Of a stretch of 64,000 bases of DNA, positions 1 to 64,000 are shown one piece after another; within the stretch, counting starts at the first letter, position 1; every line of letters starts with the position of its first letter. This DNA comes from an uncultured Vicinamibacteraceae bacterium. Lineage in GTDB: Bacteria; Acidobacteriota; Vicinamibacteria; Vicinamibacterales; Vicinamibacteraceae. The position numbers were made by a program, and so were the translations under genes. Under the pieces are notes generated by a model. It saw only the letters and a program-made list of their open reading frames with translations. It made no database searches and was not told the origin of the DNA. The stretch spans positions 2,376 through 66,375 of the forward strand of contig CAYSHC010000002.1 in NCBI GenBank assembly GCA_964430855.1. Direction: 5' to 3'.

Positions 1-527
1 TGGAACTGCGGCGGCGTCGCGCCCGGCACCAGGTTCATGAGGGCCTGGTAGTTCCGGTACTGGTTGAGCGGCATGTTGACGACGTCCTCGGGCCGCAGGT
101 CGACGCTGACGTCGGCCTTGTCGGTCTTGAGGAGCGCCGCCTCGGTGGTCACCGTCACCGTCTCGGTGAGGGCGCCCACCTCGAGCCGCCCGTTGACGCG
201 CACGATGCCGCCCGGCGTCACCGGGATGCCCGTCTGCACGTACTCCTTGAAGCCCTGCAGGGTCGCGCGGAGCGTGTACGGGCCGGGGAGCACGTTGCGG
301 ATCGTGTAGGTGCCGGTCTCGTCGCTGATGGCCTCGAGCGTGAGCCCCGTGCTCTCGTTCTCGATGGTCACGGTGGCGCCGGGAATGGTCGCGCCCGACT
401 CGTCGGTAATCTGGCCGGTGAGGCTGCCATAGATGGCCTGCGCCGCGGCCGGGCCCGGCAGGCTACACAGCAGGGTTATGAGGGAACACGCCAGCAGCTG
501 GCGCAATGAACGTGGGGAGGACGTCAT
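1..527 (-). CDS. TonB-dependent receptor, N-terminal part (signal peptide + CarboxypepD_reg-like domain); 3' end lies outside the window
   Basis: Minus-strand ATG at 525-527. Translation MTSSPRSLRQLLACSLITLLCSLPGPAAAQAIYGSLTGQITDESGATIPGATVTIENESTG...TYTIRNVLPGPYTLRATLQGF is typical of Acidobacteria-type TonB receptors. The frame stays open to base 1. Confidence 0.75.
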   Translation of the reverse strand, partial: MTSSPRSLRQLLACSLITLLCSLPGPAAAQAIYGSLTGQITDESGATIPGATVTIENESTGLTLEAISDETGTYTIRNVLPGPYTLRATLQGFKEYVQTGIPVTPGGIVRVNGRLEVGALTETVTVTTEAALLKTDKADVSVDLRPEDVVNMPLNQYRNYQALMNLVPGATPPQF

Positions 528-627
528 GAAGCACCTCGCGGTAGAGCCTCAGGTGTCTGTGCTCAGCCGTAGCGGCACGCACGACGGGCCGGCGGAGGCG
601 CTGACGGTGAGCTCAGAAGGTGGCACG

Positions 628-656
628 ACTGTACGCGCGACACTACCGGCTGTCAA
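628..656 (-). promoter_or_regulatory. sigma70-type promoter candidate for the TonB receptor gene
   Basis: Minus strand reads TTGACA-N17-TACAGT (-35 at 651-656, -10 at 628-633), about 95 nt upstream of the ATG at 527. Confidence 0.45.
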
Positions 657-731
657 CGACCTGGAAGGATGCAATTACCGGAAGCTCTGCCATAGATCAG
701 GCGCGGCCTCGCGCCGTGGGAGCCAGTACGC

Positions 732-3266
732 TCAGCCCGAGTTGCGCAGCCCGGCACTGATGCCGGCGATGGTGCGCACGAGGGGGCGCGCGGCCCGCTC
801 GTCACCCGCGCGGTACCGGCGCAGCAGCTCCACCTGCACGGCATTGATGGGGTTCACGTAGGGGTTGCGCAGGTGGATGGTGCGCTGCACGACCGGGTGT
901 CTGTCGAGCAGCGCCTTCGCCTCGACGATGTCGAGGACGAGACGGGTGGTGCGCTGGTGCTCGTCCTCGATCTGCGCGAAGTGCCTGGCCGGCTCGGCCT
1001 CGGCGGGCACGAGCGACAGGTAGCTGCGTGCGATGTCGAGGCTCGTCTTCGCGAGCGTCATTTCGAGGTTCTCGACGATGGTCCTGAAGAAGGGCCACTC
1101 GCGGTAGAGCCGGCGCAGCGTCTCGAGGCCTCCGGGTGCCTCGGCAATGGGCGCCAGTCCCGTGCCGCAGCCGTACCACGCCGGCAGCAGCGTGCGGTTC
1201 TGCGTCCACGCGAACACCCAGGGGATCGCGCGCAGCGAGCCGAGGTACTCCGCATCGGCGGCGGGACGGCGCGCCGGCCGCGAGCCGATCTCGAGCAGCG
1301 CCAGTTCGTCCACCGGCGTGAACGCGCGGAAGAAGTCGACAAACGTCGCTGACTGCCACACGAGCGCGCGGTACGCCTCCTCGGCACGCGCGGCCGCCTC
1401 GGTGATCAGCGCGCGGCCGTATTCCGGCGCGTGCGGACGTGCGACGTCGGGGAAGGCCGACAGCAGCGTCGCCGAGAGCGCAGCCTCGAGGTTGCGATAG
1501 GCGAGCCCCGGCAGGCCGTACTTGAAGGAGATCGTCTCGCCCTGCTCGGTGAGCTTGAGCCGGCCCGGCGGGTGGCCCGGCGGTTGGGCGAGGATCGCGG
1601 CGTGCGTCGGGCCGCCGCCGCGCCCGGTGCTGCCGCCTCGGCCGTGGAAGATCGTGAGCTCCACGCCGTGGCGTGCGGCCACCGCGGCGAGGTCTTCCTG
1701 CGCCCTGTAGATCTCCCACTGCGCGGAGAGGTAGCCGCCGTCCTTGGCCGAGTCGGAGTAGCCAACCATCACTTCCAGGCGCCGCCCGCGCGCCTCGAGC
1801 CGCGCCGCGAACGCGGGCTGCGTGATCAGCGTGTCGACGACCGCGCCCGCACGGCGCAGGTCCTCGATCGACTCGAAGAGCGGCACAATCGACATCTGCA
1901 CGCCGGCCTCGTCGGTGAGGGCGAGCGCACGCAGGACGGGCTCGACGCCTGTCGTGCCGGACAGGACAAGCGTGTCGCACACGACCGGGCCGTGGGCGGC
2001 CTGGAGCTCGGCGACCGTCCTGAGCGTCGCGCGGACCCGGTCGGTGCCCTGCTCGAGGTCGCGCGCGTGGACGCGCACGTCAACCTTCGCGACGTGGAAG
2101 CCGAAGATCTCGACGCGCCGGCGCAGGGCGGCCAGCCGGCCGTTGGCGATGCGGTCGCCGCGGTGCGCGCGCAGGCTGCGATCGATCAGGTCGAGGTCGG
2201 CGCGGAACTCGTCAGCGGATGCGTACGCATGCGGCTCGGTGCCCGTCAGCGTGCGCCGCAGCCGATGCCACATCATCCAGAGCTTGCGCCGGTACGGCTC
2301 CTCGTCGAGCGTCGTGCCGATGTCGGCGGCCACCTGCGGCATCGCGGCGGCGTCGGCCTCCGTCGACGCCACCACCGCGTCGTCGACGTCCACGACGGAG
2401 CTCGAGACGCCCACCGTGCGCGCGAGGTCGCGCACCTCGTCGATGTAGCGCTCGATGACGAGCCGCCTCGCACGCTCCACGGCCTCGACCAGCGTGTCGG
2501 GACCCGCGTTGGGGTTGCCGTCCTGGTCGCCGCCGATCCACGAGCCGAACCGGAGGGGCAGCGGGGCCCCCGGCAGCCATCGCCTGTAGTCGCCGACGAG
2601 CGCGGGCGCCACCTCGAAGAGGCTCTGCTCGAAGAACCACAGCCCGTGCCGGATCTCGTCCACGACGCGCGGGCGCTTGGCGCGCGTCTCGTCGGTCTGC
2701 CAGAGCGTGGTGATCAGCTCGGCGAGCGCGTCCTCGACGTCGCGCCGGCCGGCGGGTGAGAGCTGCGGGTCGTCGAGCTGGTGGAGCAGCTCGCTGACGC
2801 CGAGCTGCGCCGTGAGCACGGTGCGGCGCGTGGCCTCCGTCGGGTGCGCCGTGAGCACCAGCTCCAGCGACACGTCGCGCGCGCCTCGCGCGATGGCCTC
2901 GTCGTCGAGGCCCGCCTCGCGCAGCCGGCGGAACGCGGCGTCGAGCGACTCGGCGGGCACGCGCTGCTCGACGGCGTACTGCCGGCGGCGCCGGATGCGA
3001 TGGTGCTGCTCGGCGAGGTTCACGAGCTGGAAGTACATCGAGAACGCGCGCACGAGGCGCGCCTGGTCGTCGAGCGGCAGCCCCGCCACGATGCGCCGGA
3101 CCGCGGGGAAGTCGCCGTCGCGCGACGTCAGCCGCACGCGTTCCTCGATGTCGTAGAGTGCCCGGCCCTCCTGCTCGAGGATCACCTGCCCGAGGATCTC
3201 GCCGAGCAGCCGGATGTCGCGCCTCAGGGGGCGCTGCGCGTCCGTCGCGGCCGGGGAAGGAGGCAT
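732..3266 (-). CDS. ppc: phosphoenolpyruvate carboxylase
   Basis: 844 aa with motifs VLTAHPTE, GYSDSAKDGG and FHGRGGSTGRGGGP, and a C-terminal ...GLRNSG. Confidence 0.97.
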   Translation of the reverse strand: MPPSPAATDAQRPLRRDIRLLGEILGQVILEQEGRALYDIEERVRLTSRDGDFPAVRRIVAGLPLDDQARLVRAFSMYFQLVNLAEQHHRIRRRRQYAVEQRVPAESLDAAFRRLREAGLDDEAIARGARDVSLELVLTAHPTEATRRTVLTAQLGVSELLHQLDDPQLSPAGRRDVEDALAELITTLWQTDETRAKRPRVVDEIRHGLWFFEQSLFEVAPALVGDYRRWLPGAPLPLRFGSWIGGDQDGNPNAGPDTLVEAVERARRLVIERYIDEVRDLARTVGVSSSVVDVDDAVVASTEADAAAMPQVAADIGTTLDEEPYRRKLWMMWHRLRRTLTGTEPHAYASADEFRADLDLIDRSLRAHRGDRIANGRLAALRRRVEIFGFHVAKVDVRVHARDLEQGTDRVRATLRTVAELQAAHGPVVCDTLVLSGTTGVEPVLRALALTDEAGVQMSIVPLFESIEDLRRAGAVVDTLITQPAFAARLEARGRRLEVMVGYSDSAKDGGYLSAQWEIYRAQEDLAAVAARHGVELTIFHGRGGSTGRGGGPTHAAILAQPPGHPPGRLKLTEQGETISFKYGLPGLAYRNLEAALSATLLSAFPDVARPHAPEYGRALITEAAARAEEAYRALVWQSATFVDFFRAFTPVDELALLEIGSRPARRPAADAEYLGSLRAIPWVFAWTQNRTLLPAWYGCGTGLAPIAEAPGGLETLRRLYREWPFFRTIVENLEMTLAKTSLDIARSYLSLVPAEAEPARHFAQIEDEHQRTTRLVLDIVEAKALLDRHPVVQRTIHLRNPYVNPINAVQVELLRRYRAGDERAARPLVRTIAGISAGLRNSG

Positions 3267-3308
3267 CCCGCCATTGTAGGACGCCGACCTGTGCTATTTG
3301 TGTCGGGC

Positions 3309-4781
<1,473 letters not shown>

Positions 4782-4816
4782 TGCTTGAGGCTTCGTGCTT
4801 CATGCCTGATGCCTGA

Positions 4817-5173
4817 TCAACCCCGTCCGACCCAGACCGGTTCCGGGGTGATCACCTCCGCCGGGGTCGCGCCGGGGTCGGGCCGGCCCGAACCTTCGAG
4901 GCGGCTGATCGCACGTACGGTCATGTCGTGCGTGCACGCGATCTGGCACGACAGCCGGACGCCCGTCAGCTGACGTTCGGCCAGCTTCTGCTGTTCCGCC
5001 TGCGTCATCCGGTCGGGCTCGCCCTCGAGGAACTCGACGCGGCACGTGGTGCAGCGCGCGTTGCCGCCGCAGGCGTGCAGGATGTCGACGCCGGCCTCCT
5101 CGATGGCCAGGACGAGTCGCTTGCCGTGGGGCACGTCGAACGTGCCGACATTCTCGATGGTCAGCTTGGGCAT
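4817..5173 (-). CDS. 2Fe-2S ferredoxin
   Basis: 118 aa with the cluster motif CGGNARCTTCRV ... LSCQ, typical of plant-type [2Fe-2S] ferredoxins. Confidence 0.85.
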   Translation of the reverse strand: MPKLTIENVGTFDVPHGKRLVLAIEEAGVDILHACGGNARCTTCRVEFLEGEPDRMTQAEQQKLAERQLTGVRLSCQIACTHDMTVRAISRLEGSGRPDPGATPAEVITPEPVWVGRG

Positions 5174-5211
5174 GGTTCGTTGGCAGCAGACGTGGACGCC
5201 GCGTCGCGGCG

Positions 5212-6279
5212 TCAGAAGAAGCGCTTCAGCACGCCGAGCGCGCCCTGCTTCCAGGGCACGCGATGCGAGACGCCGGAGGCGTCTTGGAACTGGTCACGGT
5301 GGGCAATGTACCACTCGAAGTTGCGGAGCAGCGCGTCGCGGTTCGAGTAGCGCGGCGTGAACCCCAGCTGGCGCTCCGCCTTGTCGATGGCCACAAACGA
5401 GTCCTTCGACGCCGTCTCGTAGACCCACTTGTAGAGCGGCGACACGCCGAGCGCCTCGAGCAGGCGCAGGGCCCAGATGGCCGGCGCGGCGGGGAACCCG
5501 ATGATGCGGCGTCCCCTGCCGGCGTGATCGAGCACCGCCTGGTAGTCCTCGCGCATCGTGGCAAACACCTTCGCGCCGATGTTGAACGTGTCGTTGACGG
5601 CCTCGTCGGGCAGCGTGAGGCAGCGGTAGATCGCCTCGCACAGATCCTCGACGTCGAGCAGCTGGTAGCGGTTGCGACCGTTGCCGATCATCGGAAAGTG
5701 GCGGCCGTCGAGCGCCCAGTCGTAGAGGAGCGCGAAGACGCCGAGGCGCTCCGGCCCGATGAACGACTTCGGCCGCAGGATCGGCACGACCATCCCGGCG
5801 CGGCGGAACTCGAGGGCCACGCCCTCGGCCTCAACCTTCGCGACGCCGTACGGTCCGACGCCGTCCAGCGGATCGTCCTCGCGCAGCGGGTGGTGGTCGG
5901 GGATGCCGTAGACGGCGGTGGACGAGATGTGCACGAAGCGCTGCACGCCGTGGCGCCGCGCGGCTTCGAGCATCACCCGCGTGCCCACGACGTCGGTCGT
6001 GTGGATGTCCTCCGGCGAGTAGAGCGGCAGCGCCGCCGCGCAATGGACGACGAAGGCCGCGCCGGCAATTGCGCGCTCGACGTCCTCGGGCCGGCGGATG
6101 TCGCCCAGCACGGCGTCGCAGTGCGGCTGCATGTCGGGATAGGTGAACGGCTCGATGTCGAGCGACGCCACGTCGTAGCCGCGCGCGTGCAGGTAGCGCA
6201 GAAGGTTGATGCCGAGAAAGCCGGATCCGCCGGTCACGAGGACGCGGGGGCGGGGGGCAGGGGCGTGGTCAGCGGTCAT
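5212..6279 (-). CDS. NAD-dependent epimerase/dehydratase (SDR family)
   Basis: Internal ATG at 6279 gives MTADHAPAPRPRVLVTGGSGFLGINLL (Rossmann GxxGxxG). YGVAK is the catalytic YxxxK. Confidence 0.85.
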   Translation of the reverse strand: MTADHAPAPRPRVLVTGGSGFLGINLLRYLHARGYDVASLDIEPFTYPDMQPHCDAVLGDIRRPEDVERAIAGAAFVVHCAAALPLYSPEDIHTTDVVGTRVMLEAARRHGVQRFVHISSTAVYGIPDHHPLREDDPLDGVGPYGVAKVEAEGVALEFRRAGMVVPILRPKSFIGPERLGVFALLYDWALDGRHFPMIGNGRNRYQLLDVEDLCEAIYRCLTLPDEAVNDTFNIGAKVFATMREDYQAVLDHAGRGRRIIGFPAAPAIWALRLLEALGVSPLYKWVYETASKDSFVAIDKAERQLGFTPRYSNRDALLRNFEWYIAHRDQFQDASGVSHRVPWKQGALGVLKRFF

Positions 6280-6334
6280 GTCGAAAGGCAAACCTGCCAA
6301 GTGTAGACCAGGGGGCGCTGGTAGACTCGCGCGG

Positions 6335-7285
6335 ATGACGACTGTGCTCGTGTGCGCCACCGAGGCCCGGGACCCGCGCATTGCACCGTACCTCGACGCG
6401 GCTGCGCGGCGGCGTCTCGACGCGCGCGTGGTGACGGCGGCCGACGCCGCCTCCGTCCCCGCTGACGTGCGGGTGAGCGGTGTGGTGGCCGTGGGCGCGG
6501 CGTCGGCGCCGCTGGCCGCGGACGTGGCACGGCGTCATGGCGCGCCGTGGCACGATCCCGACGCCGTGGCGCGCGCCGGCGACAGGCTCCAGTGGCTCGG
6601 CCGCCTGACGGCCACGGGCATGCCCGTGCCTCGGTTCGCGGCTGTCGATGCGGCAACGGGCGACGGCCTCGAGCGCCTGGCCGGGCTGCCCGCGCCGTGG
6701 GCCGTGACGGCTGCGCCGGTGCACCGCCTTGGTGTGGCGGCCACCCCCGACGACCTCGTGGCGCTCGCCGCCACGTGGCGCCCCGACGGCGACGTTCGGC
6801 AGCTCGTCGTCGAGGCGGCTCCGCACGGGCCGTCGTGGCTCGTGGTCGGCCTGCTCGATGCGGGCGCCCTGCGGGTGGTCGCCGTCATTGACGTGGATGC
6901 CGCCGGCGACGGCGCGCCGGCGTCGGCCGACGGAATGTGCACGCTCGCGGTGCCGACGGCACTGGAGCGGGCTGCGCAGGCGCATCTGGCCGGGCTGGTG
7001 GCGCGCGGCTGCCTGGCGCTGGGGCTCGCGCAGGGCCCCGTCGTGGGGCTTGCCCTGAGCGTGGAGGGGCGCGCCTGCGTCGTCGACGTCGCGCCCGCGA
7101 CGCTCGACGTCCCGGCCAGCGAGGTGCTCGTCATCACGGGGCCGACGCTCGAGCAATTGACGCTTGCCGATCTCGTCGTCCGGCACGCGGTCGGCGACGC
7201 GCTCGACGACTACGGCATGGATGGCACTTTTCGCCACGTCCCGGTACCGGGACCTGACCCCAGGTCGCTCGTTCGCGAGACCTGA
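6335..7285 (+). CDS. hypothetical protein, possibly a degenerate ATP-grasp-like fold
   Basis: ATG at 6335 (MTTVLVCATEARDP...). High GC3 and a long open frame. Resemblance to ATP-grasp proteins is vague and no clear catalytic motif was seen. Confidence 0.4.
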   Translation: MTTVLVCATEARDPRIAPYLDAAARRRLDARVVTAADAASVPADVRVSGVVAVGAASAPLAADVARRHGAPWHDPDAVARAGDRLQWLGRLTATGMPVPRFAAVDAATGDGLERLAGLPAPWAVTAAPVHRLGVAATPDDLVALAATWRPDGDVRQLVVEAAPHGPSWLVVGLLDAGALRVVAVIDVDAAGDGAPASADGMCTLAVPTALERAAQAHLAGLVARGCLALGLAQGPVVGLALSVEGRACVVDVAPATLDVPASEVLVITGPTLEQLTLADLVVRHAVGDALDDYGMDGTFRHVPVPGPDPRSLVRET

Positions 7286-7298
7286 CCCCCGGTGACCT

Positions 7299-7565
7299 CT
7301 ACTTCTCCGGGACGTAGCCGGGCGGGGGCGCGGCGCTGTCGCCGAAGAAGTACTGCTCCATGTGCTTGGCGACGAGCTCCTGTGCCTCCTTCTGCCAGGG
7401 CATCAGGCGGTACTCGTTCAGGATCATCTTCATCTGCTCTTCCCACATCGCCCACGCCTCGGCCGAGACGTTCTCGAGGATGCGCTGACCCAGCGGGCCG
7501 GGCCACGGCGCTTCCTCGAGCGCGGGAAGTTCACGACCCAGCTTCACGCAGTGCACGGTCTTCAT
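7299..7565 (-). CDS. yggX: Fe(2+)-trafficking / oxidative damage protection protein YggX
   Basis: 88 aa starting at ATG 7565: MKTVHCVKLGRELPALEEAPWPGPLGQRILENVSAEAWAMWEEQMKMILNEYRL... is collinear with E. coli YggX. Confidence 0.85.
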   Translation of the reverse strand: MKTVHCVKLGRELPALEEAPWPGPLGQRILENVSAEAWAMWEEQMKMILNEYRLMPWQKEAQELVAKHMEQYFFGDSAAPPPGYVPEK

Positions 7566-7703
7566 TGGCTCATCGTACACAAACGGGAGGGTTGACGAGG
7601 GAGGGAGGAGGGGAGTGGAGGACTTCTCCTCCCCTGAATTCCTGTTCTGATACGCTGGTTCCTTCGGCCTCACGTCCGTGAGCCGCCGTGTCGCCACCCT
7701 GTC

Positions 7704-9107
7704 ATGTCGTGGTCCCTCGCCCGCATCCGTAGTTCCCGCCGTGCGCTCGTCACCCTGGGCGTCCTCGGGGGCAGCTTCCTCGGCGCCATCGAGGCGACGA
7801 TTGTCGCCACCGCGATGCCGACGGTGGTCGAGCAGCTCGGGGGCCTGGCGCACTACAGCTGGGTGTTCTCGGCCTATCTGCTCACGTCCACCGTCACGAC
7901 GCCTATCTGGGGCCGGCTGTCCGACATCTACGGGCGCCGCCGGTTCTACTCGGCGGCGATCGGCATCTTCCTGGCGGGCTCGATCCTGAGCGGCAGCGCG
8001 CAGTCGATGGAGCAGCTGATCGTCTATCGCGCGATCCAGGGCGTCGGCGCCGGCGGCCTGCTGCCGCTGGGCATGACGATCCTCGGCGAGATCTTCTCGC
8101 TCGAGGAGCGCGCGCGGGCGCAGGCGCTGTTTGCCGGCGTCTGGGGCGTCGCCTCGATCCTCGGGCCGCTCGCCGGCGCGGTGATCACGCAGGGGCTCTC
8201 ATGGCGGTGGGTGTTCTTCATCAACGTGCCCTTCGGCCTCGTCGCCGGCCTGCTCGTCGGCCGCAACCTGACCGAGACGCCGCACGACGGACGCCCGCGG
8301 GTCGACTACGTCGGCGCGGCCCTGATGATGGCGGCCGTGACGGCGCTGATGCTCGCCCTCAACCAGACGTCGGTCGACGATGGCCTGCCGCTCCCCGTCG
8401 TGCAGGGCCTCTACGGCCTCGCCGTCGTGCTCGGCATCCAGTTCGTCAGGACGCAGCGGCGCATCAGCGAGCCGATTCTTCCCCTCGATGTCCTGGCCAA
8501 CAGGTTCGTCGCGGTAACGACGTTGAGCAACATGTTGCTCGGGATCGGTATCTTCGGTGCACTCACCTTCGTGCCCCTGTTCGTCCAGGGCGCCATGGAG
8601 CGGTCGGCCGCCGAGGCCGGGGGCGTCCTGACCCCCCTCCTCCTGGGATGGGTGCTGATGTCGGTGGTGACGGGGCGCCTGCTCCCTCGCCTCGGGCATC
8701 GGCCGTTCATCCTGACCGGACTCACGTGCGTGACCGTCGGCTTCTTCGGCCTGCTGCTGGTCCATCGCGACTCGCCGCTGTGGCGGATGTACGTCGACCT
8801 CGGCCTGATGGGCATCGGCATGGGCATGACGATGCTGTCGTTGCTGCTGGCCGCGCAGGGGTCGGTGCCAAGGACCCAACTTGGTGTCGCGACGTCACTT
8901 GCGGCGTTCGCCCGCAGCATCGGCGGCGCCATCGGCGTGGCCGTGATGGGCGCCATCGTCGCGGCGGCCCTGCCGGCGGGGATGGACGATCCTGCCGCCC
9001 TCGAGCTGGGGATCCGCCGCGCATTCCTCCTTGGCGCTTCCGTGTCGGTGCTCGCCCTGGCCGCGGGGTTCTTCATCCCGGGCCGCATGCCCGATCGGAC
9101 CGTGTAA
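7704..9107 (+). CDS. MFS transporter (DHA2/EmrB-like, about 14 TM)
   Basis: 467 aa. The segments GAIEATIVATAMPTVVEQLGG and GRLSDIYGRRRF match MFS motif A. Confidence 0.9.
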   Translation: MSWSLARIRSSRRALVTLGVLGGSFLGAIEATIVATAMPTVVEQLGGLAHYSWVFSAYLLTSTVTTPIWGRLSDIYGRRRFYSAAIGIFLAGSILSGSAQSMEQLIVYRAIQGVGAGGLLPLGMTILGEIFSLEERARAQALFAGVWGVASILGPLAGAVITQGLSWRWVFFINVPFGLVAGLLVGRNLTETPHDGRPRVDYVGAALMMAAVTALMLALNQTSVDDGLPLPVVQGLYGLAVVLGIQFVRTQRRISEPILPLDVLANRFVAVTTLSNMLLGIGIFGALTFVPLFVQGAMERSAAEAGGVLTPLLLGWVLMSVVTGRLLPRLGHRPFILTGLTCVTVGFFGLLLVHRDSPLWRMYVDLGLMGIGMGMTMLSLLLAAQGSVPRTQLGVATSLAAFARSIGGAIGVAVMGAIVAAALPAGMDDPAALELGIRRAFLLGASVSVLALAAGFFIPGRMPDRTV

Positions 9108-9227
9108 CCTTTTCCGTCCTTCAACCCGACACCACCGGGTTCCCCCCGTTCGTTACCGCGATTACCACAGCGTCACCCGGTCTACAGCAGCCTGTCCTGC
9201 CGTGCCCGGCCGTTCGTGCCGTCCAGC

Positions 9228-9242
9228 TGGCACGTTTGTTGT
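9228..9242 (+). promoter_or_regulatory. sigma54-like -24/-12 element candidate
   Basis: TGGCACGtttgTTGT against the consensus TGGCACG-N4-TTGC. Only the -12 C is mismatched. It sits about 70 nt upstream of the KGG stress protein start. Confidence 0.3.
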
Positions 9243-9310
9243 AACCGGTCTACTCGACGTCATCGCACTCGTTCGGTCCCGCCGACGCGGGGCCGTTACA
9301 TACCAGGGAG

Positions 9311-9613
9311 GTGTCCGTGAGCAACAACGACCCCATGAACCCCACGTCCACGACCGGTGCCGAGCAGCCTCGCCGCAAGGAGCGCCGCGGCTTTGCCTCT
9401 ATGTCGCCCGAGAAGCAGCGCGAGATCGCCAGCAAGGGCGGTCGCGCGGCCCACTCGAAGGGCACGGCGCACGAGTGGACGTCTGAAGAGGCGCGTGCTG
9501 CGGGCCGCAAGGGCGGCCAGGCCAGCCGCGGGGGGCGCGGCCGCCTGCCCGCGGGCACGACCGAGACGCAGGGAACGCCGAGCGAGCCGGGCAGCCAGCC
9601 GACCGATCGGTAA
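9311..9613 (+). CDS. KGG-repeat general stress protein (YciG-like)
   Basis: 100 aa with repeats SKGGRAAHSKG and GRKGGQASRGG. GGGAGG Shine-Dalgarno sits directly upstream. Start is GTG at 9311, or possibly 9317. Confidence 0.8.
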   Translation: MSVSNNDPMNPTSTTGAEQPRRKERRGFASMSPEKQREIASKGGRAAHSKGTAHEWTSEEARAAGRKGGQASRGGRGRLPAGTTETQGTPSEPGSQPTDR

Positions 9614-9627
9614 CCATTCCGTGACCG

Positions 9628-11658
9628 GTGACGGGCGCGTCCCGCCACCGGTCTCCTTTTCGTCCTGCCGGCCCCGGGCGGCGCGCTTCTCGCCTTGTGA
9701 AGGACCGTCGACAAGGGCAAGATGACCCGGTGGCCCCCGTCTTCGCGCCGTGCCGGCTCGTGGCGTCCCTCGTGGCGCTCCTTGCGTTCGCTGCCGGCGG
9801 CGTCTCGTACGGCCAGCCTGCCGGGGAACCTGCCACCCGCTACGTTCGCAGCCTCGACATCGTCGGGGCCGATGACATCGACGTCGATGACCTGAAGCGG
9901 GTCCTCAGGACGCGCGTCAGCAGCCGCCTCCCCGTCATCGGGCGCGATCGCGAGTTCAACCGCGAGGTCTTCCAGCAGGACCTCTACCGGATCGTCGCCT
10001 ACCTCTCCGACAACGGCTTCCCCCGGGCTCGCGTGACCCACGTCGAGATCCGCCCGCAGGCGCCCGACGGCGTCCGCCTGACGGTGCACGTGGATCCCGG
10101 CCCGCCCGTCATCGTCGATCGCGTCGACATCTACGGGTTCGGCGTCCTCGACGATGAGGATTACGCGGCGGTGGAAGAGCGTGTGCGCCTCAGGCCGGGC
10201 GAGCGCCGGCGCCAGGAACAGGTGCGCGAGACGCGCGCCGCCACCGTCGCCGTCCTCCAGGAGCGGGGCTACGCCCACGCGGCCGTCGAGGTCCTCGAGG
10301 GCGACGGGCGCGAGCCCGGCACCGTGGCGATGGCGGTGGTCGCCGACCCCGGGCCCCAGGCCACGTTCGGCCCGGTGACGGTGCGCGGCAACGGCAGCGT
10401 CAGCGAGGGCCGCGTGCGATCGCTGCTCGCCTTCCGCGAGGGCGAGGTCTTCAGGCTGTCGAAGCTGCTCGAGAGCCAGCGCCGGCTCTACAACCGCGAG
10501 ATCTTCCAGTTCGTCACGATCACGCCGACGCCGGGCCATCAGGGCACCGACACGGTACCGATCGACGTCACGCTGACCCAGGGCCGTTCACGCCGGGTCT
10601 CGGTCGCCCCCGGCTTCGGCAGTGAGGAGCGGGGCCGCGTCATGGCGACGCTGCGGCACCTCAACGTGTTCGGCGGCGCGCGCGTCGCGCAGCTCCAGAC
10701 GAAATGGTCGTCGCTCGATCGGGGGGCACGGGTGGGATTCGAGGAGCCGTCGCTCTTCCGGCGCGGCATCTCGATGAGCAGCTCGCTCCAGTACTGGTAC
10801 GCCGACGAGCCGGCGTACTCGCTGCTCACGAGTGGCGGCCGCGTGACGCTGGCACGCGAGCTGTCGCGCAGCGACCCGATCACCCGCAGCCAGGCGCTGA
10901 CGACGGTGTCGGTGTCGTTCGTGAACGAGTACGAGGACTACACGATCTCCGACGACGCGCTCCAGGACCTCACGTTCCGGGACGAGCTCATCGCGCTCGG
11001 CCTCGACCCCACGCGCGGCGCGGGCAACGGCACGCTGGCGGCCATCGGCTTCGACATCCAGCGCAACACGACGCAGAACCTGATCGATGCCAGGCAGGGT
11101 TACCTCGTCCGCGCCCACGTGGAACAGGCGGGGCAGTGGCTGCCCGGCGACTTCAACTACCGCGAGTACTCCACCGAGGGCCGTCTCTACGCCACGCTGT
11201 TCGGGCGCCTGGTGATGGCGGGGCGTCTGCGTCTCGCCACGATCGACGCGCCGGGACAGCTCGAGCCCAACGTGCCGTTCTTCAAGCGCTACTTCCTTGG
11301 CGGCGCCAGCAGCCTTCGCGGCTGGGGGCGGTTCCAGGTGAGCCCATTGAGCGGGTCGGGCCTGCCCATCGGCGGGCACTCGCTGTTCGAGTCGTCGCTC
11401 GAGGCGCGCCTGCCGCTCGTCGGCAACGTCGGGACGGTGTTCTTTCTCGATGCCGGCAACACGTGGCGCAACAGCTTCGAGCTGCACCTCGACGACCTGC
11501 GGTACTCGCTCGGCAGCGGGCTCCGCTACACCACGCCCATCGGCCCGGTGCGTTTCGACCTCGGCTATCAGCTCAACCCGATCGAAGGGCTCCTCGTGGA
11601 CGGCGAGCCACAGCCGCGCCGCTGGCGCATGCACTTCAGCATCGGACAGGCGTTCTGA
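9628..11658 (+). CDS. tamA: BamA/TamA family outer membrane protein (POTRA domains + Omp85 barrel)
   Basis: Omp85 C-terminal motifs (RYFLGGASSLRGW, GLRYTTPIGPVRFDLGY, terminal ...HFSIGQAF). Sits directly upstream of a TamB-like gene. The true start is probably internal (GTG at about 9730, giving signal peptide APVFAPCRLVASLVALLAFAAGG). Confidence 0.8.
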   Translation: MTGASRHRSPFRPAGPGRRASRLVKDRRQGQDDPVAPVFAPCRLVASLVALLAFAAGGVSYGQPAGEPATRYVRSLDIVGADDIDVDDLKRVLRTRVSSRLPVIGRDREFNREVFQQDLYRIVAYLSDNGFPRARVTHVEIRPQAPDGVRLTVHVDPGPPVIVDRVDIYGFGVLDDEDYAAVEERVRLRPGERRRQEQVRETRAATVAVLQERGYAHAAVEVLEGDGREPGTVAMAVVADPGPQATFGPVTVRGNGSVSEGRVRSLLAFREGEVFRLSKLLESQRRLYNREIFQFVTITPTPGHQGTDTVPIDVTLTQGRSRRVSVAPGFGSEERGRVMATLRHLNVFGGARVAQLQTKWSSLDRGARVGFEEPSLFRRGISMSSSLQYWYADEPAYSLLTSGGRVTLARELSRSDPITRSQALTTVSVSFVNEYEDYTISDDALQDLTFRDELIALGLDPTRGAGNGTLAAIGFDIQRNTTQNLIDARQGYLVRAHVEQAGQWLPGDFNYREYSTEGRLYATLFGRLVMAGRLRLATIDAPGQLEPNVPFFKRYFLGGASSLRGWGRFQVSPLSGSGLPIGGHSLFESSLEARLPLVGNVGTVFFLDAGNTWRNSFELHLDDLRYSLGSGLRYTTPIGPVRFDLGYQLNPIEGLLVDGEPQPRRWRMHFSIGQAF

Positions 11659-11664
11659 TTCGCG

Positions 11665-14600
11665 ATGGCCCTGACGCGCCGCCTGCTCCGGCTCCTGAAG
11701 CTGCTCACGCTCGTCCTCGTGGCGCTCGTCGTCGCGTCGCTCGTCGTGACGCAGACCCCCTGGTTCCGGGACTGGCTGCGGCGCACGGCCATGCGGCAGG
11801 CCGAGCGTGTGATCGACGGGCAGCTGATCATCGGCCGCATCGAGGGGACGCTCTTCACCGGGGTCGTGCTGCGCGACGTGTCGGTCGTGCAGGAGGGCGC
11901 GCCGGTCGTGAGCATCGACAGGGTCGAGGTGCGCTACGGACTCGGCGAGCTGCTCTCGGACGGGCGCGTCATCGGGCGACTGCACGTCGAGCGCCCCGTC
12001 GTCCGGGCGATCCGCACGCCCACCGGGTGGAACCTCGGCCGCCTGCTGCGGCCGCGCGCTCCCTCGCGCCCCGGCGCACCGCGTCCGACGTTCGCGCTCC
12101 CCGACATCACGGTCGAGGACGCGCGCGTCACCATCGAGGGCGCGGGCGCCGAGCCGGCCCGCACGTTGCCGCGGCGTATCGACGGCCTCAGCTTCCGGGG
12201 CGGCGTGACGAGCGGCGGCGAGACACTCGCCATCGACATCCGCGCGCTGCGGCTCGAGGCGGCGGAGCCCGACCTGTCGCTCGCCGACGTGCACGGCCGT
12301 CTCGTCAACGACACCGCGGGCTGGCACTTCGAGAACCTGCATGTGCAGACGGGCGACTCGGTCGTCGACGTGACCGGCGACCTCACGCGGACGGAAGAGG
12401 GCGGGCCGCTGACCTTCGCGCTCGACGTCGCCGGGTCGCCGGTGTCGCTACCGGAGGTTGGCCGCTTCCTGCCAGCCGTGGCAGCGATCGACGTGCGGCC
12501 ACGCTTCACCGCGCGCGTGGAAGGTCCGCTCGACGCACTGCGCGTCGACCTCCACATGTCGTCGGAGGCGGGCGACGTCAGGGGACCGGTGACGCTCGAC
12601 CTGCGCGGCCCCACGCGGTCGGTGGCGGCTGACGTGGACATCGCCGATATCGACCTCGCGCCCTGGCTCGACGACACGTTTGCCGAAGGGGCCATCACAG
12701 GGCACGCCCGCGTGAACCTCCGCTTCCCGTCGGCCACGCCAGGGGTCGCGCTCGACGGCGCCGCACACTTCGAGGGGCCGTCGGCCGGCGCCTACGGGTA
12801 CGCCGCACGCGACGTCGTCGCCGACGCGCGGTTCGTCGGCCGACGCATCGAACTCGTGGCGAGGGCTTCCGCATACGGCGGCCGCGCGACGACGCGCGGG
12901 TTCATCCAGCGGGCGGCACGTCCGGGCGAACGGCTGGTCCTCTCGCTTGCCGGAGACGTCTCGGACATCGACCTGCGGCAGCTCCCGCCGGAGCTGGCCG
13001 TGCCGCCGCTCGAGACGGCCATCACCGGCGCGTACACCGTGGAAGGGCCCGTCGGGCGCCTGCACCTTGCGGCGACGCTCGACGCGTCGGTGGTCGAGGG
13101 GGCGCACCTCGGCGACGGCTTCACGGGGGCGTTCCAGCAGGCCCCCGACGGCTATGCGTTCACGGCCGACGGCTCCGTTGCGGACCTCGATCTGCCGCGG
13201 CTCGGCCGCGCCCTCGAGCTCCCGGCGCTCGCGGACGAGCGGTGGGCGGGGCGAATCAATGGAACCTTTCGCGTGCAGGGCACGAAGGACGGCGACGCGC
13301 CGCTGCTCCTGACGGCCGCCGGAGAGCTGCGAGACACGCGCGTGTACGGTGGCCATGTGCCGCAGATGGCGGTTGACGCGCGCCTCTCCGGAGACGTCCT
13401 CGACGTCGTGGCAAGAGGCGCGGTGCAGGGCTACGACCTCGCGGCGGTCAGCGGCATCGAGGCGCTCACGGGCAACCTCACCGGCGACGTGGACGCGCGC
13501 GTGACGTTCCAGGACCTGCGCGACGTGGCGTTTGCCTCGGTGGACGTCGACGGCACGGTCACGTTGCGCACGCCGACGCTGCTCGACGTGCCCTTCACCC
13601 AAGTGGACGCCGACGTCGCGCTGACGGGCGGTGTGCTCGACGTGCGCCGCCTGCGGGGCACGGGCGACGGGTTCACGCTCACCGGAAAGGGCACCCTCGC
13701 GCTCGGCGAGGCCGGCGCCTCGGACTTCGCCTATGAGCTCGACGCTGCCTCGGTCGTCGGGCCGGCCCGGATCGCCGACCTGCCGCTGACGGGAGCGGTC
13801 ACGACGTCAGGGCGGATCACCGGCCCGCGCCAGGCCTTCCACGTCGAGGGCACGCTCGAGGGCGCGGACGTCGCGTACGAGGACGTCGTCCGCGCCGTGA
13901 CCGTCCAGGGGCGATATGCCATCGACCTCCCGGACCTGGAGCCCGATCGGCTGCGCGTCTCGTCGGAGGTGGCCGTCACCAAGGTGGACGTCGCCGGCGT
14001 CGGCCTCGAGTCGGCGCGGGGCACCGTTGGCTACACGCCCGACCTCCTGGCCTTCGACGTCGTGGCGACCGACGGCCCCCGTACGCTGCGCGGCGACGGC
14101 ACGCTGGCGCTGGCCGACGGCGCCCAGGTCCTCACGCTGAACCGCCTGGCGATCGAGCGGGAAGGCGTCAGGTGGGCGCTGGCGGGGGAAACGGCACCGG
14201 CGGCGCTCACGATCCGTCCCGACGCCGTCGACATCGTGCCGCTGACACTCGTGAGCGGGACGCAGCGCCTCAAGGTCGGCGGGCGTATCGCGCTGGCCGA
14301 CGAGGCGACGCACGCGCTCGACGTCGAGGCCTCCGCCGTCGATCTCGGCGAGGCGCTCGTCCTGGCCGCGCGCGACATCGACGCCGACGGCCTCGTCTCC
14401 CTGTCGGCACACGTCGGCGGTTCGGGCCGCCTGCCGACGGTGAGCGGCACGCTGGACGTCACGGGCGCGAGGTACCGGGACGTGCCCATCGCGCGCCTGC
14501 ACGCCACCGTCGAGAACGACGGCGGCGCCGCGCGGCTGGACGCGATCCTCCAGCAGAGCGACAGCGCCTACGTCACGGCAAGGGGCCGCGTGCCCCGGAC

Positions 14601-16167
14601 GCTCTTCCTGCCGCCCGACACGCCCGACGTGCCCACGTCGCTCGACGACACGCTCGACCTGACGATCCGCTCGTCCGCCATCGATCTGGCACTCGCCGGG
14701 GGCCTGACCGACCAGGTCGCGGATCTCGCGGGCACGGCGCAGCTGGACCTCCGCATGACCAACACCGGCAGGACGCCGGTCGTCGCGGGAGAAGTGACGC
14801 TCCAGCGTGCCGGGTTCCTCGTCGCGGCGACGGGCGTGCGCTACGAACCCATCGACGCCGTGCTGGCGTTCGACGACGACAGGGCCTTCATCAGGCGGCT
14901 CACCGCCGGTGCGCCGGGCGGCGCGATGCTCACGGCGGAAGGTGAGGTCGGGCTGCGCGGTGACGCCAAGGGACGGCTCGATCTCCGGTTCAAGGGTGAT
15001 GGCGTGCGTGCGCTCGACAACGAGCTCGGGCGCGTCGCGCTCGACGCCGCGCTGGCCGTCTCGGGCACGATCTATGCGCCCGTCGTCGAGGGCGACCTGC
15101 GGATCGCCAGCGGACGCGTGGAGCTCGACGCCCTGCTGCCGCGCCTTGCCATCGGCAGCTACGCCACCGAGGCCACCTACAGGGGGATCCCCACCTACAC
15201 CTCGCCGGATGCGCCGCCCATCGTGCCGGACATCCTGGCGCCGGACGTGCGTGACGCGGAGGTCATCTACGCCGTCCCGCCCGCGCCGGCGACGGACGCG
15301 CGTGCGGCCGCCAACGGGGACACGCCGGGCGACGCGGACGCGCAACCGCGACAGACCTTCGTGTACGAGGACATGGCGATGAACATCCGCGTGCGCATTC
15401 CCGACAACCTCCTCCTGCGCGGGCAGAACGTCGAGGTGGGGCGCAGCGGCATCGGCGACATCAACGTGACGATGGGCGGCGACTTCCGCATAGCCAAGAC
15501 CGCGGGCGAGCCCCTCGTGCTCATCGGCGCCGTGAACACCGTGCGCGGTACGTACGCCTACCAGGGGCGTCGTTTCGACATCGCGCGCGACGGCCAGGTG
15601 CTCTTCCGCGGCGACAGCACCTCGAACCCCGAGCTCGACATCACCGCCGAGCGTGTCATCCAGGGCGTCGAGGCACGCGTGCGCATCCAGGGCACCGTGC
15701 GCGATCCACGCATCAGCCTGTCGAGCGAGCCGCCACTCGACGAGGCCGACGTGCTCGCGCTCATCGTCTTCAACCAGCCCGTGAACCAGCTCGGGATCGG
15801 CCAGCAGAATTCGCTCGCCGAACGTGCGGGCGGCATTGCCGCGGGCCTGGCCGTGTCGCCGATCGCGCAGGCCCTGGGCAACACGCTGAACCTCGATCTG
15901 TTCGACGTCGAGACCACCGACACGACCGGCCGGGTCAACCCGGCGGTAGTCATCGGTGAGCAGGTGAACGAGCGCGTCTTCGTGAAGTTCCGCCAGCAGT
16001 TCGGCAACCAGGAGGTCTCGCAGTTCCTGCTCGAGTACCGGCTGGCCGACTATCTGCGGCTGCAGGCCAACGCCGCCGAGGGCGACGGGCTCACGCGAGC
16101 GAACCGGTCGCTCACGCAGCGGGTGGAGCGCTACGGGGCAGACCTGGTCTTCTACTTTGCATTCTGA
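11665..16167 (+). CDS. tamB: translocation and assembly module protein TamB (DUF490 C-terminus)
   Basis: 1500 aa with an N-terminal TM anchor (LLKLLTLVLVALVVASLVV) and long beta-rich repeats. C-terminal GEQVNERVFVKFRQQFG...LEYRLADYLRLQ is typical of TamB. Confidence 0.85.
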   Translation: MALTRRLLRLLKLLTLVLVALVVASLVVTQTPWFRDWLRRTAMRQAERVIDGQLIIGRIEGTLFTGVVLRDVSVVQEGAPVVSIDRVEVRYGLGELLSDGRVIGRLHVERPVVRAIRTPTGWNLGRLLRPRAPSRPGAPRPTFALPDITVEDARVTIEGAGAEPARTLPRRIDGLSFRGGVTSGGETLAIDIRALRLEAAEPDLSLADVHGRLVNDTAGWHFENLHVQTGDSVVDVTGDLTRTEEGGPLTFALDVAGSPVSLPEVGRFLPAVAAIDVRPRFTARVEGPLDALRVDLHMSSEAGDVRGPVTLDLRGPTRSVAADVDIADIDLAPWLDDTFAEGAITGHARVNLRFPSATPGVALDGAAHFEGPSAGAYGYAARDVVADARFVGRRIELVARASAYGGRATTRGFIQRAARPGERLVLSLAGDVSDIDLRQLPPELAVPPLETAITGAYTVEGPVGRLHLAATLDASVVEGAHLGDGFTGAFQQAPDGYAFTADGSVADLDLPRLGRALELPALADERWAGRINGTFRVQGTKDGDAPLLLTAAGELRDTRVYGGHVPQMAVDARLSGDVLDVVARGAVQGYDLAAVSGIEALTGNLTGDVDARVTFQDLRDVAFASVDVDGTVTLRTPTLLDVPFTQVDADVALTGGVLDVRRLRGTGDGFTLTGKGTLALGEAGASDFAYELDAASVVGPARIADLPLTGAVTTSGRITGPRQAFHVEGTLEGADVAYEDVVRAVTVQGRYAIDLPDLEPDRLRVSSEVAVTKVDVAGVGLESARGTVGYTPDLLAFDVVATDGPRTLRGDGTLALADGAQVLTLNRLAIEREGVRWALAGETAPAALTIRPDAVDIVPLTLVSGTQRLKVGGRIALADEATHALDVEASAVDLGEALVLAARDIDADGLVSLSAHVGGSGRLPTVSGTLDVTGARYRDVPIARLHATVENDGGAARLDAILQQSDSAYVTARGRVPRTLFLPPDTPDVPTSLDDTLDLTIRSSAIDLALAGGLTDQVADLAGTAQLDLRMTNTGRTPVVAGEVTLQRAGFLVAATGVRYEPIDAVLAFDDDRAFIRRLTAGAPGGAMLTAEGEVGLRGDAKGRLDLRFKGDGVRALDNELGRVALDAALAVSGTIYAPVVEGDLRIASGRVELDALLPRLAIGSYATEATYRGIPTYTSPDAPPIVPDILAPDVRDAEVIYAVPPAPATDARAAANGDTPGDADAQPRQTFVYEDMAMNIRVRIPDNLLLRGQNVEVGRSGIGDINVTMGGDFRIAKTAGEPLVLIGAVNTVRGTYAYQGRRFDIARDGQVLFRGDSTSNPELDITAERVIQGVEARVRIQGTVRDPRISLSSEPPLDEADVLALIVFNQPVNQLGIGQQNSLAERAGGIAAGLAVSPIAQALGNTLNLDLFDVETTDTTGRVNPAVVIGEQVNERVFVKFRQQFGNQEVSQFLLEYRLADYLRLQANAAEGDGLTRANRSLTQRVERYGADLVFYFAF

Positions 16168-16217
16168 CGCGCACTCGGGACGTGTCGGGAGCGGGCGACG
16201 CGCGAGGCGTGGAAGAC

Positions 16218-17510
16218 CTATTCGTAGTGCAGGGCCTTGACCGGATCGAGGCGCGCGGCCTTGCGCGCCGGATAGACGCCGAAGACGAGCCCCACGGCCA
16301 TTGACACGGTGAACGCGAGGATCACCGACGCCGGCGTGATGACCGTCGTCCAGCCGGCAAGGTACGCCACGGTGCGTGACAGGGCGACACCCACGACGAC
16401 GCCAATGAGGCCGCCTGCGCCCGAGATGATGATCGCCTCGATGAGGAACTGCCTGACAATCTCCGCCTGTGTCGCGCCGACGGCACGCCTGACCCCGACC
16501 TCGCGCGTCCGCTCCAGCACGCTGGCCAGCATGATGTTCATGATGCCGATGCCGCCCACGAGCAGCGAGATCGAGGCGATGGCCACCATCACCATCTGGA
16601 AGATGCGCTGCGTGCGCCGCTGCTCGGCCAGCAGCTCGGCCGGCACGATGACGCTGAAGTCGCCCGCCTGCCTGTGCGTTTCGTCGAGCAGGCCGCGCAC
16701 GGTGCGTGCCGAGGCCACCGATGCGTCCGCCGACCGGAGCTGGAGGTACAGGCCGTCGATCTCGTCGCGGTAGCCGCTCGTCGTGTCCTCGAGCCGGAGG
16801 ATGGCCGCCCAGAGCGGCACGTAGATCAGGCTGTTGCGGTCTTCGTTCGGCACGCCGTCCACGCTGCCGGGGGCGCTCATCTGGGGGCCGGTCACGCCGA
16901 TGACGCGGAACCACTGCTCGTTCACCTTCACGTACTCGCCGACGGCCGAGCGCCCGGTGAAGAGCCTGTCGGCGACGCTTTCGCCCAGCACGCACACCGG
17001 TGCGGCACGCTCGGCGTCCACCTCGTCGAAGAACCGTCCCTCGGCAACGTGCACGTTGGAGATCGTCGCGTAGCTTGGCGACACCCCGTAGACGATCGGC
17101 ATCTCGCGCCCGGGCCGCGGCAGCATGCTCGTCGGGGTGAAGCGCTTCCGCGCCGACGTCGCGACCACGCCCTCGACGTTGGCCTCGATGAGCCGCAGGT
17201 CGCTCAGTGTGAGCCCCGGCGACACCAGCCGCACCTTGCGCAACGACTGCCAGTCGGTCGCCTCGCGCGCCTCGACGATCAGGTTGCGGACGCCGAGGTT
17301 CTCGATGAAGGCCATCACCTGCTGCTGCGCGCCGGCGCCGATCGAGAGCATGGCCACGACGGCGGCCACGCCGCAGATCATGCCGAGCATCGTCAGCATC
17401 GAGCGCAGCTTGTTCACCAGCAGGTTGTCGAAGCCCATGCGCAGGTCGGGCACCAGCCTCTCGGCCAGGGCCGGGCGCGCCCGGCGACGTGACGGCGACG
17501 GCGAGGTCAT
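16218..17510 (-). CDS. MacB-type ABC transporter permease (MacB_PCD + FtsX), no ATPase domain
   Basis: 430 aa. The segments FDNLLVNKLRSMLTMLGMICGVAAVV, LLVGGIGIMNIMLASVLERTREVGVRRAVGA and YPARKAARLDPVKALHYE match this family. Confidence 0.9.
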   Translation of the reverse strand: MTSPSPSRRRARPALAERLVPDLRMGFDNLLVNKLRSMLTMLGMICGVAAVVAMLSIGAGAQQQVMAFIENLGVRNLIVEAREATDWQSLRKVRLVSPGLTLSDLRLIEANVEGVVATSARKRFTPTSMLPRPGREMPIVYGVSPSYATISNVHVAEGRFFDEVDAERAAPVCVLGESVADRLFTGRSAVGEYVKVNEQWFRVIGVTGPQMSAPGSVDGVPNEDRNSLIYVPLWAAILRLEDTTSGYRDEIDGLYLQLRSADASVASARTVRGLLDETHRQAGDFSVIVPAELLAEQRRTQRIFQMVMVAIASISLLVGGIGIMNIMLASVLERTREVGVRRAVGATQAEIVRQFLIEAIIISGAGGLIGVVVGVALSRTVAYLAGWTTVITPASVILAFTVSMAVGLVFGVYPARKAARLDPVKALHYE

Positions 17511-18793
17511 GACGGCCCCGCAGACGCCGTCGACGGCGCGGTCGCGGTCGGGCCGCTGGCGGGGGCGGCCTCGGGATCGACGAGGGCGACGTCCGCCGAC
17601 TCTTCGACGCCCTCGATCACGACGCGTGTCTGGGTGCGCGCGGCGACGGTCACCGGCACGGCGACGAAGCGCCCGTCACGCCGGACGAACACCGTCGGCA
17701 CGCCGGCCCTGTCGAACACGGCCTGCCGCGGGACGGAGAGCACGCCCTCCAGTGGCGCGCCGGCGATGTGGATCCGGGCGCTTCGCCCCGGCTCCACTTC
17801 GGCGACGGCGTCGGTGAGCTGGAGCGTCGCGTCGAACTCGCGCTGCGCCGTCGGCGCGCGCGAGAAGCCGCCGCGGTCGGCCATGCCCGACACGGAGGCG
17901 ACCCGCGCCTCGAGCGGCGGGTGCGTGGACCCGTCGAGGCGTACCTGCGCGGGCTGCCCTGGCTTCAGGTTCGTCGCCAGCGACTCGGCGACGCGGGCGC
18001 GCAGCTGCAGCTCGGACGGATCGAGAATCGTGAGCACGGGGCGGCCGGGGAACACGAGGTCGCCTTCGCGGAAGTCGGGCAGCGTCATGCCGGAATACCA
18101 GAATCCGCCGGCTGCATCCTGGTTCTGGCGGACGGCCACGAGCCCGTCGAACGGCGCGCGCACCTCCATCTGCTCGATCGCGCGGCGCGCCGTCTCGCGC
18201 GCGATCTCGGCCTTCTGCCGCTTCTCGAGCAGCACCGCGCGGGCCGCCTCGTTCGTCTCGCCGCGCGACTTGATGTCCTCCTCGAGTTGCACGAGCTTCC
18301 GCCGTGCCTCCTCGAGCGTCAGCTGATTCTTGCGCGCGTCGACTTCGGGCAGCAGCTCGTTGGTCGTGACGTCGAGCTCCGCGCGCCGCACCTCGAAGCG
18401 CGCCTTCAGCAGGTTCACTTCGTCCTCGGCGGCCTGCACCGCCCGGTCGGCCTCCTGCTTGGCCAGCTCCTGCTCGGTTTCGGCGACCTGCGACTCGGCC
18501 TGCTCGAGGTTGAAGAGCTGCTCGGCGGGGTCGAACCGCATCACCACGGCGCCAGCTCTCACGGCCGTTCCGGTCGGCAGCAGGTAGACGAGCCGCAGGG
18601 ACCCGGGCACCGCCGGCGCGGAGATGAGCAGATTGCGTTGCGCGGTGAACTCGCCGCTCGTGTGGATGTCGCCCACGAGGTCCCCGCGGGTGACGCGCGT
18701 TGTCGGCACGTCGGCCCTGGACGCGGCGCCGGCCGTGCACCCGGCGGTGGCCGCCAGGCCCGCGAGCAGCAGGGCAATGCCATCGGGTCTCAT
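17507..18793 (-). CDS. HlyD/MacA-family periplasmic adaptor (paralog 3, lipoprotein signal)
   Basis: ATG at 18793 gives MRPDGIALLLAGLAATAGC. It has a long coiled-coil hairpin and beta-barrel segments. ATGA overlaps occur at both ends. Confidence 0.85.
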   Translation of the reverse strand: MRPDGIALLLAGLAATAGCTAGAASRADVPTTRVTRGDLVGDIHTSGEFTAQRNLLISAPAVPGSLRLVYLLPTGTAVRAGAVVMRFDPAEQLFNLEQAESQVAETEQELAKQEADRAVQAAEDEVNLLKARFEVRRAELDVTTNELLPEVDARKNQLTLEEARRKLVQLEEDIKSRGETNEAARAVLLEKRQKAEIARETARRAIEQMEVRAPFDGLVAVRQNQDAAGGFWYSGMTLPDFREGDLVFPGRPVLTILDPSELQLRARVAESLATNLKPGQPAQVRLDGSTHPPLEARVASVSGMADRGGFSRAPTAQREFDATLQLTDAVAEVEPGRSARIHIAGAPLEGVLSVPRQAVFDRAGVPTVFVRRDGRFVAVPVTVAARTQTRVVIEGVEESADVALVDPEAAPASGPTATAPSTASAGPS

Positions 18794-20031
18794 CGGGTCA
18801 CCACCATCTCGGCCGCCGGCTCCACCAGCGCCACCTGCTCGCCAGGCACGAGGCCGGCCTGGATGGCCACCATCTCGTCGCTCCTGTGCGCGACGGCCAC
18901 CGGCCGGCGCTCGAAGGTGCCCCCGCGCCGGACGAACGCGACCGTCGCGCCGTCGCGCACGAACACGGCGCGCGCGGGCACCAGCACCTGGTCGGGGAGG
19001 CGCGCCAGCGCGACGCGGGCGTTGGCGCTCATGCCCGGCCGCAGCCGCTCGTCCACCTCGTCGAGCGCGACGACGACCTCGAAGCCGCGCTTCGGCGGCC
19101 ACGTGCTCATGTCCATCTTCGCCAGCGTGCTGATGCGCTCGATGCGCCCGTCCAGCGGCCTCCCGGCGATCGCGTCGATCGTCAGCGACGCCTGCTGGCC
19201 GACCGCCAGGCGGCTCCGGTCCACCTCGTCGACCGTCGTCACCATGCGGGCCGTGCTCAGGTCCGGCAGCTCGGCGATCTGGGCGCCGGGCCAGGCGCTG
19301 TCGCCCACCTGGAACGGACGGGCGCCCATGCCCATCTGGGAGGCGCGCCAGTTGTCGAGCACGACGAACACGCCGTCGCTCGGCGCGCGCACCGTCAGGG
19401 CTGTGACGCCACGCCGGGTGCGCTCGACTTCCGCGGCGGCCCGCTCCTGCTTGCCTTCGAGGCCCCGCACCGTGGCGGCTGTCACCTCGCGCCCGGTGTC
19501 AACCGTCGTGGACGACTCGACGAGGCGCTGCTGCGCGTCCGACAGCGAGAGCTGCGCCTTGCGCTCGTCGTAGCGCGACGAGAGCTCGCCGGCCCGTACG
19601 TCCAGGCGCGCACGCTCGACGTCGTACTGCGCCGTCAGCAGCGCCGTGGTGTACTCCTCGAGGGTGATGCGCCCTTCGGCAAACGCACGCGCGATCTCGG
19701 CCTCGGCCTCGCGGAGGGCCGACGACTTCTCCTGAAGCCTGGTGGTGAGCGAGGTCGGGTCGAAGCCGATGACGACGTCGCCGGCCTTGACCGGCGTGCC
19801 GTTGGCGGCAAGCTCCACGATCCGCAGCTCGCCGGCATCGGAGGGCGCCGTCAGCAGCACGGACCGCTGCGCCTGGACCTCGCCGCGGACAAGGAGCCGC
19901 TCGACGAACTCGCCGCGTGTCACCTCCGCCGTCTCGATGGCGGCCTCGACGGCGGTCATCCGTCCGAGCACCCACCACCCCGCCAGCGCGGCGCCGGTCA
20001 CGGCGATTCCGACCCAGACGCGGCGGGTCAT
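18790..20031 (-). CDS. HlyD/MacA-family periplasmic adaptor (paralog 2, N-terminal TM anchor)
   Basis: ATG at 20031 gives MTRRVWVGIAVTGAALAGWWVL. It has a coiled-coil hairpin and ...VRAPSDGVFVV. ATGA overlaps occur at both ends. Confidence 0.85.
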   Translation of the reverse strand: MTRRVWVGIAVTGAALAGWWVLGRMTAVEAAIETAEVTRGEFVERLLVRGEVQAQRSVLLTAPSDAGELRIVELAANGTPVKAGDVVIGFDPTSLTTRLQEKSSALREAEAEIARAFAEGRITLEEYTTALLTAQYDVERARLDVRAGELSSRYDERKAQLSLSDAQQRLVESSTTVDTGREVTAATVRGLEGKQERAAAEVERTRRGVTALTVRAPSDGVFVVLDNWRASQMGMGARPFQVGDSAWPGAQIAELPDLSTARMVTTVDEVDRSRLAVGQQASLTIDAIAGRPLDGRIERISTLAKMDMSTWPPKRGFEVVVALDEVDERLRPGMSANARVALARLPDQVLVPARAVFVRDGATVAFVRRGGTFERRPVAVAHRSDEMVAIQAGLVPGEQVALVEPAAEMVVTR

Positions 20032-21254
20032 GACGCCTGCCTCCCCGGTTGACGCCGCACCACCTCGCCCTCGCGGACGCCGTCGGCGACGACGGCCTCG
20101 GCGTCGGTCATGCCGGCGAGGGTGACGTGGCGCCACTCCGCGCCGACGAACACGCCCGGCGTGCCGTCACGCCACGTGACGGCATCGCGTGGCACCGTGA
20201 GCGCGTCGCGCCAGGCCGCCAGCTCCACGTCGACGGCCGCCGAGAGGTCGGGCGTCAGCACGTCGTCGCGTCCCTCGATCGCGAACATGGCCGTCAGGCT
20301 GCGCACCTTGTCGGACATGCCGCTCGGCACGGCCACCGGCGCGATGCCCTCGAGCGTGGCCCGGTACTCCCGGGCCGGATAGGCGTCCAGCGTGACGCGC
20401 GCCCGCTGGCCCACCTCCAGGCCATCGAGGTCGGCCTGGTTCAGCCGCACGCGCACCCGCATGGCCGTCTCGCCGACGACGTCGAGCAGGCCGAGGCCGC
20501 CGCGCACCTCCTCGCCTTCCTGCGGCTCGCCCATGCGCCCGTTCTTCCAGATCGAGCGCAGCACCACGAGGCCGGCGATGGGAGAGCGCACCGACAGCAG
20601 CTCCGCGTTGCGCTCGGCGTGGCGGAGGGCGCTCTCGGCCCGGTCGCGACGGATCTCCAGCGTCCGGCGCTCGGCCCGCTCGGCCAGCCGGCGGAGGGCG
20701 TTGGTCTGGCTGACCTGCGCGACCTCCGCTTCCGCGGCCTCGAGCGCGAGAAGGTTCTTCTCGGCTTCGATCCGCGGCAGCAGCGGGTTCTTCTCGACGT
20801 CGAGGCGCGCCAGGGCCAGCGCATTCTCGGCGGTCTTCAGCCGCGTGTCGTCCTTCACCGCCGCCTCGACGTGCTCGGCCTCGAGCCGCCGCACCTGCTC
20901 CTGGAGGTCGCGCCACTCGGCACGGCGCTCGAGGGCGGCGTCGAGCTGCGCCTGCCTGTCGAACTCGACGAGCACGTCGCCGACGTCCACGCGGGCGCCG
21001 TTGGCCACGAGCCTCGTGATGACCAGGTTCCCCTGGCCGGTCGTCTGCCCGCCGAGGCGGGGGACGACGACGGGGAGGGACGAAACGGCTTCGACGGTGC
21101 CGTGCAGACGGATCGCGTGGCGGACGTCGCGACGGGCGACGACCGCCTCCGGGCCGGCGGGCGGCACCGCGGCGTCCCTGACGGCCGGCGCGCTGCCGTC
21201 ACGACACCCAGGCGCCAGCGCGAGGCAGGCGAGCAGCAGGACTCTGGAGGACAC
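20028..21254 (-). CDS. HlyD/MacA-family periplasmic adaptor (paralog 1, lipoprotein signal)
   Basis: Starts MSSRVLLLACLALAPGC. It has a coiled-coil hairpin and ...VRSPIAGLVVL. 408 aa. Confidence 0.85.
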   Translation of the reverse strand: MSSRVLLLACLALAPGCRDGSAPAVRDAAVPPAGPEAVVARRDVRHAIRLHGTVEAVSSLPVVVPRLGGQTTGQGNLVITRLVANGARVDVGDVLVEFDRQAQLDAALERRAEWRDLQEQVRRLEAEHVEAAVKDDTRLKTAENALALARLDVEKNPLLPRIEAEKNLLALEAAEAEVAQVSQTNALRRLAERAERRTLEIRRDRAESALRHAERNAELLSVRSPIAGLVVLRSIWKNGRMGEPQEGEEVRGGLGLLDVVGETAMRVRVRLNQADLDGLEVGQRARVTLDAYPAREYRATLEGIAPVAVPSGMSDKVRSLTAMFAIEGRDDVLTPDLSAAVDVELAAWRDALTVPRDAVTWRDGTPGVFVGAEWRHVTLAGMTDAEAVVADGVREGEVVRRQPGRQAS

Positions 21255-21302
21255 GGGTATGGCCTGTAGACGATCTTGGACACCGAAAAGTTGGGTCTGG
21301 CG

Positions 21303-21881
21303 CTACGGGCCGGCCGTCGGGGGGATTCCGGTGCGCCGCCAGCAGGTCACGAGATGGTCGTCCACCATGCCGACGGCCTGCATGAACGCGTAACAGATCG
21401 TCGACCCGACGAAGGTGGCCCCGGCCTTCCGCAGGGCGCGGCTCATGGCGTCGGACGCGGGCGTCCGGACCGGCACCTCCCCAAGGGTCCGCCACTCGTT
21501 GACGACCGGTTCGCCGTCCACGAACCCCCAGAGGAAGGCGTCGAGCGACCCGTGGCGCTCGACCAGGTCGAGGACGGCGCGCGCGGTCTTCACGGCGCCG
21601 GCCACCTTCAGCCGGTTCCTCACGATGCCGGGATCGGCAAGGAGGCGGGCGATGTCGGCCTCGGTGAAGCGCGCCACGGCCTCCGGGTCGAAGCCGGCGA
21701 AGACCTCACGGTAGCGATCGCGCTTGCCGAGGATCGTGCGCCAGCTCAGGCCGGCCTGCGCGCCCTCGAGCACGAGCATCTCGAAGAGGCGGCGGTCATC
21801 ATGCACCGGCACCCCCCACTCCTCGTCGTGGTACCGGACGTAGAGCGGGTCGGTGCCGCACCAGGGGCAGCGTTCCGACAC
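21303..21881 (-). CDS. tag: DNA-3-methyladenine glycosylase I
   Basis: MSERCPWCGTDPLYVRYHDEEWGVPVHDDRRLFEMLVLEGAQAGLSW is the Tag signature. Confidence 0.93.
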   Translation of the reverse strand: MSERCPWCGTDPLYVRYHDEEWGVPVHDDRRLFEMLVLEGAQAGLSWRTILGKRDRYREVFAGFDPEAVARFTEADIARLLADPGIVRNRLKVAGAVKTARAVLDLVERHGSLDAFLWGFVDGEPVVNEWRTLGEVPVRTPASDAMSRALRKAGATFVGSTICYAFMQAVGMVDDHLVTCWRRTGIPPTAGP

Positions 21882-21891
21882 GCGTTACAGC

Positions 21892-22923
21892 CTACTTCGG
21901 AACGCGCAGCGTGCGGATGAACCTGTTGAGGAGGGCCTGATCGAAGTGGGTCGCGAGCCGGGTGCGCATCAACTGCAGCGCGTCGAACGGCCGCATCGCG
22001 CGCTGGTAGGTCCTGTCGCTCGTCATGGCGTCGAAGCAGTCGGCGATGGCGGCGATGCGCCCGAACAGGTGGATGTCGTCGCCCGACAGCCGTCGGGGAT
22101 AGCCGTCCCCCGTCAGCCGCTCGTGGTGCTGCGACACGGCGAGCATCCCGAGGCGGCCGACGCGCCCGGCTTCCTCGAGGATGTGCTCGCCGCGCTCGAC
22201 GTGGCTGCGCATGATCGCGAACTCCTCCTCGGTGTAGGCGCCCGGCTTGACGATCAGATCGCGCGGGATCTCGCTCTTGCCGATGTCGTGCAGCAGGGTG
22301 CCCAGGGCCAGCTCCTGGAGGTCGGTCGCGTCCTTCACGCCGGCCGCAAACGCCAGGCCCACCGCAAACACGCTGACGTTCATCGAATGGCGGACCGTGT
22401 CGTAGTCGTGGGCCATCAGGCTCGCCAGATGGCCCACGGCATCCGGCGTCCTGACGAGCAGCTGCACGGTCTGCTGCGCCACGCGGCGGGTCCGCGGCAC
22501 GACGTTGACATGGCGCGGCTCGGCCATCACCGACTCCAGCGTCGACTGCGCGGCCGACGACAGCAGTTCGGCCTTCCGGGACACCGGCACGAGCGGATTG
22601 GCCAGCAGCGTGTCCAGGTGGCGCTCGACGTACGACTCGTAGCGCCGGCGCTCGTCGCCGCGCAGCCAGAGCGTCTGCACGTTGTTCTGGAGCAGGCGCA
22701 GGTGGTGCTGGCTCTCGAACGGCAGGTCGGGGCCGCGGAAGAGCACGAAATGGCCGGGTGCGCTCTGGAGGTACAGGTGGAAGTTCACCACCGAGTCCAC
22801 CACCAGCCCGTCGAGGTGCACCGGGATGTACAGCGGGCGCACGTGGCCGTAGGCCGCCCGTACGGCGCCGGGCGGCGTCTCCGGAGTTCTCGGCTGGAAG
22901 CGGACGGGCAGCGGCAGCGCCAT
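21892..22923 (-). CDS. HD-GYP domain c-di-GMP phosphodiesterase with an uncharacterised N-terminal domain
   Basis: Contains LLHDIGKSEIP ... HHERLTGDGYPRRL (HD and GYP motifs). Confidence 0.88.
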   Translation of the reverse strand: MALPLPVRFQPRTPETPPGAVRAAYGHVRPLYIPVHLDGLVVDSVVNFHLYLQSAPGHFVLFRGPDLPFESQHHLRLLQNNVQTLWLRGDERRRYESYVERHLDTLLANPLVPVSRKAELLSSAAQSTLESVMAEPRHVNVVPRTRRVAQQTVQLLVRTPDAVGHLASLMAHDYDTVRHSMNVSVFAVGLAFAAGVKDATDLQELALGTLLHDIGKSEIPRDLIVKPGAYTEEEFAIMRSHVERGEHILEEAGRVGRLGMLAVSQHHERLTGDGYPRRLSGDDIHLFGRIAAIADCFDAMTSDRTYQRAMRPFDALQLMRTRLATHFDQALLNRFIRTLRVPK

Positions 22924-23089
22924 CGCGCGCGAAGCTCAGCAAGGCGCGTGCCGTGGTTTCCCGTGTGAACCGGGCAGACCCGGGCACCGGCCCCCGGCGC
23001 CGGTGACGAATCTGTCGCCCGCGCTGACGGAACTGTCGGTCGGCCCGCATGGTGAGCGCCGCGCGGGGCTCTGTTATCGTGAGGCGTAT

Positions 23090-24988
23090 ATGGCAGATGC
23101 GCAGGCTACCGAGACACAGGCCCCGCCTACGACGCTCCCGCGGCTGTACACCGCGGCCCACCTGCCTGCCCCCGACTACACCCGCCCGCTGCTCGAGGTC
23201 ACCGAGACGCAGCGCGAGCGGCTGCTCGGCATCCTCTCGATCCTCTACGGGCGCGAGGTGGCGGAACGCTGCTATCCCGAGCTCGAGCGCATCATGCGCG
23301 TCTACGACGCGCACTGCACCGACGAGATGCGCGAGGCCCGGCGGACGTTCGATCCCCGCACCCGCTTCTCCGAGCGCGACGTCGTCCTCATCACCTACGG
23401 CGACCTGCTGACATCACCGGGGCGCCTGCCGCTCCAGGTGCTGTCGGACTTCCTCCAGCGCTTCATGCGCGACACGATCAACGCGGTCCACATCCTGCCG
23501 TTCTTCCCGTATTCGTCCGACAGGGGCTTCTCGATCATCGACTACGAGGAAGTCGATCCGCGGCTCGGCTCGTGGCACGACATCGAGAAGATGGCGCAGT
23601 CGTTCCGCCTGATGTTCGACGGCGTCTTCAATCACGCATCCAGCAAGAGCCGCTGGTTCCAGCGCTTCCTCAACGGCCGGCCCGGCTACGAGGACTTCTT
23701 CGTCGCCTTCAGCACGCGTGACGCGATCTCGGACGACTACCTGCGGCTGATCCTGCGGCCGCGCACCTCCGACCTGCTGACGCCCTTCCACACGATCAAC
23801 GGCGTCCGTTTCGTCTGGACAACGTTCAGTCCCGACCAGGTCGACCTCAACTTCCGCAACCCGCAGGTGCTGCTGCGGGTGCTCGAGATCCTGCTGCTCT
23901 ACGTGCGCAGGGGCGCCGACATCATCCGCCTCGACGCGGTTACCTACATCTGGCGCGAGCTCGGCACCTCGTGCGCGCACCTGCGCGAGACGCACGCCCT
24001 CGTCCAGCTGTTCCGCGCGGTCCTCGACGTCGTGGCGCCGCACGTGGCGCTCATCACCGAGACCAACGTGCCGCATGCCGACAACATCAGCTACTTCGGC
24101 GACGGGCACAACGAGGCGCAGATGGTCTACAACTTCGCGCTGCCGCCGCTGGTGCTGCACACGATGCACACCGGCGACGTCTCGCGGCTGACCAACTGGG
24201 CGCGCACGCTGACCCACGTGTCCGACACGGCCACCTACTTCAACTTCCTGTCGTCGCACGACGGCGTCGGGCTGCTCGGGGCACGCGGCATCCTGACCGA
24301 CGACGAGATCCAGGCGCTCGTGGATCGGACGATCGAGCACGGCGGGTTCGTGTCGTACCGGTCGAACGGCGACGGCACCGAGAGCCCGTACGAGCTGAAC
24401 ATCGCCTGGTACAGCGCCCTGAACCGCGACGACGCCGGCGAGCCCGAGGCCCTCCAGGTGCGACGGTTCCTCGCGGCACGCTCCATCCCGCTGGCGATGC
24501 AGGGCGTGCCCGGCATCTACTTCCCGACCCTCTTCGGCGCGCGCAACGACACGGAGGCCGTGCTGCGCAGCAAGGAGAAGCGGAGCATCAACCGCCGTAC
24601 CTACGACGAGGCGACGCTGCTCAAGATGCTCGAGGACCCGGAGACGACCGTCTCGCAGGTGGCCCGGGGCATCCGGCGGCTGGTGCGCCGGCGGATCCAG
24701 CAGCCGGCGTTCCACCCGAACGCCGCCCAGACCATCCTTGACGCGGGTCGCCACACGATGGGCATCAAGCGCGTGGCCGCCGACGGCAGCCCGCTGCTTG
24801 CGCTGACGAACATGACGGCACAGACGCAGGAGGTGACGCTCGACCGCGAGGCCGTCGGCGTGTCGCCGGCCGCGTGGCGCGAGCTGATCTCGCGCGATCT
24901 CGTTCCCGACGGCGGTACCGGCCCGCTGCGTCTGACCCTCGAGCCGTATCAGGTCTGCTGGCTGGTGGAAGAGAAGGAGAAGAAGTGA
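23090..24988 (+). CDS. GH13 sucrose-phosphorylase-family sugar phosphorylase
   Basis: ATG at 23090. The segments INAVHILPFFPYSSDRGFSIIDY, ADIIRLDAVTYIW, LITETNVPH and FLSSHDGVG match GH13_18-type conserved regions. Confidence 0.82.
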   Translation: MADAQATETQAPPTTLPRLYTAAHLPAPDYTRPLLEVTETQRERLLGILSILYGREVAERCYPELERIMRVYDAHCTDEMREARRTFDPRTRFSERDVVLITYGDLLTSPGRLPLQVLSDFLQRFMRDTINAVHILPFFPYSSDRGFSIIDYEEVDPRLGSWHDIEKMAQSFRLMFDGVFNHASSKSRWFQRFLNGRPGYEDFFVAFSTRDAISDDYLRLILRPRTSDLLTPFHTINGVRFVWTTFSPDQVDLNFRNPQVLLRVLEILLLYVRRGADIIRLDAVTYIWRELGTSCAHLRETHALVQLFRAVLDVVAPHVALITETNVPHADNISYFGDGHNEAQMVYNFALPPLVLHTMHTGDVSRLTNWARTLTHVSDTATYFNFLSSHDGVGLLGARGILTDDEIQALVDRTIEHGGFVSYRSNGDGTESPYELNIAWYSALNRDDAGEPEALQVRRFLAARSIPLAMQGVPGIYFPTLFGARNDTEAVLRSKEKRSINRRTYDEATLLKMLEDPETTVSQVARGIRRLVRRRIQQPAFHPNAAQTILDAGRHTMGIKRVAADGSPLLALTNMTAQTQEVTLDREAVGVSPAAWRELISRDLVPDGGTGPLRLTLEPYQVCWLVEEKEKK

Positions 24989-25542
24989 GGCTGTCGGTCG
25001 CACGCCCGGCAGGCGCCCTGGCCGGGCACGTGGCGCTCGCGGCCGTGCTCGCGGCCGTGGCGATCGTCGCGGGGGCCCCGGCCCGGGCGGCGGCCGGCGA
25101 CGCCCAGGCACGGCCCGCATGGCTCGCCGATGCCCCGGCGGCCGAGGCGTCAACGCCGCACCTCGAGGTGAAGGCGCTCCCGCCCGTCCGCGGACGCAAC
25201 GGTCAGGTCACGCTGCGCCTGCACGTCGCGCCGCGGCCTGGCATGCGCATCTACGCGTCCGACGCCAGGGGCTACGTTCCGCTGTCGCTCTCGCTGGACG
25301 TACCCGACGGCGCCGCGGTCGTGGGCCAGCCCGCATATCCCGCGCCGGAGGAGTACGCGTTTCCGCCGACCGGCGAGCGGTCGCGCGTGTACGACGCGCC
25401 CTTCACCGTGGCGCAGCGCATTCGCCCAGGGCGCGCGGGACTGGCCGGCGTGACCGGCACGCTGCGCTACCAGGCGTGCGACGACAGGCTGTGCTACAAG
25501 CCGTCGAGCGTCACCGTGCGCTGGACGCCCGATGGACCATGA
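24985..25542 (+). CDS. exported DsbD N-terminal-domain-like (DsbC/DsbD alpha) protein
   Basis: The GTG start at 24985 overlaps the upstream TGA stop (GTGA). Signal peptide ...VAIVAGAPARAAAG. C-terminal TGTLRYQACDDRLCYKP is typical of the DsbD alpha domain. Confidence 0.6.
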   Translation: MRLSVARPAGALAGHVALAAVLAAVAIVAGAPARAAAGDAQARPAWLADAPAAEASTPHLEVKALPPVRGRNGQVTLRLHVAPRPGMRIYASDARGYVPLSLSLDVPDGAAVVGQPAYPAPEEYAFPPTGERSRVYDAPFTVAQRIRPGRAGLAGVTGTLRYQACDDRLCYKPSSVTVRWTPDGP

Positions 25543-25545
25543 GTG

Positions 25546-27618
25546 TCAGTGCACGTCGCGGCCGCGCGCGGGCACGTAGATAGCCACATCCGCCTGCTCG
25601 AAGCTGGCGCTCACCATGCGCGCCACCTCCACGCGGGCGTCGTTGAAGCAGGCGCCGCCGGAGTGCCGCTCGACGTCCGCCGGCGTGAGCGCCGTCGCCG
25701 TGGACCCGTTGAGCGTGCCGAAGCGCCACAGCCCCTTCGGCAGGCTGACCGTGCCTGGCGCGATCGCCGGCAGCACCTGCGCGATGCAGTGCACCTCGCC
25801 GAGCGCGTTGTACACGCGGACCGGGTCGCCGTCGCGCACCCCGCGCGGGTCGGCGTCCACGGGATGGATCAGCAGGCGGGCGGCCGTCCGCCGCAGCTGG
25901 CCGAGCGTCGAGCTGATCGTCTTCTCGCTGGCCGGCGAGATGAGGGCCAGCGGGTATTCGCGCGTCGCCGGATCGAGGTGGTAGTGGTACCAGCTGTCGC
26001 CGTTGGCTGACGCAGCGGGGTAGAGGTGGATGCGGCCGTCGGCAGTGCCTGGCCGGACGTCCACCATCTGCACCGGGCGGGGGCCACCCGCCGGCTCGGG
26101 CATCTCGTCGGACATCACCTGGGCCGCGAGCGGCTCGGGCAACTCCGCCGTCACGCGCAGCAGCGTCTCGGTCTCGCCCTCGGCCTCGCCCACGCCCAGC
26201 CTCGCGGCGAGCTCGCTGAAGACCTCGGCGTTCGGCCGGGCCTCGCCCACGGGTTCGATGGCCGGTCGCACGAGGTGCAGCGCGTAGGCACCGTAGCCGC
26301 GCACCACGTCGTAGTGCTCGAGGAACGTCGTGGCCGGCAGGAGCACGTCCGCGTACTGCGCCGTGTCGGTGCGGACCTGGTCGAAGACGACGGTGAACAG
26401 GTCGTCGCGCATCAGGCCCCGCACCACGTGGTCCTGCTCGGGTGTGGTGGCGACGGGGTTGCTGTTGTAGACAAACAGCGCGCGCACGGGCACCGGGGCG
26501 TCAGGCGCGAGCGCCTCGGCCAGCCGCGTCATGTTGACGACCCGTGTGGACGGCTGCGGGTGCCGGCGCCACCGCTCGGCGTCGAGGCGCCACGCCGCGC
26601 TGTTGCTCATCGTGAACCCGCCGCCGCGCACGCCGAACTTGTTGGCAATGGCCGGCAGGGCCAGCACCGCCAGCACGGCATCGGTGCCATTCCTGTTGCG
26701 CTCCATGCCCCAGCCGCAGCGGATGACGGCCGGTGACGCCTCCGCGTACCACTCGGCAAGGCGTCGAAGCATGTCGGCCTCGACGCCGCTCTCGCGGGCG
26801 GCACGCTCGAGGGGCCAGGCCTGCGCCCTCGCGGCGTACGCCTCGAGCCCGGACGTGTGCGCGTCCAGGAACGCGCGGTCCGCGTAGCCCGACGTCAGCA
26901 GCCAGTGCCCGATGGACAGCGCGACCGGGAGGTCGGTGCCCGGCCGCACCGCGAGATGCAGATCGGCCTGCCGCGCCAGGGGCGTCTGCCGCGGGTCGAC
27001 GACGACCAGCCGGGCGCCGCGCTCGCGCGCCTGCTTGATGTAGGGCATGAGGTGGATGCCCGAGGCCGACGGGTTCGCGCCCCAGATGACGATCAGCGAC
27101 GCCTCGGCGTAGTCCTGGTAGGCGACACCAGGCATGCGGCCGTACATGAGCTGCGACGCGAGCCCCGTGGGGGCCGCGCAGATCGTGCGGGCGAGGCGCG
27201 ACGTGCCAAGCGCACGCCACAGGTCCTCGTCGGTCGTCAGGTGCGTGACCAGCCCGTTCGAGCCTCCATACGAGTACGGCAGGATGGCCTCGCCACCGTA
27301 CTGCTTCCGCACCTCGTCGAGCCGTTCGGCGATGATGCTCAGCGCGTGGTCCCATGTCACGCGGCGGAACTTGCCCGATCCCTTGGCGCCGTCGCGAATC
27401 TCCGGGTACCTGAGGCGCGCCTCGCCGTACACGTGGTCGGTGAAGTTCCGCACCTTCGCGCAGATGAAGCCCTCGGTGACGGGATTGCGGGTGCCGCCGT
27501 CGATGCCGACGACGCGCCCGCTCTCCACGTGGACGCGGACGCTGCAGGCGTCAGGGCAGTCGAGCGGGCACGCGGTGTCGATCGTGCTGCGTCCCCATGA
27601 ACGAGGCGGGCGGCTCAT
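25546..27618 (-). CDS. molybdopterin (bis-MGD) oxidoreductase, MopB superfamily, with N-terminal 4Fe-4S motif
   Basis: ATG at 27618. Contains ACPLDCPDACSVRV (Cys cluster), then MopB core segments and a C-terminal beta-barrel (IHPVDADPRGVRDGDPVRVYN). No Tat signal was seen. Confidence 0.88.
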   Translation of the reverse strand: MSRPPRSWGRSTIDTACPLDCPDACSVRVHVESGRVVGIDGGTRNPVTEGFICAKVRNFTDHVYGEARLRYPEIRDGAKGSGKFRRVTWDHALSIIAERLDEVRKQYGGEAILPYSYGGSNGLVTHLTTDEDLWRALGTSRLARTICAAPTGLASQLMYGRMPGVAYQDYAEASLIVIWGANPSASGIHLMPYIKQARERGARLVVVDPRQTPLARQADLHLAVRPGTDLPVALSIGHWLLTSGYADRAFLDAHTSGLEAYAARAQAWPLERAARESGVEADMLRRLAEWYAEASPAVIRCGWGMERNRNGTDAVLAVLALPAIANKFGVRGGGFTMSNSAAWRLDAERWRRHPQPSTRVVNMTRLAEALAPDAPVPVRALFVYNSNPVATTPEQDHVVRGLMRDDLFTVVFDQVRTDTAQYADVLLPATTFLEHYDVVRGYGAYALHLVRPAIEPVGEARPNAEVFSELAARLGVGEAEGETETLLRVTAELPEPLAAQVMSDEMPEPAGGPRPVQMVDVRPGTADGRIHLYPAASANGDSWYHYHLDPATREYPLALISPASEKTISSTLGQLRRTAARLLIHPVDADPRGVRDGDPVRVYNALGEVHCIAQVLPAIAPGTVSLPKGLWRFGTLNGSTATALTPADVERHSGGACFNDARVEVARMVSASFEQADVAIYVPARGRDVH

Positions 27619-27632
27619 GGCAATATTCTGGC

Positions 27633-29390
27633 ATGTCGCGTCACGCCCGCCCCGCCGACGCGCCACGCCCGACGTTGCGATTCACCCAAGCATCCACGCT
27701 GGCAGCCCTGGCCGCCGTGGCCCTCGCCGCCGGATGTGGTTCCACGCCCGAGTTTGACGTCATCGTCAGGCACGGCACCGTCGTCGATGGGACCGGCGCG
27801 CCCGCGAGGCCGGCCGACGTCGGCATCGTCGGCGACCGCATCACGGAGGTGGGCGACCTGTCGTCGCGCCGCGGACGCGTCGAGGTGGACGCCAGCAACC
27901 TCGTCGTCGCGCCCGGCTTCATCGACACGCAAGGCCAGTCCGGACGCGCCTTGCTGCTCGACGGTGCCGCCGAGAGCCACCTCAGGCAGGGCATCACATC
28001 GGAGATCATCGGCGAGGCCAGCAGCCCGGCGTTCTGGCAGGCCGACACGGGCGACGTCGCGCTGCTGAACAACCGCGGCATTCCGTTCGACTGGGGCGGG
28101 CTCGCTGGTTTTCTTCAGAAGCTCGAGACGGCCGGCATCGCGCTCAACCTCGGCTCGCTGGTTCCGGCCAACCAGGTCCGGAGCAACGTGATGCGGCTCG
28201 CGGCCCGGGCGCCGACCGACGCCGAGCGGCAGGCGATGCGGCTGGCCGTCGAGCAGGCCATGCGCGACGGGGCCTTCGGCCTTTCGAGCGCCCTCATCTA
28301 TCCGCCGGGCTCGTTCATGACGACCGGCGACCTCGTCGAGCTCGCGCGCATCGCCGCGGCGCACGGCGGCATCTACGTGTCGCACATCAGGGGCGAGACC
28401 CACAGGCTGCTCACGGCGCTCGACGAGGCCGTGACCATCGGGCGGGAGGCAGGCCTGCCAGTTGTCGTCTACCACCTCAAGGTGGCAGAGCGCAGCCGGT
28501 GGGGCACCATGCCCGACGTCCTCGCGAAGATCGAGGAGGCACGCGCGTCGGGCGTGGACATCTCGGCGACGCAGTACCCCTACACGGTGGCCGGCACCAG
28601 CCTCGACGCGTGCCTGCCCGACTGGGTGCTCGAAGGTGGCACTGGCGCCGCGCTGCGCCGCCTCGCCGACCCGGACGTGCGCCGGCGCATCCGGCGCGAG
28701 GTCGAGCGCGGCCACGACGGTTGGGAGAACTTCCTGCGCAGCGCGGGGTTCGACGGCGTGACGATCGCCTCGGTGCCGTCGGGCGCCGACGACAGCGTCG
28801 TGGGGCAGAACCTCGCGGCCATCGCCAGCGCACGCGGCGCCGACCCCTGGGACGTCTTCTTCGACCTGCTCGTCGAGCACCAGCTGGCCGTCTCGGCGCT
28901 CTACGCCCTCATGCACGACGATGACGTTCGTGCGGCGATGACACGCCCGTGGATCACGATCGGCACCGACTCGGCGGCGCAGACCGACGCCGCCGGGCAG
29001 CCCGGCAAGCCGCACCCGCGCGGCTTCGGCACGATGCCGCGGGTGCTCGGCCACTACGTCCGCGAGCACGGCATCCTGTCGCTGCCCGAGGCCGTACACA
29101 AGATGACGTCCGCGGCCGCGCGGCAGATGCGGCTCGTCGATAGGGGCGAGCTTCGGCCGGGCGCCTTTGCCGATGTCGTGGTCTTCGATCCGGCCACCAT
29201 TGGCGACCGCGCGACGTTCGACGAACCGCGCCAGTATCCCGCCGGCATCAGGACCGTGATCGTCAACGGCGTCATCGCGCTCGACGCCGGCGAGCCGACA
29301 GGCCGACGCGCCGGCCGCGGGCTGCGGCGGGCGCCGGTCGTGCCGCGACCGTCACCGGTGGCTGCGGTGGCCGCGGCGCCGGCCAGCTGA
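27633..29390 (+). CDS. N-acyl-D-amino-acid deacylase family amidohydrolase (lipoprotein signal)
   Basis: ATG at 27633. Lipobox LAAGC. The segments FDVIVRHGTVVDGTG...VGIVGDRI, PGFIDTQGQS and GAFGLSSALIYPPG match this family. Confidence 0.85.
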   Translation: MSRHARPADAPRPTLRFTQASTLAALAAVALAAGCGSTPEFDVIVRHGTVVDGTGAPARPADVGIVGDRITEVGDLSSRRGRVEVDASNLVVAPGFIDTQGQSGRALLLDGAAESHLRQGITSEIIGEASSPAFWQADTGDVALLNNRGIPFDWGGLAGFLQKLETAGIALNLGSLVPANQVRSNVMRLAARAPTDAERQAMRLAVEQAMRDGAFGLSSALIYPPGSFMTTGDLVELARIAAAHGGIYVSHIRGETHRLLTALDEAVTIGREAGLPVVVYHLKVAERSRWGTMPDVLAKIEEARASGVDISATQYPYTVAGTSLDACLPDWVLEGGTGAALRRLADPDVRRRIRREVERGHDGWENFLRSAGFDGVTIASVPSGADDSVVGQNLAAIASARGADPWDVFFDLLVEHQLAVSALYALMHDDDVRAAMTRPWITIGTDSAAQTDAAGQPGKPHPRGFGTMPRVLGHYVREHGILSLPEAVHKMTSAAARQMRLVDRGELRPGAFADVVVFDPATIGDRATFDEPRQYPAGIRTVIVNGVIALDAGEPTGRRAGRGLRRAPVVPRPSPVAAVAAAPAS

Positions 29391-29461
29391 CACCTCTGCG
29401 CCTCGTGCGGCACCGCCCGCGGAGGTGCCGCGACAACGCACGCACACGAAAGGAGGCTCCA

Positions 29462-30793
29462 TTGCACCAGGACGAGCACGTGGCCGTGAAGTGGACACCG
29501 GGCCGACCGCGCGTCGTGGTCATCGGGGGCGGGTTTGGCGGCCTCGCCGCCGTCCGCGGCCTCCGGTGGGCGGACGTCGACGTCGTGCTCGTCGACAGGC
29601 GCAACCATCACCTCTTTCAGCCGCTGCTGTACCAGGTGGCGACGGCTGGCCTCTCGCCCGGCGACATCGCTGCGCCGATCCGGTGGGTCCTGCGGTCACA
29701 GCGCAACGTCCAGGTGCTGCTTGCCAGCGTCGAGGCAATCGACACGGTCGAGCAGTGCCTGCACCTCGACGTGGGAAAGCTCGGCTACGACTATCTCATC
29801 GTCGCCACGGGCGCGACGCATGCGTACTTTGGTCACGACGAGTGGCAGTCGTACGCGCCAGGCCTCAAGTCGCTCGAGGACGCCGGTCTCATCCGGCGGC
29901 GGCTGCTGCTCGCCTTCGAGCAGGCCGAGCGGACGAGCGACCCGGACCTGCAGCAGCGCCTGCTGACCTTCGTGGTCGTCGGCGCCGGGCCGACAGGCGT
30001 CGAGCTGGCCGGCGCCATCGCCGAGCTCGCACGATTCGCGCTCGCGCGTGATTTCCGACGTATCGACCCGCGCAGGGCGCGTGTCGTCCTGATCGAGGCC
30101 GGCCCGCACGTGCTCTCGACGTTTCCCGAGCCGCTTCGGGAGAAGGCCGTGCTGTCGCTCCGTGGCCTCGGCGTGCACGTCCGGACCAACGCTCCCGTCA
30201 CGCACATCGAGGAGGGCCGCGTCGAGCTGGCCAGCGGCGAGATCCTCGAGGCCGGCCTGGTACTGTGGGCGGCGGGGGTCGCCGCGTCGCCGCTCGGCGC
30301 GACGCTCGGCGTGCCGCTCGACCGCAACGGGCGCGTCATCGTCTCGCCCGACCTCGGTGTTCCCGGCACCACGAACGTGTTCGTCGTTGGCGACCTGGCG
30401 CGCATCGAGCAGGACGGCCGCGTGGTGCCGGGCGTGGCGCCGGCCGCGATGCAGGCGGGCGCGCATGCGGCGGAGAACGTCCTGCGGCGCATCGGCAACC
30501 AGCCGACCCGGCCCTTCCGCTACAAGGACCCGGGGAACATGGCCACGATAGGCAGGGCCTCGGCCATCGCCGATTTCGGCCGCTTCCACGCCTCGGGGTT
30601 GATCGGGTGGCTGCTCTGGCTGTTCGTGCACATCATGCAGCTCACCGGGTTCCGCAATCGTCTCGTGGTGCTTACCGAATGGGCATGGGCGTACGTCACT
30701 CACCAGCGCGGGATCCGGCTCATCACGGGCGTCGACCCCGAGGGCAACCCCACGCAGCCGTCGTCCCCCTCGTCGTCGCCGCCGTCTGCCTGA
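29462..30793 (+). CDS. ndh: type II NADH dehydrogenase (NDH-2) family FAD-dependent oxidoreductase
   Basis: TTG at 29462 lies 5 nt after AGGAGG. Contains RVVVIGGGFGGLAA, HLFQPLLYQVATAGLSPGDIA and VVVGAGPTGVELAG. Confidence 0.85.
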   Translation: MHQDEHVAVKWTPGRPRVVVIGGGFGGLAAVRGLRWADVDVVLVDRRNHHLFQPLLYQVATAGLSPGDIAAPIRWVLRSQRNVQVLLASVEAIDTVEQCLHLDVGKLGYDYLIVATGATHAYFGHDEWQSYAPGLKSLEDAGLIRRRLLLAFEQAERTSDPDLQQRLLTFVVVGAGPTGVELAGAIAELARFALARDFRRIDPRRARVVLIEAGPHVLSTFPEPLREKAVLSLRGLGVHVRTNAPVTHIEEGRVELASGEILEAGLVLWAAGVAASPLGATLGVPLDRNGRVIVSPDLGVPGTTNVFVVGDLARIEQDGRVVPGVAPAAMQAGAHAAENVLRRIGNQPTRPFRYKDPGNMATIGRASAIADFGRFHASGLIGWLLWLFVHIMQLTGFRNRLVVLTEWAWAYVTHQRGIRLITGVDPEGNPTQPSSPSSSPPSA

Positions 30794-31821
30794 TCGCCGG
30801 CAGCGTGCGGCTGCCGGCAGGCTGGCAACGGGCCTGGCAGGAGCGTGTGTACGGCCTGCTGCAACCTGTGCTGAGCACGGCCTCGACGTGGGTGCCCATC
30901 GCGCTGCTGGACGTCGTCGTCGTCGCCGCCGCGGGAGGACTGGTCGTCCTCGTGACGCTGGCCTTGCGCACGAGGCGGCTCGTGCTGCCGTCGGCATGGC
31001 TGCTGGCCGCGGCATCAGCCGGATGGCTGCTGTTCCAGGTGCTCTGGGGCTGGCACTACCAGACGCCCACGCTCGAGGCGCGACTGCTGCCGGAGAACCC
31101 GCGGGATGCCCTGGACGCCGCCGCACCCCTCGTCTCGGCGTACGCCGTCGCCCGGCTCAACGCGTTGCACGGCACGGCGCACGGACGGCCCTGGCCGGAC
31201 ACGGCGGGCATCGCCGCCAGCCTCGAGCCCGCGCTGCGCGACGCGCTCGCCGACGCGGGCGTCGCCTGGCGGCCCGTGCTGCCGCCGCCGAAGAGGACGC
31301 TGCTTGACGGCTACTTCCGCCGGACGGGCATCGACGGCCTTACCAACCCGTTCGGCCTGGAGGTGGTGCTGCACGCGCGTCTGCTGCCTGTCGAGCAGCC
31401 CGCCGTGCTCGCACACGAGTGGGCGCACCTGGCCGGCCTGGCCGACGAGTCGGACGCCAGCTTCGTGGCGTGGATGGCTGGCGTCCGCGCGGGCGGCCAG
31501 ATGGAGTACGCCGCGTGGCTGGCGGTGCTGCCACATCTGGCGCAGGCGCTCTCGCGCGACGAACGCCCGTCGATCCTCGGGGCGCTCGACGCCGGGCCGC
31601 GTGCCGACCTCGAGGCCATGGCCCGGCGCGCACGGGATCGCTGGCCGGCCCTGCAGCAGGTCGCATGGCGCGTCTACGACAGGTTTCTGAAGGCGAACCG
31701 GGTGGAAGAGGGGATTGCCCGCTACGACGCGGTGACGCGTCTGGTGCTGCTGGCTGCCGACGCGGAGACCGGACGGCTCAAGGCGCGTCGCGGCAGCGGT
31801 GGGGAAAAGGGACGCCGCTGA
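30679..31821 (+). CDS. DUF3810-family putative membrane Zn-metalloprotease
   Basis: Contains N-terminal TM segments and VLAHEWAHLAGLADESDASFVAW (HExxH plus ExxA-like). The start is uncertain: ATG at 30679/30685 overlaps the end of ndh. Confidence 0.65.
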   Translation: MGMGVRHSPARDPAHHGRRPRGQPHAAVVPLVVAAVCLIAGSVRLPAGWQRAWQERVYGLLQPVLSTASTWVPIALLDVVVVAAAGGLVVLVTLALRTRRLVLPSAWLLAAASAGWLLFQVLWGWHYQTPTLEARLLPENPRDALDAAAPLVSAYAVARLNALHGTAHGRPWPDTAGIAASLEPALRDALADAGVAWRPVLPPPKRTLLDGYFRRTGIDGLTNPFGLEVVLHARLLPVEQPAVLAHEWAHLAGLADESDASFVAWMAGVRAGGQMEYAAWLAVLPHLAQALSRDERPSILGALDAGPRADLEAMARRARDRWPALQQVAWRVYDRFLKANRVEEGIARYDAVTRLVLLAADAETGRLKARRGSGGEKGRR

Positions 31822-31828
31822 GCGGGCG

Positions 31829-32638
31829 TCAGGTGGTGGGCGTCGAACGGCCCCTGACGGTGACGCTGCCGTTGACGGTCTCGATGCTCAGGGAGGGGCC
31901 GCCGCCGTTGAGGCGCCCGTCGAAGCGCCGCCGTCGGTCCTCGTCCTCGTCGACGTCGGTGAACCCGTCGACCGAGATCCTGCCGTTCACCGTGCGGACG
32001 GTCAGGTTGGCGGCGAGGCCGGCGGGGAAGGTCAGCTCGACGCTCCCGTTTACCGTCTCGAATCTCGCGCCTTCCGCGGGGACGCGATCGAGGGTGAGGT
32101 CGACGGAGCCGTTGACCGTCTCGGCCCGTCGGACCTGGCCGAGCGCCGAACCGCGCACCCGCCCGTTCACGGTCTCCAGATCGACGACCCCACGAACGGC
32201 CTCGATGGTGAGGGAGCCGTTGGTCGTCCGCAGCGTCAGCGAGGCGTTGCGCGGCACGCGGACGTCGTAGCGCACCTCGGCCTGCTGTCCGATCGAGAAC
32301 GACGACGGCCGGGTCGTCGTCAACGAGAGCGACGTGCCATCCACCTCTTCGGCAATGGTCGTCGCGGAGAGCAGCTGCCTGGCGCCCTCCTCGCTCCCCG
32401 CCTTGACCGTGCGCTCGGCACGAACCTCGACGCGCGTGCCGTCGTGACCCTCGACCGTCACCGCGCCATTCGTGTTGGCGATGCTGACGCTGGGACTGTC
32501 GCCGAGGTCGTAGGTGCGCTCCCAGGTGTCGCTGGCGCTGAAGCGCGGGCGGCCCGCGACCATGAGCTCACAGCCCGCCGACCCGAGAAGGGCCGCGGCC
32601 AGGACGGCTGCCGGCACACGCCGAGAGAGCACGCGCAT
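31829..32638 (-). CDS. DUF4097-family beta-repeat lipoprotein (putative adhesin)
   Basis: ATG at 32638. Lipobox LLGSAGC. Reiterated TxNGxv motifs: TNGAVTVEG, TTNGSLTIEA, TVNGRVRG, TVNGSVDLT, TVNGSVELT, TVNGRISVD, TVNGSVTVRG. Confidence 0.75.
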   Translation of the reverse strand: MRVLSRRVPAAVLAAALLGSAGCELMVAGRPRFSASDTWERTYDLGDSPSVSIANTNGAVTVEGHDGTRVEVRAERTVKAGSEEGARQLLSATTIAEEVDGTSLSLTTTRPSSFSIGQQAEVRYDVRVPRNASLTLRTTNGSLTIEAVRGVVDLETVNGRVRGSALGQVRRAETVNGSVDLTLDRVPAEGARFETVNGSVELTFPAGLAANLTVRTVNGRISVDGFTDVDEDEDRRRRFDGRLNGGGPSLSIETVNGSVTVRGRSTPTT

Positions 32639-32826
32639 ATAGCTGTTGAGACGGCCTGGCGGCGCCAAGGTTCCCTGGACCGGGGCGGCACACCCGATCG
32701 CAATCTCGTACGAGCGCTTACGGAACTGTAACCCTCGCATGGGTACCAGGCGACGTCGTGCGGCCAAGTCTGTGCCGATTCGGCCCGATTGCGCAAGACG
32801 GCGGGAGCCGCCGCCGGCGGAGGGCC

Positions 32827-32842
32827 GGGCACCGCCTTTGCC
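32827..32842 (+). promoter_or_regulatory. sigma54-type -24/-12 promoter candidate
   Basis: gGGCACcgcctTTGCc matches GGCAC-N5-TTGC exactly. It lies 18 nt (ATG 32860) or 48 nt (ATG 32890) upstream of the possible starts of the FN3/IPT gene. Confidence 0.4.
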
Positions 32843-32859
32843 TCGACACATGGGCGGGA

Positions 32860-35835
32860 ATGCCGTCTCTGCTGCGCCTGTTCGCGTCGATGAGCCGCCT
32901 GGCCGTTACGGCCGTGCTCGTCCTCCTGACGCTTGCATCGGCAGCCCAGGCAGGCACCGTCAGGCTCCAGTGGAAGCCGAACGCGGAGGCGAACCTCGCC
33001 GGCTACGTCGTGCTCTACGGTACCGCGTCCGGCGTCTACACCCAGTCCTTCGAGGTTGGCCCGACGGTGACGACCGTCGAGGTGCCCGACCTGCCGGACG
33101 GGGCGACCTATTACTTCGCCGTCCGCGCCTACAACACCTCGGGCCTCCAGAGCCCGCTGTCGAACGAGGCGTCCGTCTACCTCAGCCCGAAACCCCCGCC
33201 GCCGCCTGTGGTCACCGGCATGTCGCCGACGAGCGGCCCGATGGGCGGCAACACGCAGGTGACGCTCACCGGCGCGAACTTCACCGCGGGCACCGTCGTG
33301 CGCTTCGGCGCCACGGCCGGGACGGTGCAGAGCGTCTCGGCGGGCAGCATCGTCGTCCGGACGCCGGCGCTGCCGGTCGGTTCCGTCGCGGTGACGGTGA
33401 CGCGGCCCGACGGACAGGCGGCCACGGCGCCGGGCACGTTCACCGCGATGGCGCCGACGCCCGTCATCTCCGCCGTCACGCCGGCGTCGGGGCCGACAAG
33501 CGGCGGCACGAGCGTGACAATCACGGGCAGCCAGTTCGTCTCCGGCGCCACCGTCACGATCGGGGGCGCGCCTGCGGCCGTTGCCTCGCTGACCTCCACG
33601 GCGATCGTCGTCACGACGCCGGCCCGTGCCGCCGGGGCCGCCGACGTCAAGGTGACCAACCCCGGCGGACCGAGTGCGACCAGGGCCGCGGCGTTCACCT
33701 ACGTCGCTCCCGCGCCCGTGATCACGGCGATGTCGCCGACAAACGGGCCGACGAGCGGCAACGCGCTGGTCACGCTGTCCGGGATGCACTTCACCGCGGG
33801 CGCGGTCGTGCGGTTCGGGTCGGCCGCAGGTGCCGTGCAGAGCATCTCGCCGACGGCCATCGTGGTGCGGACGCCTGCCCTGGCCGCAGGCACGTACCCG
33901 GTGACCGTGACGCTGCCGGACGGGCAGTCGGCGGCGGCGCCGGGCGCGTACACGGCCGTCACGCCGTCGCTCCTCATCACGGCTGTCGGGCCGGCGTGGG
34001 GACCCGTCACCGGCGGGACCAGCGTGACGATCACCGGCGGGCAGTTCCAGACGGGCGCGTCGGTCACCGTGGGCGGCGTGCTCGCCGCGATCGCGTCGAT
34101 CTCGCCGACGGCCATCGTCATCATGACGCCGGCCCATGCGGCCGGCGCCGTGGACGTCAAGGTTGTCAACCCTGACGGCGCGACGGCGGTCAGCGCCGGC
34201 GCCTTCACCTACAGGGCCCCGGCTCCCGTCCTGACCGGTGTCCTGCCGGCGGCCGGGCCCGTCTCCGGCGGCACCGTCGTCACGGTGACGGGCGAGGGCT
34301 TCACGGGCGGCGCGGCGGTCCTGTTCGACGGCGTCGAGGGCGTGGTCACCGCACGAACGTCCACGCAGATCGAGGCCATCGCGCCGGCCCGCCCCGCGGG
34401 TGCCGTCACGGTGACCGTTCGCAACGAGGACGGGCAGACGAGTAGCCTGCCGGGCGCGTACACGTACGAGGACGAGCAGGAGACGGGTACGCCGACGTCG
34501 ACGCCACCCCCGCCGTTTGTCAGGTACTTCGCCGAGGGCGTCCACAGCGGGTTCTTCGATACGCGCTTCGCGCTGGCCAACCCGCACGACACGGACGCGT
34601 CGGTGACGGCGACCTTCACCGACCCGTTCGGCACGGAGGTCCCGATGCACATCGTCGTGCCGGCCGGCGGTCACGTGACCGTCGACCGCTCGAACATGCC
34701 GGCGCTGGCCAACGAGGCGTTCGCGACGCGGTTCGAGAGCGACGTCGAGATCGGCATCGACAGGACGGTGCAGTGGGATTCGGCCGGCTACGGCGCGCAC
34801 AGCGAGACGGGCATCGCCTCGCCGCGGACGTCCTGGTACTTCGCGGAGGGGGCCACGCACTCGGGCTTCGACCTCTTCTACCTGCTCCAGAACCCGGCAG
34901 ACGAGACGGCTGTCGTCCGCGTCAGGTACCTGCTCGGCACCGGGCAGGTCATCGAGCGGGTCCACCACGTGGCGCCGTTCGCGCGGACGAACATCTGGGT
35001 GAACTACGACCACCCGGCCCTCGCCTCGGCGGAGATCTCGGCGGAACTCACGTCGCTCAACGGCGTGCCCATCGTCGCCGAGCGCTCGATGTACCAGAGC
35101 CTGAACGGCCAGCTCTTCACGTCGGGGCACAACAGCGGCGGCGTCGCCACGCCGTCCACCCAGTGGTTCCTGGCGGAGGGCACGACCGGCAGCACGTTCG
35201 ACATGTTCATGCTGGTGGCCAACCCCAACGCCACCCCGGCGAAGCTGCACGTGACGTACCTGCTCGCCGTCGGCCCGCCTGTCGTCCGGTCGTACACGGT
35301 GCCGGCCAACAGCCGCTTCACCGTCTGGGTCGACTACGAGGACCCGCGCCTGGCCCAGGCGGATGTCTCGGTCGTGGTCACCTCGACCAACGACGTGCCC
35401 GTCATTGTCGAGCGCACCATGTGGTGGGCCGACAGGCCAGGCCAGCCATGGACCGAGGCGCACAACAGCGCCGGCGTGACCTCGAGCGCGCCCGCGTGGG
35501 TGCTCGCCGACGGCGAGTCGTCCACCGCACGCGGCGCCGTGACCTACGCGCTCGTCGCCAACACGAGCCCGAAGGCGACGCCGGTCCGCTTCACGCTCCT
35601 GACGCCACAGGGTCGCGGTCGCAGCGTCCAGGCGACGGTTGCCGCCAGGAGCCGCTACTCGATCGATGTCGCGATGACATTCCCGGAGGCCCTCGACAGC
35701 CGCTTCGGCCTGCTGGTCGAGAGCCTCGACGGCGCGGCGCTGGTGGTCGAGCGCGCGAGCTACTGGAACGCCGGTGGCATCACGTGGGCCGCCGGCACGG
35801 CCAGCCTCGGCATGCCGCTCGCCGGCAGCCGATAA
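32860..35835 (+). CDS. secreted multidomain protein: signal peptide, FN3, 5x IPT/TIG, and an uncharacterised C-terminal fourfold repeat of about 108 aa
   Basis: Signal peptide ...LLTLASAAQA. FN3 segment: LQWKPNAEANLAGYVVLYG...YYFAVRAYNTSGLQSPLSNE. Five units of about 82 aa (P.(V/I)T...P..GP..GGT.VT(I/L)TG..F..GA.V.(F/I)GG). Then four repeats begin at nt 34515, 34833, 35164 and 35497. An alternative start is ATG at 32890. Confidence 0.88.
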   Translation: MPSLLRLFASMSRLAVTAVLVLLTLASAAQAGTVRLQWKPNAEANLAGYVVLYGTASGVYTQSFEVGPTVTTVEVPDLPDGATYYFAVRAYNTSGLQSPLSNEASVYLSPKPPPPPVVTGMSPTSGPMGGNTQVTLTGANFTAGTVVRFGATAGTVQSVSAGSIVVRTPALPVGSVAVTVTRPDGQAATAPGTFTAMAPTPVISAVTPASGPTSGGTSVTITGSQFVSGATVTIGGAPAAVASLTSTAIVVTTPARAAGAADVKVTNPGGPSATRAAAFTYVAPAPVITAMSPTNGPTSGNALVTLSGMHFTAGAVVRFGSAAGAVQSISPTAIVVRTPALAAGTYPVTVTLPDGQSAAAPGAYTAVTPSLLITAVGPAWGPVTGGTSVTITGGQFQTGASVTVGGVLAAIASISPTAIVIMTPAHAAGAVDVKVVNPDGATAVSAGAFTYRAPAPVLTGVLPAAGPVSGGTVVTVTGEGFTGGAAVLFDGVEGVVTARTSTQIEAIAPARPAGAVTVTVRNEDGQTSSLPGAYTYEDEQETGTPTSTPPPPFVRYFAEGVHSGFFDTRFALANPHDTDASVTATFTDPFGTEVPMHIVVPAGGHVTVDRSNMPALANEAFATRFESDVEIGIDRTVQWDSAGYGAHSETGIASPRTSWYFAEGATHSGFDLFYLLQNPADETAVVRVRYLLGTGQVIERVHHVAPFARTNIWVNYDHPALASAEISAELTSLNGVPIVAERSMYQSLNGQLFTSGHNSGGVATPSTQWFLAEGTTGSTFDMFMLVANPNATPAKLHVTYLLAVGPPVVRSYTVPANSRFTVWVDYEDPRLAQADVSVVVTSTNDVPVIVERTMWWADRPGQPWTEAHNSAGVTSSAPAWVLADGESSTARGAVTYALVANTSPKATPVRFTLLTPQGRGRSVQATVAARSRYSIDVAMTFPEALDSRFGLLVESLDGAALVVERASYWNAGGITWAAGTASLGMPLAGSR

Positions 35836-36017
35836 GGCCTTCCGACTAACAAATTTGTATGCCTGAGCTGGCCTCAAGAGTGCCAGATCGCTGACGATTC
35901 CGTAATCAGCGCTGCCGCCGCGGAATGGTCGAGATCGCCGGGTTGCCGACATTTGCCCGCGTTTTCGCCCCGTTTCGCGTCGGCCTTCGAGGCACGGAGG
36001 TTGCCCTGTTACCGGGC

Positions 36018-37946
36018 GTGAAGATTCGAGTGTCGTTTCGTCGTGCGCTGCACGCGCTGCTCCTCTGCGTGCTGGCGTTCGGCCCGGGCGTCACAGCTGC
36101 TGCGGCCGAAGACGTGCAGCTGGTCTGGGATCCCAACACCGAGCCAGACCTTGCCGGCTACGTCGTGCTGATTGGCACGGCGCCTCGCGTCTACACCCAG
36201 TCGGTCGAGGTGGGGCCGGCGCAGCCCTTCGCGTCAATCAGCGGCCTGCCTGGCGGTCTCACCTACTACTTCGCGGTCCGCGCGTTCAACACCGCCGGTC
36301 TCCAGAGCGGCCTGTCGAACGAGGTCTCGGTGTTTGTCGCCAATGACACCGCGCCTGCCGGCCCTGCGCCCGTGGTCACCAAGGCCACGCCCTCGTCCGG
36401 CCCGGCGGGGGGCGGCACGCTCGTCGCGCTCAACGTCACCGGGCTGAAGCCCGGCGCCACCGTCACCTTCGGCGGGCAGAGTGCCGTCGTCATCTCGTCG
36501 ACAGCCTCGTCGCTCATCGTCGTCGCGCCGGCGCACACGGCGGGGAAGGCCCCCATCGTGGTGCGGAACCCCGACGGCGCCGCGAGCGACGGGTCCGTGG
36601 CGTTCACCTATCAGGCCGGCGATCCGCCCGCGTGGGACTTCGTCCGCTACTTCGCCGAGGGCGCGCAGAGCGGGTTCTTCGAGACGCGCTTCGCCCTGGC
36701 CAACCCCCACGACCATCCGGTGGCGCTGCGCATCACGCTTACCGACGTCTTCGGCACCGAGACCGTCCTCACGCGGACGCTGGCGGCGGGCGCGCGCATG
36801 ACGCTCGACCGGTCGAACCTGCCGCCGCTCAAGAGCGAGGCGTTCGGCTCGCGCTTCGAGGCCAGCCACCCGATTGGCATCGACCGCACCATGACGTGGG
36901 ATGTCGCCCACGGGTACGGGTCGCACTCGGAGACGGGCATTCAGGAGCCGCGCACCACCTGGTACCTCGCGGAGGGCGCGACGCACAGCGGCTTCAATCT
37001 CTTCTACCTGCTCCAGAACTCCACCGACAAGGCGGCGCAGGTGCGCGTGCGCTACCTGCTCTCGACGGGCGACGTGATCGTGAAGAACCACGTGGTGGCG
37101 CCGCGGGCCCGCACCAACATCTGGGTGAACCTCGACGACCCGGTGCTCGCCTCGGCGGAGATGTCGGCGCATATCGAGTCGACCAACGGCGTCCCCATCG
37201 TCGTCGAGCGGTCGATGTACCTCGACCACGGGGGACAGCTCTTCACCGCGGGCCACAACAGCGGCGCGCTCCCCGCGGCAAGCACGCGCTGGTTCCTGGC
37301 GGAGGGCTCCACGGGCGATTACTTCGACACGTTCATCCTGGTGGCCAACCCGAACAGCGCGCCGGCGCAGCTGCGCGTCACCTACCTCCGCGCGGGTGAC
37401 AGGCCCGTGGAGGTCCCCTACACGGTGGCACCCAACAGCCGGCTCACCATCTGGGTCGACCAGCAGCCGGGGCTCTCCCATGCCGACGTCTCGGCGATCG
37501 TCGAGAGCGTCAACGACCAGCCCGTGATCGTCGAGCGCTCGATGTGGTGGCCCGGCGTCGCCGGCGGACCGTGGACCGAGGCGCACAACAGCGCCGCCGT
37601 CACCACGACGGCTTCACGCTGGGTGGTTGCCGACGGCGAGGACTCGCCGGCAACCACCACCTACGTCCTCGTGGCGAACACGGGCGACGAGGACGCACGC
37701 GTGCGGTTCACGCTGCTCGGCCCCTCGGGCAAGGTGAACAAGGTCACGCTGACGGTGAAGGCCCAGCAGCGGTTCTCGATGGACGTGGGCGCGACGTTTG
37801 CCGAGGCGCGCAACACGCGCTTCGGGGTGCTCGTGGAGGCCGAGGACCCCGACGCGCCGCTCGTCGTCGAGCGGGCGACGTACTCGGACGCCCAGGGCAT
37901 CCCGTGGGCGGCAGGATCCAACAGCCTGGGCACGCCGCTCGACTGA
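36018..37946 (+). CDS. paralogous secreted protein: signal peptide, FN3, 1x IPT/TIG, and the same C-terminal fourfold repeat
   Basis: GTG at 36018 (or 36030). Signal peptide ALHALLLCVLAFGPGVTAAAA. FN3 segment: LVWDPNTEPDLAGYVVLIG...YYFAVRAFNTAGLQSGLSNE. One IPT unit. Repeats begin at nt 36639, 36959, 37290 and 37620. By eye, about two-thirds identical to the upstream gene over the C-terminal region. Confidence 0.85.
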   Translation: MKIRVSFRRALHALLLCVLAFGPGVTAAAAEDVQLVWDPNTEPDLAGYVVLIGTAPRVYTQSVEVGPAQPFASISGLPGGLTYYFAVRAFNTAGLQSGLSNEVSVFVANDTAPAGPAPVVTKATPSSGPAGGGTLVALNVTGLKPGATVTFGGQSAVVISSTASSLIVVAPAHTAGKAPIVVRNPDGAASDGSVAFTYQAGDPPAWDFVRYFAEGAQSGFFETRFALANPHDHPVALRITLTDVFGTETVLTRTLAAGARMTLDRSNLPPLKSEAFGSRFEASHPIGIDRTMTWDVAHGYGSHSETGIQEPRTTWYLAEGATHSGFNLFYLLQNSTDKAAQVRVRYLLSTGDVIVKNHVVAPRARTNIWVNLDDPVLASAEMSAHIESTNGVPIVVERSMYLDHGGQLFTAGHNSGALPAASTRWFLAEGSTGDYFDTFILVANPNSAPAQLRVTYLRAGDRPVEVPYTVAPNSRLTIWVDQQPGLSHADVSAIVESVNDQPVIVERSMWWPGVAGGPWTEAHNSAAVTTTASRWVVADGEDSPATTTYVLVANTGDEDARVRFTLLGPSGKVNKVTLTVKAQQRFSMDVGATFAEARNTRFGVLVEAEDPDAPLVVERATYSDAQGIPWAAGSNSLGTPLD

Positions 37947-38007
37947 GGTCGATGGGATAAGCTAGCCCCTCGACGCGTCGTCCCCCACGACGCCTCCCCG
38001 AGGAGAC

Positions 38008-38373
38008 ATGGCCAGCTTCACGATCCGTATCGGCGCGATCCTCATCGCGGCAGGCGTCGCCGCCTACGTGCTCACCGGCGCCACCAGCGTCACCGCGCTC
38101 ATTCCGTCGGCCATCGGGGCCGGGCTGGCGCTGCTCGGCATCGTGGCGGTCAGGCGTCCCGACGCGCGCCAGCACGCCATGCACGTGGCCATGGTCGTGG
38201 CGCTCATCGGGCTGGCCGGCTCGTTCACCGGCCTGCTGGCGCTGCCCGACATGCTGTCGGGCACCGGCGTGCGCCCATCGGTCGCGCTGCGCGCGGTGAT
38301 GGCCGTGATGCTGCTGGTCTATCTCGGGGTGGGACTCAAGTCGTTCGCGGATGCCCGTCTGCGGCGGCGCTGA
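38008..38373 (+). CDS. small integral membrane protein (4 predicted TM), unknown function
   Basis: GAGGAG Shine-Dalgarno lies just upstream of the ATG. 121 aa of hydrophobic segments. High GC3. Confidence 0.65.
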
Positions 38374-39607
38374 CGGCCGTGGGCTTCGCCGGGTAGTGCG
38401 ACGCGACGTACGCGTCGACGAGGTCGCGGAAGCCGGCGGCCAGCTCGTCGTAGGTGCCGCGCAGCGTCACCGCATGCTCGCCGTCGATGTAGACGGGGCA
38501 GTTGGGGGCCTCTCCCGTGCCGGGGAGCGAGATGCCGATGTTGGCGGCCTTCGACTCGCCCGGCCCGTTCACCACGCAGCCCATCACCGCCAGCGTCAGC
38601 GTCTCGACGCCCTCGTACTGCTGGCGCCACTCCGGCATGCGCGAGCGGATGTACTCCTGCGTGCGCTCGGCGAGTTCCTGGAACGTCGTGGACGTCGTCC
38701 GGCCGCAGCCCGGGCAGGCGGTGACGCTCGGGCTGAACGACCGGATGCCGAGTGACTGGAGCAACTCGCACGCGGCGTACACCTCCTCGCGGCGGTCGCC
38801 GTTCGGCCGCGGCGTCAGCGACACGCGGATGGTGTCGCCGATGCCCTCGTGCAGCAGCACGCCCATCGCCGCCGACGACCACACGAGCCCCTTGATGCCC
38901 ATGCCGGCCTCGGTGAGGCCGAGGTGCAGCGGCTGCCGCGTGCGCGCCGCGAGCGCCCTGTACACCTCGATGAGGTGCACGGGCCGCGAGACCTTGCACG
39001 AGATGATGATCTGGTCGTGGCGCAGGCCGCACTCGAGCGCGAGGTCCGTCGAGGTGAGCGCCGACTCGACCATGCAGGCGTTGACGATCTCGTCGGACGT
39101 CTTCCCGAGCCCCCTGTCGGTGTTCTCCTGCATCCGCCGCACGACGAGCTCCTGGTTGAGGGAGCCGCCGTTGACACCGATGCGCACCGGCTTGTCGTTG
39201 TCACGGGCGACGCCGCAGATGGTCGCGAACTGCTCGTCGCGGCGGGCGCCCGTGCCGACGTTGCCGGGGTTGATGCGGTACTTGTCGAGCGCGGCCGCAC
39301 AGGCGGGGTAGCGCGTCAGCAGCAGGTGCCCGTTGTAGTGGAAGTCGCCGATGAGCGGGGCCTCGCAGCCGGCATCGCGCAGGCGCTGCTTGATCTCGGG
39401 GACGGCGCGCGCCGCCTCGGGCACATTCACGGTGACGCGCACCATCTCGGAGCCGGCCTCGACGAGCGCCAGGCACTGCGCCACCGTGCGCTCGACGTCG
39501 GCCGTGTCCGTGCTGGTCATCGACTGCACGACGACGGGGGCACCGCCGCCCACCTGGACGTGCCCGACGCGGACGCCGTACGTACGGTGCAACCGGACGG
39601 TCGTCAT
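38336..39607 (-). CDS. ispG: 4-hydroxy-3-methylbut-2-en-1-yl diphosphate synthase (flavodoxin)
   Basis: 423 aa. The segments [33 protein letters not shown] and [12 protein letters not shown] match IspG/GcpE. Confidence 0.95.
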
Positions 39608-40038
39608 GACGGCCAGCGCCTCCCGGATGGCGGCGGCAGGGCTTCGCCCGCCGCGTCACCGGCGTGCCCGCCGGCAAGTTCGGCGACGATGGCACGCAGC
39701 GCCTCGCGCTCCTCGGCGCGGACGCCTTCGAGCGCCAGCGCGGTGACATAGCGGGCCCGCGGCTCGCGTCCCGGCACGCCCGCGGTGCGGCAGTACACGA
39801 CGCGCCCCGTGAGCGTCAGCGGCGCGCGCGCCTCCACGACGATCGTGACGTCGCACGCGGTGTCGGGGCGGATGGGCGTGTCGCCTTCCACCAGGAGCCC
39901 GCTCTCGCTGACCTCGCGGAGCGCCATCGACGCATCACCGTCCCCGCGCACCACGCCGGCGCGGCGCGGAGGCACCTCCACCCGCAGGGCACGGCGCCGT
40001 TCGGGCGTCCAGTCGAGCGTGGCGTGCTTCAGGGCCAT
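39604..40038 (-). CDS. PilZ domain protein
   Basis: 144 aa with RRRALR (RxxxR) and EVSESG (D/NxSxxG-like) spaced as in PilZ domains. Its stop overlaps the ispG start (ATGA). Confidence 0.65.
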
Positions 40039-40046
40039 CGGTTCTC

Positions 40047-40646
40047 TCAGCGCGGCGTGTCCTCGAGCCGGGTGCGCGAGCTCCGGTGCAGGTCGAGCAC
40101 GTGCGGCCCAAGCTGCTTGCTCACAAACAGCTTGGCCTCGAGGTTCTCGATCGGGTTCGGCACGTACCGGATCACGTCGAAATGCAGGTTGGCCAGCGTC
40201 GCGCGCATGTCGTAGTGGCGGTTCTTGGTCTTGACGACGATCTCGTCGAAGCCGGCCGCCACGGCCCAGGTCTCCTGCTCCTCGGTCAGCGCGCGGAAGT
40301 GGCCCTGGCCCCGCCAGTCACTGCGGGTGCCGCCGATCCAGCTGTAGAGGATGCGCCGGTTCTCGAACGTCACCACGTCCTCGAGCTGCGCTGCGAGGTC
40401 CGCGAGCCGTGGGTTCGACTCGTTGGCGAACAACTCGTGACACACTTTGTAGGACACAGGGACGAGCGAGCCGGGCTCGTCAGGGAGCGGCGCGACCGCC
40501 ATCACGATCAGGTGCTCGCGATCGCTCAGCCGCTCGATGATCTCGCTGGCCGTCTTGCGCCGCGCGAACTCGCCGAAGAACTCCTCGATGTACTCGATCT
40601 CGAGGGCCCCCTGTTCGAGGCCGTAATGTCGGATCAGATATTCCAC
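40047..40646 (-). CDS. GNAT-family N-acetyltransferase-like protein
   Basis: 199 aa. WIGGTRSDWRGQGHFRALTEEQETWAVAAGFDEIVVKT resembles the GNAT motif A (R/QxxGxG/A) region. Confidence 0.55.
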   Translation of the reverse strand: MEYLIRHYGLEQGALEIEYIEEFFGEFARRKTASEIIERLSDREHLIVMAVAPLPDEPGSLVPVSYKVCHELFANESNPRLADLAAQLEDVVTFENRRILYSWIGGTRSDWRGQGHFRALTEEQETWAVAAGFDEIVVKTKNRHYDMRATLANLHFDVIRYVPNPIENLEAKLFVSKQLGPHVLDLHRSSRTRLEDTPR

Positions 40647-40696
40647 GCGGGACCAGGACTCGCGCCATTCATTATAGTGGCAGAGGTCGGCCGCCC

Positions 40697-40816
40697 ATGA
40701 GCGGCCTGCTGCTGGGCATCATCCTTGCCGTCATCGCCGTCTTCACGGTGATGTGGGCCGTCGGCAAGGTCCTGTGGTGGCTGCGCGTGACCATCCCCCC
40801 ACGACGGAAGAGGTAG
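40697..40816 (+). CDS. candidate 39-aa single-TM small protein (below the ORF-track length cutoff)
   Basis: Translation MSGLLLGIILAVIAVFTVMWAVGKVLWWLRVTIPPRRKR*. High GC3. GAGG lies 10 nt upstream. Located in an otherwise unassigned 200-nt gap. Confidence 0.3.
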   Translation: MSGLLLGIILAVIAVFTVMWAVGKVLWWLRVTIPPRRKR

Positions 40817-40846
40817 GGTCAGGTCTCGAGATCGCGCGCCGTGGGG

Positions 40847-42421
40847 TCAGGTCTCGCGCCCGTCGTCGGCCCCGACGGCGTCGGCGGCGGCGCCCGCGGG
40901 CGCGCCTTCCTGGTCCTGCCGGGCGCCAGACGGCCGCCGCCGGCGGCGACGCCGTTTCCGCGCCGCCGAGCGCGCGTCTCCGTCTTCGCCCGCCGACCCC
41001 GACGCCTCCGGGGTCTCGCCCGGGTCAGCCGCGTCGGCCAGTTCGCCAGTGTTGGCCGGAGCCTCCGCCGCAGCCGCAGCCCGCCCGGACGCCCGTCCGC
41101 GCCGCTGCCGACCCTCTGCCTTCCCGTCGCCATCCAGCTCGGCGTGGCCGTCCTCGAACAGCACGAGGCCGAAGGCCTGCGCGATGTCGTCCATCGCCTG
41201 GCGTTCCTCGGGCGCGACCAGCGTGATGGCCACTCCCGTCGACGCGGCGCGGCCCGTGCGGCCGACGCGATGGACGTACGTCTCGCGGTTGAACGGCACC
41301 TCGTAGTTGATGACCTGCTCGATGCCGTCGATGTCGAGCCCGCGCGCCGCGATGTCGGTGGCGACCAGCACGCGGTAGCTGCCCGAGCGGAAGCCCTCCA
41401 CGGCGCGCAGCCGGTCCTGCTGCGTCCTGTCGGCGTGCAGCGCCGTCGTCCGGATGCCCGACGCCTGGAGATCGCGCGCCAGCCGGTCGGCGCCGCGCTT
41501 GGTGGCCGTGAACACGAGCGTCGGACCGTGCTGACGCCTGAGGTGCCGCACCAGCCACGGCGTCTTCTCGTGACGGCCCAGCAGCTCGGCCTTGTGCGTG
41601 ATTGTCGTCGCGGGCGCGTTGCGCGAGCCGAGCTGGACGAGCTTCGGCGACCGCATGATGTCGAGCGCGTAGCCCATCACCTCTTCCGGCATGGTGGCCG
41701 AGAAGTGCAGCGTCTGCCGCGGCTCGTCGGGGGGCAGCTGCGAAGTGATGAACTTGACGTCGGGCCAGAACCCCATGTCGAGCATGCGGTCCGCCTCGTC
41801 GAGCACGAGCACTTCCAGGCCGTCGAACTTCGCCGCCCCGGTGCGCATGTGATCCATCAGCCGGCCTGGCGTCGCCACGACGATGTCGACGCCCGCCTTG
41901 AGGGCGGCCTCCTGCGGGTCCATGGGCACGCCGCCGAAGACGGCCGCCCCGAGCAGGCCCGTGTGGTAGCCGAACCCCTGGACGTCGTCCTCGATCTGCA
42001 CCGCCAGCTCGCGCGTCGGGGCGAGCACCAGCACGCGCGCCGACCCGCGCCGTTCCTTCGGCTGCTGGAGGAGCCGCTGCATCAAGGGCAGCAGGAACGC
42101 GGCGGTCTTGCCCGTGCCCGTCTCGGCACACGCGACGATGTCGTGGCCCTCGGCCACGAGGTCGAACACCGCGCTCTGGATGGGCGTCGTCGTCTCGAAC
42201 CGCCGGTCCTCGAGCCCCATCCGCAGCCGCTCGTCAACGATGAGGTCGGCGAACCGGCGCGGGGCGGTGTCGGGCTCGACTTGCTCGAAGCGGGCGAGCA
42301 GGGCCGCCGAGCGCGCGGCGGTCTGGGCGGAAGGGGCGGCGGGTGGCGATGGGCGCCGGCCGCCCGAAGCCCGCCCTCCCCGCGGCGACGGACGCCGGCG
42401 TGAACCGGCCTGCACGCTCAC
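40847..42421 (-). CDS. DEAD-box ATP-dependent RNA helicase with an Arg/Gly/Ala-rich C-terminal tail
   Basis: Contains TPIQ (Q motif), AETGTGKTAAF (motif I), VLDEADRMLDMGF (DEAD), SAT and HRVGRTGRA (motif VI). The GTG start overlaps the upstream stop (GTGA). Confidence 0.93.
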   Translation of the reverse strand: MSVQAGSRRRPSPRGGRASGGRRPSPPAAPSAQTAARSAALLARFEQVEPDTAPRRFADLIVDERLRMGLEDRRFETTTPIQSAVFDLVAEGHDIVACAETGTGKTAAFLLPLMQRLLQQPKERRGSARVLVLAPTRELAVQIEDDVQGFGYHTGLLGAAVFGGVPMDPQEAALKAGVDIVVATPGRLMDHMRTGAAKFDGLEVLVLDEADRMLDMGFWPDVKFITSQLPPDEPRQTLHFSATMPEEVMGYALDIMRSPKLVQLGSRNAPATTITHKAELLGRHEKTPWLVRHLRRQHGPTLVFTATKRGADRLARDLQASGIRTTALHADRTQQDRLRAVEGFRSGSYRVLVATDIAARGLDIDGIEQVINYEVPFNRETYVHRVGRTGRAASTGVAITLVAPEERQAMDDIAQAFGLVLFEDGHAELDGDGKAEGRQRRGRASGRAAAAAEAPANTGELADAADPGETPEASGSAGEDGDARSAARKRRRRRRRPSGARQDQEGAPAGAAADAVGADDGRET

Positions 42422-43017
42422 TCCTCGTCGTCCGTCTCGTCGACCTCGGGGAGCGACGACGCCGGGTCGTCGAAGCTCGAGAGGGCGAAGTCGATGTCCT
42501 CTTCGTCCTCGTCGTACAACCGGGTCACGGGACGTTCCTTGATGGGACCGCGCGGCCCCTTCTCGTAGGTCTGCTTGCGGGACGGCTTGGATCGCTGGCG
42601 CCGTCCATCGGGCCCCGTCGGCGGCGGGCCACTCATGGGCTCGCGCGGCGCGAACGGGCGCGACGGGCCGGGCCGCGGACCGCCACCGTAGCCGGCCGAC
42701 GGGCCTCCGCCATAGCTGCCGGCGGGGCGCGAACCGTAGCCGCCGGGCCGCGGGCCGGACGGGCGATCTTCGCGGGCGCGCGCCTCGCTGACGGCGATCG
42801 GCCGCCCCTGGAGCGGCGTGCCGTTGAACCGCTCGATGATCTTCTCGGCGGCCTCGCGCTCGGCGAAGTCCACGAACGCAAAGCCGCGCGGGCGGCCCGT
42901 CTCGCGGTCGACCGGCAGCACGACCTGCAGGGGTTGGGCGATTTCGCTGAACAGGGACCGAAGGTCCGCGTCCGTGGCGGAATAGGGGAGATTGCCGATG
43001 AATAACCGAACGCTCAC
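42418..43017 (-). CDS. RRM-type RNA-binding protein with a long Gly/Pro/Arg-rich tail and an acidic C-terminus
   Basis: GTG at 43017 follows GAGGA. LFIGNLPY (RNP2) and RGFAFVDF (RNP1) are present. The tail ends ...DEDEEDIDFALSSFDD...EVDETDDEE. Confidence 0.85.
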   Translation of the reverse strand: MSVRLFIGNLPYSATDADLRSLFSEIAQPLQVVLPVDRETGRPRGFAFVDFAEREAAEKIIERFNGTPLQGRPIAVSEARAREDRPSGPRPGGYGSRPAGSYGGGPSAGYGGGPRPGPSRPFAPREPMSGPPPTGPDGRRQRSKPSRKQTYEKGPRGPIKERPVTRLYDEDEEDIDFALSSFDDPASSLPEVDETDDEE

Positions 43018-43305
43018 GACGTCCTCACGGGAGTGGCCACGCCTCCTGCCTGGCAGATGGCGCGGCCTGACGCGGCGGGAGCCGACGGGCAACGCCTCGG
43101 GTCTTCAAGAGAGTTGGGGGAGTTGAGTCTCAAGGTGACGAGGCGCGAGGCAGCGACGCTGCCACTGGTAGCCATATGTGACGCTTCGCCTGTCCTCCGC
43201 TACGAGGCCATAGAGTTGCACACTTCTTCCTGAGCCGCAACCGCTACACTTACGTCAGGACACGGCGCGCCCGTCCGCGACGCCGCGCCTGGACACCGAG
43301 ATCCC

Positions 43306-43800
43306 ATGCCCGCAGCCTCCTTCGATCAACTGCCCGACCACGCCCGACTCTGGGTGTTTGCCGCCGAGCGGCCCCTCTCGGCCGACGAGGCCGAACGCCT
43401 CCTGACGGAAGTGGACGAGTTCCTCGACGGCTGGCACGCCCACCAGGTGCCCCTCACGTGCGCCCGCGACTTCCGGTACGGCCAGTTCCTGCTGATCGGC
43501 GCCGACGAGCGGGCAGCCGGCGTGTCGGGATGCTCCATCGACGCGCTCGTCCGGACGATGAAGAGTCTCGGCGCGCAGCTCGGGGTGAGCCTGCTCGACC
43601 ACGGCGCCGTGCACTTCCGCCGAGGCGACGCCATTGTCAGGATGACGCGCGACGCGTTTGCCGAGGCCGTCGCTGCCGGCGAGGTGACGCCCGAGACGAT
43701 CGTCTTCGACAACACGGCGACGACGGTCGGCGCGGTGCGCCGCGGCGACTGGGAGCGGCCCGCCGCCGCGTCGTGGCACGCGACGGCGTTCTTCAACTGA
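43306..43800 (+). CDS. conserved hypothetical protein (164 aa)
   Basis: Clean ORF with high GC3. It has a GCSID motif. I could not assign a family with confidence. Confidence 0.6.
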   Translation: MPAASFDQLPDHARLWVFAAERPLSADEAERLLTEVDEFLDGWHAHQVPLTCARDFRYGQFLLIGADERAAGVSGCSIDALVRTMKSLGAQLGVSLLDHGAVHFRRGDAIVRMTRDAFAEAVAAGEVTPETIVFDNTATTVGAVRRGDWERPAAASWHATAFFN

Positions 43801-43808
43801 ATCGTTCC

Positions 43809-44810
43809 ATGCTGGTGACGTTCTTCAGCGCGCGGCCCTACGACGAGCAGAGCTTCCTCGAGGCCAACCGCGACGGCCGGCACCAGCTGCGATTCCTCAC
43901 GCCGCGGCTCACCAGCGACACCGTGCTGCTCGCGTCGGGCAGCGAGGCCGTCTGTGCCTTCGTCAACGACACGCTCGACAGGCCCGTGCTCGAGCGGCTC
44001 GCCGCGGGCGGCACGCGCATCGTGGCGCTCCGCTGCGCCGGCTTCAACAACGTCGACCTCGCGGCGGCCGCCGACGTGGGCCTGCCGGTCGTGCGCGTCC
44101 CGGCCTACTCGCCGCACGCGGTCGCCGAGCACACCTTCGCGCTGATCCTCGCGCTGAACCGTCGTATCCACCGCGCCTACAACCGTATCCGCGAGGGCAA
44201 CTTCTCGCTCGACAACCTGGTCGGCTTCGACCTGCACGGCAAGACCATCGGCGTGATCGGCACGGGGCTCATCGGACGCGTCGTCGTGGACATCGCGCGT
44301 GGATTCGGCATGCGCGTGGTGGCGTACGACCCGACGCCCGACGCCGGCGTCCTGGCCGCCGGCGGCCGCTACACGGACATGCCGACGCTGCTTGCCGAGA
44401 GCGACGTCGTCACGCTCCACTGCCCGCTGTTGCCGTCCACGTTCCACCTGATCGACGCCGAGGCGCTCGGCCGCATGCGACGGGGCACCGTGCTCATCAA
44501 CACGAGCCGCGGCGCCCTCGTCGACTCGCAGGCCGTCGTGGACGCACTCAAGTCAGGGCACCTCGGCGGCCTCGGCATCGACGTCTACGAAGAAGAGGCG
44601 GGCCTCTTCTTCGAGGACCGCTCCGCGCACGCCATCGCCGACGACGTGTTCGTCCGGCTCGTGTCGTTCCCGAACGTCCTCGTGACCGGGCACCAGGGGT
44701 TCCTGACGCGCGAGGCGCTTGCCGCCATCGCGGCGACGACGCTGGCGAGCCTCGATGCGTTCGAGGCCGGCCGGCCGCTCGAGCACGCCGTGACGCTCCC
44801 TTCCGAGTGA
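43809..44810 (+). CDS. ldhA: D-lactate dehydrogenase (D-isomer-specific 2-hydroxyacid dehydrogenase)
   Basis: Collinear with E. coli LdhA: ALRCAGFNNVDL, VVRVPAYSPHAVAEH, LNRRIHRAYNRIREGNFSL, GVIGTGLIG, NTSRGALVD and DVYEEE. Confidence 0.9.
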   Translation: MLVTFFSARPYDEQSFLEANRDGRHQLRFLTPRLTSDTVLLASGSEAVCAFVNDTLDRPVLERLAAGGTRIVALRCAGFNNVDLAAAADVGLPVVRVPAYSPHAVAEHTFALILALNRRIHRAYNRIREGNFSLDNLVGFDLHGKTIGVIGTGLIGRVVVDIARGFGMRVVAYDPTPDAGVLAAGGRYTDMPTLLAESDVVTLHCPLLPSTFHLIDAEALGRMRRGTVLINTSRGALVDSQAVVDALKSGHLGGLGIDVYEEEAGLFFEDRSAHAIADDVFVRLVSFPNVLVTGHQGFLTREALAAIAATTLASLDAFEAGRPLEHAVTLPSE

Positions 44811-45715
44811 CACCCGCCGCCTCACGCCCGATCGCCGACGACTCGCCGATGCGCTCGGGGCGCCGCATCGCCGCGGTCAGCGTCGGCGTCAACCTCGTGC
44901 TGGCCGTCGCGGCGCTTTGGGCCGGCCTCGCGGGGAGCTCGACGACCGTGCTGTCTGCCGGCGTGGAGTTTGCCGCCGACGTCGCGGCCTCGCTCGTCGT
45001 CATGGCCGGCTTCTGGTACGCCTCCAAGCCCGCCGACGTCAACCACCCCTATGGCCACGGCCGCGCCGAGACGCTCACCGGCCTCGTCGTCGGCCTCGCG
45101 CTGCTGCTGGTCGGTGCGGCGCTCGTCGCGCGCGGGTTCCTCATGATTGGCGAGGGCAGCCACGTCGTGCCCGCGACCTTCACGGTGTGGCCGCTCGTGG
45201 TGTCGCTCGTCGCCAAGAGCGGGCTGATGGCCACCAAGTGGCGGCTGGCGCGCCGGCTCGGCAGCCAGGCGCTCCTTGCGGATGCCTGGAACGACAGCGT
45301 GGACGTGCTCTCGTCGCTCGCGGCGCTCGTCGCGCTCGGCCTGGCGCTCTACGCGCCCGACAGGTTCGCCGCCGCCGACGCCGTGGGCGGCGTCCTCGTC
45401 GGGATCTTCGTGATCACGGCCGGCGTGGGCATCGTGCGCTCCACCTCGCTCGACCTCATCGACACGATGCCGCCGCCGGCGGTGGTGGAGCAGGTCCGCC
45501 AGGCGGCCCTGTCGGTGCCCGGCGTGCGCGGCGTCGAGAAGTGCGTCGGGCGGAAGACGGGCCTCCAGTACCACATGGACCTGCACCTCGAGGTGGACGG
45601 GTGGATCTCGGTGGACGAAGGACACGCGATAGCCGCGCGCACGAGGGAGGCGGTGACGCAGCAGGTACCCGAAGTGACCGACGTCCTCGTGCACGTCGAG
45701 CCGATGCCGTCGTGA
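44807..45715 (+). CDS. cation diffusion facilitator (CDF) family metal efflux transporter
   Basis: Contains HPYGHGRAETL, ADAWNDSVDVLSS and a C-terminal cytoplasmic domain ending ...VLVHVEP. GTG at 44807 overlaps the ldhA stop. An alternative start is ATG at 44846. Confidence 0.88.
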   Translation: MTPAASRPIADDSPMRSGRRIAAVSVGVNLVLAVAALWAGLAGSSTTVLSAGVEFAADVAASLVVMAGFWYASKPADVNHPYGHGRAETLTGLVVGLALLLVGAALVARGFLMIGEGSHVVPATFTVWPLVVSLVAKSGLMATKWRLARRLGSQALLADAWNDSVDVLSSLAALVALGLALYAPDRFAAADAVGGVLVGIFVITAGVGIVRSTSLDLIDTMPPPAVVEQVRQAALSVPGVRGVEKCVGRKTGLQYHMDLHLEVDGWISVDEGHAIAARTREAVTQQVPEVTDVLVHVEPMPS

Positions 45716-45767
45716 GCGGCCACGACGCGTCACTTCCCGCTGACGCGTCTGATGGCCGGCACGAAGC

Positions 45768-46853
45768 TCAGCGTCGCGACGCAGCCGCGGCCAGGGCGTC
45801 GGCGGCAGCGGCGTCGACGCTGCGCCAGCGGCGCACGGCGTAGCCGACGGCATAGCTCGCCGCGTTGAACCCCGTCTCGGTACCGGCGCCGACGCGTTCC
45901 GCCAGCGCGAGGGCCTCCGCCCGTGCCGCCTCGCCCGCGTCGGCGGCGTCGAGCAGGAGGGACACCAGCGACCGTGGCGGCCGTGCCAGCGGCACATCCA
46001 GCGCGGCGCCGAGGAACCCGTGGAGGGCGCGCAGGTAGTCGTCCTCGCGCGCGAGGTTGGGATGAACGTGGCCGCCGGAGAGGGGCACCAGCTGCCGCAG
46101 ACCCGTCGCAGCCGCATGCAGCCGCTCGGCGTGGGCGAACGGCACGACCTCGTCGTCGCGTGCGTGGAGCAGCAGGACGGGGGAGCCGGCGCGGCCGATG
46201 CGGCTGTGCGACGCGAACGGGTGCCGCAGGAGCCATCGCACCGGCAGGTACGGATAGATCTCCGCCGCCACGTCGGCGACGCTCGTGAACGCGCCCTCGA
46301 GGACCAGCGCGGCCTCGTCGACGTCGGCCGCGACCTGCGTCGCCGCGCCCGACCCGAGCGACCACCCGTAGATCGCGATACGCGACGGCGGCACACCGAT
46401 GTCGTCGGTGAGCCAGCGCCACGCCGTCATCGCCGCCGCCACCATGCCAGGCTCGCTCGGCTCGCCCGCTGATTCGCCGAACCCCGGGTACTCGACGGCG
46501 ACGACGTTCAGGCCGAGCAGCGACAGCTGATGGCACCGTGCGACGTTCATCGTCGACGACACGTTGGCGGCGTTGCCGTGAAGGAAGATCACCCAGCCGG
46601 CCTCCCTGGCGGGCCGCGTCCGGTACACCCACAACGGGTGCACGGCGCCCGTGTCGTCGGCGATGCGCAGCCGCTCGGGCACGAGGCCGAGGTCGGCCGG
46701 GACGTCGGACATTGCTCGGACAGGCCTGTAGATCAGGTCGGTCTCGTGCCACTTCAGCCAGCCGAGGATGCCGGCGTACGGCACGACGACACAGATCACC
46801 ACTGCAAGCAGGAGGCTTCTGGCGCGCCGCGGGCGAGGGGCCGGGGCGTTCAC
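45768..46853 (-). CDS. alpha/beta hydrolase with an N-terminal TM anchor and an Ala-rich C-terminal extension
   Basis: The GTG at 46853 overlaps the upstream stop. Contains FLHGNA, the nucleophile elbow GWSLGSG, and a later D and H (ARDDEVVPF, SGGHVH). Confidence 0.8.
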   Translation of the reverse strand: MNAPAPRPRRARSLLLAVVICVVVPYAGILGWLKWHETDLIYRPVRAMSDVPADLGLVPERLRIADDTGAVHPLWVYRTRPAREAGWVIFLHGNAANVSSTMNVARCHQLSLLGLNVVAVEYPGFGESAGEPSEPGMVAAAMTAWRWLTDDIGVPPSRIAIYGWSLGSGAATQVAADVDEAALVLEGAFTSVADVAAEIYPYLPVRWLLRHPFASHSRIGRAGSPVLLLHARDDEVVPFAHAERLHAAATGLRQLVPLSGGHVHPNLAREDDYLRALHGFLGAALDVPLARPPRSLVSLLLDAADAGEAARAEALALAERVGAGTETGFNAASYAVGYAVRRWRSVDAAAADALAAAASRR

Positions 46854-47974
46854 CGCGCGTCGGGCAGGACGGCCTCGAGGCGGGCCGTCTCGCCTGCCGT
46901 GACGTCGACTCTGAAGAGGCGTCCGCCTGCCGGGCCCACGACGAGCACGTCGTGCCGCCCCGGCCGCAGGCCGTCGACGGTGATGGGGGTTGGTCCGCGC
47001 TCGCGGCCGCCGAGCGTCACGATGGCGCCGGGAGGCGTCGAGACGATGTGCACCGCGCCCGTGGTGGCGGCGGGCGCGGCCGACGGCCCCCCTCCGGAGA
47101 TCGCCGCGCCCCCGGCCGCGCTCGAGGCTGCTGGCGCATCGGCTCCCGCCGCCGATGCCGGCGCGGCGGGAGCGCTCATGGTGGAGCCGGCCCGCTGGAC
47201 GACCAGGCGCAGATCGCGTCCCGGCTCGACGGCGATCTCCGCGGGCAGCGTGCGCGGTGTCCCGCCGCCGGACGAGATGGCCAGATCCGCCGGTCCGTCC
47301 ACGTGCAGGGTCAGAGGCGACGTCGCGGTGCCGACGTCCCCCACGGCATCGTTCGCGACGGCTGATGCGTCCCACGGCCGGGTGCGCAGCAGGTAGGCCG
47401 TCTCGAGGCCGAGCGCGACTACCAGCGCCGCGACGAGCAGCCAGACCCACGCGGGTGTGCGCGGCGCGTCGACCGTTGGCTCGCGCATCCGGAGCGTGCT
47501 CCAGTCGGGTTGGCCGAACGTCGGCGTCCGTTCAACGTCCGGCGCCGGCGCGCGCGCCGCGCCGCGGGCCGTGACCGGGGACGTGGCAGACGTCCCTGTC
47601 GCCACGGCGCGTTCCGCCCCGGGTCCCGAACCGGGCCCCGAGGACGCCTGGCCGGGAGGGCTCGCCGGCGGGCGACCGCTGCCCCCGTCGGCTCGTGCAG
47701 CGGAGCCGTCGGGCGTCGACGGCACGGCGGGTTGTGGCGGCGGCACATCGACCACTTCCACGGAGGCCAGGTCGCGATCGGACGGCGGCCAGGTCGGCGT
47801 GTCGTGGCCCGCGGCCTGCTGTTCCCGGCGCAGCGCGTGTGTCCGCTTCAGCAGGGCCTCGAGGCGGGCGCTGATCTCTTCTGGTGTCGGCCCCGACGGT
47901 GCGGGGTGTTCGGGATCCTGGGTCACGGCGGCTCGTTCGCTTGTACTGCCTCTCCAGGCCGACGTCAACCGCAT
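46850..47974 (-). CDS. PEGA-domain membrane protein with a Pro/Ala/Ser-rich disordered N-terminal half
   Basis: One TM (AWVWLLVAALVVALGL). C-terminal VHIVSTPPGAIVTLGGRERGPTPITVDGLRPGRHDVLV matches PEGA. Start chosen at ATG 47974 to avoid overlapping the divergent gene. The start is uncertain. Confidence 0.6.
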   Translation of the reverse strand: MRLTSAWRGSTSERAAVTQDPEHPAPSGPTPEEISARLEALLKRTHALRREQQAAGHDTPTWPPSDRDLASVEVVDVPPPQPAVPSTPDGSAARADGGSGRPPASPPGQASSGPGSGPGAERAVATGTSATSPVTARGAARAPAPDVERTPTFGQPDWSTLRMREPTVDAPRTPAWVWLLVAALVVALGLETAYLLRTRPWDASAVANDAVGDVGTATSPLTLHVDGPADLAISSGGGTPRTLPAEIAVEPGRDLRLVVQRAGSTMSAPAAPASAAGADAPAASSAAGGAAISGGGPSAAPAATTGAVHIVSTPPGAIVTLGGRERGPTPITVDGLRPGRHDVLVVGPAGGRLFRVDVTAGETARLEAVLPDAR

Positions 47975-48094
47975 GAGCCCGCCGCTGCTGTCCACAGTGG
48001 AGACGCGACGCCCCAACACGGCGACGCGTCGGCGGTACAGGTGCAGTCCAGGCAGGACACCGGCCTTGGCAGTCTCTTTGCAAACCGGTAAGGC

Positions 48095-48943
48095 ATGGCT
48101 ACGCAATCGGTCGTCGCTCGCGCCGGCATGCTGCGCGTCCCGCTGATGGTGATGGCGCTCACGGCCGCCGCGACGTCAGGCACGCTCGCGGCGATACAGC
48201 TGATATCGGTGGAGGACGAAGTCCGCATCGGGCAGGAGGCCCAGAAGGAGGTTCGCTCACAGGTACCGGAGTTGAGCGACGCCGCCACGCGCGACTACGT
48301 GCAGGCGCTCGGACGCTCGCTGGCGCCCCACGCGGACGGTCCGGAGTATCCCTACTCGTTCACCGTCGCCAACCAGCGCGACCTGAACGCCTTCGCGCTG
48401 CCGGGCGGGCCGGTGTGGGTCAACCGGGGTGTCCTCGAGGCGGCGACGACGGAGGCGCAGGTCGCCGGCGTGATCGCGCACGAGATCTCGCACATCTCGA
48501 AACGTCACGCGGCCGACCAGCTCACGAAGGCGACGGTTGCCAACGGCCTCCTCGGCCTCCTTGGCGCCGTGCTCGGCGACGAAGGCGGCACCGGGGCGAT
48601 GGCCACGCGCGCGGTCGCGGGCCTTGCCGCCAACGGCTTCATGCTGAAGTTCAGTCGCGACGACGAACGTGAGGCCGACGAGGAAGGCCTGCGCATCATG
48701 CAGCGCGCCGGCTACGACCCGAGGGGGATGGTCGAGTTCATGTCGCTGCTCGTCGAGCAGCAGCAGCGCAATCCGGGTGCGGTCGAGCGCTTCCTCTCGA
48801 GCCACCCGGCCCCGGCCGAGCGCGTCCAGGATATCCAGCGCATCGCGGCGACGATGCCGCAGGGGCGGCGCGACAGCGCGAAGTTCCAGGAGATTCGCGC
48901 CAGGCTCCAGCGACTTCCCGATCCGCCGACAACCCGGCGTTGA
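48095..48943 (+). CDS. M48-family Zn metalloprotease (BepA/LoiP-like, exported)
   Basis: Has a signal peptide. NAFALPGGPVWVNRG and IAHEISHISKRH (HExxH) ... EREADEEG are present. Confidence 0.88.
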   Translation: MATQSVVARAGMLRVPLMVMALTAAATSGTLAAIQLISVEDEVRIGQEAQKEVRSQVPELSDAATRDYVQALGRSLAPHADGPEYPYSFTVANQRDLNAFALPGGPVWVNRGVLEAATTEAQVAGVIAHEISHISKRHAADQLTKATVANGLLGLLGAVLGDEGGTGAMATRAVAGLAANGFMLKFSRDDEREADEEGLRIMQRAGYDPRGMVEFMSLLVEQQQRNPGAVERFLSSHPAPAERVQDIQRIAATMPQGRRDSAKFQEIRARLQRLPDPPTTRR

Positions 48944-49048
48944 CGGGACGGGCCGGCACGCATCCGACGCGTCATTCATTTCCGGGTGTCATACCGACGC
49001 GGCTGGATGCGTGTCGCCCCACTGCACCTTCTGTGTCCGTGTGGTGCC

Positions 49049-49080
49049 GCCCCTGCGGCGCCGCGCAGGGGCGCTTCTCT
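49049..49080 (+). terminator. GC-rich hairpin with a weak U-tract between convergent genes
   Basis: GCCCCTGCG-gcgccg-CGCAGGGGC followed by GCTTCTCT. Confidence 0.4.
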
Positions 49081-49091
49081 CACCGCGCCGC

Positions 49092-50348
49092 TCAGGGCGT
49101 GCCCAGCAGGTTCAGGAACACCGTGATGACCAGGTTGTTCGACACGTCGATGAAGAACGCCCCGACCATCGGCACGACGAGGAAGGCCTGCGGCGCGGGT
49201 CCGTACCGTTCGACGAGCGCTTCCATGTTGGCCATGGCATTGGCCGTGGTGCCGAGCATGAAGCCGATGAACCCGCCGGTCATCACCGCGGCGTCGTAGT
49301 CACGGCCCATGGCCCGGAAGATGAGCCACGGCGCGATGGCCAGCAGCGCGGCGCCCTGCGCGAGCAGCAGGATCGTGAGCGGCAGCGCGAGCCCGACGAG
49401 CTGCCACAGCTTGAGCGTCATCAGCGCGAGCACGAGGAAGAACGCCAGCGCCACCGACCCGATGTCGTCGATGATGGCCTGCGACAGCCTGAAGATGCCG
49501 GTCGCCTCGTCGATGTTGCGCAGCACGATGGCGACGAGCATCGCGCCGATGTAGGCGGGCAGCACGATGCCCTGCTGCGTCAGCCAGGCGCTGATGCCCG
49601 ACCCCACCCACATGGCAAACAGGATGAGTGCCGTGGCCTTCATCAGCGCGTACGCCTCGCGGTCGTCTCCCGGCGGCGTCGGCGTCGCGTCGGCAGGCCC
49701 GTCGATGGCCCGCTCGACGACATGGTGTGCCAGCGGGGCGCTGCCGGCCGTCCCGGTACGCGCGCTCCCGCCGGTGCCTGGCGGCGTCGTCTTCCTCTCG
49801 ATGAGCCACGTGCCAACCGGCCCGCCGAGCAGCCCGCCCGCGACGATGCCCGCCATGGCCGCGGCCACGGCCACCGTCTCGGCGCTCACGACGCCGGCCT
49901 GTTCGAACAGCGGGGCGAAGGCGAGGCCGGTCGCGGGGCCTCCGGCAAGGGTCACCGAGCCGGCCAGGACGCCGAGCAGCGGCGGCTGGCCGAGGGCCAC
50001 GGCCAGCCCTGCCCCGAGCACGTTCTGGAACACCGTGAAGGCCGACGAGATCGCGAGGAACAGGAACACCAGCGGGCCACCGCGCTTCAGGAGGCCGAGG
50101 CTCGCCCCGAACCCGACGCTGGTGAAGAACGCGATCATCAGCGGCGTCTGCCACGTCGTGTCGAAGACGAACGGCACCTGCCCGCGCACGTGACCGACCG
50201 TCATCACCGCCGAGACGATCAGGCCCCCGACGACCGGCGCCGGGATGTTGAGCCGCGCGAGCAGCGGCACGCGGTCGCGAATGGCGTAGCCCATGAAGAG
50301 CACGACGCCCGCGAACGCGAGGGTGTTGATGGCATCGATGGTGAACAC
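49092..50348 (-). CDS. gltS: sodium/glutamate symporter
   Basis: About 12 TM, collinear with GltS: NIPAPVVGGLIVS at the N-terminus and ...VVPMVGAFFIDVSNNLVI near the C-terminus. Start set at GTG 50348. The ATG at 50447 would add an Arg-rich, unlikely leader. Confidence 0.83.
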   Translation of the reverse strand: MFTIDAINTLAFAGVVLFMGYAIRDRVPLLARLNIPAPVVGGLIVSAVMTVGHVRGQVPFVFDTTWQTPLMIAFFTSVGFGASLGLLKRGGPLVFLFLAISSAFTVFQNVLGAGLAVALGQPPLLGVLAGSVTLAGGPATGLAFAPLFEQAGVVSAETVAVAAAMAGIVAGGLLGGPVGTWLIERKTTPPGTGGSARTGTAGSAPLAHHVVERAIDGPADATPTPPGDDREAYALMKATALILFAMWVGSGISAWLTQQGIVLPAYIGAMLVAIVLRNIDEATGIFRLSQAIIDDIGSVALAFFLVLALMTLKLWQLVGLALPLTILLLAQGAALLAIAPWLIFRAMGRDYDAAVMTGGFIGFMLGTTANAMANMEALVERYGPAPQAFLVVPMVGAFFIDVSNNLVITVFLNLLGTP

Positions 50349-50399
50349 GCCGTGCGATGATACACGCCGTTTCCGAGGCCCTTCTTCAGACTGCCCGCC

Positions 50400-51857
50400 A
50401 TGCCGCCCTCTGGACCTGCCTCGCGCGTCCGACGTCCGCGCAGCCATCCGCGCCGGCTTCGGCGGCCCGTACCGCGGCGCTGGAGCACCTACCGCCGGCC
50501 GTCACGGCCGCGCGGGCGCCCGTGGCTGAGCACGCGCCTGCGCCGGCTGTTCTGGCTGTGGCAGCCCTGGGCCCTCGTCGGCGGCTGGGCGCTGGCGGTC
50601 GACCGCTTCGGGCTGGCGAGCTGGACCCTGGCCGTCGCGCTCATCGCGTACCTGCTGCGATTCCCTGAACGGACGCCGACGCTCGGGCTCGAGCATACGT
50701 CGCCCGTGGGCAGCCAGGCGTTCCTCTCGACGGTCGTCGGGCTCACCGGGCAGGAGTTCATCCCGGGCAACACCGTGGACGTCCTGGAGAACGGCGACGC
50801 GTTCTACCCGGCGATGCTCGAGGCCATCGCGTCGGCAGAGCAGTCGGTGACGCTGGAGCAGTACATCATGTGGGCCGGCGAGGTCAGCGACCGCTTTGCG
50901 GCCGCTCTGGCCGAGCGCGCGCGTGCCGGCGTCAGCGTCAAGCTGCTGCTCGACGCCGTCGGCTCCAGCACGCTCGGTGACCGCGCGCTCCAGGTGCTCA
51001 AGGACGCGGGCTGCGAGGTCGCCTGGTACAACCGCATCCACTGGTACACGGTGGGGCGCTTCAACAACCGCAGCCATCGCAAGACGCTCATCGTCGACGG
51101 ACGGATCGGCTTCACGGGTGGCGCAGGCATCGCGGATCACTGGCGCGGGGACGCACGCGGCACCGAGGAGTGGCGCGACACGCAGGTACGCATCGAAGGC
51201 CCCGCGGTCCACGCGCTCCAGCACGGCTTCGCGATCAACTGGCTTCGCACGACGGGCGAGGTGCTGCAGGGCGAGGCGTTCTTCCCGACGCCGCCCGCGG
51301 CCGGGCCGACCGCCGTACAGGTCATCAACAGCTCACCCGACGCCGGCGCCTCGGGCGCGCGTCTCGCGTACTACCTGGCCATCGTCTCGTCACGGAAGCG
51401 CATCGACATCGTCAACCCGTACTTCGTGCCCGACGAGGTTGCCGTCGAGACGCTTGCCGAGGCCGCCGCGCGCGGCGTGCAGGTGCGCGTGCTCGTCACC
51501 GGGGTCCGCAACGACAACTGGCTCGCGCGGCACAACAGCGTGCGGCTCTACGGGCCGCTGCTCGAGGGTGGCGTGAAGGTGTACGAGTACCACCCGCGGA
51601 TGCTGCACCAGAAGGTGATGATCGTCGACGGCTGCTGGTGTAGTGTGGGCACCAGCAACTTCGACAACCGCTCGTTCGCGCTCAACGAGGAAACCACGCT
51701 GTGCGTCTGTGACGAGTCGGTGGTCGCTGCCCTGTCGCGCGCGTTCGACGACGACCTGGCCGAGAGCCGCGAGGTCAGTTTCGACGCCTGGCGGCGCCGG
51801 GGGCTGTGGGCGCGCGTGCAGGAGCTCGTCGCGTCATTGCTCAGGGATCAGGTGTGA
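50400..51857 (+). CDS. cls: cardiolipin synthase (PLD superfamily, two HKD motifs)
   Basis: Contains N-terminal TMs, HRKTLIVDGRIGFTGGAGI and LHQKVMIVDGCWCSVGTSNFDNRS. The start is uncertain (Arg-rich first 40 aa). Confidence 0.9.
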   Translation: MPPSGPASRVRRPRSHPRRLRRPVPRRWSTYRRPSRPRGRPWLSTRLRRLFWLWQPWALVGGWALAVDRFGLASWTLAVALIAYLLRFPERTPTLGLEHTSPVGSQAFLSTVVGLTGQEFIPGNTVDVLENGDAFYPAMLEAIASAEQSVTLEQYIMWAGEVSDRFAAALAERARAGVSVKLLLDAVGSSTLGDRALQVLKDAGCEVAWYNRIHWYTVGRFNNRSHRKTLIVDGRIGFTGGAGIADHWRGDARGTEEWRDTQVRIEGPAVHALQHGFAINWLRTTGEVLQGEAFFPTPPAAGPTAVQVINSSPDAGASGARLAYYLAIVSSRKRIDIVNPYFVPDEVAVETLAEAAARGVQVRVLVTGVRNDNWLARHNSVRLYGPLLEGGVKVYEYHPRMLHQKVMIVDGCWCSVGTSNFDNRSFALNEETTLCVCDESVVAALSRAFDDDLAESREVSFDAWRRRGLWARVQELVASLLRDQV

Positions 51858-52642
51858 AGCAGATCCGTCGTCAACTCTCGCTGCCGTGGCCCGCCGGGGG
51901 CGTCACCGAGCCCGCGCCGGATGTGCGTCCCCCCGGCACGAAGGCGCCGGCAGGGCCCGACAAGCTCTCGATCCCTCCGCCGTCGGCGCCCGTCTTCGTG
52001 CGCAACGCGCGCGCACGTCGCTACATCCTGCGCGTGCTGGCCGACGGGCGTGTCCGCGTCACGATCCCGCGCTACGGGTCGAGGCGGGAGGCCGAGGCGT
52101 TCCTGCGGACGAGGCTCGCGTGGATTGCCGATCGCCGGCGCGAGCTGCAGGCGTCGCGCGTCGACAGGCGCTGGAGGCCCGGCACGCTGGTCTGGTGGCG
52201 AGGGGTGCTCGAGCCGGTAGTCGTCTTCGAGACCGACACGCCGGAAACGGTCGCGGTCGGCTGCGCCGACGTCCAGGTGGTGGCGGCGCCTGCCGACGAC
52301 TACCGCGGCGTCCTCGAGCGGGCGATGCGCCGGATCGCGTCCGTCGAGCTGCCGCGCGAGCTGCTCGAGCTTGCGAGGCGCCATGACCTGACGGTGCAGG
52401 GCGTCACCATCCGCAACCAGCGGTCGCGCTGGGGGTCGTGCTCGCGGGACGGCCGGATCGCGCTCAACTGGCGGCTGCTGCAGATGCCCGAGCCCGTCCG
52501 CCAGTACGTGCTGCTGCACGAGCTGATGCACCTGCGCGAGCACAACCACTCCGAGCGGTTCTGGGCGCTCGTCGAGGCCGTCTGCCCGTGGCACCTCGAC
52601 GCTCGGCGGTGGCTGCGCCACGAGGGGCTGACGCTGTGCTGA
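51854..52642 (+). CDS. DUF45/YgjP-like (WLM/SprT-type) Zn metallopeptidase
   Basis: The GTG at 51854 overlaps the cls stop (GTGA). Contains RWGSCSRDGRIALNWRL and LLHELMHLREHNHSERFW. Confidence 0.82.
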   Translation: MKQIRRQLSLPWPAGGVTEPAPDVRPPGTKAPAGPDKLSIPPPSAPVFVRNARARRYILRVLADGRVRVTIPRYGSRREAEAFLRTRLAWIADRRRELQASRVDRRWRPGTLVWWRGVLEPVVVFETDTPETVAVGCADVQVVAAPADDYRGVLERAMRRIASVELPRELLELARRHDLTVQGVTIRNQRSRWGSCSRDGRIALNWRLLQMPEPVRQYVLLHELMHLREHNHSERFWALVEAVCPWHLDARRWLRHEGLTLC

Positions 52643-52658
52643 GCAGCGCACGCCTGCC

Positions 52659-53621
52659 GTGACCCGCCCCATCGTCGACGTCACCGGCCGTGTGGCGCGG
52701 CTGTTCCAGCAGCCTCCGCAGGAGTTCGTCGCGCACAGGAACGAACTCGCGCGCGACCTGGCGCGGGCGGGACAGCGCGAGCTGTCCACGCGGATCAAGG
52801 GGCTGGCCAGGCCGCCCGTCTCGGCGTGGGTCGTCAACCAGCTGTACTGGCACGAGCGCGCGGAGTACGACGCGCTGCTGGCGGCAGGGGCGGCGGCGCG
52901 CGACGCGCAGCAGTCGCGCCTGAGCGGACGCGGGGGCGACCTTGCGCGGGCGCTCGCCGAGCGCGACGCGATCATCGACAGGCTCTCGCGCCAGGCCGAG
53001 CGGCTGGCCGGCGCGGCCGGCGTGACGCTGAGCCGCGACATCCGCTCGCGCGTGCGCACGACCCTCGAGGCCATCGCCCTGCGCGCCGGCGACTCCTCGC
53101 TCGTCCACGGCCAGCTCACCGACGACGTCCCGCTGCCCGGCCTGCAGGCCCTGGCGGGCCTCGTCGCCGCCGACCAGGACGCCGCGCCCGTCAAGCCCGC
53201 TCGCCCGGCGCTCGCGCTGGTGCCCTCGCCCGAACGCGGGGACGAGGCTGGCGCGATCGAGGCTCTTGCGGCGGAGCTCGACGAGCTGCGCGAGGTGCTG
53301 GAGGCCGCACGTGCGTCCGCCGCGGACGCGCAGGAGCGCGCCGACGAACATGCCGGCGCCGCCACCGCCGCGGAGCAGCAGGCAAGCGCGGCCTTGCGGG
53401 CGCTCGAGACGGCAAGGCAGCGTCTCGCGCAGGCCCAGGACGCCGCCCGTGCCGCGGCCGCGCGTGCGGCAGAAGCGTCCGGCGAGGCCGAGAAGGCGTC
53501 GGCCGAGGTGGAGGCGCTGGTCGCGCGTGAACGCGAGCTGCTCGCCAAGATCGAGGCGCTCGGCGGCCCGGCGCCCAGGACGCCGGCCCCGAAGAAGCGT
53601 CGCGTCAGCCGGAAGCGGTAA
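52659..53621 (+). CDS. hypothetical protein: N-terminal globular domain, Ala/Glu/Arg coiled coil, and a basic C-terminal tail
   Basis: 320 aa with a GTG start. The C-terminal third is heptad-like (AELDELREVLEAARASAADAQERADEH...) and ends PKKRRVSRKR. Confidence 0.5.
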   Translation: MTRPIVDVTGRVARLFQQPPQEFVAHRNELARDLARAGQRELSTRIKGLARPPVSAWVVNQLYWHERAEYDALLAAGAAARDAQQSRLSGRGGDLARALAERDAIIDRLSRQAERLAGAAGVTLSRDIRSRVRTTLEAIALRAGDSSLVHGQLTDDVPLPGLQALAGLVAADQDAAPVKPARPALALVPSPERGDEAGAIEALAAELDELREVLEAARASAADAQERADEHAGAATAAEQQASAALRALETARQRLAQAQDAARAAAARAAEASGEAEKASAEVEALVARERELLAKIEALGGPAPRTPAPKKRRVSRKR

Positions 53622-54831
53622 AGGGCAGCGGGGCGCGTTCCCAGTCGCTCAGGCGGCGCGCGAGGTGCTCGGGCGAGCCGAGGTGGAGCAGCAGCAGGTC
53701 GGCCGTGCGGATGGCCGCCGCGACGCGAGCATCCGACGGATCGGGCGTCAGGCCATCAACAGCGGCGGCGGACGCCGATACAGGCAACCAGGCTTCCACC
53801 GTGGCCAGTGCCGCGGCCAGGTACGCGGCCACCGTGCGCAGTCCGCGTCCCTGGTAGGCCATCCACGCACCGAACGCTCGGGCCGCGAGGTACCGTCCGA
53901 GCCTGCCGCGCGCGAGGGGCTCGTCGAGCACCGCGCGCGCCTCGGCAGCCGGCACCCCCGGACGGCCGGGCACGCGCCATCGCTCGCCGGGCGGCACGGC
54001 GTCGAGGACGGCGTCAACGAAGGCTGTGCGCGCGCGCTCCTCGAGGCCCGGGGCCGGTGCCGTGATGGCCTCGCCCCCGCCGTCCTCCCATCGGCGAATC
54101 GCATCCACGACGAACGCGGGCTGCACGCCGCAGGATGGCCGCCAGGCCCGCAACCGCTCGTAGAGCGTCACCACGCGCCCGAGGCGCGCGTGCACCGAAC
54201 CGCCGCCGTTCGCGAGGGCGTCCACCGTGGCGGCCTCGATGGCGTCGTACGCCTCGCGATCGGCGAGGCAGTCGGCGCGCAGCAGCGGGGGCCACGTCTC
54301 GCGGGCGTCGAGGCCCTCGATGGCGGCCTCGGCGACAGGGCTCCCCGTGGCGTCCACGATGCGCGCAGGCTCCGCCACGTCACCGAGCGTCGCCAGTGCC
54401 GTCGGACACCAGTGCGACAGCGAGATATCCGTGCCGGCGGAGTCGCGCCTCACGATGCGCGGGAACTGCCGGCAGGCGATGGGCATCGCCGGGAGGCCCG
54501 CGTGCCGCTGCACGCGGCAGCAGCCGCCCGGCTGCGCCCGGTCGAAGAAGACGCACGTGCCGGCCGGCGTCCGGCCCAGCACGGCGCCCACGTCGTCCGG
54601 CCGGGCGTCGGGAAACGTAAGGGGAGACGAACCAGAAACCGTCGTGACGCGCCCGTCGTCGATGGCGCGCCGCAGCACGGGCAGCACGTGCCCCTCGACG
54701 GGAATCGGCCAGCCCGCGGAGCAGCAGGCCCCGGTGCTGGCGCAGGCGTAGCCGGCATGGAACGACAGCACCCGTACACGGCCCTTTGGACTGTTCGCGT
54801 CGTCGTTCACGCGAGGCGCATGGTGCCACAT
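53605..54831 (-). CDS. FliB-family (flagellin lysine-N-methylase-like) Cys-rich protein
   Basis: ATG at 54831. Contains CASTGACCSAGWPIPV and CVFFDRAQPGGCCRVQRHAGLPAMPIACRQFPR, which follow the CxxCxxCC / YkgJ-type pattern. Confidence 0.6.
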   Translation of the reverse strand: MWHHAPRVNDDANSPKGRVRVLSFHAGYACASTGACCSAGWPIPVEGHVLPVLRRAIDDGRVTTVSGSSPLTFPDARPDDVGAVLGRTPAGTCVFFDRAQPGGCCRVQRHAGLPAMPIACRQFPRIVRRDSAGTDISLSHWCPTALATLGDVAEPARIVDATGSPVAEAAIEGLDARETWPPLLRADCLADREAYDAIEAATVDALANGGGSVHARLGRVVTLYERLRAWRPSCGVQPAFVVDAIRRWEDGGGEAITAPAPGLEERARTAFVDAVLDAVPPGERWRVPGRPGVPAAEARAVLDEPLARGRLGRYLAARAFGAWMAYQGRGLRTVAAYLAAALATVEAWLPVSASAAAVDGLTPDPSDARVAAAIRTADLLLLHLGSPEHLARRLSDWERAPLPFTASG

Positions 54832-55005
54832 GACTGATTCATGATCGCAGGCGCCGAAGGTCGCACGTGCGACTGTCCGGCCTGACAGGCACACGACGGA
54901 GCGGAATCGGCGCCGGCGCCTGACGCGACCGGCGGGCCGGAGGCGGTCGCCGCGCCGGCACCGGACGCATTTGCGGGCGCGCCGCGAGGCGGCTACCATC
55001 GCGCG

Positions 55006-56481
55006 ATGCACCAGCACGAGCCGATGGCAGGCGCCTCAGCGCCCTCGCCTCTTCCGCAACCCGAACCCGAGGTCGTTCGCGCGGGGCACCTCGCCCCGAT
55101 GCCCGTGCGCGACATGCCCGAGCCACTGCCGCTGCGACGGATCATCGGTCCCAGCGTCATCCTCGCCGGCCTCGGCGTCGGGTCCGGCGAATACATCATC
55201 TGGCCCTACATCACCGCGGCGATCGGTCCCATGTTCCTGTGGGCGGCGGTGATCAGCGTGACGGTGCAGTACTTCCTGAACATGGAAATCGAGCGCTACA
55301 CACTGGCGACGGGAGAGACCGCGATCGCCGGCTTCGTGCGCTCGTGGAAGCCGTGGGGCTGGCTCTTCTGCCTGTTCACGCTCATCCCGAACATGTGGCC
55401 GGGCTGGGCGACCGGCGGCGTCACCATCCTGACGTTTCTCATGGGCGGGGGCGACGTGGCGCTCATCACGATAGGCGTCATGATCGCGATCGGCATTGCC
55501 CTCACGATCTCGCCCGTCGTCTACCAGACGCTCGAGCGCGCGCAGTTCTTCAAGGTCGGCCTGACGCTGGTGTTCCTCTCGGTGGCGATCGCGGCGGCCA
55601 TCGGTCCCGAGACCTGGCGCGAGCTGCCGCAGGCGGTCACCAGCTTCGGCGTGCTTCCCGACGCGCTGCCCATCACGTTGCTGCTGAGCGGCCTCGTGTT
55701 TGCCGGCGCCGGCGGCGTGAACAACCTGGCCCAGAGCAACTGGATCCGCGACAAGGGCTTCGGGATGGGCGTCTACATCCCGCGCATCGTCTCGCCGATC
55801 ACCGGCGAGGAGGTGGCGGCCCCGACGACGGGCGTGATGATGCGCGCCGACGCGGCCAACGTCGAGCGGTTCCGCGTGTGGTGGCGCCGCGCGAATGTCG
55901 AGCAGTTCGTGAGCTTCTGGTTCATCTGCATCTTCTCGATCACGGTCTTCTCGATGCTGGCCTACGCCACCGTGGGCGGCCGCGTGATGGGCGAGCAGGC
56001 CAACCTGGCGTTCGTGCAGGCCGAGTCGCTCGTGCTGCGCGAGGTGGTGGCGCCGTGGTTCGGCACGTTCTTCCTCGTCTTCGGGTCGCTCTCGCTCATC
56101 CTCGTCGCGCTCGGCACCGTCGACTACATCGCCCGGATCGTGGCCGACATCATCAGGACGGTGTACGTGCCCGACAGCGCGCGGTGGACCGAAAGCCGCC
56201 TGTATTTCGCGATCGTGTGGGCGACCGTCATCGCGGGCTCGGTCATCCTGCTCTCGGGCTGGCAGCAGCCGCTCATCCTCCTCATGACCGCCGCGTGCCT
56301 GAACGGCCTGGTGATGGTGGTCTACTCGGTGCTCCTCATCCAGCTCAATCGGCGCGGGCTGCCGGCGCCGGTACGGGTCCGCGGCATGCGCCTTGCGATG
56401 CTCGTGTTCGCGACGGCCTTCTACGGATATTTCGGCGGCTGGTTCGTCATCGCCCAGGTTCGATCGGCGCTGGGGGGCTGA
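55006..56481 (+). CDS. Nramp-related (LeuT-fold) membrane transporter, non-canonical
   Basis: 491 aa, 11-12 TM. GPSVILAGLGVGSGEYIIWPY and later segments resemble Nramp-family annotations, but I see no DPGN or MPH motifs. Confidence 0.6.
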   Translation: MHQHEPMAGASAPSPLPQPEPEVVRAGHLAPMPVRDMPEPLPLRRIIGPSVILAGLGVGSGEYIIWPYITAAIGPMFLWAAVISVTVQYFLNMEIERYTLATGETAIAGFVRSWKPWGWLFCLFTLIPNMWPGWATGGVTILTFLMGGGDVALITIGVMIAIGIALTISPVVYQTLERAQFFKVGLTLVFLSVAIAAAIGPETWRELPQAVTSFGVLPDALPITLLLSGLVFAGAGGVNNLAQSNWIRDKGFGMGVYIPRIVSPITGEEVAAPTTGVMMRADAANVERFRVWWRRANVEQFVSFWFICIFSITVFSMLAYATVGGRVMGEQANLAFVQAESLVLREVVAPWFGTFFLVFGSLSLILVALGTVDYIARIVADIIRTVYVPDSARWTESRLYFAIVWATVIAGSVILLSGWQQPLILLMTAACLNGLVMVVYSVLLIQLNRRGLPAPVRVRGMRLAMLVFATAFYGYFGGWFVIAQVRSALGG

Positions 56482-57034
56482 GGCCGGGCGGGGGCGGGTA
56501 GGTGATTGTCGTCCCGTCGACGCGGGCAAACGACGTGAGGGCGTGCGGGCGTGCCGCCGTGGGGCTCGTGATGTCGGCGACGTCGAGGCCACCGACGATC
56601 AGGGCGTCGGCGATCAGCGACCGGTGGCAGCGCCAGGGCACCGCTTCGGCGCACATGCAGGCGATGGTCTCGCGGCGGGCGCGGGCGATGAGCTCGCCGA
56701 TCGCCGCGGCAAACGCCTCCGTCTGCATGTAGTCGGCGTAGCCGCGGAAGCTCGCGTTGCGCCAGCCCCCGTTGGGCGAGTCGGGCCGCGGGCGGCGCAG
56801 GCCGCCGAGCGCGGGCACGTGCTCGTAGGCGATGCCGCTCGCGCGCAGCGCCGGTGCGAGCGCGTCGCGGGCGAACTGCGGGTTGTGTCGCGACTTCGGC
56901 ACGGTCCGGACGTCGAGCAGCCGGGACACCCCGTGGCCGCGAAGCATGGCCAGGAACTCCTCGATGGGCCTCGTGGAGTGGCCGATCGTGTAGATCCGTC
57001 CCCTTGCGACAGGGTGGTCGTCGCTTGCCTGCAT
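56447..57034 (-). CDS. DUF488 family protein
   Basis: ATG at 57034. Contains IYTIGHSTRPIEEFL, LLDVRTVPKSRHNPQF and CMCAEAVPWRCHRSLIAD. Confidence 0.8.
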   Translation of the reverse strand: MQASDDHPVARGRIYTIGHSTRPIEEFLAMLRGHGVSRLLDVRTVPKSRHNPQFARDALAPALRASGIAYEHVPALGGLRRPRPDSPNGGWRNASFRGYADYMQTEAFAAAIGELIARARRETIACMCAEAVPWRCHRSLIADALIVGGLDVADITSPTAARPHALTSFARVDGTTITYPPPPGLSPPAPIEPGR

Positions 57035-57047
57035 GGACACGCTGCCG

Positions 57048-57776
57048 TCAGTCCCCAATCCCGCCGATCAGGATACGCAGGCCTCGTCCGCCCTCGCCGC
57101 GCTCGATGACCACGTAGCGTCCGCCGCCTTCGCCGCGCGCCGTGTACCGCAGCGACGCGAGGTTGCCGGCCTCGTCCCGCTGGACCTCGAGTTGGTCGAA
57201 CCACAGCCACTCCGGCTTCTCGCGGTTCGCCACCGTCCGGCTGTCGCCGGATGATGGAGGCAGCCGGATGCCGGCAGGGATGTCGGCCAGGGCGCGCGCC
57301 AGCACGAACGCCTCCTGCCAGTCGGCCTGGAAGATCGTGATGCCCTCCTCGACCCTGAGGTATCCGTCGAGGTCGTACTCGTGCCGCTCGTGGTGCGGCC
57401 GCAGGTCGGCACCCACCCTGGCGCGAGCGAGCGCGACATACCGCTCGAGCGGCATCGGGCGTGCCGGGGCGGGGTACCGGCTCAGATACCCGTCGAACAT
57501 GTAACCCGTCACGCCGCCCGCGTCGACCCTGGCCATGCCTCCGCTGAGGCCGTCTACCGTGACGCGGCGGTCGCTCGCGTCGTCGAGCAGCGTGACGGTG
57601 GTGCCGTAGGCCAGCGTGCCGAGAACGGGGGAGCCGGGATCCGGCCGCTCGCGCAGATGCAGGCCCGTCGGGGCGAGGACGTGCCGCAGTGCGCCGTCGC
57701 TCGCCGGTTGGGCCGCCGCGACCGACGTGGCGAGCACGAGAATGCCGGCCAGTCCGGCAAGCGGGCAGATCCTCAC
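57048..57776 (-). CDS. secreted SH3b-domain protein, otherwise uncharacterised
   Basis: Signal peptide ...LATSVAAAQ. GLHLRERPDPGSPVLGTLAYGTTVTLLDD is SH3_3-like. Confidence 0.6.
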   Translation of the reverse strand: MRICPLAGLAGILVLATSVAAAQPASDGALRHVLAPTGLHLRERPDPGSPVLGTLAYGTTVTLLDDASDRRVTVDGLSGGMARVDAGGVTGYMFDGYLSRYPAPARPMPLERYVALARARVGADLRPHHERHEYDLDGYLRVEEGITIFQADWQEAFVLARALADIPAGIRLPPSSGDSRTVANREKPEWLWFDQLEVQRDEAGNLASLRYTARGEGGGRYVVIERGEGGRGLRILIGGIGD

Positions 57777-57885
57777 AACCGGCTCCTTTCGATCGGGTCG
57801 CGGGCCTTACTGGCGACAACGACGCGGGCGCGACGGCGGAACGGCACTACACTCCCTGCCACACCCGCTGTCCTGAGGAGCCCAG

Positions 57886-58878
57886 ATGAACAGACGACGC
57901 TTTCTGCACTCGACGCTGGCCGTCGGCGCCGCGGCCGCCACGACGGCGACGCGCGTGGCCGCCCGTCAGGCGCCGCGCAGCCCGCAGCCGCCAGGTCCGC
58001 CGCTCCAGCAGTTCGACGCGCACGCCCCGCTCGTCATCGAGCGGCCGCGCCAGGGCAAGCCACGCGCCGGACAGGTGGTGGTGGCCGTCCAGCCCCACTC
58101 CGACGACATCCCGCTGTTTGCGGCAGGCACGGTCCTGAAGCTGGTCGACGAGGGCGCCACCGCGTACGTGATCCGCGTCACCAACGACGACATGGCGGGG
58201 CCCGGCTCGTATGCCGAGACCGTGATGGCCAACTGGCGCGACTCGGAGGCCGTGGGCAAGGCGCTCGGCGCGGTGCGCACCTTCAACCTCAACTACAACA
58301 ACCACATGATGGACAACATCGCGTGGGCCGAGCTGCGACAGCGGTTCATCTTCCTGTTCCGGCTGCTCAAGGCCGACGTCGTCGTCACCTACGACCCGTG
58401 GGCCGCGTACGAGGAGAACCCCGATCACGTCGTGACGAGCCGTTGCGTCGAGGCGGCGGCGTGGATGGCGGGCGGCGAGAAGGACTACCCCGAGCACTTC
58501 GCGGCAGGGCTCGCGCCGCACGCCGTCAGGGAGAAGTACTACTTCGCGCGCTTCCAGCAGCGCGTCAACCGCGTCGTGGACATCGGCCCGTGGGTCGAGC
58601 GCAAGATCGACGTCAACGTCGAGAATCGCGCGCAGGGACCGGCGGGAGAGAACGGCGAGCGCCTGAGGGCGCGGCTCGCCGCCGAAGGGCGGCGCCTGCC
58701 GCTGCTCGGCGACGATGCACGAACCGCCAACCGCGAGTACATCCGGCAGTTCGTCCTCGACCGCGACAGGAAGGCCGGCGCCCCGCACGGGCTCGCGTAC
58801 GCCGAGGCCTTCCACCACATCGTCACGCCTCCGAGCGCCGTCGCCGAGTACGTGCGCGAGCACGCCGTCGACAGGTAA
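57886..58878 (+). CDS. PIG-L/LmbE-family deacetylase with a twin-arginine signal
   Basis: Starts MNRRRFLHSTLAVGAAAA (Tat motif). Contains VAVQPHSDDIPLFAAG and NPDHV. Confidence 0.8.
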   Translation: MNRRRFLHSTLAVGAAAATTATRVAARQAPRSPQPPGPPLQQFDAHAPLVIERPRQGKPRAGQVVVAVQPHSDDIPLFAAGTVLKLVDEGATAYVIRVTNDDMAGPGSYAETVMANWRDSEAVGKALGAVRTFNLNYNNHMMDNIAWAELRQRFIFLFRLLKADVVVTYDPWAAYEENPDHVVTSRCVEAAAWMAGGEKDYPEHFAAGLAPHAVREKYYFARFQQRVNRVVDIGPWVERKIDVNVENRAQGPAGENGERLRARLAAEGRRLPLLGDDARTANREYIRQFVLDRDRKAGAPHGLAYAEAFHHIVTPPSAVAEYVREHAVDR

Positions 58879-58933
58879 CGCCCGGCGTACGCGTCTTGCC
58901 GTGGCCGCCGACTTCCGCCATGATGCGCGCACC

Positions 58934-59350
58934 ATGACAACCCTGACCCCGCAGGACGCGGAGCACCTGCGGCTGCTCGCGATCTTTCACTACGTGGTGG
59001 CGGGAATCACCGCGCTGTTCTCGCTCATCCCGATCGCCCACATCACGGTGGGCATCCTGATGGTCATGGGGAAGCTCGAGTCGGGCCCGGGCGACGCCAC
59101 GGAACCGGTCTGGATGGGATGGCTGTTCATCGCGATGGGCGGCGTCTGGATGGCCGCAGGGCTGGCGCTGGCCGTCTGCCTGGCGCTCGCGGGCCGGTAC
59201 CTGCGCCGGCGGGAGCACTACATGTTCTGCCTGGTCATCGCGTGCATCGCGTGCATCTTCACGCCGTTCGGCACGGTGCTCGGCATCTTCACGATCATCG
59301 TGCTGCTGCGGCAGTCGGTGAAGGACGCATTCGCAGCGGCGGCCGCCTGA
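58934..59350 (+). CDS. small membrane protein (3-4 TM), unknown function
   Basis: ATG at 58934. 138 aa, hydrophobic, high GC3. Confidence 0.6.
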   Translation: MTTLTPQDAEHLRLLAIFHYVVAGITALFSLIPIAHITVGILMVMGKLESGPGDATEPVWMGWLFIAMGGVWMAAGLALAVCLALAGRYLRRREHYMFCLVIACIACIFTPFGTVLGIFTIIVLLRQSVKDAFAAAAA

Positions 59351-59371
59351 GCCGCACGCGGGTGCGCGGGG

Positions 59372-59460
59372 TGGTGCCGAAGGCGGGGGTCGAACCCGCA
59401 CGATCCTTCCGGATCAACGGATTTTGAGTCCGTCGCGTCTGCCAGTTCCGCCACTTCGGC
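59372..59460 (-). tRNA. tRNA-Leu (anticodon CAA), CCA encoded
   Basis: Minus strand reads GCCGAAGTGGCGGAACTGGCAGACGCGACGGACTCAAAATCCGTTGATCCGGAAGGATCGTGCGGGTTCGACCCCCGCCTTCGGCACCA. It has a 7-bp acceptor stem, the anticodon loop CT-CAA-AA, a long variable arm and a GGTTCGA T-loop. Confidence 0.93.
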
Positions 59461-59515
59461 TCGGTCCCCCGGGCGGGGACGGGCGAGTATAGCAGGGCCA
59501 GGACGGCCGGAGACA

Positions 59516-59550
59516 GGCGGACGGCCCGGAGGCGGCGGACGGCCCGGAGG
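59516..59550. repeat. tandem direct repeat, 2 exact copies of GGCGGACGGCCCGGAGG (period 18) plus a degenerate upstream copy
   Basis: Exact copies at 59516-59532 and 59534-59550. GGACGGCCGGAG at about 59501 is a partial third copy. Confidence 0.6.
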
Positions 59551-59557
59551 GCCGTCC
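59537..59557 (-). terminator. perfect 9-bp GC hairpin immediately after the methyltransferase stop (no U-tract)
   Basis: GGACGGCCC-gga-GGGCCGTCC directly abuts the TAG stop at 59558-59560. Confidence 0.35.
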
Positions 59558-60154
59558 CTACCGGATCGTCCAGAGGTACAGCGTGCGGCTCGTGCCGTTG
59601 CTGTCGGTGAAGGTCTCCACCTTCTCGGGCTCCCAGTCGCCCATGCCGAACTGGTGCGAGACGATGCGCGCGCCGGGTTTGAGCTGCGAGGTCAGCTTCG
59701 GCCGCAGCTTCGCGTTCGATGACGACAGCAGGTACAGCGTCACGACGGTCGCCTCCGAGATGTCCGCCTCGAGGGCATCCTGGAGCCGGAACTCCACCTT
59801 GTCGGCCACGCCTGCCGCCTTCGCGTTGGCGCGCCCCTCCTCGATGCGCTGCGGGTCGATGTCGATGCCCACACCGCGCGCGCCGAGCTTCGCCGCGGCG
59901 ATCACCAGGCGCCCGTCCCCCGACCCCAGATCGTAGACCACGTCGCCAGACTTGACCCCGGCCAGGCTGAGCATCCGCTCCACGACGTCCTGCGGCGTCG
60001 GCACGAAGGGCGCGAGGCTGTCGCCCCGCGGACGACGGCCCTGCCAGGCCGCGAGCGGCGTCGACAGCGCCAGCGACGAGCCCCCGAGGGCGAGGCCCAG
60101 CCGGAGCAGCGCGCGCCGGGTCAGGCCCGGATGACCGGTACGACGATTCGTCAT
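59558..60154 (-). CDS. class I SAM-dependent methyltransferase with a twin-arginine signal peptide
   Basis: ATG at 60154 follows GGGAGG at a spacing of 5 nt. TRRALLRLGLALGGSSLALS is a Tat-like signal. VYDLGSGDGRLVIAAAKLG (motif I) and GIDIDP (motif II) are present. Confidence 0.8.
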   Translation of the reverse strand: MTNRRTGHPGLTRRALLRLGLALGGSSLALSTPLAAWQGRRPRGDSLAPFVPTPQDVVERMLSLAGVKSGDVVYDLGSGDGRLVIAAAKLGARGVGIDIDPQRIEEGRANAKAAGVADKVEFRLQDALEADISEATVVTLYLLSSSNAKLRPKLTSQLKPGARIVSHQFGMGDWEPEKVETFTDSNGTSRTLYLWTIR

Positions 60155-60410
60155 CTCACCTCCCACGCGGGCATTGTAGCCGCCCGCCGCGGCCGCCGCA
60201 GACCTCCCGGCAGCAGCCGCGTTTCAGACGCCGCCACCGGCCGTTCAGTTGGCCGTCGGCGCCGGAATCCGGGCGCCATTCGCGCCAAACCCCGGCCAGC
60301 CGGGCCATTCATGGCCGCGATAGGCCATTTCTGGGCTATAATCGAAAAGGTTTCTCGGCAAGACGACTTCTGCAGTGCCTTCCCTGCAACATCCGGAGAG
60401 AGGGGTGCCC

Positions 60411-61025
60411 GTGACATTCCAGGTCGGTGACAAGGTCATTTACCCAAATCATGGTCTCGGCGTCGTCGAAAGTATCGAGACCAAGACGATTCTGGGGACG
60501 ATGTGCGACTTCTACCAGTTGCGCATGGTCGCCAACGAGACGACGGTGCTCGTCCCGGTCAGCAATGTCGAGAGTGTCGGGCTGCGGCGCGCGGTGTGTG
60601 ACAGCGAAATCGAGCGGCTGTACTGCCTCCTCTCCGATGGCAAGATCGACAGTCACCAGAACTGGAAGGGCCGCTTCAAGGACAACTCGGATCGGATGCG
60701 CACGGGCTCGGTCTACGACGTGGTCGAAGTCCTCAAGAGCCTGATGTACCTCAGCAAGTCGAAGAACCTCTCGTTCCGCGAGAAGCGGATGCTCGACCGC
60801 GCCCGCTTCCTCGTCATCTCGGAGATCTCCGAGGTGACCGACCAGCCGATGGAGGAAGTCGAGAAGCGCGTCGACGAAGCGCTCGAGGCGTGCTTCAAGG
60901 CCAAGGAGGCTGCCGCCGCCCGGGCCGCCAAGCGCGCGTCGACGGCCGCGGCCGCCAAGGCCAGCACCGTCAAGGTGACGACCGCCTCGCGCGCGTCCGC
61001 GCGCCGCGCCATGCAGGCCAACTAG
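60411..61025 (+). CDS. carD: CarD-family RNA polymerase-binding transcriptional regulator with an Ala/Lys-rich C-terminal extension
   Basis: GTG at 60411 (or 60405) follows GGAGAGAGGGG. FQVGDKVIYPNHGLGVVESIE (Tudor-like RID) and ...NWKGRFKDN... are present. Confidence 0.87.
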   Translation: MTFQVGDKVIYPNHGLGVVESIETKTILGTMCDFYQLRMVANETTVLVPVSNVESVGLRRAVCDSEIERLYCLLSDGKIDSHQNWKGRFKDNSDRMRTGSVYDVVEVLKSLMYLSKSKNLSFREKRMLDRARFLVISEISEVTDQPMEEVEKRVDEALEACFKAKEAAAARAAKRASTAAAAKASTVKVTTASRASARRAMQAN

Positions 61026-61069
61026 CCCGGCCCGCACATTCGTTTTCGAAGGACTGCCGAGACCCCGAC

Positions 61070-61111
61070 CGAAGCCCGGCGCCCCACGAGGGCGGCCGGG
61101 CTTCGTCGTTT
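61070..61111 (+). terminator. Rho-independent terminator after carD
   Basis: CGAAGCCCGGC...GCCGGGCTTCG forms an 11-bp stem, extendable with one bulge, followed by TCGTTT. Confidence 0.55.
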
Positions 61112-61127
61112 ATGATCCCGCCGCATC

Positions 61128-61868
61128 GTGTCCACACTGCTCGCCGCCCTCCGCTCCGCCATCGCCTACCTGTTCGTCTCGACCTGGGTGCTCGTCATCG
61201 GTACGCCGGCCCTCATCGTCGGCATCCTCACGGGCGCGCAGCGCCACCTGTTCTGGCTCGGCATCCTGTGCGTCCGCATCGCGATGGCGATTGTCGGCAT
61301 CCGGACGGTGGTGGTGGGCCGCGAGCACATCCAGCGCCACCGCGCCGCGCTCTACTGCGTCAACCACGCAAGCAACGTCGAGCCGCCGATCCTGTTTGCC
61401 GTGCTCCGCGAGCTCACGCCCGGGTTGAAGGTCGTCTACAAGGCGGTGCTGCGGAAGCTTCCCATCCTTGGACGGGGCTTCGACGTCGTCGGTTTCGTGC
61501 CCATCGAGCGCGAGAATCGCGAGCGTGCGACGCAGGCCATCGAGAAGGGCGTCGAGACCGTCCGCCAGGGCGCCTCGCTGCTGATGTTCCCCGAGGGCAC
61601 GCGCAGCCGGACGGGCGAGCTGCTGCCCTTCAAGCGGGGCGCGTTCGTCCTCGCGATCAAGGGCCAGGTGCCGGTGGTGCCGATGGCCATCCACGGGGCC
61701 GGCCGCGCGATGCGGAAGGGGAGCCCGCTCATCTGGCCGACGGTCGTGCGGGTGCACATCGGAGCCCCCGTCGAGACGACGGGCCTGACCGTGGACGACC
61801 GGCAGGAGCTCGCGACGCGCGTGCGCGACCGGGTGGCCGAGCTGCTCGCGCAGGCGGCCGCCGGGTGA
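61128..61868 (+). CDS. plsC: 1-acyl-sn-glycerol-3-phosphate acyltransferase
   Basis: Contains an N-terminal TM, VNHASNVE (NHxxxxD/E box) and FPEGTRSRTG. Confidence 0.87.
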   Translation: MSTLLAALRSAIAYLFVSTWVLVIGTPALIVGILTGAQRHLFWLGILCVRIAMAIVGIRTVVVGREHIQRHRAALYCVNHASNVEPPILFAVLRELTPGLKVVYKAVLRKLPILGRGFDVVGFVPIERENRERATQAIEKGVETVRQGASLLMFPEGTRSRTGELLPFKRGAFVLAIKGQVPVVPMAIHGAGRAMRKGSPLIWPTVVRVHIGAPVETTGLTVDDRQELATRVRDRVAELLAQAAAG

Positions 61869-61906
61869 GGTGACGGGTCGGCCACCCGGCGACGCCGACC
61901 TGCCGT

Positions 61907-62521
61907 ATGCTGTTGCCGGCACCCGTCATGGAACTGCTCGCCGCGCTGGGGCGCACGTTCGGGTTCTCGCTGGCGGCCGGCGTCAACCTCTACGCCACCG
62001 TCGCCATCCTCGGCCTGGCCGCGCGCTACGAGTGGGTCTCGCTGCCAGAGCAGTTCCGCCTCTTCGACAACTCCTGGGTGATCTACACGGCCCTGGCGCT
62101 GTATGTCGTCGAGTTCATCGCCGACAAGGTGCCGTGGCTCGACACCATCTGGGACGGCATCCATACCGCCATCCGGCCGCTCGGCGGCGCGCTCGTCGCC
62201 GTGACGACGCTCGGCGAGGCGTCGCCGGCGATGCAGGGGGCTGTCGCCATCCTCGGCGGCGGCATCGCCGCGTCGAGCCATGCGACCAAGGCCACGGCGC
62301 GCGTCACCGCCAATGCGAGCCCTGAGCCGTTCTCGAACTGGGCCCTGAGCCTCGGCGAGGACGCGTTTGTCATCGGCATCGCGCTCGTGGCGATCGAGTA
62401 CCCGCTGCTGTCGCTCGGCGTGGTGCTGCTGACCCTGCTGGTCCTGGTCTACGTGCTGCTGCGGCTGCTGCGGTTCATCCGCAGGCGCCTCTTCGGCACC
62501 CCGCCCGCCCACGTCGTCTGA
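61907..62521 (+). CDS. DUF4126-family membrane protein
   Basis: SLAAGVNLYATVAILGLA...VVEFIADKVPWLDTIWD matches the DUF4126 pattern. An alternative start is ATG at 61928. Confidence 0.72.
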   Translation: MLLPAPVMELLAALGRTFGFSLAAGVNLYATVAILGLAARYEWVSLPEQFRLFDNSWVIYTALALYVVEFIADKVPWLDTIWDGIHTAIRPLGGALVAVTTLGEASPAMQGAVAILGGGIAASSHATKATARVTANASPEPFSNWALSLGEDAFVIGIALVAIEYPLLSLGVVLLTLLVLVYVLLRLLRFIRRRLFGTPPAHVV

Positions 62522-62562
62522 GGCCGGCACGCCGCGCGCACGTCCGCGGCCCGTCGGGTCGG

Positions 62563-63708
62563 CTAGCCGCCGACGGTGAAGCGCAGCGTCCACGGCGCCA
62601 GCGGCTGGCCTTCCGTCGACGTGATGCCCTCGCCGAGCACCACCTCCACGGTGCGAAACCGCTCCAGCGGCGCCTTGAAGGTCAGTTCCAGCACGCGCCG
62701 GCCGGCGTCGTAGCTCGCGGTGAAGTCCAGCGACGGCACCTGCGCCTCGCCCCGCTCGACCGACTCCTGTGGCAGGTAGCGGACGCGGACGTTCCCCTTG
62801 AACGAGTCGGCATTCATGTCGCGGGAGAACTGGACGCGCACGGAGGCGTTCGGGCGGACGTCGAACTCGTCGCTCGTGGGCGCGCTGAACACCACGGTGG
62901 GGGCTGGCGGCGGTGGCAGCGGCGCCGTCAGTTCCGTGTCCGGTTCCTCCACGGGCGCGGCGGAGCGAATGTCCGTCGCCTCGATCCAGGTAAGGCCGCG
63001 GCCCGTCCGCACCTCGCCCTCCACCTCGAGCCAGCGGCCCGTGTCGGTGCGGCGATCCACGCGGAGCTCCATGCCATCGACGCGGGGGCGGCGGCCGACC
63101 ACCCACACCGACGCGTCGGCGAGCTGGAGGATGAAGTCGTACGGGCTGCGCCCTGGTGCGGCAGGCTGATCGCCGAACAGGTTGCGTCCGCGGAAGCGGC
63201 CCGCCACGACCACCGTCTCGCCGTCGAATCCCTCGGGCGACAGCGCGAGCGCCCGCAGCGTCAGCGGCTGCCGGCCTTCGGACCGCGTCACCTCCTCGGT
63301 CGCCACGACGAGCAGCTCGCCAGGGGCGGGCCAGTCACGATTGAGCACCTTCTGCGACAGCGCGGCGAGGCCGTACGTGGCGACGCGGCTGTCGTCTTCG
63401 GTGAGCCTCCCGACGTCGAGGAACGTGCCGAGGACCTCGACGTCGCCGTCGGCGCTGCCGAGCGCGGCATCGCCGATGAGCAGCACGCGCGCCGGGCCCG
63501 CGATGAGGGCCGCGCCGACGTCGTCGGTCACCAGCCGGCCGCGCAGGCGCACCGGCTGGAGGTGGTAGAAGGCGGGGTAGAGCGTCAGCGCCTCGACCGT
63601 CGCGGCGCGCCGTCCGCCTGGCACGTCCGCGCGAATCTGCGCGTGCGTGGGCCAGGCCGCCAGGGCCGTGGCCAGCGCGAGCCATGCGACTGCACAACGG
63701 CGGAGCAT
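62563..63708 (-). CDS. secreted protein with a C-terminal SbsA/Big_5-type Ig-like domain
   Basis: ATG at 63708. Signal peptide MLRRCAVAWLALATALAAWPTHA. C-terminal ...VVFSAPTSDEFDVRPNASVRVQFSRDMNADSF...LELTFKAPLERFRTVEVVLGEGITSTEGQPL. Confidence 0.6.
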   Translation of the reverse strand: MLRRCAVAWLALATALAAWPTHAQIRADVPGGRRAATVEALTLYPAFYHLQPVRLRGRLVTDDVGAALIAGPARVLLIGDAALGSADGDVEVLGTFLDVGRLTEDDSRVATYGLAALSQKVLNRDWPAPGELLVVATEEVTRSEGRQPLTLRALALSPEGFDGETVVVAGRFRGRNLFGDQPAAPGRSPYDFILQLADASVWVVGRRPRVDGMELRVDRRTDTGRWLEVEGEVRTGRGLTWIEATDIRSAAPVEEPDTELTAPLPPPPAPTVVFSAPTSDEFDVRPNASVRVQFSRDMNADSFKGNVRVRYLPQESVERGEAQVPSLDFTASYDAGRRVLELTFKAPLERFRTVEVVLGEGITSTEGQPLAPWTLRFTVGG

Positions 63709-63747
63709 CGGGTCAATCGTACCCTGCGGCGCGCTACAATCTGCGCC

Positions 63748-64000
63748 GTGAGTGACGCGACGCGGATCCGCAGTGCGTCCGAACAGGTCTCGGAGCTGAC
63801 GACCGCTCGCCTGTCGGTGTATCTGCGCTGCCTCGAGGCCCTCGACGCGCGGGGGGTCAACACCATCTCCTCGCAGGGGCTCGAGACCGAGTTCGGCCTG
63901 AACGCGGCGCAGATCCGGAAGGACCTCGCGCATTTCGGCGAGTTCGGGATCCGCGGCGTCGGTTACTACGTCAAGGACCTCAAGCGCCACCTGCGCCAGA
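63748..64000 (+). CDS. rex: redox-sensing transcriptional repressor Rex, N-terminal part; continues beyond the window
   Basis: GTG at 63748. ARLSVYLRCLEAL...ISSQGLETEFGLNAAQIRKDLAHFGEFGIRGVGYYV is the Rex winged-helix signature. Confidence 0.85.
   Translation, partial: MSDATRIRSASEQVSELTTARLSVYLRCLEALDARGVNTISSQGLETEFGLNAAQIRKDLAHFGEFGIRGVGYYVKDLKRHLRQ

Follow-up and report, generated by a model that had tools for sequence, protein, structure and literature searches.

What kind of assembly do three tandem adaptor genes form with a single permease gene? This question is raised by a locus in a 64,000-nucleotide stretch of DNA from a soil acidobacterium, the whole of which was analysed here and is referred to as the window. 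Prevailing models of tripartite pumps take the adaptor ring to be a homo-hexamer. As a sequence-only reading had claimed and the sequence confirms, four consecutive genes on the minus strand (21254-16218) encode three adaptors and a MacB-type permease, joined by three ATGA start/stop overlaps read from the sequence at 20028-20031 (adaptor 1 to adaptor 2), 18790-18793 (adaptor 2 to adaptor 3), and 17507-17510 (adaptor 3 to permease). At each junction the upstream gene stops at TGA and the downstream gene starts at ATG. The four-gene order is kept in relatives, where the junctions are tight too (4-bp overlaps at 37 and 1-bp overlaps at 7 of the 78 junctions in 26 loci), and because of this conserved order the layout exceeds chance. 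The same reading took the overlaps as a sign of stoichiometric co-translation: translational coupling stands, but stoichiometry does not follow from overlaps alone, and the adaptor fusions described below are better evidence for fixed ratios. A promoter and terminator scan of positions 15900-23200 found none, and the 71% GC of this acidobacterial DNA makes such a scan uninformative. Other genes considered as parts of the system were rejected, namely TamAB and an HD-domain gene, whose synteny stops at the closest relatives, and Tag, whose synteny takes in one more distant core locus (L014) as well.

The three upstream genes encode MacA-like periplasmic adaptors: adaptor 1 (20028-21254, minus strand; 408 aa, GTG start, product P0121), adaptor 2 (18790-20031, minus strand; 413 aa), and adaptor 3 (17507-18793, minus strand; 428 aa). 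Pfam HlyD_3 was matched in all three with scores above the family cut-off (E-values 3.7e-6 to 8e-12, with 2.9e-10 for adaptor 1 and 8e-12 for adaptor 3). So was HlyD_D23 (1.9e-6 to 4.3e-10, the latter for adaptor 2), with the adaptor 1 score of 27.8 bits just under the family's 30-bit cut-off; adaptor 2 also matched NCBIfam RND_mfp above cut-off (E 4.1e-31). Pairwise alignments identify the three as full-length paralogues, 29% (adaptors 1 and 2), 29% (1 and 3), and 35% (2 and 3) identical (E 2e-26 to 2e-55). AF2 models of adaptors 1 and 2 (pLDDT 90.9 and 91.5) have the MacA-like architecture of membrane-proximal, beta-barrel, and lipoyl domains plus a long alpha-hairpin, formed by helices 101-154 and 161-219 of the four-domain adaptor 1 and by 93-148 and 153-210 of adaptor 2. 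The best Foldseek matches of the adaptor 1 model were MacA chains in MacAB-TolC (9qgy_G and 5nik_D), and the adaptor profile matched MacA with an E-value of 4.8e-31. The hairpin measures 123 residues in each adaptor, with no indels between paralogues, and its sole length change across 14 genomes is a 2-residue insertion at position 2 of one locus (L026). All three adaptors are thus predicted to be full-length, four-domain proteins, from models for adaptors 1 and 2 and from the gap-free alignment for adaptor 3. A DevBCA or HlyD type I secretion adaptor identity was rejected, as scores against DevB (TIGR02971) and type_I_hlyD (TIGR01843) reached 20-43 bits, well short of the respective cut-offs (129 and 209), and adaptor 3 did not match DevB at all.

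The paralogues differ in membrane anchoring and in their hairpin tips. In its AF2 model, adaptor 2 carries an N-terminal transmembrane helix (residues 6-22), and adaptor 3 has a canonical lipobox (ATAGC) and is a predicted lipoprotein, both as previously called. For adaptor 1, which has an N-terminal signal, the lipoprotein call is only plausible, because the proline at -2 makes its candidate lipobox (LAPGC) non-canonical. Among orthologues, positions 1 and 3 alternate between a lipobox and a transmembrane or signal anchor, while position 2 is transmembrane-anchored in all core orthologues and a lipoprotein in the gammaproteobacterial versions; since anchoring types vary in this way, we reject the idea that mixed anchoring is a design feature. 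The RLS motif (RxxxLxxxxxxS), by which hairpin tips dock to TolC (PMC3391258), is missing from all three tips here and occurs in 2 of 42 tip regions, a chance level; a different conserved motif stands in its place. This absence counts against the pump proposed below. The tips are conserved yet position-specific, with that of position 2 unlike those of positions 1 and 3. Paralogue divergence is spread across all domains, with no concentration at the permease-contacting ones: only one column is conserved in a position-specific manner, and ratios of orthologue to paralogue identity are 1.3-1.6 for the membrane-proximal, barrel, lipoyl, and hairpin regions alike, so that this comparison does not discriminate.

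The fourth gene (16218-17510, minus strand) encodes a 430-aa permease with four transmembrane helices and a periplasmic core domain, matching MacB_PCD (E 1.6e-40) and FtsX (E 7.5e-21) in Pfam. Its best solved relatives are MacB structures (5lil, E 6.5e-52 over residues 17-428; 5gko; 5nik), showing it to be a MacB homologue without its ATPase domain. In the 64-kb window, no open reading frame combines a Walker A motif with LSGGQ, tblastn with three cognate ATPases gave no match, and tblastn with a single OEP query found no outer-membrane factor (OMF); nor does an ATPase lie within 10 kb of any core acidobacterial locus. The cluster is therefore incomplete as a pump, lacking both ATPase and OMF, a point that the sequence-only reading had missed. 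With these partners absent from the window, and an ATPase from the vicinity of the core loci, pump activity is putative, and the ATPase and outer-membrane channel are presumably encoded elsewhere. The permease retains the conserved coupling-helix motif ERTREVGVRRAVGA, and this cytoplasmic helix between TM2 and TM3, where the nucleotide-binding domain (NBD) docks, is nearly invariant (ERTREIGxRRAxGA) and equally conserved in orphan and ATPase-linked permeases, which argues for an ATPase acting in trans. Four members of the same clade from other phyla (L019, L023, L043, and L073) have an adjacent ATPase, in the order A-MMM-P. The ATPases adjoining three-adaptor relatives are closest to the MacB NBD (E 6e-78), and those of the MacB/LolD type are 57-62% identical across phyla, so that orthology is assignable only with a whole genome.

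The layout is neither a single-genome oddity nor a decaying duplication, as judged from its conservation. Estimated dN/dS ratios of 0.24, 0.22, and 0.20 for adaptors 1 to 3 and 0.14 for the permease indicate purifying selection on all four genes, and the supposition that the extra adaptors might be pseudogenised does not hold, as all are intact and kept together across phyla. In 14 acidobacterial genomes, the adaptors form position-specific orthologous groups (bootstraps of 95, 97, and 98 for positions 1, 2, and 3), with 544 of 546 best hits on the diagonal of the matrix for these core loci. The permease clade (41 members, bootstrap 96; 28 members and bootstrap 90 in another tree) spans Acidobacteriota, Gammaproteobacteria, and one Flavobacteriales genome. 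Three adaptor modules occur in nearly all members whose upstream DNA is long enough, the one ambiguous case being a locus (L031) that ends in a repeat. Loss of a single paralogue was not seen across the clade, despite its phylum-level divergence, an indirect hint that each adaptor may be needed in a non-equivalent role, as in a TriABC-type pump. Two Bacteroidales loci (L021 and L051) also have three adaptors, in operons with an OMF and, in L021, a confirmed ATPase gene, and their triplication appears independent of that in the main clade. Surveyed in this way, the arrangement of three adaptors and a permease is common and conserved across several phyla. In a neighbour-joining adaptor tree, the three core paralogues cluster together (bootstrap 90), a pattern at odds with one ancient triplication that could be a tree artefact or the product of gene conversion or of repeated triplication.

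Natural fusions bear directly on how the adaptors are combined. Clean two-module adaptor fusions, which carry a single signal peptide and lack an internal anchor, account for 18 of the 150 top representative homologues; other long two-stretch homologues, of which 9 are single adaptors with a low-complexity insert and 3 are frameshift merges, were left out of this count. In the 11 fusion loci whose flanking DNA reaches far enough, the genes run [M-M]-M-permease, and the permeases of this family nest within the 41-member three-adaptor clade. When seven fusion loci were mapped, the C-module corresponded to position 2 and the single adaptor after the fusion to position 3 in all seven, and the N-module to position 1 in five. 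By this mapping, one lineage within the clade encodes adaptors 1 and 2 as one polypeptide, with adaptor 3 and the permease always coming next. In an unrelated locus with both OMF and ATPase (L033), modules 2 and 3 are fused instead. That neighbouring adaptors are fused in relatives suggests that the three act in one assembly.

We therefore propose, with a probability of about 0.6, that the cluster encodes a MacAB-type pump whose adaptor ring is a hetero-hexamer of the three paralogues on a permease dimer, with ATPase and duct supplied in trans. The four genes would supply the core, both in the inner membrane and in the periplasm, of a trans-envelope exporter of the type VII ABC, or mechanotransmission, class. 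Co-assembly of the adaptors would most simply place two copies of each in one ring, as 1-2-3-1-2-3, atop the permease dimer. MacAB-TolC has a 6:2:3 stoichiometry (PMC5595328, PMC11905320). When a six-membered ring sits on a two-fold dimer, exactly three of its positions are non-equivalent, hence one per paralogue, and each paralogue may be specialised for one of them, much as TriA and TriB occupy the two such positions on a trimeric RND pump; with divergence spread over all domains, specialisation for permease positions is put forward only as a proposal. A second permease gene is present in the closest relative, and if permeases paired as a heterodimer there, the argument from two-fold symmetry would fail. 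A MacB/LolD-type ATPase would be the motor and a TolC-family channel would form the exit duct, with the genes for both lying beyond the window, and by analogy with MacB the substrate would probably be taken from the periplasm or the outer leaflet. The earlier suggestion of an unusual hetero-oligomer of three distinct adaptors on one MacB-type permease thus gains support, within the reach of comparative genomics, from the intact, conserved trio and from the fusions. More tentatively, three-adaptor sets in general may be an evolutionary answer to the mismatch in symmetry (6:2) between ring and permease in MacAB-type pumps, with each paralogue fitting one position of the 1-2-3-1-2-3 ring. Such sets would have arisen repeatedly (in the Acidobacteriota/Gammaproteobacteria clade, the Bacteroidales, and the L033 lineage) and been partly hard-wired by fusion, with an ATPase provided in trans in Acidobacteria and the fusion family and possibly shared among many orphan permeases.

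The same genes could be read differently. Each paralogue might build its own homo-hexamer and connect the same permease to a different channel or substrate, yielding three interchangeable pumps; position-specific tip residues could then reflect different OMF partners, a choice left free by a cluster that encodes none. We consider this improbable, because in a lineage of the same clade two neighbours are fused and so held to a 1:1 ratio within a single polypeptide, which fits poorly with separate homo-hexamers, and the tight translational coupling, identical hairpin lengths, and retention of all three paralogues across phylum-level divergence point the same way. A ring with unequal roles, in which one or two paralogues dock to the OMF and the third, as an accessory or regulatory subunit, binds at the periphery of the permease or ring, so that the stoichiometry is not 2:2:2, is also unlikely, although several observations would suit it. 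These include the distinct position-2 tip and the short position-1 adaptors of group-2 loci (313-345 aa in four of five, 388 aa in L073), of which the L019 protein is apparently missing its C-terminal membrane-proximal domain. TriA and TriB likewise have non-equivalent roles (PMC13328181). None of the three adaptors in the window is marked as peripheral, all being full-length with equal hairpins.

Lastly, the ATPase-less permease and its adaptors might form no pump at all and instead serve as a scaffold or FtsEX-like mechanotransducer, or be a non-functional remnant. This would agree with the lack of an ATPase or OMF in the window and near core acidobacterial orthologues. Orphan FtsX-type permeases are also a known feature of Acidobacteria and make up the ADOP family (TIGR03434), to which the permease has a sub-threshold match. 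Such a reading is very improbable given the purifying selection on all four genes, the conserved NBD-coupling helix, the MacB-type ATPase adjoining same-clade members in other phyla, and the three-module systems outside the clade that share operons with an OMF.

A three-adaptor layout of this kind seems to be undescribed: no account of a three-adaptor ABC pump was found in full-text searches, in targeted reading of reviews, or among curated families, so that the arrangement, though common, is not one whose characterisation we could find. TriAB is the single case of distinct adaptors cited as late as a 2026 review (PMC13328181). The genes define an unnamed family, whose members at present carry no annotation beyond "HlyD family secretion protein" or "ABC transporter permease". 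A widespread, conserved three-adaptor system with natural tandem fusions offers a genetic handle in which each ring position could be mutated separately, and so addresses how six adaptor protomers share out their contacts and signalling when a two-fold ABC permease lies on one side and a three-fold outer-membrane channel on the other. A further question is how MacB-type permeases are powered without a linked ATPase gene in Acidobacteria, a dominant soil phylum.

Among known systems, ADOP resembles the locus in being an acidobacterial FtsX-type permease that has no ATPase gene next to it, but consists of a duplicated permease unit rather than a single 430-aa unit with three adaptors, and membership was rejected (148 bits against TIGR03434, far below the cut-off of 622.3). 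Vibrio cholerae VarACDEF, Legionella LitOPAI, and Streptococcus pneumoniae Spr0693-0695 (5xu1, among the solved relatives of the permease) share a MacB-like permease with the ATPase as a separate polypeptide, but have one functional adaptor and encode the ATPase in the operon. VarABCDEF, with one adaptor and the 40-aa remnant VarB (PMC5595328), and LitOPAI, with only one adaptor (PMC11559062), were accordingly rejected as equivalents. Escherichia coli MacAB-TolC is like the system described here in permease fold and domain order (MacB_PCD and FtsX, four transmembrane helices), in the coupling helix, and in its adaptor MacA, to which the adaptors here are closest in sequence and structure and whose four domains and long hairpin they share. 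It differs in its RLS tip motif, where another conserved motif stands here, and in its single adaptor species, in place of which we found three conserved paralogous genes; here the ATPase is unfused and outside the locus, which also has no OMF. Pseudomonas aeruginosa TriABC-OpmH shares the tandem paralogous adaptor genes upstream of the transporter, at similar divergence (36% identity between TriA and TriB, PMC13328181; 29-35% here), and the retention together of at least two distinct tandem adaptors, here three in position-specific clades. It is a trimeric RND transporter with two adaptors in a 3+3 ring, whereas the present locus pairs a MacB_PCD and FtsX permease, presumably a dimer, with three MacA-like rather than RND-type adaptors in a putative 2+2+2 ring. 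A TriABC-type pump was rejected on account of this transporter, but the notion of distinct adaptors at non-equivalent ring positions carries over.

Four minus-strand ORFs, read directly from the sequence of the window (GC content ~71%), run from 21254 to 16218, and reading their three junctions in the same way located an ATGA start/stop overlap at each (20031-20028, 18793-18790, and 17510-17507, all minus strand). The first three products, adaptors 1 to 3 (A1, A2, and A3), each match the Pfam domains HlyD_3 and HlyD_D23, and the fourth is a permease with MacB_PCD (1.6e-40) and FtsX (7.5e-21) domains. Pairwise alignment identified the adaptors as full-length paralogues (identity of 29% for A1-A2, 29% for A1-A3, and 35% for A2-A3). 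Based on these overlaps, domains, and full-length paralogy, the three-adaptor cluster first noticed in a sequence-only reading is correct. The same reading had left room for pseudogenized extra adaptors, which is not what we found: dN/dS relative to the closest relative was 0.24 for A1, 0.22 for A2, 0.20 for A3, and 0.14 for the permease. Against NCBIfam, the cluster proteins matched generic adaptor models and, below threshold, the C-terminal permease half of MacB, and nothing else. Permease homologues bear the names Luteitalea or Vicinamibacteraceae, which places the source organism among acidobacteria of the class Vicinamibacteria.

The arrangement is widespread. Four orthologous loci (permeases 69-87% identical) each encode three adaptor-sized genes and a permease without an adjoining ATPase. 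We further compared the permease alignment to one genome per GTDB species, annotating 80 loci with HMMs built for this analysis, and observed the order M-M-M-P (M, adaptor module; P, permease) in many classes of Acidobacteriota, in Gammaproteobacteria (Shewanella hanedai, Rheinheimera, a Lysobacterales MAG, and Aerolutibacter ruishenii), and in Bacteroidota (Flavobacteriales, Proteiniphilum, and a Bacteroidales MAG), with a single adaptor accompanying more distant permeases (< ~40% identity). An NJ tree of the permeases places all core acidobacterial three-adaptor loci and all those of a gammaproteobacterial and Flavobacteriales set (group 2) in one clade of 28 members (bootstrap 90), the other members being solely loci cut by a contig end. 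At locus L017, the C-terminus of a third adaptor is visible at the contig edge. At locus L031, the contig edge (1-330) consists of an 18-bp tandem repeat, translating as KSTVAM repeats, that abuts the adaptor genes on their upstream side and probably represents an assembly boundary masking whether a third adaptor is present.

Adaptor positions are conserved across 14 core loci, with 544 of 546 cross-genome best hits on the positional diagonal and a distinct clade for each of positions 1, 2, and 3 in the adaptor NJ tree (bootstraps 95, 97, and 98). Group 2 has separate position clades (bootstrap 96 for position 3, 71 for position 2, and weak for position 1). The adaptor tree unites the three paralogues of the core loci (bootstrap 90), which would imply separate triplications in the core loci and group 2; the permease tree conflicts with this and suggests that a single triplication is the more parsimonious origin. 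The permeases of two Bacteroidales loci (L021 and L051) fall outside the clade. Adaptors from these loci group with one another and with single-adaptor outgroups, suggesting that they triplicated independently.

A point overlooked by the sequence-only reading is that the permease lacks an ATPase domain. No ORF of the 64-kb window combines a Walker A motif (GxxGxGK[ST]) with an ABC signature motif, tblastn queries of three cognate ATPases and a single outer-membrane factor (OMF) had no match in the window, and an ATPase is likewise absent within 10 kb at all core acidobacterial loci and at the loci of an adaptor-fusion family described below. The coupling helix (ERTREIGxRRAxGA) is equally conserved in orphan and ATPase-linked permeases, and the ATPase for the window permease is probably supplied in trans. 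Elsewhere, a MacB/LolD-type ATPase gene (A) lies ahead of the adaptors (A-MMM-P at L019, L043, L073, and the Aminicenantes locus L023), and the Proteiniphilum order is MMM-P-A-OMF.

Neighboring genes comprise TamA (Omp85/POTRA, 9625-11658) and TamB (11665-16167), both convergent with the cluster, and, upstream on the minus strand, a 3-methyladenine glycosylase (21303-21881) and an HD-domain protein (21892-22923). Since TamAB and the HD-domain gene recur in the closest relatives only, and the glycosylase gene in these and near one more distant core locus (L014), this synteny is incidental. At locus L001 (11302-17883), a single called product of 2193 aa with Omp85 and TamB domains could reflect either a fusion or a merge. 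In the closest relative, L084, the permease (87% identical to that of the window) is followed immediately downstream by a second MacB_PCD/FtsX permease gene (11302-12567; also present at L085), 31% identical to the first and suggestive of a permease heterodimer in this relative. In the window, the 50 bp between the permease and TamB stops leave no space for an equivalent gene. The sole Rfam match in the window at the gathering threshold is a tRNA gene (59375-59460, minus strand).

AF2 models of A1 (pLDDT 90.9, hairpin of 54+59 residues) and A2 (pLDDT 91.5, 56+58 residues) are canonical four-domain adaptors, with MacA chains in MacAB-TolC (9qgy_G and 5nik_D) as best structural matches. The hairpin spans 123 residues in all three paralogues without indels between them, the sole length change over 14 genomes being a 2-residue insertion at position 2 of L026, and its tips are conserved, yet with position-specific residues. 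Mixed anchoring, initially proposed for the trio, did not hold as a fixed trait: anchoring is labile, with a TM anchor at position 2 throughout the core group, a lipobox or a TM or signal anchor varying between orthologues at positions 1 and 3, and lipoproteins at positions 2 and 3 in gammaproteobacterial versions. The A1 signal peptide (21204-21254) includes two cysteines and a non-canonical candidate lipobox, LAPGC, with Pro at -2; the L004 orthologue shares PGC. All three window adaptors are full length, unlike the short position-1 adaptors (313-345 aa) in four of five gammaproteobacterial/Flavobacteriales trios (L016, L018, L019, and L043; 388 aa in L073), with which L021 8976-9977 was grouped. 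The L019 adaptor apparently has no C-terminal membrane-proximal domain, since its RND_mfp match stops around model position 246 of 322. In some homologues (sequences P0262, P0263, P0267, P0299, P0321, P0325, P0327, P0342, and P0389; locus L006, 5105-6904 and 8287-9996), 150-300 residues of low complexity, enriched in G, Q, R, A, and P, are inserted between the beta-barrel and this domain.

Searching 1.84 billion representative proteins with A2 yielded 22,537 homologues, the best 150 of which included 30 long proteins with at least two matched stretches. Three were rejected as frameshift merges and nine as single adaptors interrupted by an extended low-complexity insert; the other 18 are clean fusions of two adaptor modules that have a single N-terminal signal and lack an internal anchor. 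In metagenomic contexts of the main fusion family, the 11 loci with sufficient flanking DNA read [two-module fusion]-single adaptor-permease, i.e., three modules per permease, and these permeases nest within the three-adaptor clade (41 members, bootstrap 96). Among seven mapped loci, the fusion C-module corresponded to position 2 and the following adaptor to position 3 in all seven, and the N-module to position 1 in five. The order at locus L033, OMF - adaptor - [adaptor-adaptor fusion] - ATPase - permease, indicates that modules 2 and 3 are fused there. Three separate homo-hexamers, one per adaptor, are hard to reconcile with position 1 fused to 2 in one lineage and 2 to 3 in another, both of which a 1-2-3-ordered ring would allow. 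The hetero-oligomeric assembly raised by the initial reading is favored by these fusions and the three modules per permease. A per-domain divergence comparison did not single out permease-facing domains.

Common as the arrangement is, no description of a three-adaptor ABC-type pump was found in the literature searched, most subscription journals being outside its coverage, and NCBIfam includes no specific model for any component, gammaproteobacterial and Bacteroidales versions included. Strong comparative evidence indicates that the cluster is a real, conserved, and apparently uncharacterized variant of MacAB-type pumps. MacAB-TolC is the nearest match for both adaptors (MacA closest by sequence profile, 4.8e-31) and permease (MacB), but the canonical RLS TolC-docking motif (as defined in PMC3391258) is absent from the hairpin tips. 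The stoichiometry of MacAB-TolC, according to PMC5595328 and PMC11905320, is MacA6:MacB2:TolC3. Because a ring of six-fold symmetry places its subunits in three distinct environments on a two-fold dimer, we infer that the three adaptors could form an (A1A2A3)x2 ring on a permease dimer, the analogous case being TriA3TriB3 on a trimeric RND pump.

Follow-up and report, generated by a model that had tools for sequence, protein, structure and literature searches.

The C-terminal regions of two adjacent genes (A and B) of an uncultured Vicinamibacteraceae bacterium are, as judged by their sequences and modeled structures, tetrads of ASRAH domains (eight-stranded sandwiches like those of ASRT and TM1070), and this tetrad is the part that stays constant in, and defines, a very large family of paralogous proteins centered on the Vicinamibacteria (Acidobacteriota). 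We consider it about an even bet (probability roughly 50%) that the tetrad is a glycan-binding module that anchors or targets the proteins that carry it, and that A and B are its simplest members, each an FN3/TIG rod on a tetrad foot. The DNA analyzed here (the window) is a 64,000 nt stretch, positions 2,376 to 66,375 of the forward strand of contig CAYSHC010000002.1 in assembly GCA_964430855.1, and Table 1 lists the features of the A/B locus within it.

Table 1. Features of the A/B locus, numbered from the first nucleotide of the window.
Feature	Position	Strand	Description	Basis
DUF3810 membrane protein	30838..31821 (start approximate)	+	HExxH motif (HEWAH)	Pfam E 9.2e-41
DUF4097 ("toastrack") putative lipoprotein	31829..32638	-	divergent member of its family; ORF runs to 32851	Pfam 23.4 bits, cut-off 22.9
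Gene A	32860..35835	+	991 aa: signal peptide, FN3, five IPT/TIG, ASRAH tetrad	ORF and translation, Pfam
A signal peptide	32860..32952	+	MPSLLRLFASMSRLAVTAVLVLLTLASAAQA, followed by G; type I, no lipobox	translation; putative cleavage site from AxA motif
A FN3	32953..33189	+	residues 27-105	Pfam PF00041 32.6 bits, cut-off 25
A stalk, five IPT/TIG	33205..34467	+	aa 116-536	Pfam TIG E 3.5e-79, 261 bits, 5 stretches
A ASRAH tetrad	34516..35832	+	aa 553-991	repeat alignment, Pfam DUF5719, AF2, Foldseek
A repeats r1; r2; r3; r4	34516-34827; 34828-35157; 35158-35490; 35491-35832	+		
Gene B ORF	35925..37946	+	673 aa from ATG 35925; signal peptide, FN3, one IPT/TIG, ASRAH tetrad	
B signal peptide	36018..36107	+	VKIRVSFRRALHALLLCVLAFGPGVTAAAA, followed by ED	translation; putative cleavage site
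B FN3	36108..36344	+	beta-strands 33-107 of model	44% identity to A FN3 region
B single IPT/TIG	36369..36611	+	residues 149-229	Pfam TIG E 3.8e-14, 52.9 bits
B ASRAH tetrad	36639..37943	+	aa 239-673	repeat alignment, Pfam DUF5719, full-length model
B repeats r1; r2; r3; r4	36639-36953; 36954-37283; 37284-37613; 37614-37943	+		
Hydrophobic protein	38008..38373	+	121 aa, about 4 TM; 62 nt downstream of B	

We take A and B to be real genes because their GC3 values are 0.92-0.93 and the dN/dS ratios of their tetrads against the L001 orthologues are 0.21 (A) and 0.12 (B), values that place both tetrads under purifying selection. The L001 orthologues are 85% identical to A and 86-89% identical to B. 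The true start of B is likely to be GTG 36018 or GTG 36030 (giving 642 or 638 aa) rather than the ATG that opens its reading frame, since the latter would place 31 residues before the signal peptide; P0009, a metagenomic B orthologue that is 93% identical to B, starts inside the signal region. The two genes are tandem duplicates, and the initial annotation, which called them same-strand paralogues of shared architecture, was right in this.

The junctions between signal peptide and mature protein read ASAAQA/GTV in A and VTAAAA/EDV in B, and the h-region of the latter is modeled as a low-confidence helix (residues 7-20 of the model that starts at 36018). No lipobox cysteine follows the signal peptide in either translation, and the only cysteine of B lies within its h-region. 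The signal peptides thus look cleavable (AxA) and have no lipobox, so nothing appears to tether the N-termini of A and B to the cell; both proteins read as Sec-exported, non-lipidated and built entirely of beta-sandwich domains. The FN3 domain of B gave no Pfam match at E<0.01; homologues that resemble B have PF00041 among their precomputed matches. The stalk of A expanded through duplication of a two-TIG unit (T1T2 to T3T4): its first and third IPT/TIG domains are 64% identical and the second and fourth 65% identical.

The C-terminal regions begin at the motif FVRYFAEG (aa 553 in A and 239 in B), are 439 and 435 aa long, respectively, and consist of four repeats that align in register, each 104-114 aa (about 110 aa) long; after the last repeat the chains end within 0-4 residues. 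Pairwise BLASTP comparisons within A gave E values that range from 4e-31 (r2/r3, 42% identity) to 0.06 (r1/r4). Identity is 57-69% between positionally matched repeats of A and B and 21-42% between repeats at different positions; overall, the two tetrads are 62-63% identical and are the best-conserved part of both proteins. On all of these points (a Sec-type signal on each protein, five IPT units versus one, and a region of about 440 aa with four internal repeats that is about two-thirds identical between the two) the translations and searches bear out what had been read from the sequence at the outset.

What kind of domain are these repeats? DUF5719 (PF18986) is the sole Pfam model that the C-terminal regions of A and B pass, with 36.8 and 39.0 bits, respectively, against a cut-off of 26.2, in a match that spans only model positions ~49-156 of 319. 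When a profile was built from 40 single repeats, its top three PDB sequences were 2II7 (E 3.9e-4), 2IIA (4.5e-4) and 1NC7 (1.3e-3), and the repeats are 16-26% identical to ASRT/TM1070. The Pfam search did not report PF07100 (ASRT) for A or B themselves; their relatives P0034, P0075, P0077, P0079 and P0089 exceed its gathering score. The AF2 model of the A tetrad has a pLDDT of 96.4 and a pTM of 0.93 (92 and 0.79 for full-length B), and Foldseek matches the tetrad model with probability 1.0 to both 1NC7 (TM1070; TM 0.82, rmsd 1.8 Å over 116 residues) and ASRT (2II7/8/9; TM 0.63-0.81). The marker residues by which ASRAH domains are recognized (PMC2739507) are present as follows: the Trp that follows a polar residue where strand 1 begins is invariant in r2, r3 and r4 (W107, W217 and W328 in tetrad numbering) and is replaced by Arg in r1, and the Asn with which strand 2 ends (N22, N126, N236 and N349) is invariant or at least 90% conserved among 107 sequences and invariant in the 40-repeat alignment. 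The DUF5719 match, the profile link to ASRT/TM1070 and the confident AF2 superposition together identify the region as an ASRAH tetrad, whose four domains are predicted by the model to pack into one rigid body.

The ASRAH (ASRT-like) superfamily was described in 2009 by De Souza, Iyer and Aravind (PMC2739507) as predicted sugar-binding domains, and what is newly defined here is the 440-aa repeat region as a confidently modeled ASRT-like tetrad. Secreted ASRAH versions occur as dyads or tetrads, and even the founding members are only predicted to bind a sugar or small molecule, in a one-sided cleft at the domain interface (PMC2739507). The initial annotation could not assign the region to any characterized family; Pfam, profile and fold now place it in the ASRAH superfamily. 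A confident match to a well-characterized family was to count against its candidate new module, and this was found by half: the match is confident, but the function of the family is only predicted.

How do A and B compare with systems that are already known? Like ASRT (the Anabaena sensory rhodopsin transducer, 2II7-2IIA) and TM1070 (1NC7), all eight A/B repeats are eight-stranded beta-sandwiches of ~110 aa with the strand-1 Trp and strand-2 Asn positions in common, and four units come together in each case, as a homotetramer in ASRT/TM1070 and as four tandem domains in A/B. ASRT and TM1070 are, however, stand-alone and cytoplasmic, whereas the A/B domains are fused within one secreted chain and so fall outside a single-domain definition of the PF07100 type, and the strand-2 signature is SHEshChhN in the ASRT family and F-D-x-F-x-L-L-x-N in A/B. 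The Chloroflexi proteins of family 2 (Roseiflexus, Chloroflexus and Herpetosiphon), in which ASRAH tetrads are fused to an N-acetylmuramoyl-L-alanine amidase (PMC2739507), resemble A/B, as far as their description goes, in being secreted and in having four tandem ASRAH domains, another extracytoplasmic domain and predicted glycan targeting. They come from a different phylum, and the tetrad of the A/B family is instead C-terminal to many alternative passengers; Pfam found no amidase domain in A/B or in 10 homologues, nor in the top 25 families by frequency of 42 representatives. The DUF5719 actinobacterial surface lipoproteins, which are probably the ASRAH-dyad proteins of family 3 (PMC2739507), are also extracytoplasmic multi-ASRAH proteins, but they have a dyad, a lipobox Cys and family-specific N- and C-terminal extensions where A/B have a tetrad, no lipobox Cys and FN3 plus TIG upstream, and they lie in a WhiB, glycosyltransferase and inactive zincin neighborhood where the neighbors of A/B are NDH-2, DUF3810, DUF4097, the 4-TM ORF, IspG and PilZ. 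TIGR03437 (the "Solibacter uncharacterized C-terminal domain") is, like the tetrad, a paralogous C-terminal module on varied secreted proteins of Acidobacteria; its 26.4-bit match in A (cut-off 29.05) falls on the fifth TIG domain (aa 465-529) and not on the tetrad, and it is a different domain.

The tetrad family comprises 16,252, 9,137 or 4,669 clusters at 50% identity at E values of at most 1e-3, 1e-10 and 1e-30, respectively, and nearly all named source genomes are Vicinamibacteraceae/Luteitalea, with at least 11 tetrad loci in one metagenome-assembled genome. Exactly four repeats are present in 118 of 120 close homologues and in 142 of 144 representatives, and the tetrad ends no more than 30 aa from the C-terminus in 134 of the latter (it is N-terminal or internal in ~10, about 7%). 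The parts that precede it are very different: the N-terminal portions of 42 sampled proteins contain 67 different Pfam families, and the passengers include Ig-like repeats (which form rod-like members of up to 2,000 aa), beta-propellers, subtilases (with PPC or P-domains), metalloproteases, PhoX, phytase-like domains, ThuA, BACON, InlB B-repeats, DUF11 and PATR. A signal-like N-terminus was found in 132 of 192 complete-looking members and a lipobox-like motif in only 7. In the neighborhoods examined, no recurrent genes for polysaccharide synthesis, secretion or sortase-like functions flank the tetrad genes.

If the tetrad is a glycan-binding foot, it would act like a lectin, with inter-domain clefts that accommodate a glycan from either the cell envelope or the extracellular polysaccharide matrix; such binding would retain or target whichever passenger is fused in front of it, and from this foot the FN3/TIG rods of A and B would project at two lengths. 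We infer glycan binding from the TM1070 homotetramer, which has pockets at its dimer interfaces (PMC2739507), and from the Chloroflexi amidase tetrads and the DUF5719 dyads; contextual and structural arguments for glycan binding by ASRAH domains have been made previously (PMC2739507). The BACON and ThuA passengers fit a carbohydrate setting. In the repeat-profile alignment, the H and C pocket residues of the ASRT family (SHEshChhN) correspond to D and L, so any pocket in the A/B repeats differs from that of the ASRT family, and experiments on ASRT itself have dealt with its binding and looping of DNA, not with lectin activity (PMC8660804).

A surface or matrix location of A and B is assumed in the above. 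In the two-membraned Acidobacteria, a Sec signal by itself delivers a protein only as far as the periplasm. The family might instead act inside the envelope, with A and B periplasmic and their tetrads bound to peptidoglycan, a periplasmic glycan or a small molecule; a Sec signal is all that is evident in this two-membraned host, and the amidases to which the Chloroflexi tetrads are fused act on peptidoglycan. We think this unlikely, since subtilases with PPC or P-domains, PhoX, BACON, InlB B-repeats, DUF11 and PATR typically belong to proteins found outside the cell or on its surface, and rod-like chains of Ig repeats as long as 2,000 aa would be unusual in the periplasm.

The initial annotation saw in A and B the same head displayed at two distances from the cell, in a system with the neighboring envelope proteins, and correctly named the latter: the DUF4097 ORF extends to 32851 with its likely start at an internal Met that precedes the lipobox LLGSAGC, the DUF3810 protein has its HEWAH motif, and the hydrophobic ORF downstream of B agrees with a 4-TM protein, for which profile searches found no family match. 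The tetrad would in that case be a distal adhesin or ligand sensor on FN3/TIG stalks of two lengths, and its being the most conserved portion of A and B, the 62 nt between B and the same-strand 4-TM gene, and gene order all speak for this: the syntenic locus retains the DUF4097 gene in L001, L068, L005 and L080-82, and L001, L068 and L080-82 all have DUF3810, DUF4097, tetrad gene(s) and small membrane protein in this order, which L005 shares except for the last gene and L002 shares only in part. However, the housekeeping flanks (NDH-2, IspG, PilZ, DEAD helicase and RRM) are also conserved there, so the synteny looks like plain collinearity, and DUF3810 and DUF4097 are absent from the 75 other tetrad loci. 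Tetrad-gene copy number at the orthologous locus varies from 1 to 3 among relatives, and the locus evolves through tandem duplication plus gain or loss of TIG units. The polarity is probably the reverse of that first proposed, since across the family the tetrad is the constant C-terminal part, the N-terminal parts vary and A and B have AxA cleavage motifs and no lipobox or other N-terminal anchor; we therefore give the distal head and its proposed system little credence.

Could the tetrad be a C-terminal sorting or secretion domain that is read by a putative outer-membrane export or attachment machinery, as T9SS recognizes C-terminal domains and exosortase recognizes PEP-CTERM? Its place at the very end of the chain in 134 of 144 representatives, its extremely diverse passengers (secreted enzymes among them), the many paralogues per genome and the apparent confinement of the family to one lineage would all suit such a role. 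It is nonetheless improbable, as 440 aa in four rigid domains is far above the size of sorting signals known so far, the loci examined share no recurrent genes of the secretion or sortase-like type, about 7% of representatives have the tetrad elsewhere in the chain, and its relatives (ASRT/TM1070 and the Chloroflexi cell-wall amidase tetrads) are domains of the ligand-binding type. Self-association of the tetrad into a protein lattice of an S-layer-like or matrix kind that involves no glycan ligand, which the tetramers of ASRT and TM1070, the compact and rigid model (pTM 0.93) and the large paralogue family might suggest, is very improbable, since one chain already supplies the four domains that would satisfy the tetramer interfaces internally, there is no sign of higher-order contacts, and enzyme passengers suit targeting better than lattice building.

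The glycan-binding foot has a functional parallel in the 3x SLH and 3x CWB2 repeats, which are the multi-repeat wall-anchoring modules of Gram-positive surface proteins. In these the tandem domains, fixed in number, combine into a single pseudo-symmetric body for binding envelope glycan, and many paralogues with varied functional domains share it; the tetrad would be alike in this if glycan binding holds; the folds are unrelated and the tetrad host has two membranes. We suggest, more tentatively than glycan binding itself, that the tetrad, usually after a two-loop EF-hand/TSP3-like calcium linker that ends in THPRG, could represent an unrecognized class of anchoring (or sorting) module at the cell surface or in the matrix that organizes much of the secreted proteome of Vicinamibacteria, with a function like that of SLH/CWB2 in an unrelated fold and a two-membrane host, and with A and B as minimal rod-like members.

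Vicinamibacteria are abundant in soil but have few cultured members, and how they display enzymes and adhesins at their surface is little known. To our knowledge, none of the extracellular ASRAH domains has an established ligand. Thousands of secreted proteins, among them proteases, phosphatases, propellers and Ig-repeat rods, carry the tetrad, and if it is a glycan-binding anchor it would define a retrievable "surfaceome" for Vicinamibacteria, give extracellular ASRAH domains a first role that is tractable by experiment and serve as a tag for localization studies in cultivated Luteitalea. Should the tetrad be just one more beta-sandwich repeat, what remains is an ordinary case of surface-protein genes duplicated in tandem. 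The database names of tetrad proteins are only "hypothetical" or "IPT/TIG domain-containing".

The C-terminal ~440 amino acids of the proteins encoded by the adjacent genes A and B, which the initial annotation could not assign to any characterised family, are a tetrad of domains of the described but functionally unproven ASRAH superfamily (ASRT/TM1070-like beta-sandwiches), which Pfam partly captures as DUF5719. Both tetrads pass the DUF5719 cut-off of 26.2 bits (36.8 bits for A and 39.0 bits for B), with a match that spans only the part of the model equal to one domain, and detection depends on summing over several repeats; isolated single repeats gave no Pfam match. A phmmer search of the PDB sequences with the undivided tetrad as query found no match, and a profile of 40 single repeats had 2II7, 2IIA and 1NC7 as its top three PDB entries (E values of 4e-4 to 1.3e-3). 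[quoted passage not shown] Several close members of the family also score above the gathering cut-off of Pfam ASRT (PF07100).

An AlphaFold2 model of the A tetrad, calculated from a 107-sequence alignment, is very confident, with a mean pLDDT of 96.4 and a pTM of 0.93, the latter indicating four predicted all-beta domains held in a fixed mutual arrangement. Foldseek comparison of the A tetrad with the PDB found TM1070 with a TM score (on the target) of 0.82, an rmsd of 1.8 Å over 116 residues and a probability of 1.0, and matched all ASRT chains with TM scores of 0.63-0.81; the remaining matches were all low-TM alignments onto chains of several beta-sandwich domains. De Souza, Iyer and Aravind in 2009 defined and named the ASRAH superfamily, an eight-stranded sandwich in which strand 1 opens with a conserved Trp and strand 2 closes with a nearly invariant Asn (PMC2739507). 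The strand 2 Asn is present in all four repeats (r1-r4) and the strand 1 Trp in r2-r4, and therefore the domain family is already known. According to the 2009 paper, ASRT and TM1070 are stand-alone cytoplasmic tetramers, secreted ASRAH tetrads are fused to cell-wall amidases in Chloroflexi, and secreted dyads occur in actinobacterial lipoproteins (PMC2739507), whereas the FN3/TIG architecture and the Vicinamibacteria lineage are not described there. In our literature searches the name ASRAH occurs in that paper only, and no paper mentions DUF5719 or PF18986. The fungal lectin CML1 was set aside as evidence because its paper gives TM1070 merely as a weak structural neighbour.

The tandem genes and their architecture, as proposed in the initial annotation, are borne out by the ORFs, Pfam and the repeat alignment, with a correction to the start of B. 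By Pfam, A has one FN3 domain and five IPT/TIG stretches (T1-T5) and B has a single TIG; the N-terminal region of B shares 44% identity with the signal peptide and FN3 region of A (the G+C content of the window is ~71%). Protein A has a typical type I signal peptide ending AQA/G, and both proteins lack a lipobox. The first ATG of B places 31 residues before the hydrophobic core; either of two in-frame GTG codons gives a normal signal peptide ending AAA/ED, a GGAGG lies ahead of them, and the metagenomic orthologue P0009 begins in the same region. The true start of B is probably one of the two GTG codons and not the first ATG. In the stalk of A a unit of two TIGs has been duplicated, T1 sharing 64% identity with T3 and T2 65% with T4. 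A search of 32800-38000 for tandem repeats in the DNA found none; the repeats are old and show at the protein level only. A promoter and terminator scan of 32400-38500 found none, which is neutral on co-transcription of A and B. NCBIfam has no tetrad model, and its matches in A and B are confined to the TIG region (CoaZ_rpt_PGGG, with TIGR03437 and LIC10067 below threshold). A model of full-length B (pLDDT 92, pTM 0.79) contains the signal helix, FN3, TIG and tetrad.

Coordinates of features at the A/B locus (positions in the window)
Feature	Position	Strand	Remark
Gene A	32758-35835	+	ORF reading; best start ATG 32860, 991 aa
Five-TIG stalk of A	33205-34467
A, stretch lacking calcium-loop linker	34468-34515
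Gene B	35925-37946	+	ORF reading; downstream of A; first ATG 35925
GGAGG ahead of GTG candidates of B	35996-36000
Candidate GTG starts of B	36018 or 36030		in frame; probable start
B, stretch lacking calcium-loop linker	36612-36638
DUF4097 ORF	reaches 32851		likely start, internal Met at 32638
DUF4097/gene A divergent intergenic region	32639-32859		~220 nt
Overlap of 121-aa membrane ORF and ispG	38336-38373		38 nt, 3' ends, convergent
Small ORF downstream of ispG	39604-40038	-	counterpart of PilZ-domain gene

How old is the fourfold repeat? The tetrad starts at FVRYFAEG and comprises 439 aa in A and 435 aa in B, with four in-register repeats of 104-114 aa; BLASTP E values between the repeats of A range from 4e-31 (r2/r3) to 0.06 (r1/r4). 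Whole tetrads of A and B are 62-63% identical. Position for position, the repeats of A and B share 57-69% identity, against 21-42% for repeats at different positions, and therefore the quadruplication, judged by these identities, is much older than the A/B duplication. No more tetrad copies were found elsewhere in the window. Measured against the orthologues in the closest genome, the A tetrad has a dN/dS of 0.21 and the B tetrad one of 0.12, and both are thus under purifying selection.

The tetrad belongs to a very large, Vicinamibacteria-centred family whose recognition is new here, and we found no paper on it. A word-indexed search returned >700 relatives; the best 120 all have E values < 1e-106, and the named ones among them are from Acidobacteria or Vicinamibacteraceae metagenome-assembled genomes. 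A profile run exhaustively against 1.84 billion representative proteins gave 16,252 clusters at E <= 1e-3 (a class that may be inflated by some linker columns in the profile), 9,137 at <= 1e-10 and 4,669 at <= 1e-30. Exactly four repeats are present in 142 of the 144 best new representatives (P0121-P0264); one of the others has eight repeats (two tetrads) and one has five. In 134/144 no more than 30 residues follow the tetrad, and in about ten it is N-terminal or internal with 100-660 more residues after it. Directly upstream of the tetrad, 104 of the 144 carry an EF-hand/TSP3-like two-loop linker ending THPxG, which is absent from A, B and their closest relatives and which may make the position or function of the tetrad calcium-dependent. 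Its consensus, DxDGDGLPDxWE...GLDP...GDPDGDGxTNxxE...GTHPRGF, has two 12-residue EF-hand/TSP3-like calcium loops and is typical of most of P0016-P0119 and P0121-P0264.

In a Pfam census of 42 representatives drawn at random, the N-terminal parts preceding the tetrad held 67 different families, among them TIG, TSP3_bac, several beta-propeller types, InlB B-repeats, DUF11, FN3, PPC and BACON, as well as enzyme types (subtilase, reprolysin-like metalloprotease, PhoX and phytase-like), and a further Pfam scan of family members added ThuA, Peptidase_M64, PATR and RCC1. The tetrad is thus a constant C-terminal module with diverse partner domains. Among members that look complete, the majority begin with a signal-like sequence, and a lipobox-like motif is seen in few. 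The search of species-representative genomes confirmed 216 stretches, and the 79 loci retained are almost all from assemblies of Vicinamibacteraceae, Luteitalea or unclassified Acidobacteria, a single assembly having at least 11 tetrad loci; a member in the complete genome of the cultured Luteitalea sp. TBR-22 is annotated just as "IPT/TIG domain-containing protein". No tetrad relatives were found in viral contigs. Two loci labelled as other phyla, L003 (CAVPXB010000011, "uncultured beta proteobacterium") and L024 (JANPKU010000190, "Actinomycetes bacterium", a contig of only 2.5 kb), have typical tetrad genes 46-51% identical to A; mis-binning or rare transfer could explain this.

What might the constant module do? 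As the most likely reading we infer a lectin-like anchoring or targeting role, in which the tetrad would bind an envelope or matrix glycan and thereby retain or target the N-terminal parts fused to it, because one constant module with many passengers is a pattern typical of anchoring and targeting modules and because the ASRAH literature describes amidase fusions, gene contexts related to carbohydrates and, in TM1070, a pocket at the dimer interface (PMC2739507). In both proteins the FN3/TIG rod would then extend from a tetrad foot, the reverse of the polarity in the initial annotation, which had the same head displayed at two distances from the cell; foot-to-rod polarity fits the lack of any N-terminal anchor on A and B. 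Export of both proteins across the outer membrane is assumed. Two points weigh against an anchor: work on ASRT itself has dealt with it as a DNA-looping protein (PMC8660804), and the ASRT pocket residues are not conserved in the tetrad repeats here. Less probably, the tetrad could be a sorting domain, a periplasmic binder or a self-assembling lattice, or else a distal head that acts in a system with the neighbouring genes.

That last alternative, a system of A and B with the DUF4097, DUF3810 and 4-TM proteins, can be compared with gene order elsewhere. Orthologues of both A and B, 85-89% identical, are present in the closest genome (L001, Acidobacteriota mag.51e), where the whole gene order is kept, and more distant relatives share a frame of NDH-2, DUF3810, opposite-strand DUF4097, tetrad gene(s), IspG and a 199-aa ORF (DUF4097 was not detected at the syntenic locus L002). 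The small membrane protein and a DEAD helicase are also kept in L068 and L080-82, the latter having PilZ and RRM proteins in addition. Between DUF4097 and IspG, L068, L005 and L002 have a single tetrad gene, the window and L001 two, and L080-82 three. Tetrad genes in tandem or in clusters are generally common, with two to five copies within 10 kb at 17 of 73 loci. The third gene of L080-L082 (8001-11837) encodes FN3 plus tetrad without TIG. DUF3810 and DUF4097 occur only at this orthologous locus, neither being found at the other 75 tetrad loci. Clusters shared between the 79 related loci, read by eye from the sequences and not by Pfam, resemble the housekeeping content of orthologous regions (for example uridine kinase, radical-SAM, AddAB-like helicases, asparaginase, permease and a CHAT/TPR protein), and a conserved functional system was rejected as a general property. 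We conclude that A and B arose by a tandem duplication specific to this lineage, at a locus whose copy number varies; a system with the neighbours is unsupported beyond collinearity, though one may exist in this orthologous group.

Among these neighbours, the DUF4097 protein has sub-threshold NCBIfam matches to LiaX and LiaG, and its likely internal start precedes a lipobox, LLGSAGC. The small ORF downstream of ispG corresponds to the PilZ-domain gene in L080-82, and its neighbours, the 199-aa ORF and the DEAD-box helicase, are conserved alongside it.

Follow-up and report, generated by a model that had tools for sequence, protein, structure and literature searches.

Two neighbouring genes in a stretch of DNA from an uncultured Vicinamibacteraceae bacterium (64,000 nucleotides, here called the window) encode proteins that seem to end in the same series of repeated units. 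The locus raises the question of what these units are, how firmly their number and order are fixed, and what such a series may do at the end of a protein. A preliminary description of the DNA had proposed a fourfold C-terminal repeat in both genes and had suggested tandem beta-sandwich domains with a ligand-binding or catalytic site. In what follows we call the repeats ASRAH units, after the kind of domain to which we assign them below.

The two genes and their repeats

The genes and their parts are located in the window as follows.

32860..35835, + strand: gene 1; the open reading frame opens with GTG 32758, the likely start is ATG 32860; 991-1025 aa
32860..32952, + strand: gene 1, predicted Sec signal peptide, MPSLLRLFASMSRLAVTAVLVLLTLASAAQA/G, read from the sequence; orthologues have equivalent N-termini
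32938..33174, + strand: gene 1, fn3 domain, aa 61-139 (Pfam PF00041, 32.5 bits against a cut-off of 25)
33205..34467, + strand: gene 1, five IPT/TIG domains, aa 150-230, 235-315, 320-400, 405-485 and 490-570 (Pfam TIG, 5 stretches, 261 bits; phmmer seeded with TIG2)
34522..34824, + strand: gene 1, ASRAH unit 1 (unit HMM i-E 3.1e-19), divergent, RYFAEG...NP...IGIDRT...H.ET
34831..35157, + strand: gene 1, ASRAH unit 2 (unit HMM i-E 8.7e-40), WYFAEGATHSGFD...QNP...VPIVAERSMY...GHNS
35161..35487, + strand: gene 1, ASRAH unit 3 (unit HMM i-E 5.2e-46), WFLAEGTTG.TFD...ANP...VPVIVERTMWW...W.EAHNS
35497..35823, + strand: gene 1, ASRAH unit 4 (unit HMM i-E 8.7e-34), WVLADGE...ANT...RFG..VES...LVVERASYW...WAAGT
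36018..37946, + strand: gene 2; the open reading frame opens with ATG 35925, the likely start is GTG 36018 or 36030; about 640 aa
36093..36611, + strand: gene 2, fn3 domain (aa 57-135) and one TIG domain (aa 149-229; 52.9 bits, Pfam); DNA repeats D9 and D10
36645..36953, + strand: gene 2, ASRAH unit 1 (unit HMM i-E 1e-17)
36957..37280, + strand: gene 2, ASRAH unit 2 (unit HMM i-E 3.3e-43)
37287..37613, + strand: gene 2, ASRAH unit 3 (unit HMM i-E 1.1e-42)
37617..37940, + strand: gene 2, ASRAH unit 4 (unit HMM i-E 1.9e-34)

The gene 1 product is built of a signal peptide, fn3, five TIG domains, a short Pro/Thr linker and the four ASRAH units, and it ends four codons past unit 4. The gene 2 product has the order signal peptide, fn3, one TIG and four ASRAH units, and its stop codon directly adjoins unit 4. 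Both products are predicted from their sequences to be secreted. Codon-position GC is that of real genes (GC3 on the + strand is 0.92 in gene 1 and 0.91 in gene 2), and against these values we regard a 1164-aa antisense open reading frame at 32458..35952 as a high-GC artefact. The start of gene 2 was chosen from the available start codons and by comparison with a 95%-identical protein (P0001); in the AlphaFold2 model of the full-length product residues 1-30 have low pLDDT, with a helix at 7-18 within them. The fn3 domain of gene 2 scores 15.8 bits, which is under the Pfam cut-off, yet it is homologous to that of gene 1. The TIG array of gene 1 also matches the NCBIfam family CoaZ_rpt_PGGG ('choice-of-anchor Z') with 157.5 bits, and TIG1+2 and TIG3+4 are a two-domain duplication, seen in the DNA as a 73% identical repeat (33203-33502 and 33713-34012). 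TIGR03437 (Soli_cterm) reaches 26.3 bits, below its cut-off of 29.05, and is located on a TIG domain, outside the ASRAH repeats. The organism is diderm, TamA and TamB being encoded in the window.

The proposed fourfold repeat is borne out: each gene ends in exactly four units of 107-113 aa, and a unit HMM run over the whole 64-kb window finds these eight units and no others. Translations at the unit starts given in the preliminary description (34515, 34833, 35164 and 35497 in gene 1; 36639, 36959, 37290 and 37620 in gene 2) are, within 1-2 nt of frame, the peptides quoted there. Its motifs were also read correctly. In our alignment W..AEG, NP and VVER are present, units 2 and 3 contain H-N-S, unit 1 has a degenerate form (IGIDRT...H.ET), and unit 4 lacks the His and has Thr or Ser at that position. 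Units within one gene are 20-41% identical, and corresponding units of the two genes 57-69%. BLASTP aligns the C-terminus of gene 1 with that of gene 2 in register and also with an offset of one unit (E 1.4e-41) or of two (E 1.3e-21). The repeats are far above chance level: in local alignments of gene 1 units against 300 shuffles, five of the six pairs reach z values of 10.8-42.3. Units 1 and 4 are weakly similar (z 2.5) and are connected via units 2 and 3.

Fold and superfamily of the units

AlphaFold2 gives eight strands per unit, which supports the earlier suggestion of four tandem beta-sandwich domains. The tetrad of gene 2 is modelled with a pLDDT of 95.8 and a pTM of 0.93, that is, with the four sandwiches confidently placed in fixed positions relative to one another. 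When fn3 and TIG are added, pTM drops to 0.75, and for this reason we consider the tetrad to be the rigid part of the protein. In a Foldseek search of the PDB, probability 1.00 was reached only by 1NC7 (TM1070; E 6e-9, TM 0.80, rmsd 1.9 Å, 114 columns) and by the ASRT entries 2II7, 2II8, 2II9 and 2IIA (TM up to 0.81). The same two proteins came out on top when a unit profile (A2) was compared with 177,635 PDB sequences, ASRT with E 4.7e-4 and TM1070 with E 5.8e-3, the next entry having 0.12. This match spans strands 2-7, 'VPIVV' included, and hhalign gave a probability of 92.5%. For any single sequence the similarity is marginal, and phmmer with the tetrad sequence alone found no match.

Hallmarks of the superfamily are a Trp that opens strand 1, in most cases behind a polar residue, and a nearly invariant Asn that closes strand 2 (PMC2739507). 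Over 196 tetrads, Trp starts strand 1 in at least 90% of units 2, 3 and 4, preceded by T, S, R, Q or E, and unit 1 has Arg-Tyr or Arg-Phe. The Asn ('NP' or 'ANT') occurs in at least 90% of cases at all four unit positions. Its counterpart in the profile alignment is the Asn of 'CILN' in ASRT, and according to DSSP of the AlphaFold2 model it is the last residue of strand 2 (N129, N239, N349).

A Pfam family, DUF5719 (PF18986), matches the isolated C-terminal regions with 36.7 and 39.0 bits, against a gathering cut-off of 26.2. Full-length gene 2 is also above it (30.1 bits), and the Pfam scan reported no match for full-length gene 1. The match covers only positions ~50-157 of the family (about 105 of 319) and occurs in up to four stretches, once per unit; single units give 16.5 bits (gene 1, unit 4) and 26.9 bits (gene 2, unit 4). 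Among 70 relatives, 23 match DUF5719 and 6 match Pfam ASRT (PF07100), the latter with a best E of 1e-6. Based on the Foldseek probability, the profile and hhalign scores and DUF5719, the family that the preliminary description could not name is the ASRT/ASRAH superfamily. Each unit is very probably an ASRAH domain, i.e. an eight-stranded beta-sandwich of the ASRT/TM1070 superfamily (Pfam PF07100 and PF18986). ASRAH domains were described computationally by De Souza, Iyer and Aravind in 2009; they were predicted to bind a sugar or another small molecule in a cleft that strand 2 lines, and they occur solo, as dyads and as tetrads (PMC2739507). The preliminary description had conceded that its case would fall if the region were an annotated Pfam domain with an assigned function. 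A Pfam family does exist, but it is a DUF, and the sole functional proposal is computational (PMC2739507).

The solo ASRT/TM1070 proteins and the units of the window are alike in being eight-stranded beta-sandwiches of about 105-115 aa with the strand-1 Trp and the strand-2 Asn. In the solo proteins a homotetramer brings four domains together, whereas in the window proteins the four domains are fused in one chain. The solo ASRT family is cytoplasmic and single-domain and has the pocket signature SHEshChhN with His and Cys; the window proteins have predicted signal peptides, and strand 2 of their units reads F(D/N)xFxLx(A/Q)NP, with no His or Cys. The AEG, VVER and HNS motifs are the window family's own. 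The absence of SHEshChhN, the four fused units and the signal peptides led us to reject membership in PF07100 proper. The one superfamily member that has been studied experimentally, the cytoplasmic ASRT, reportedly binds DNA and forms loops in it (PMC8660804), an activity without relevance outside the cell.

The tetrads of Roseiflexus, Chloroflexus and Herpetosiphon (Chloroflexi) are a second family that is also secreted, has four tandem ASRAH domains and is predicted to bind envelope glycans (PMC2739507). These are always fused to an N-acetylmuramoyl-L-alanine amidase (PMC2739507). Neither gene 1 nor gene 2 encodes an amidase domain, and none is among the top families of 70 + 42 relatives (112), so membership in the amidase-associated family was rejected; the taxon, Acidobacteriota (Vicinamibacterales), also differs from Chloroflexi. 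DUF5719 is a further extracytoplasmic comparison. It is probably the family of actinobacterial lipoproteins of the cell surface, with two ASRAH domains each, that is tied to WhiB and a glycosyltransferase in PMC2739507. The window proteins differ from it in having four units instead of two, no lipobox and no WhiB or glycosyltransferase neighbourhood, and they leave the N- and C-terminal extensions of DUF5719 unmatched. The tetrad of the window is a new subfamily of an already described kind of domain.

The tetrad in Vicinamibacterales

What is new here is the setting: the lineage, the C-terminal tetrad after varied domains and the many copies per genome. The tetrad is a Vicinamibacterales-specific module, nearly always C-terminal and heavily multiplied in these soil Acidobacteria. 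Of 212 relatives, 201 have exactly four units; so do 140 of 141 cluster representatives, and the single exception has eight. The signatures of the unit positions (u1 to u4) are conserved over 196 tetrads, and of 287 junctions GHxS...W..AEG, 278 span 19 aa. The protein ends with the tetrad in 129 of the 141 representatives (tail of at most 10 aa) and in 58 of 70 relatives (tail of 0-4 aa). Terminal position is not obligatory, because in about 10 of the 141 representatives the module is internal or N-terminal with 240-660 aa behind it.

The N-terminal partners are mostly non-catalytic repeats of surface type (TIG, fn3, TSP3, BACON, CarboxypepD_reg, PD40, FG-GAP, DUF11, cadherin-like). Propellers are also seen among the domains that precede the tetrad. 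Enzymes are few, namely a GH3 C-terminal fragment, subtilase S8, peptidase M64 and ThuA. Some relatives appear to have hardly anything besides a signal peptide and the tetrad, but many of these short proteins are gene fragments.

At least 584 loci were found among genome representatives, and the best 78 of these are all from Vicinamibacterales, Luteitalea or unclassified Acidobacteriota. Within the best 78 a single metagenome-assembled genome (JAEUQQ01) accounts for 16, so that it has at least 16 loci. At 50% identity at least 4,184 clusters carry the module (E<=1e-30), which thus marks a very large paralogous set of secreted proteins. Around the 78 loci no neighbour family is conserved, and hence the tetrad proteins act on their own.

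A possible glycan-binding anchor

The explanation we prefer, with a probability of roughly 0.55 for the whole, takes the units as ASRAH domains fused into a rigid tetrad that has glycan binding as its most likely function. The specific role of a non-catalytic lectin- or CBM-like module we would put slightly below even odds. Four units joined head to tail through junctions of constant length make one rigid four-domain module, placed at the end of secreted proteins with widely varying N-terminal parts, here fn3 and TIG. We infer a pocket on the beta2/beta5/beta7/beta8 sheet of each unit, lined by the Asp/Asn of 'FD', the Arg of 'SR', the Glu-Arg of 'VVER' and the Trp/Glu/His of 'W.EAHNS'. Adjacent units may contribute pocket walls in a pseudo-tetramer, as adjacent subunits do in the TM1070 homotetramer. 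In the profile alignment the strand-2 Asp/Asn of 'FD' or 'FN' corresponds to the His in 'SHE' of ASRT, a position held in TM1070 by the pocket residue H25. Since the residues named above are invariant throughout the paralogues, irrespective of N-terminal cargo, a single polymer of the envelope or matrix is probably the ligand of them all. Such a module would serve as a tether or in adhesion, holding dozens of different surface proteins to one polymer. Ligand binding at the conserved positions, one of the two possibilities raised earlier, would be consistent with the superfamily prediction; catalysis at the Glu/Arg/His positions finds no support. We know of no superfamily member with experimentally shown sugar binding.

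Beta-sandwich CBMs such as CBM4 are similar in being appended non-catalytic beta-sandwiches with conserved aromatic and polar residues and occasional hydrolase fusion. They have another strand topology, and the predicted ASRAH pocket is on the opposite face (PMC2739507). Neither gene has a CBM family at cut-off, the only trace being Agarase_CBM with 11-13.8 bits against 26.3. Multi-repeat surface anchors may consist of three SLH domains or, as in Clostridioides difficile, of three CWB2 domains; they are basic, and their ligands are anionic polymers in the walls of monoderm bacteria. With such anchors the tetrad has in common a fixed number of tandem domains in one compact module, many paralogues with different functional or adhesive domains, and no need of operon partners. 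Their folds are unrelated, and the window module is a putative binder, sits in a diderm and is acidic (median pI 5.0, net charge about −13). By analogy with SLH and CWB2 this acidity may speak against glycan anchoring. In addition, no link to glycan genes was seen in the gene neighbourhoods examined, which counts against a glycan reading, and the conserved Glu/Arg pairs could be structural salt bridges.

The tetrad may instead be a purely structural or oligomerisation scaffold, a rigid 'foot' or lattice block (S-layer- or stalk-like) which binds no small ligand or glycan and in which the invariant Glu/Arg/His/Trp staple the sandwiches and their interfaces. The high pTM over four domains, its fall in the presence of fn3 and TIG and the constant junction length all agree with this, as does the separate signature of each unit position, which is expected for mutually fitting units; the solo relatives are obligate tetramers (PMC2739507). 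We nevertheless regard a scaffold as rather unlikely, since conserved clusters rich in Trp and polar residues (MWWP, W.EAHNS, FD) would more typically be expected in binding sites than in cores, the position of the ASRT/TM1070 pocket holds a conserved Asp/Asn, and the occasional fusions to hydrolases (GH3 fragment, S8, M64) are in the style of binding modules.

Two further explanations concern export and catalysis. The tetrad could be a C-terminal secretion or sorting domain that is read by export or attachment machinery, like T9SS CTD or PEP-CTERM, and is itself no polymer binder. Its place at the extreme C-terminus of most representatives and relatives, its presence in many paralogues with unrelated cargo and the 'choice-of-anchor' match of the TIG array can be read in this way. 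It is improbable, given that the module (~440 aa) is several-fold larger than known sorting domains and can be internal or N-terminal, that no machinery gene is conserved next to the 78 loci, and that homologous domains elsewhere are cytoplasmic or amidase-fused (PMC2739507). Searches of Pfam and NCBIfam gave no match at E<=1 to T9SS CTD, PEP-CTERM, LPXTG, autotransporter barrel or SLH in either protein. That one or more units are enzymes, acting for example on a polysaccharide through the invariant Glu/Arg/His, we likewise consider improbable. These residues are strictly invariant in units 2 and 3 (70-196 sequences), and the relatives with little beyond signal peptide and tetrad would suit an enzyme, except that many of them are gene fragments. 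However, no enzyme is known in this fold family, and neither the sequence nor the fold searches matched a catalytic family. Moreover, the motifs differ among units (no His in unit 4, DR for ER in unit 1), which is usual for degenerate binding repeats and not for active sites.

The glycan-binding explanation can be carried further, to a speculative and rather doubtful form. The tetrad would then be a lineage-specific surface anchor of Vicinamibacterales, an intramolecular pseudo-tetramer copying the TM1070 homotetramer, with four non-equivalent lectin pockets on one envelope or matrix polysaccharide, and it would display adhesin-like and enzymatic cargoes. If this is true, the anchoring system would be a diderm, acidic functional counterpart of the SLH and CWB2 modules, with a repertoire of dozens of cargoes per genome and thousands of clusters in soils, and it would give the ASRT superfamily a first ligand that is amenable to experiment.

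Taken alone, the finding amounts to the correct recognition of a domain repeat already partly annotated as a DUF in databases. Vicinamibacterales are among the most abundant soil bacteria, and to our knowledge almost nothing is known about their surface proteins. The identity of the ligand would show by what means these cells hold proteins on their envelope, or adhere to polymers of the soil. With it, the extracytoplasmic branch of the ASRT/DUF5719 superfamily, where sugar binding is a computational prediction from 2009, would gain its first biochemical function.

The gene pair and its C-terminal repeats

Two adjacent genes on the + strand were picked by codon-position GC, with GC3 values of 0.92 (gene 1) and 0.91 (gene 2) at a window G+C content of about 71%. 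A 1164-aa antisense ORF (32458-35952, - strand) lies over all of gene 1; because codon-position GC favours the + strand frame, we regard it as an artefact of high GC rather than a gene. A scan for promoter and terminator consensus sequences between 32400 and 38400 gave no sites.

Genes and repeat units (window coordinates, strand, description; units delimited by the unit HMM)
32758-35835, + strand, ORF of gene 1, likely start ATG 32860
34522-34824, + strand, gene 1 unit u1
34831-35157, + strand, gene 1 unit u2
35161-35487, + strand, gene 1 unit u3
35497-35823, + strand, gene 1 unit u4
35925-37946, + strand, ORF of gene 2, likely start GTG 36018 or 36030
36645-36953, + strand, gene 2 unit u1
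36957-37280, + strand, gene 2 unit u2
37287-37613, + strand, gene 2 unit u3
37617-37940, + strand, gene 2 unit u4

The gene 1 protein opens with a predicted Sec-type signal peptide (...LTLASAAQA/G) and continues with one fn3 domain and five IPT/TIG domains, for which Pfam TIG scores 261 bits and the NCBIfam "choice-of-anchor Z" repeat 157.5 bits. A Pro/Thr linker of 16 aa leads to the four units, and the protein terminates four residues past unit 4. Gene 2 encodes a predicted signal peptide, fn3, one TIG and four units, with the stop codon directly after unit 4. Inside the TIG array of gene 1 there is a two-domain duplication, TIG1+2 (33203-33502) being 73% identical to TIG3+4 (33713-34012) at the DNA level; the spacing of 510 nt equals two 255-nt TIG units.

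The preliminary description had reported a fourfold C-terminal repeat with AEG, NP and VVER motifs in both proteins. Translation from its eight unit starts gives the peptides it quoted, the motif details are correct, and the repeat is confirmed in both genes by the unit HMM and by shifted BLASTP alignments, and within gene 1 also by z-scores against shuffled sequences. Over the whole 64 kb, the unit HMM detects eight units and no more. As aligned by MAFFT they are 107-113 aa long, with 20-41% identity between units inside one gene and 57-69% when a unit is compared with its counterpart in the other gene. The C-terminal regions align in register with 62% identity by BLASTP, and the same pair also aligns one unit off (E 1.4e-41) and two units off (E 1.3e-21). 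Five of the six unit pairs in gene 1 score 10.8-42.3 standard deviations above shuffles, u1 against u4 being the sole weak pair (z 2.5). The shifted alignments and shuffle scores rule out a chance or low-complexity origin of the repeat.

A rigid tetrad of ASRAH sandwiches

Pfam DUF5719 (PF18986) is matched by full-length gene 2 with 30.1 bits and by the isolated C-terminal regions with 36.7 bits (gene 1, four stretches) and 39.0 bits (gene 2), the cut-off being 26.2. All units align with one and the same stretch of the profile, positions ~50-157 of 319, and judged by these matches DUF5719 appears to cover the repeats only marginally. Among 70 relatives, DUF5719 is matched by 23 and Pfam ASRT (PF07100) by 6. 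Neither protein of known structure discussed below was reached by phmmer with the gene 1 tetrad, which found no match in the PDB sequences; only a profile of 42 units did so, with ASRT (E 4.7e-4) and TM1070 (E 5.8e-3) on top and the next match at E 0.12. hhalign gave a probability of 92.5%.

AlphaFold2 modelled the gene 2 tetrad from a 70-sequence alignment with a mean pLDDT of 95.8 and a pTM of 0.93. In the model each unit has eight strands, and against the PDB Foldseek gives a probability of 1.00 for two proteins only, TM1070 and ASRT; Thermotoga TM1070 (1NC7) is matched with E 6e-9, TM 0.80, rmsd 1.9 A and 18% identity. Going by the model, the earlier guess of beta-sandwich domains was right. 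The sequence evidence for kinship with ASRT and TM1070 agrees independently with that from the fold. An Ig/fn3-type array was considered and rejected, as such PDB matches had probabilities of at most 0.57 and TM ~0.1. A Foldseek search of viral structures returned low-TM multi-domain noise only.

The superfamily concerned was defined as "ASRAH" by De Souza, Iyer and Aravind (Biol Direct 2009, PMC2739507), with two hallmarks, a Trp that opens strand 1 and an almost invariant Asn that closes strand 2. These correspond to the "W..AEG" and "NP" motifs of the preliminary description, and both are conserved at 90% or more in the family, the Asn at every unit position and the Trp in units 2, 3 and 4. 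All defining features of ASRAH that we tested are present. A literature search on the name ASRAH found the 2009 paper alone, one on DUF5719 found no publication, and the Luteitalea genome papers contain nothing on the repeat family.

The four units make up a single integrated module. Exactly four are found in 201 of 212 relatives, the remainder having three and looking like fragments; among representatives of clusters at 50% identity, 140 of 141 have four and one has eight, i.e. two tetrads. Each position in the tetrad has its own signature, kept over 196 distinct tetrads.

Position-specific signatures of the units (196 tetrads)
u1: RY.AEG...F.TR..L.NP...DRTM.W...YG.H.E
u2: W.LAEGATH.GF.LFYLLQNP...SR..IWV...P..VERAMY...F.AGH.S
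u3: W.LAEG.TG..FD.F.L.ANP...SR..IWVD...P..VERAMWWPG...W.EAHNS
u4: W..A.GE...TY.L.ANTS...SR...RFG..VES...VVERAMY...WAAGTNAL

Of 287 spans from GHxS to the W..AEG of the next unit, 278 measure 19 residues. When fn3 and TIG are included in the model, pTM falls to 0.75 and the pLDDT of the tetrad stays at ~95, so the tetrad is the rigid body and the N-terminal domains are less firmly placed. These data show that the secreted proteins carry ASRAH sandwiches in a tetrad that is both fixed and rigid.

Three ASRAH families have been described (PMC2739507): cytoplasmic solo proteins forming tetramers, secreted tetrads of Chloroflexi fused to a cell-wall amidase, and actinobacterial lipoproteins with a dyad; Acidobacteria are absent from the species list of that paper. 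The His/Cys signature that marks the solo family is missing from the window repeats. The proteins are set apart from the Chloroflexi tetrads, by description, in having no amidase, and from the actinobacterial family in having neither lipobox nor dyad nor WhiB/glycosyltransferase context. Since none of the three fits and the DUF5719 cover is marginal, we consider the family a new, very large subfamily and architecture of a known kind of domain, not a new kind.

Distribution, partners and gene context

By word-indexed search, at least 2,033 protein clusters span the full tetrad, with identities of 44-95%. When 1.84 billion cluster representatives were searched exhaustively with an HMM, 4,184 proteins matched at E<=1e-30 and 8,805 at E<=1e-3, and the latter count may take in proteins with only fn3 or TIG, because the profile includes ~170 weak N-terminal positions. 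Species-representative genomes contain at least 584 matching loci. The best 78 of these all belong to Vicinamibacterales, Vicinamibacteraceae, Luteitalea or unclassified Acidobacteriota MAGs, and many of them share a genome (16 of the 78 in MAG JAEUQQ01). Locus L001 shares 89% identity with the window. No match was found by tblastn in 72,556 plasmids.

N-terminal partners of the tetrad are very diverse and mostly non-catalytic repeats of surface type (TIG, fn3, bacterial TSP3, Flg_new_2, BACON, CarboxypepD_reg, PD40, FG-GAP, DUF11, Big_9, cadherin-like, SdrD_B); enzymes are occasional (GH3 C-terminal fragment, subtilase S8, peptidase M64, ThuA). In many paralogues (P0035, P0082, P0088, P0099, P0056, P0103 and others, and the consensus of the family alignment) calcium-binding thrombospondin type 3 repeats of the bacterial form DxDxDGLPDxWE...GDPDxDGxTNxxE directly precede the tetrad, with a conserved THPRG right in front of unit 1. 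No such element is present in the two window genes, where a Pro/Thr linker or a short linker takes its place. The module is the protein end in 129 of 141 representatives, and 240-660 residues follow it in about 10 of 141. Such extensions occur in P0122, P0128, P0173, P0194, P0215, P0237, P0257 and P0261; several of them are rich in Cys and match nothing in Pfam.

The tandem gene pair is kept in orthologous loci. Two orthologous metagenome contigs carry a third tandem family gene (L079, 12110-13837; L080, 10931-12658; 575 aa, fn3 + DUF5719) flanked on one side by the gene 2 orthologue and on the other by the small membrane protein that lies upstream of ispG; the equivalent place in the window is 37947-38007. 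With two genes here and three there, the copy number of the array varies among close relatives. The neighbours in the window are housekeeping genes (NDH-2, DUF3810, DUF4097, a small membrane protein, IspG and a DEAD-box helicase), and their synteny is also found in the orthologous contigs. A Luteitalea pratensis paralogue has an unrelated gene context, and a Pfam census of 107 genes flanking the 78 loci revealed no recurrent family beyond orthologous synteny. Gene context thus offers no operon clue to function.

Other features of the window (coordinates, description)
9625-11658, TamA (Omp85 + POTRA), adjacent to TamB
11659-16167, TamB; with TamA, the TAM translocation and assembly module
38008-38373, conserved 121-aa hydrophobic protein directly downstream of gene 2, no Pfam match; 122 aa and syntenic in orthologous contigs
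40047-40646, - strand, GC3-supported ORF of 199 aa, no Pfam family at the thresholds used
54886-56481, + strand, GC3-supported ORF of 531 aa, no Pfam family at the thresholds used
59372-59460, - strand, tRNA-Leu(CAA), the sole RNA gene found in the window (Rfam, ARAGORN)

Since the window encodes TamA and TamB, the organism has an outer membrane.

Possible function of the module

The preliminary description proposed a ligand-binding or catalytic site. Its functional guess coincides with the ligand (sugar) binding predicted computationally for ASRAH from the TM1070 pocket and gene context, with no experiment cited (PMC2739507). In the HMM alignment to ASRT, the conserved Asp/Asn of "FD"/"FN" falls on the His of "SHE" and the following Leu on the Cys, and it is this His and Cys that line the TM1070 pocket (PMC2739507). 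Strands 1, 3, 4 and 6 form one sheet of the ASRAH fold and strands 2, 5, 7 and 8 the other (PMC2739507). Combining this topology with DSSP of the AlphaFold2 model, the family-specific polar and aromatic residues all seem to lie on the strand 2/5/7/8 sheet, the pocket-bearing one. The candidate binding residues are D/N of beta2, R of "SR" and W of "IWV" in beta5, E-R and W-W of beta7, and W-x-E-x-H of beta8. The walls of the TM1070 pocket are completed by a neighbouring subunit, and fused dyads and tetrads have been suggested to imitate the tetramer (PMC2739507); the high pTM and fixed junctions of the modelled tetrad are compatible with this, and no proof of it.

We infer that the module is a non-catalytic, glycan-binding one. 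As the candidate residues do not vary among paralogues whose cargo is unrelated, one common ligand is favoured; it could be an envelope or matrix polysaccharide, or peptidoglycan, and the module would then serve in anchoring or adhesion, by a logic perhaps comparable to that of SLH and CWB2 modules. Several points count against this view: the module is acidic (pI ~5), no linkage to glycan genes was seen at the loci examined, and we know of no ASRAH domain for which sugar binding has been demonstrated. ASRT, moreover, has been reported to loop DNA (PMC8660804). A further point is that in this diderm the proteins may lie in the periplasm or at the surface.

A purely structural or oligomerisation scaffold is unlikely, though the most probable of the rival readings. 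It is improbable that the tetrad is a C-terminal sorting domain, considering that the module is large and internal in some representatives. An enzyme is likewise improbable, given that there is no catalytic relative and that the motifs are degenerate in units 1 and 4. The family is plentiful in a soil lineage that is important and little known, and it is a tractable route to testing what extracytoplasmic ASRT-like domains bind.
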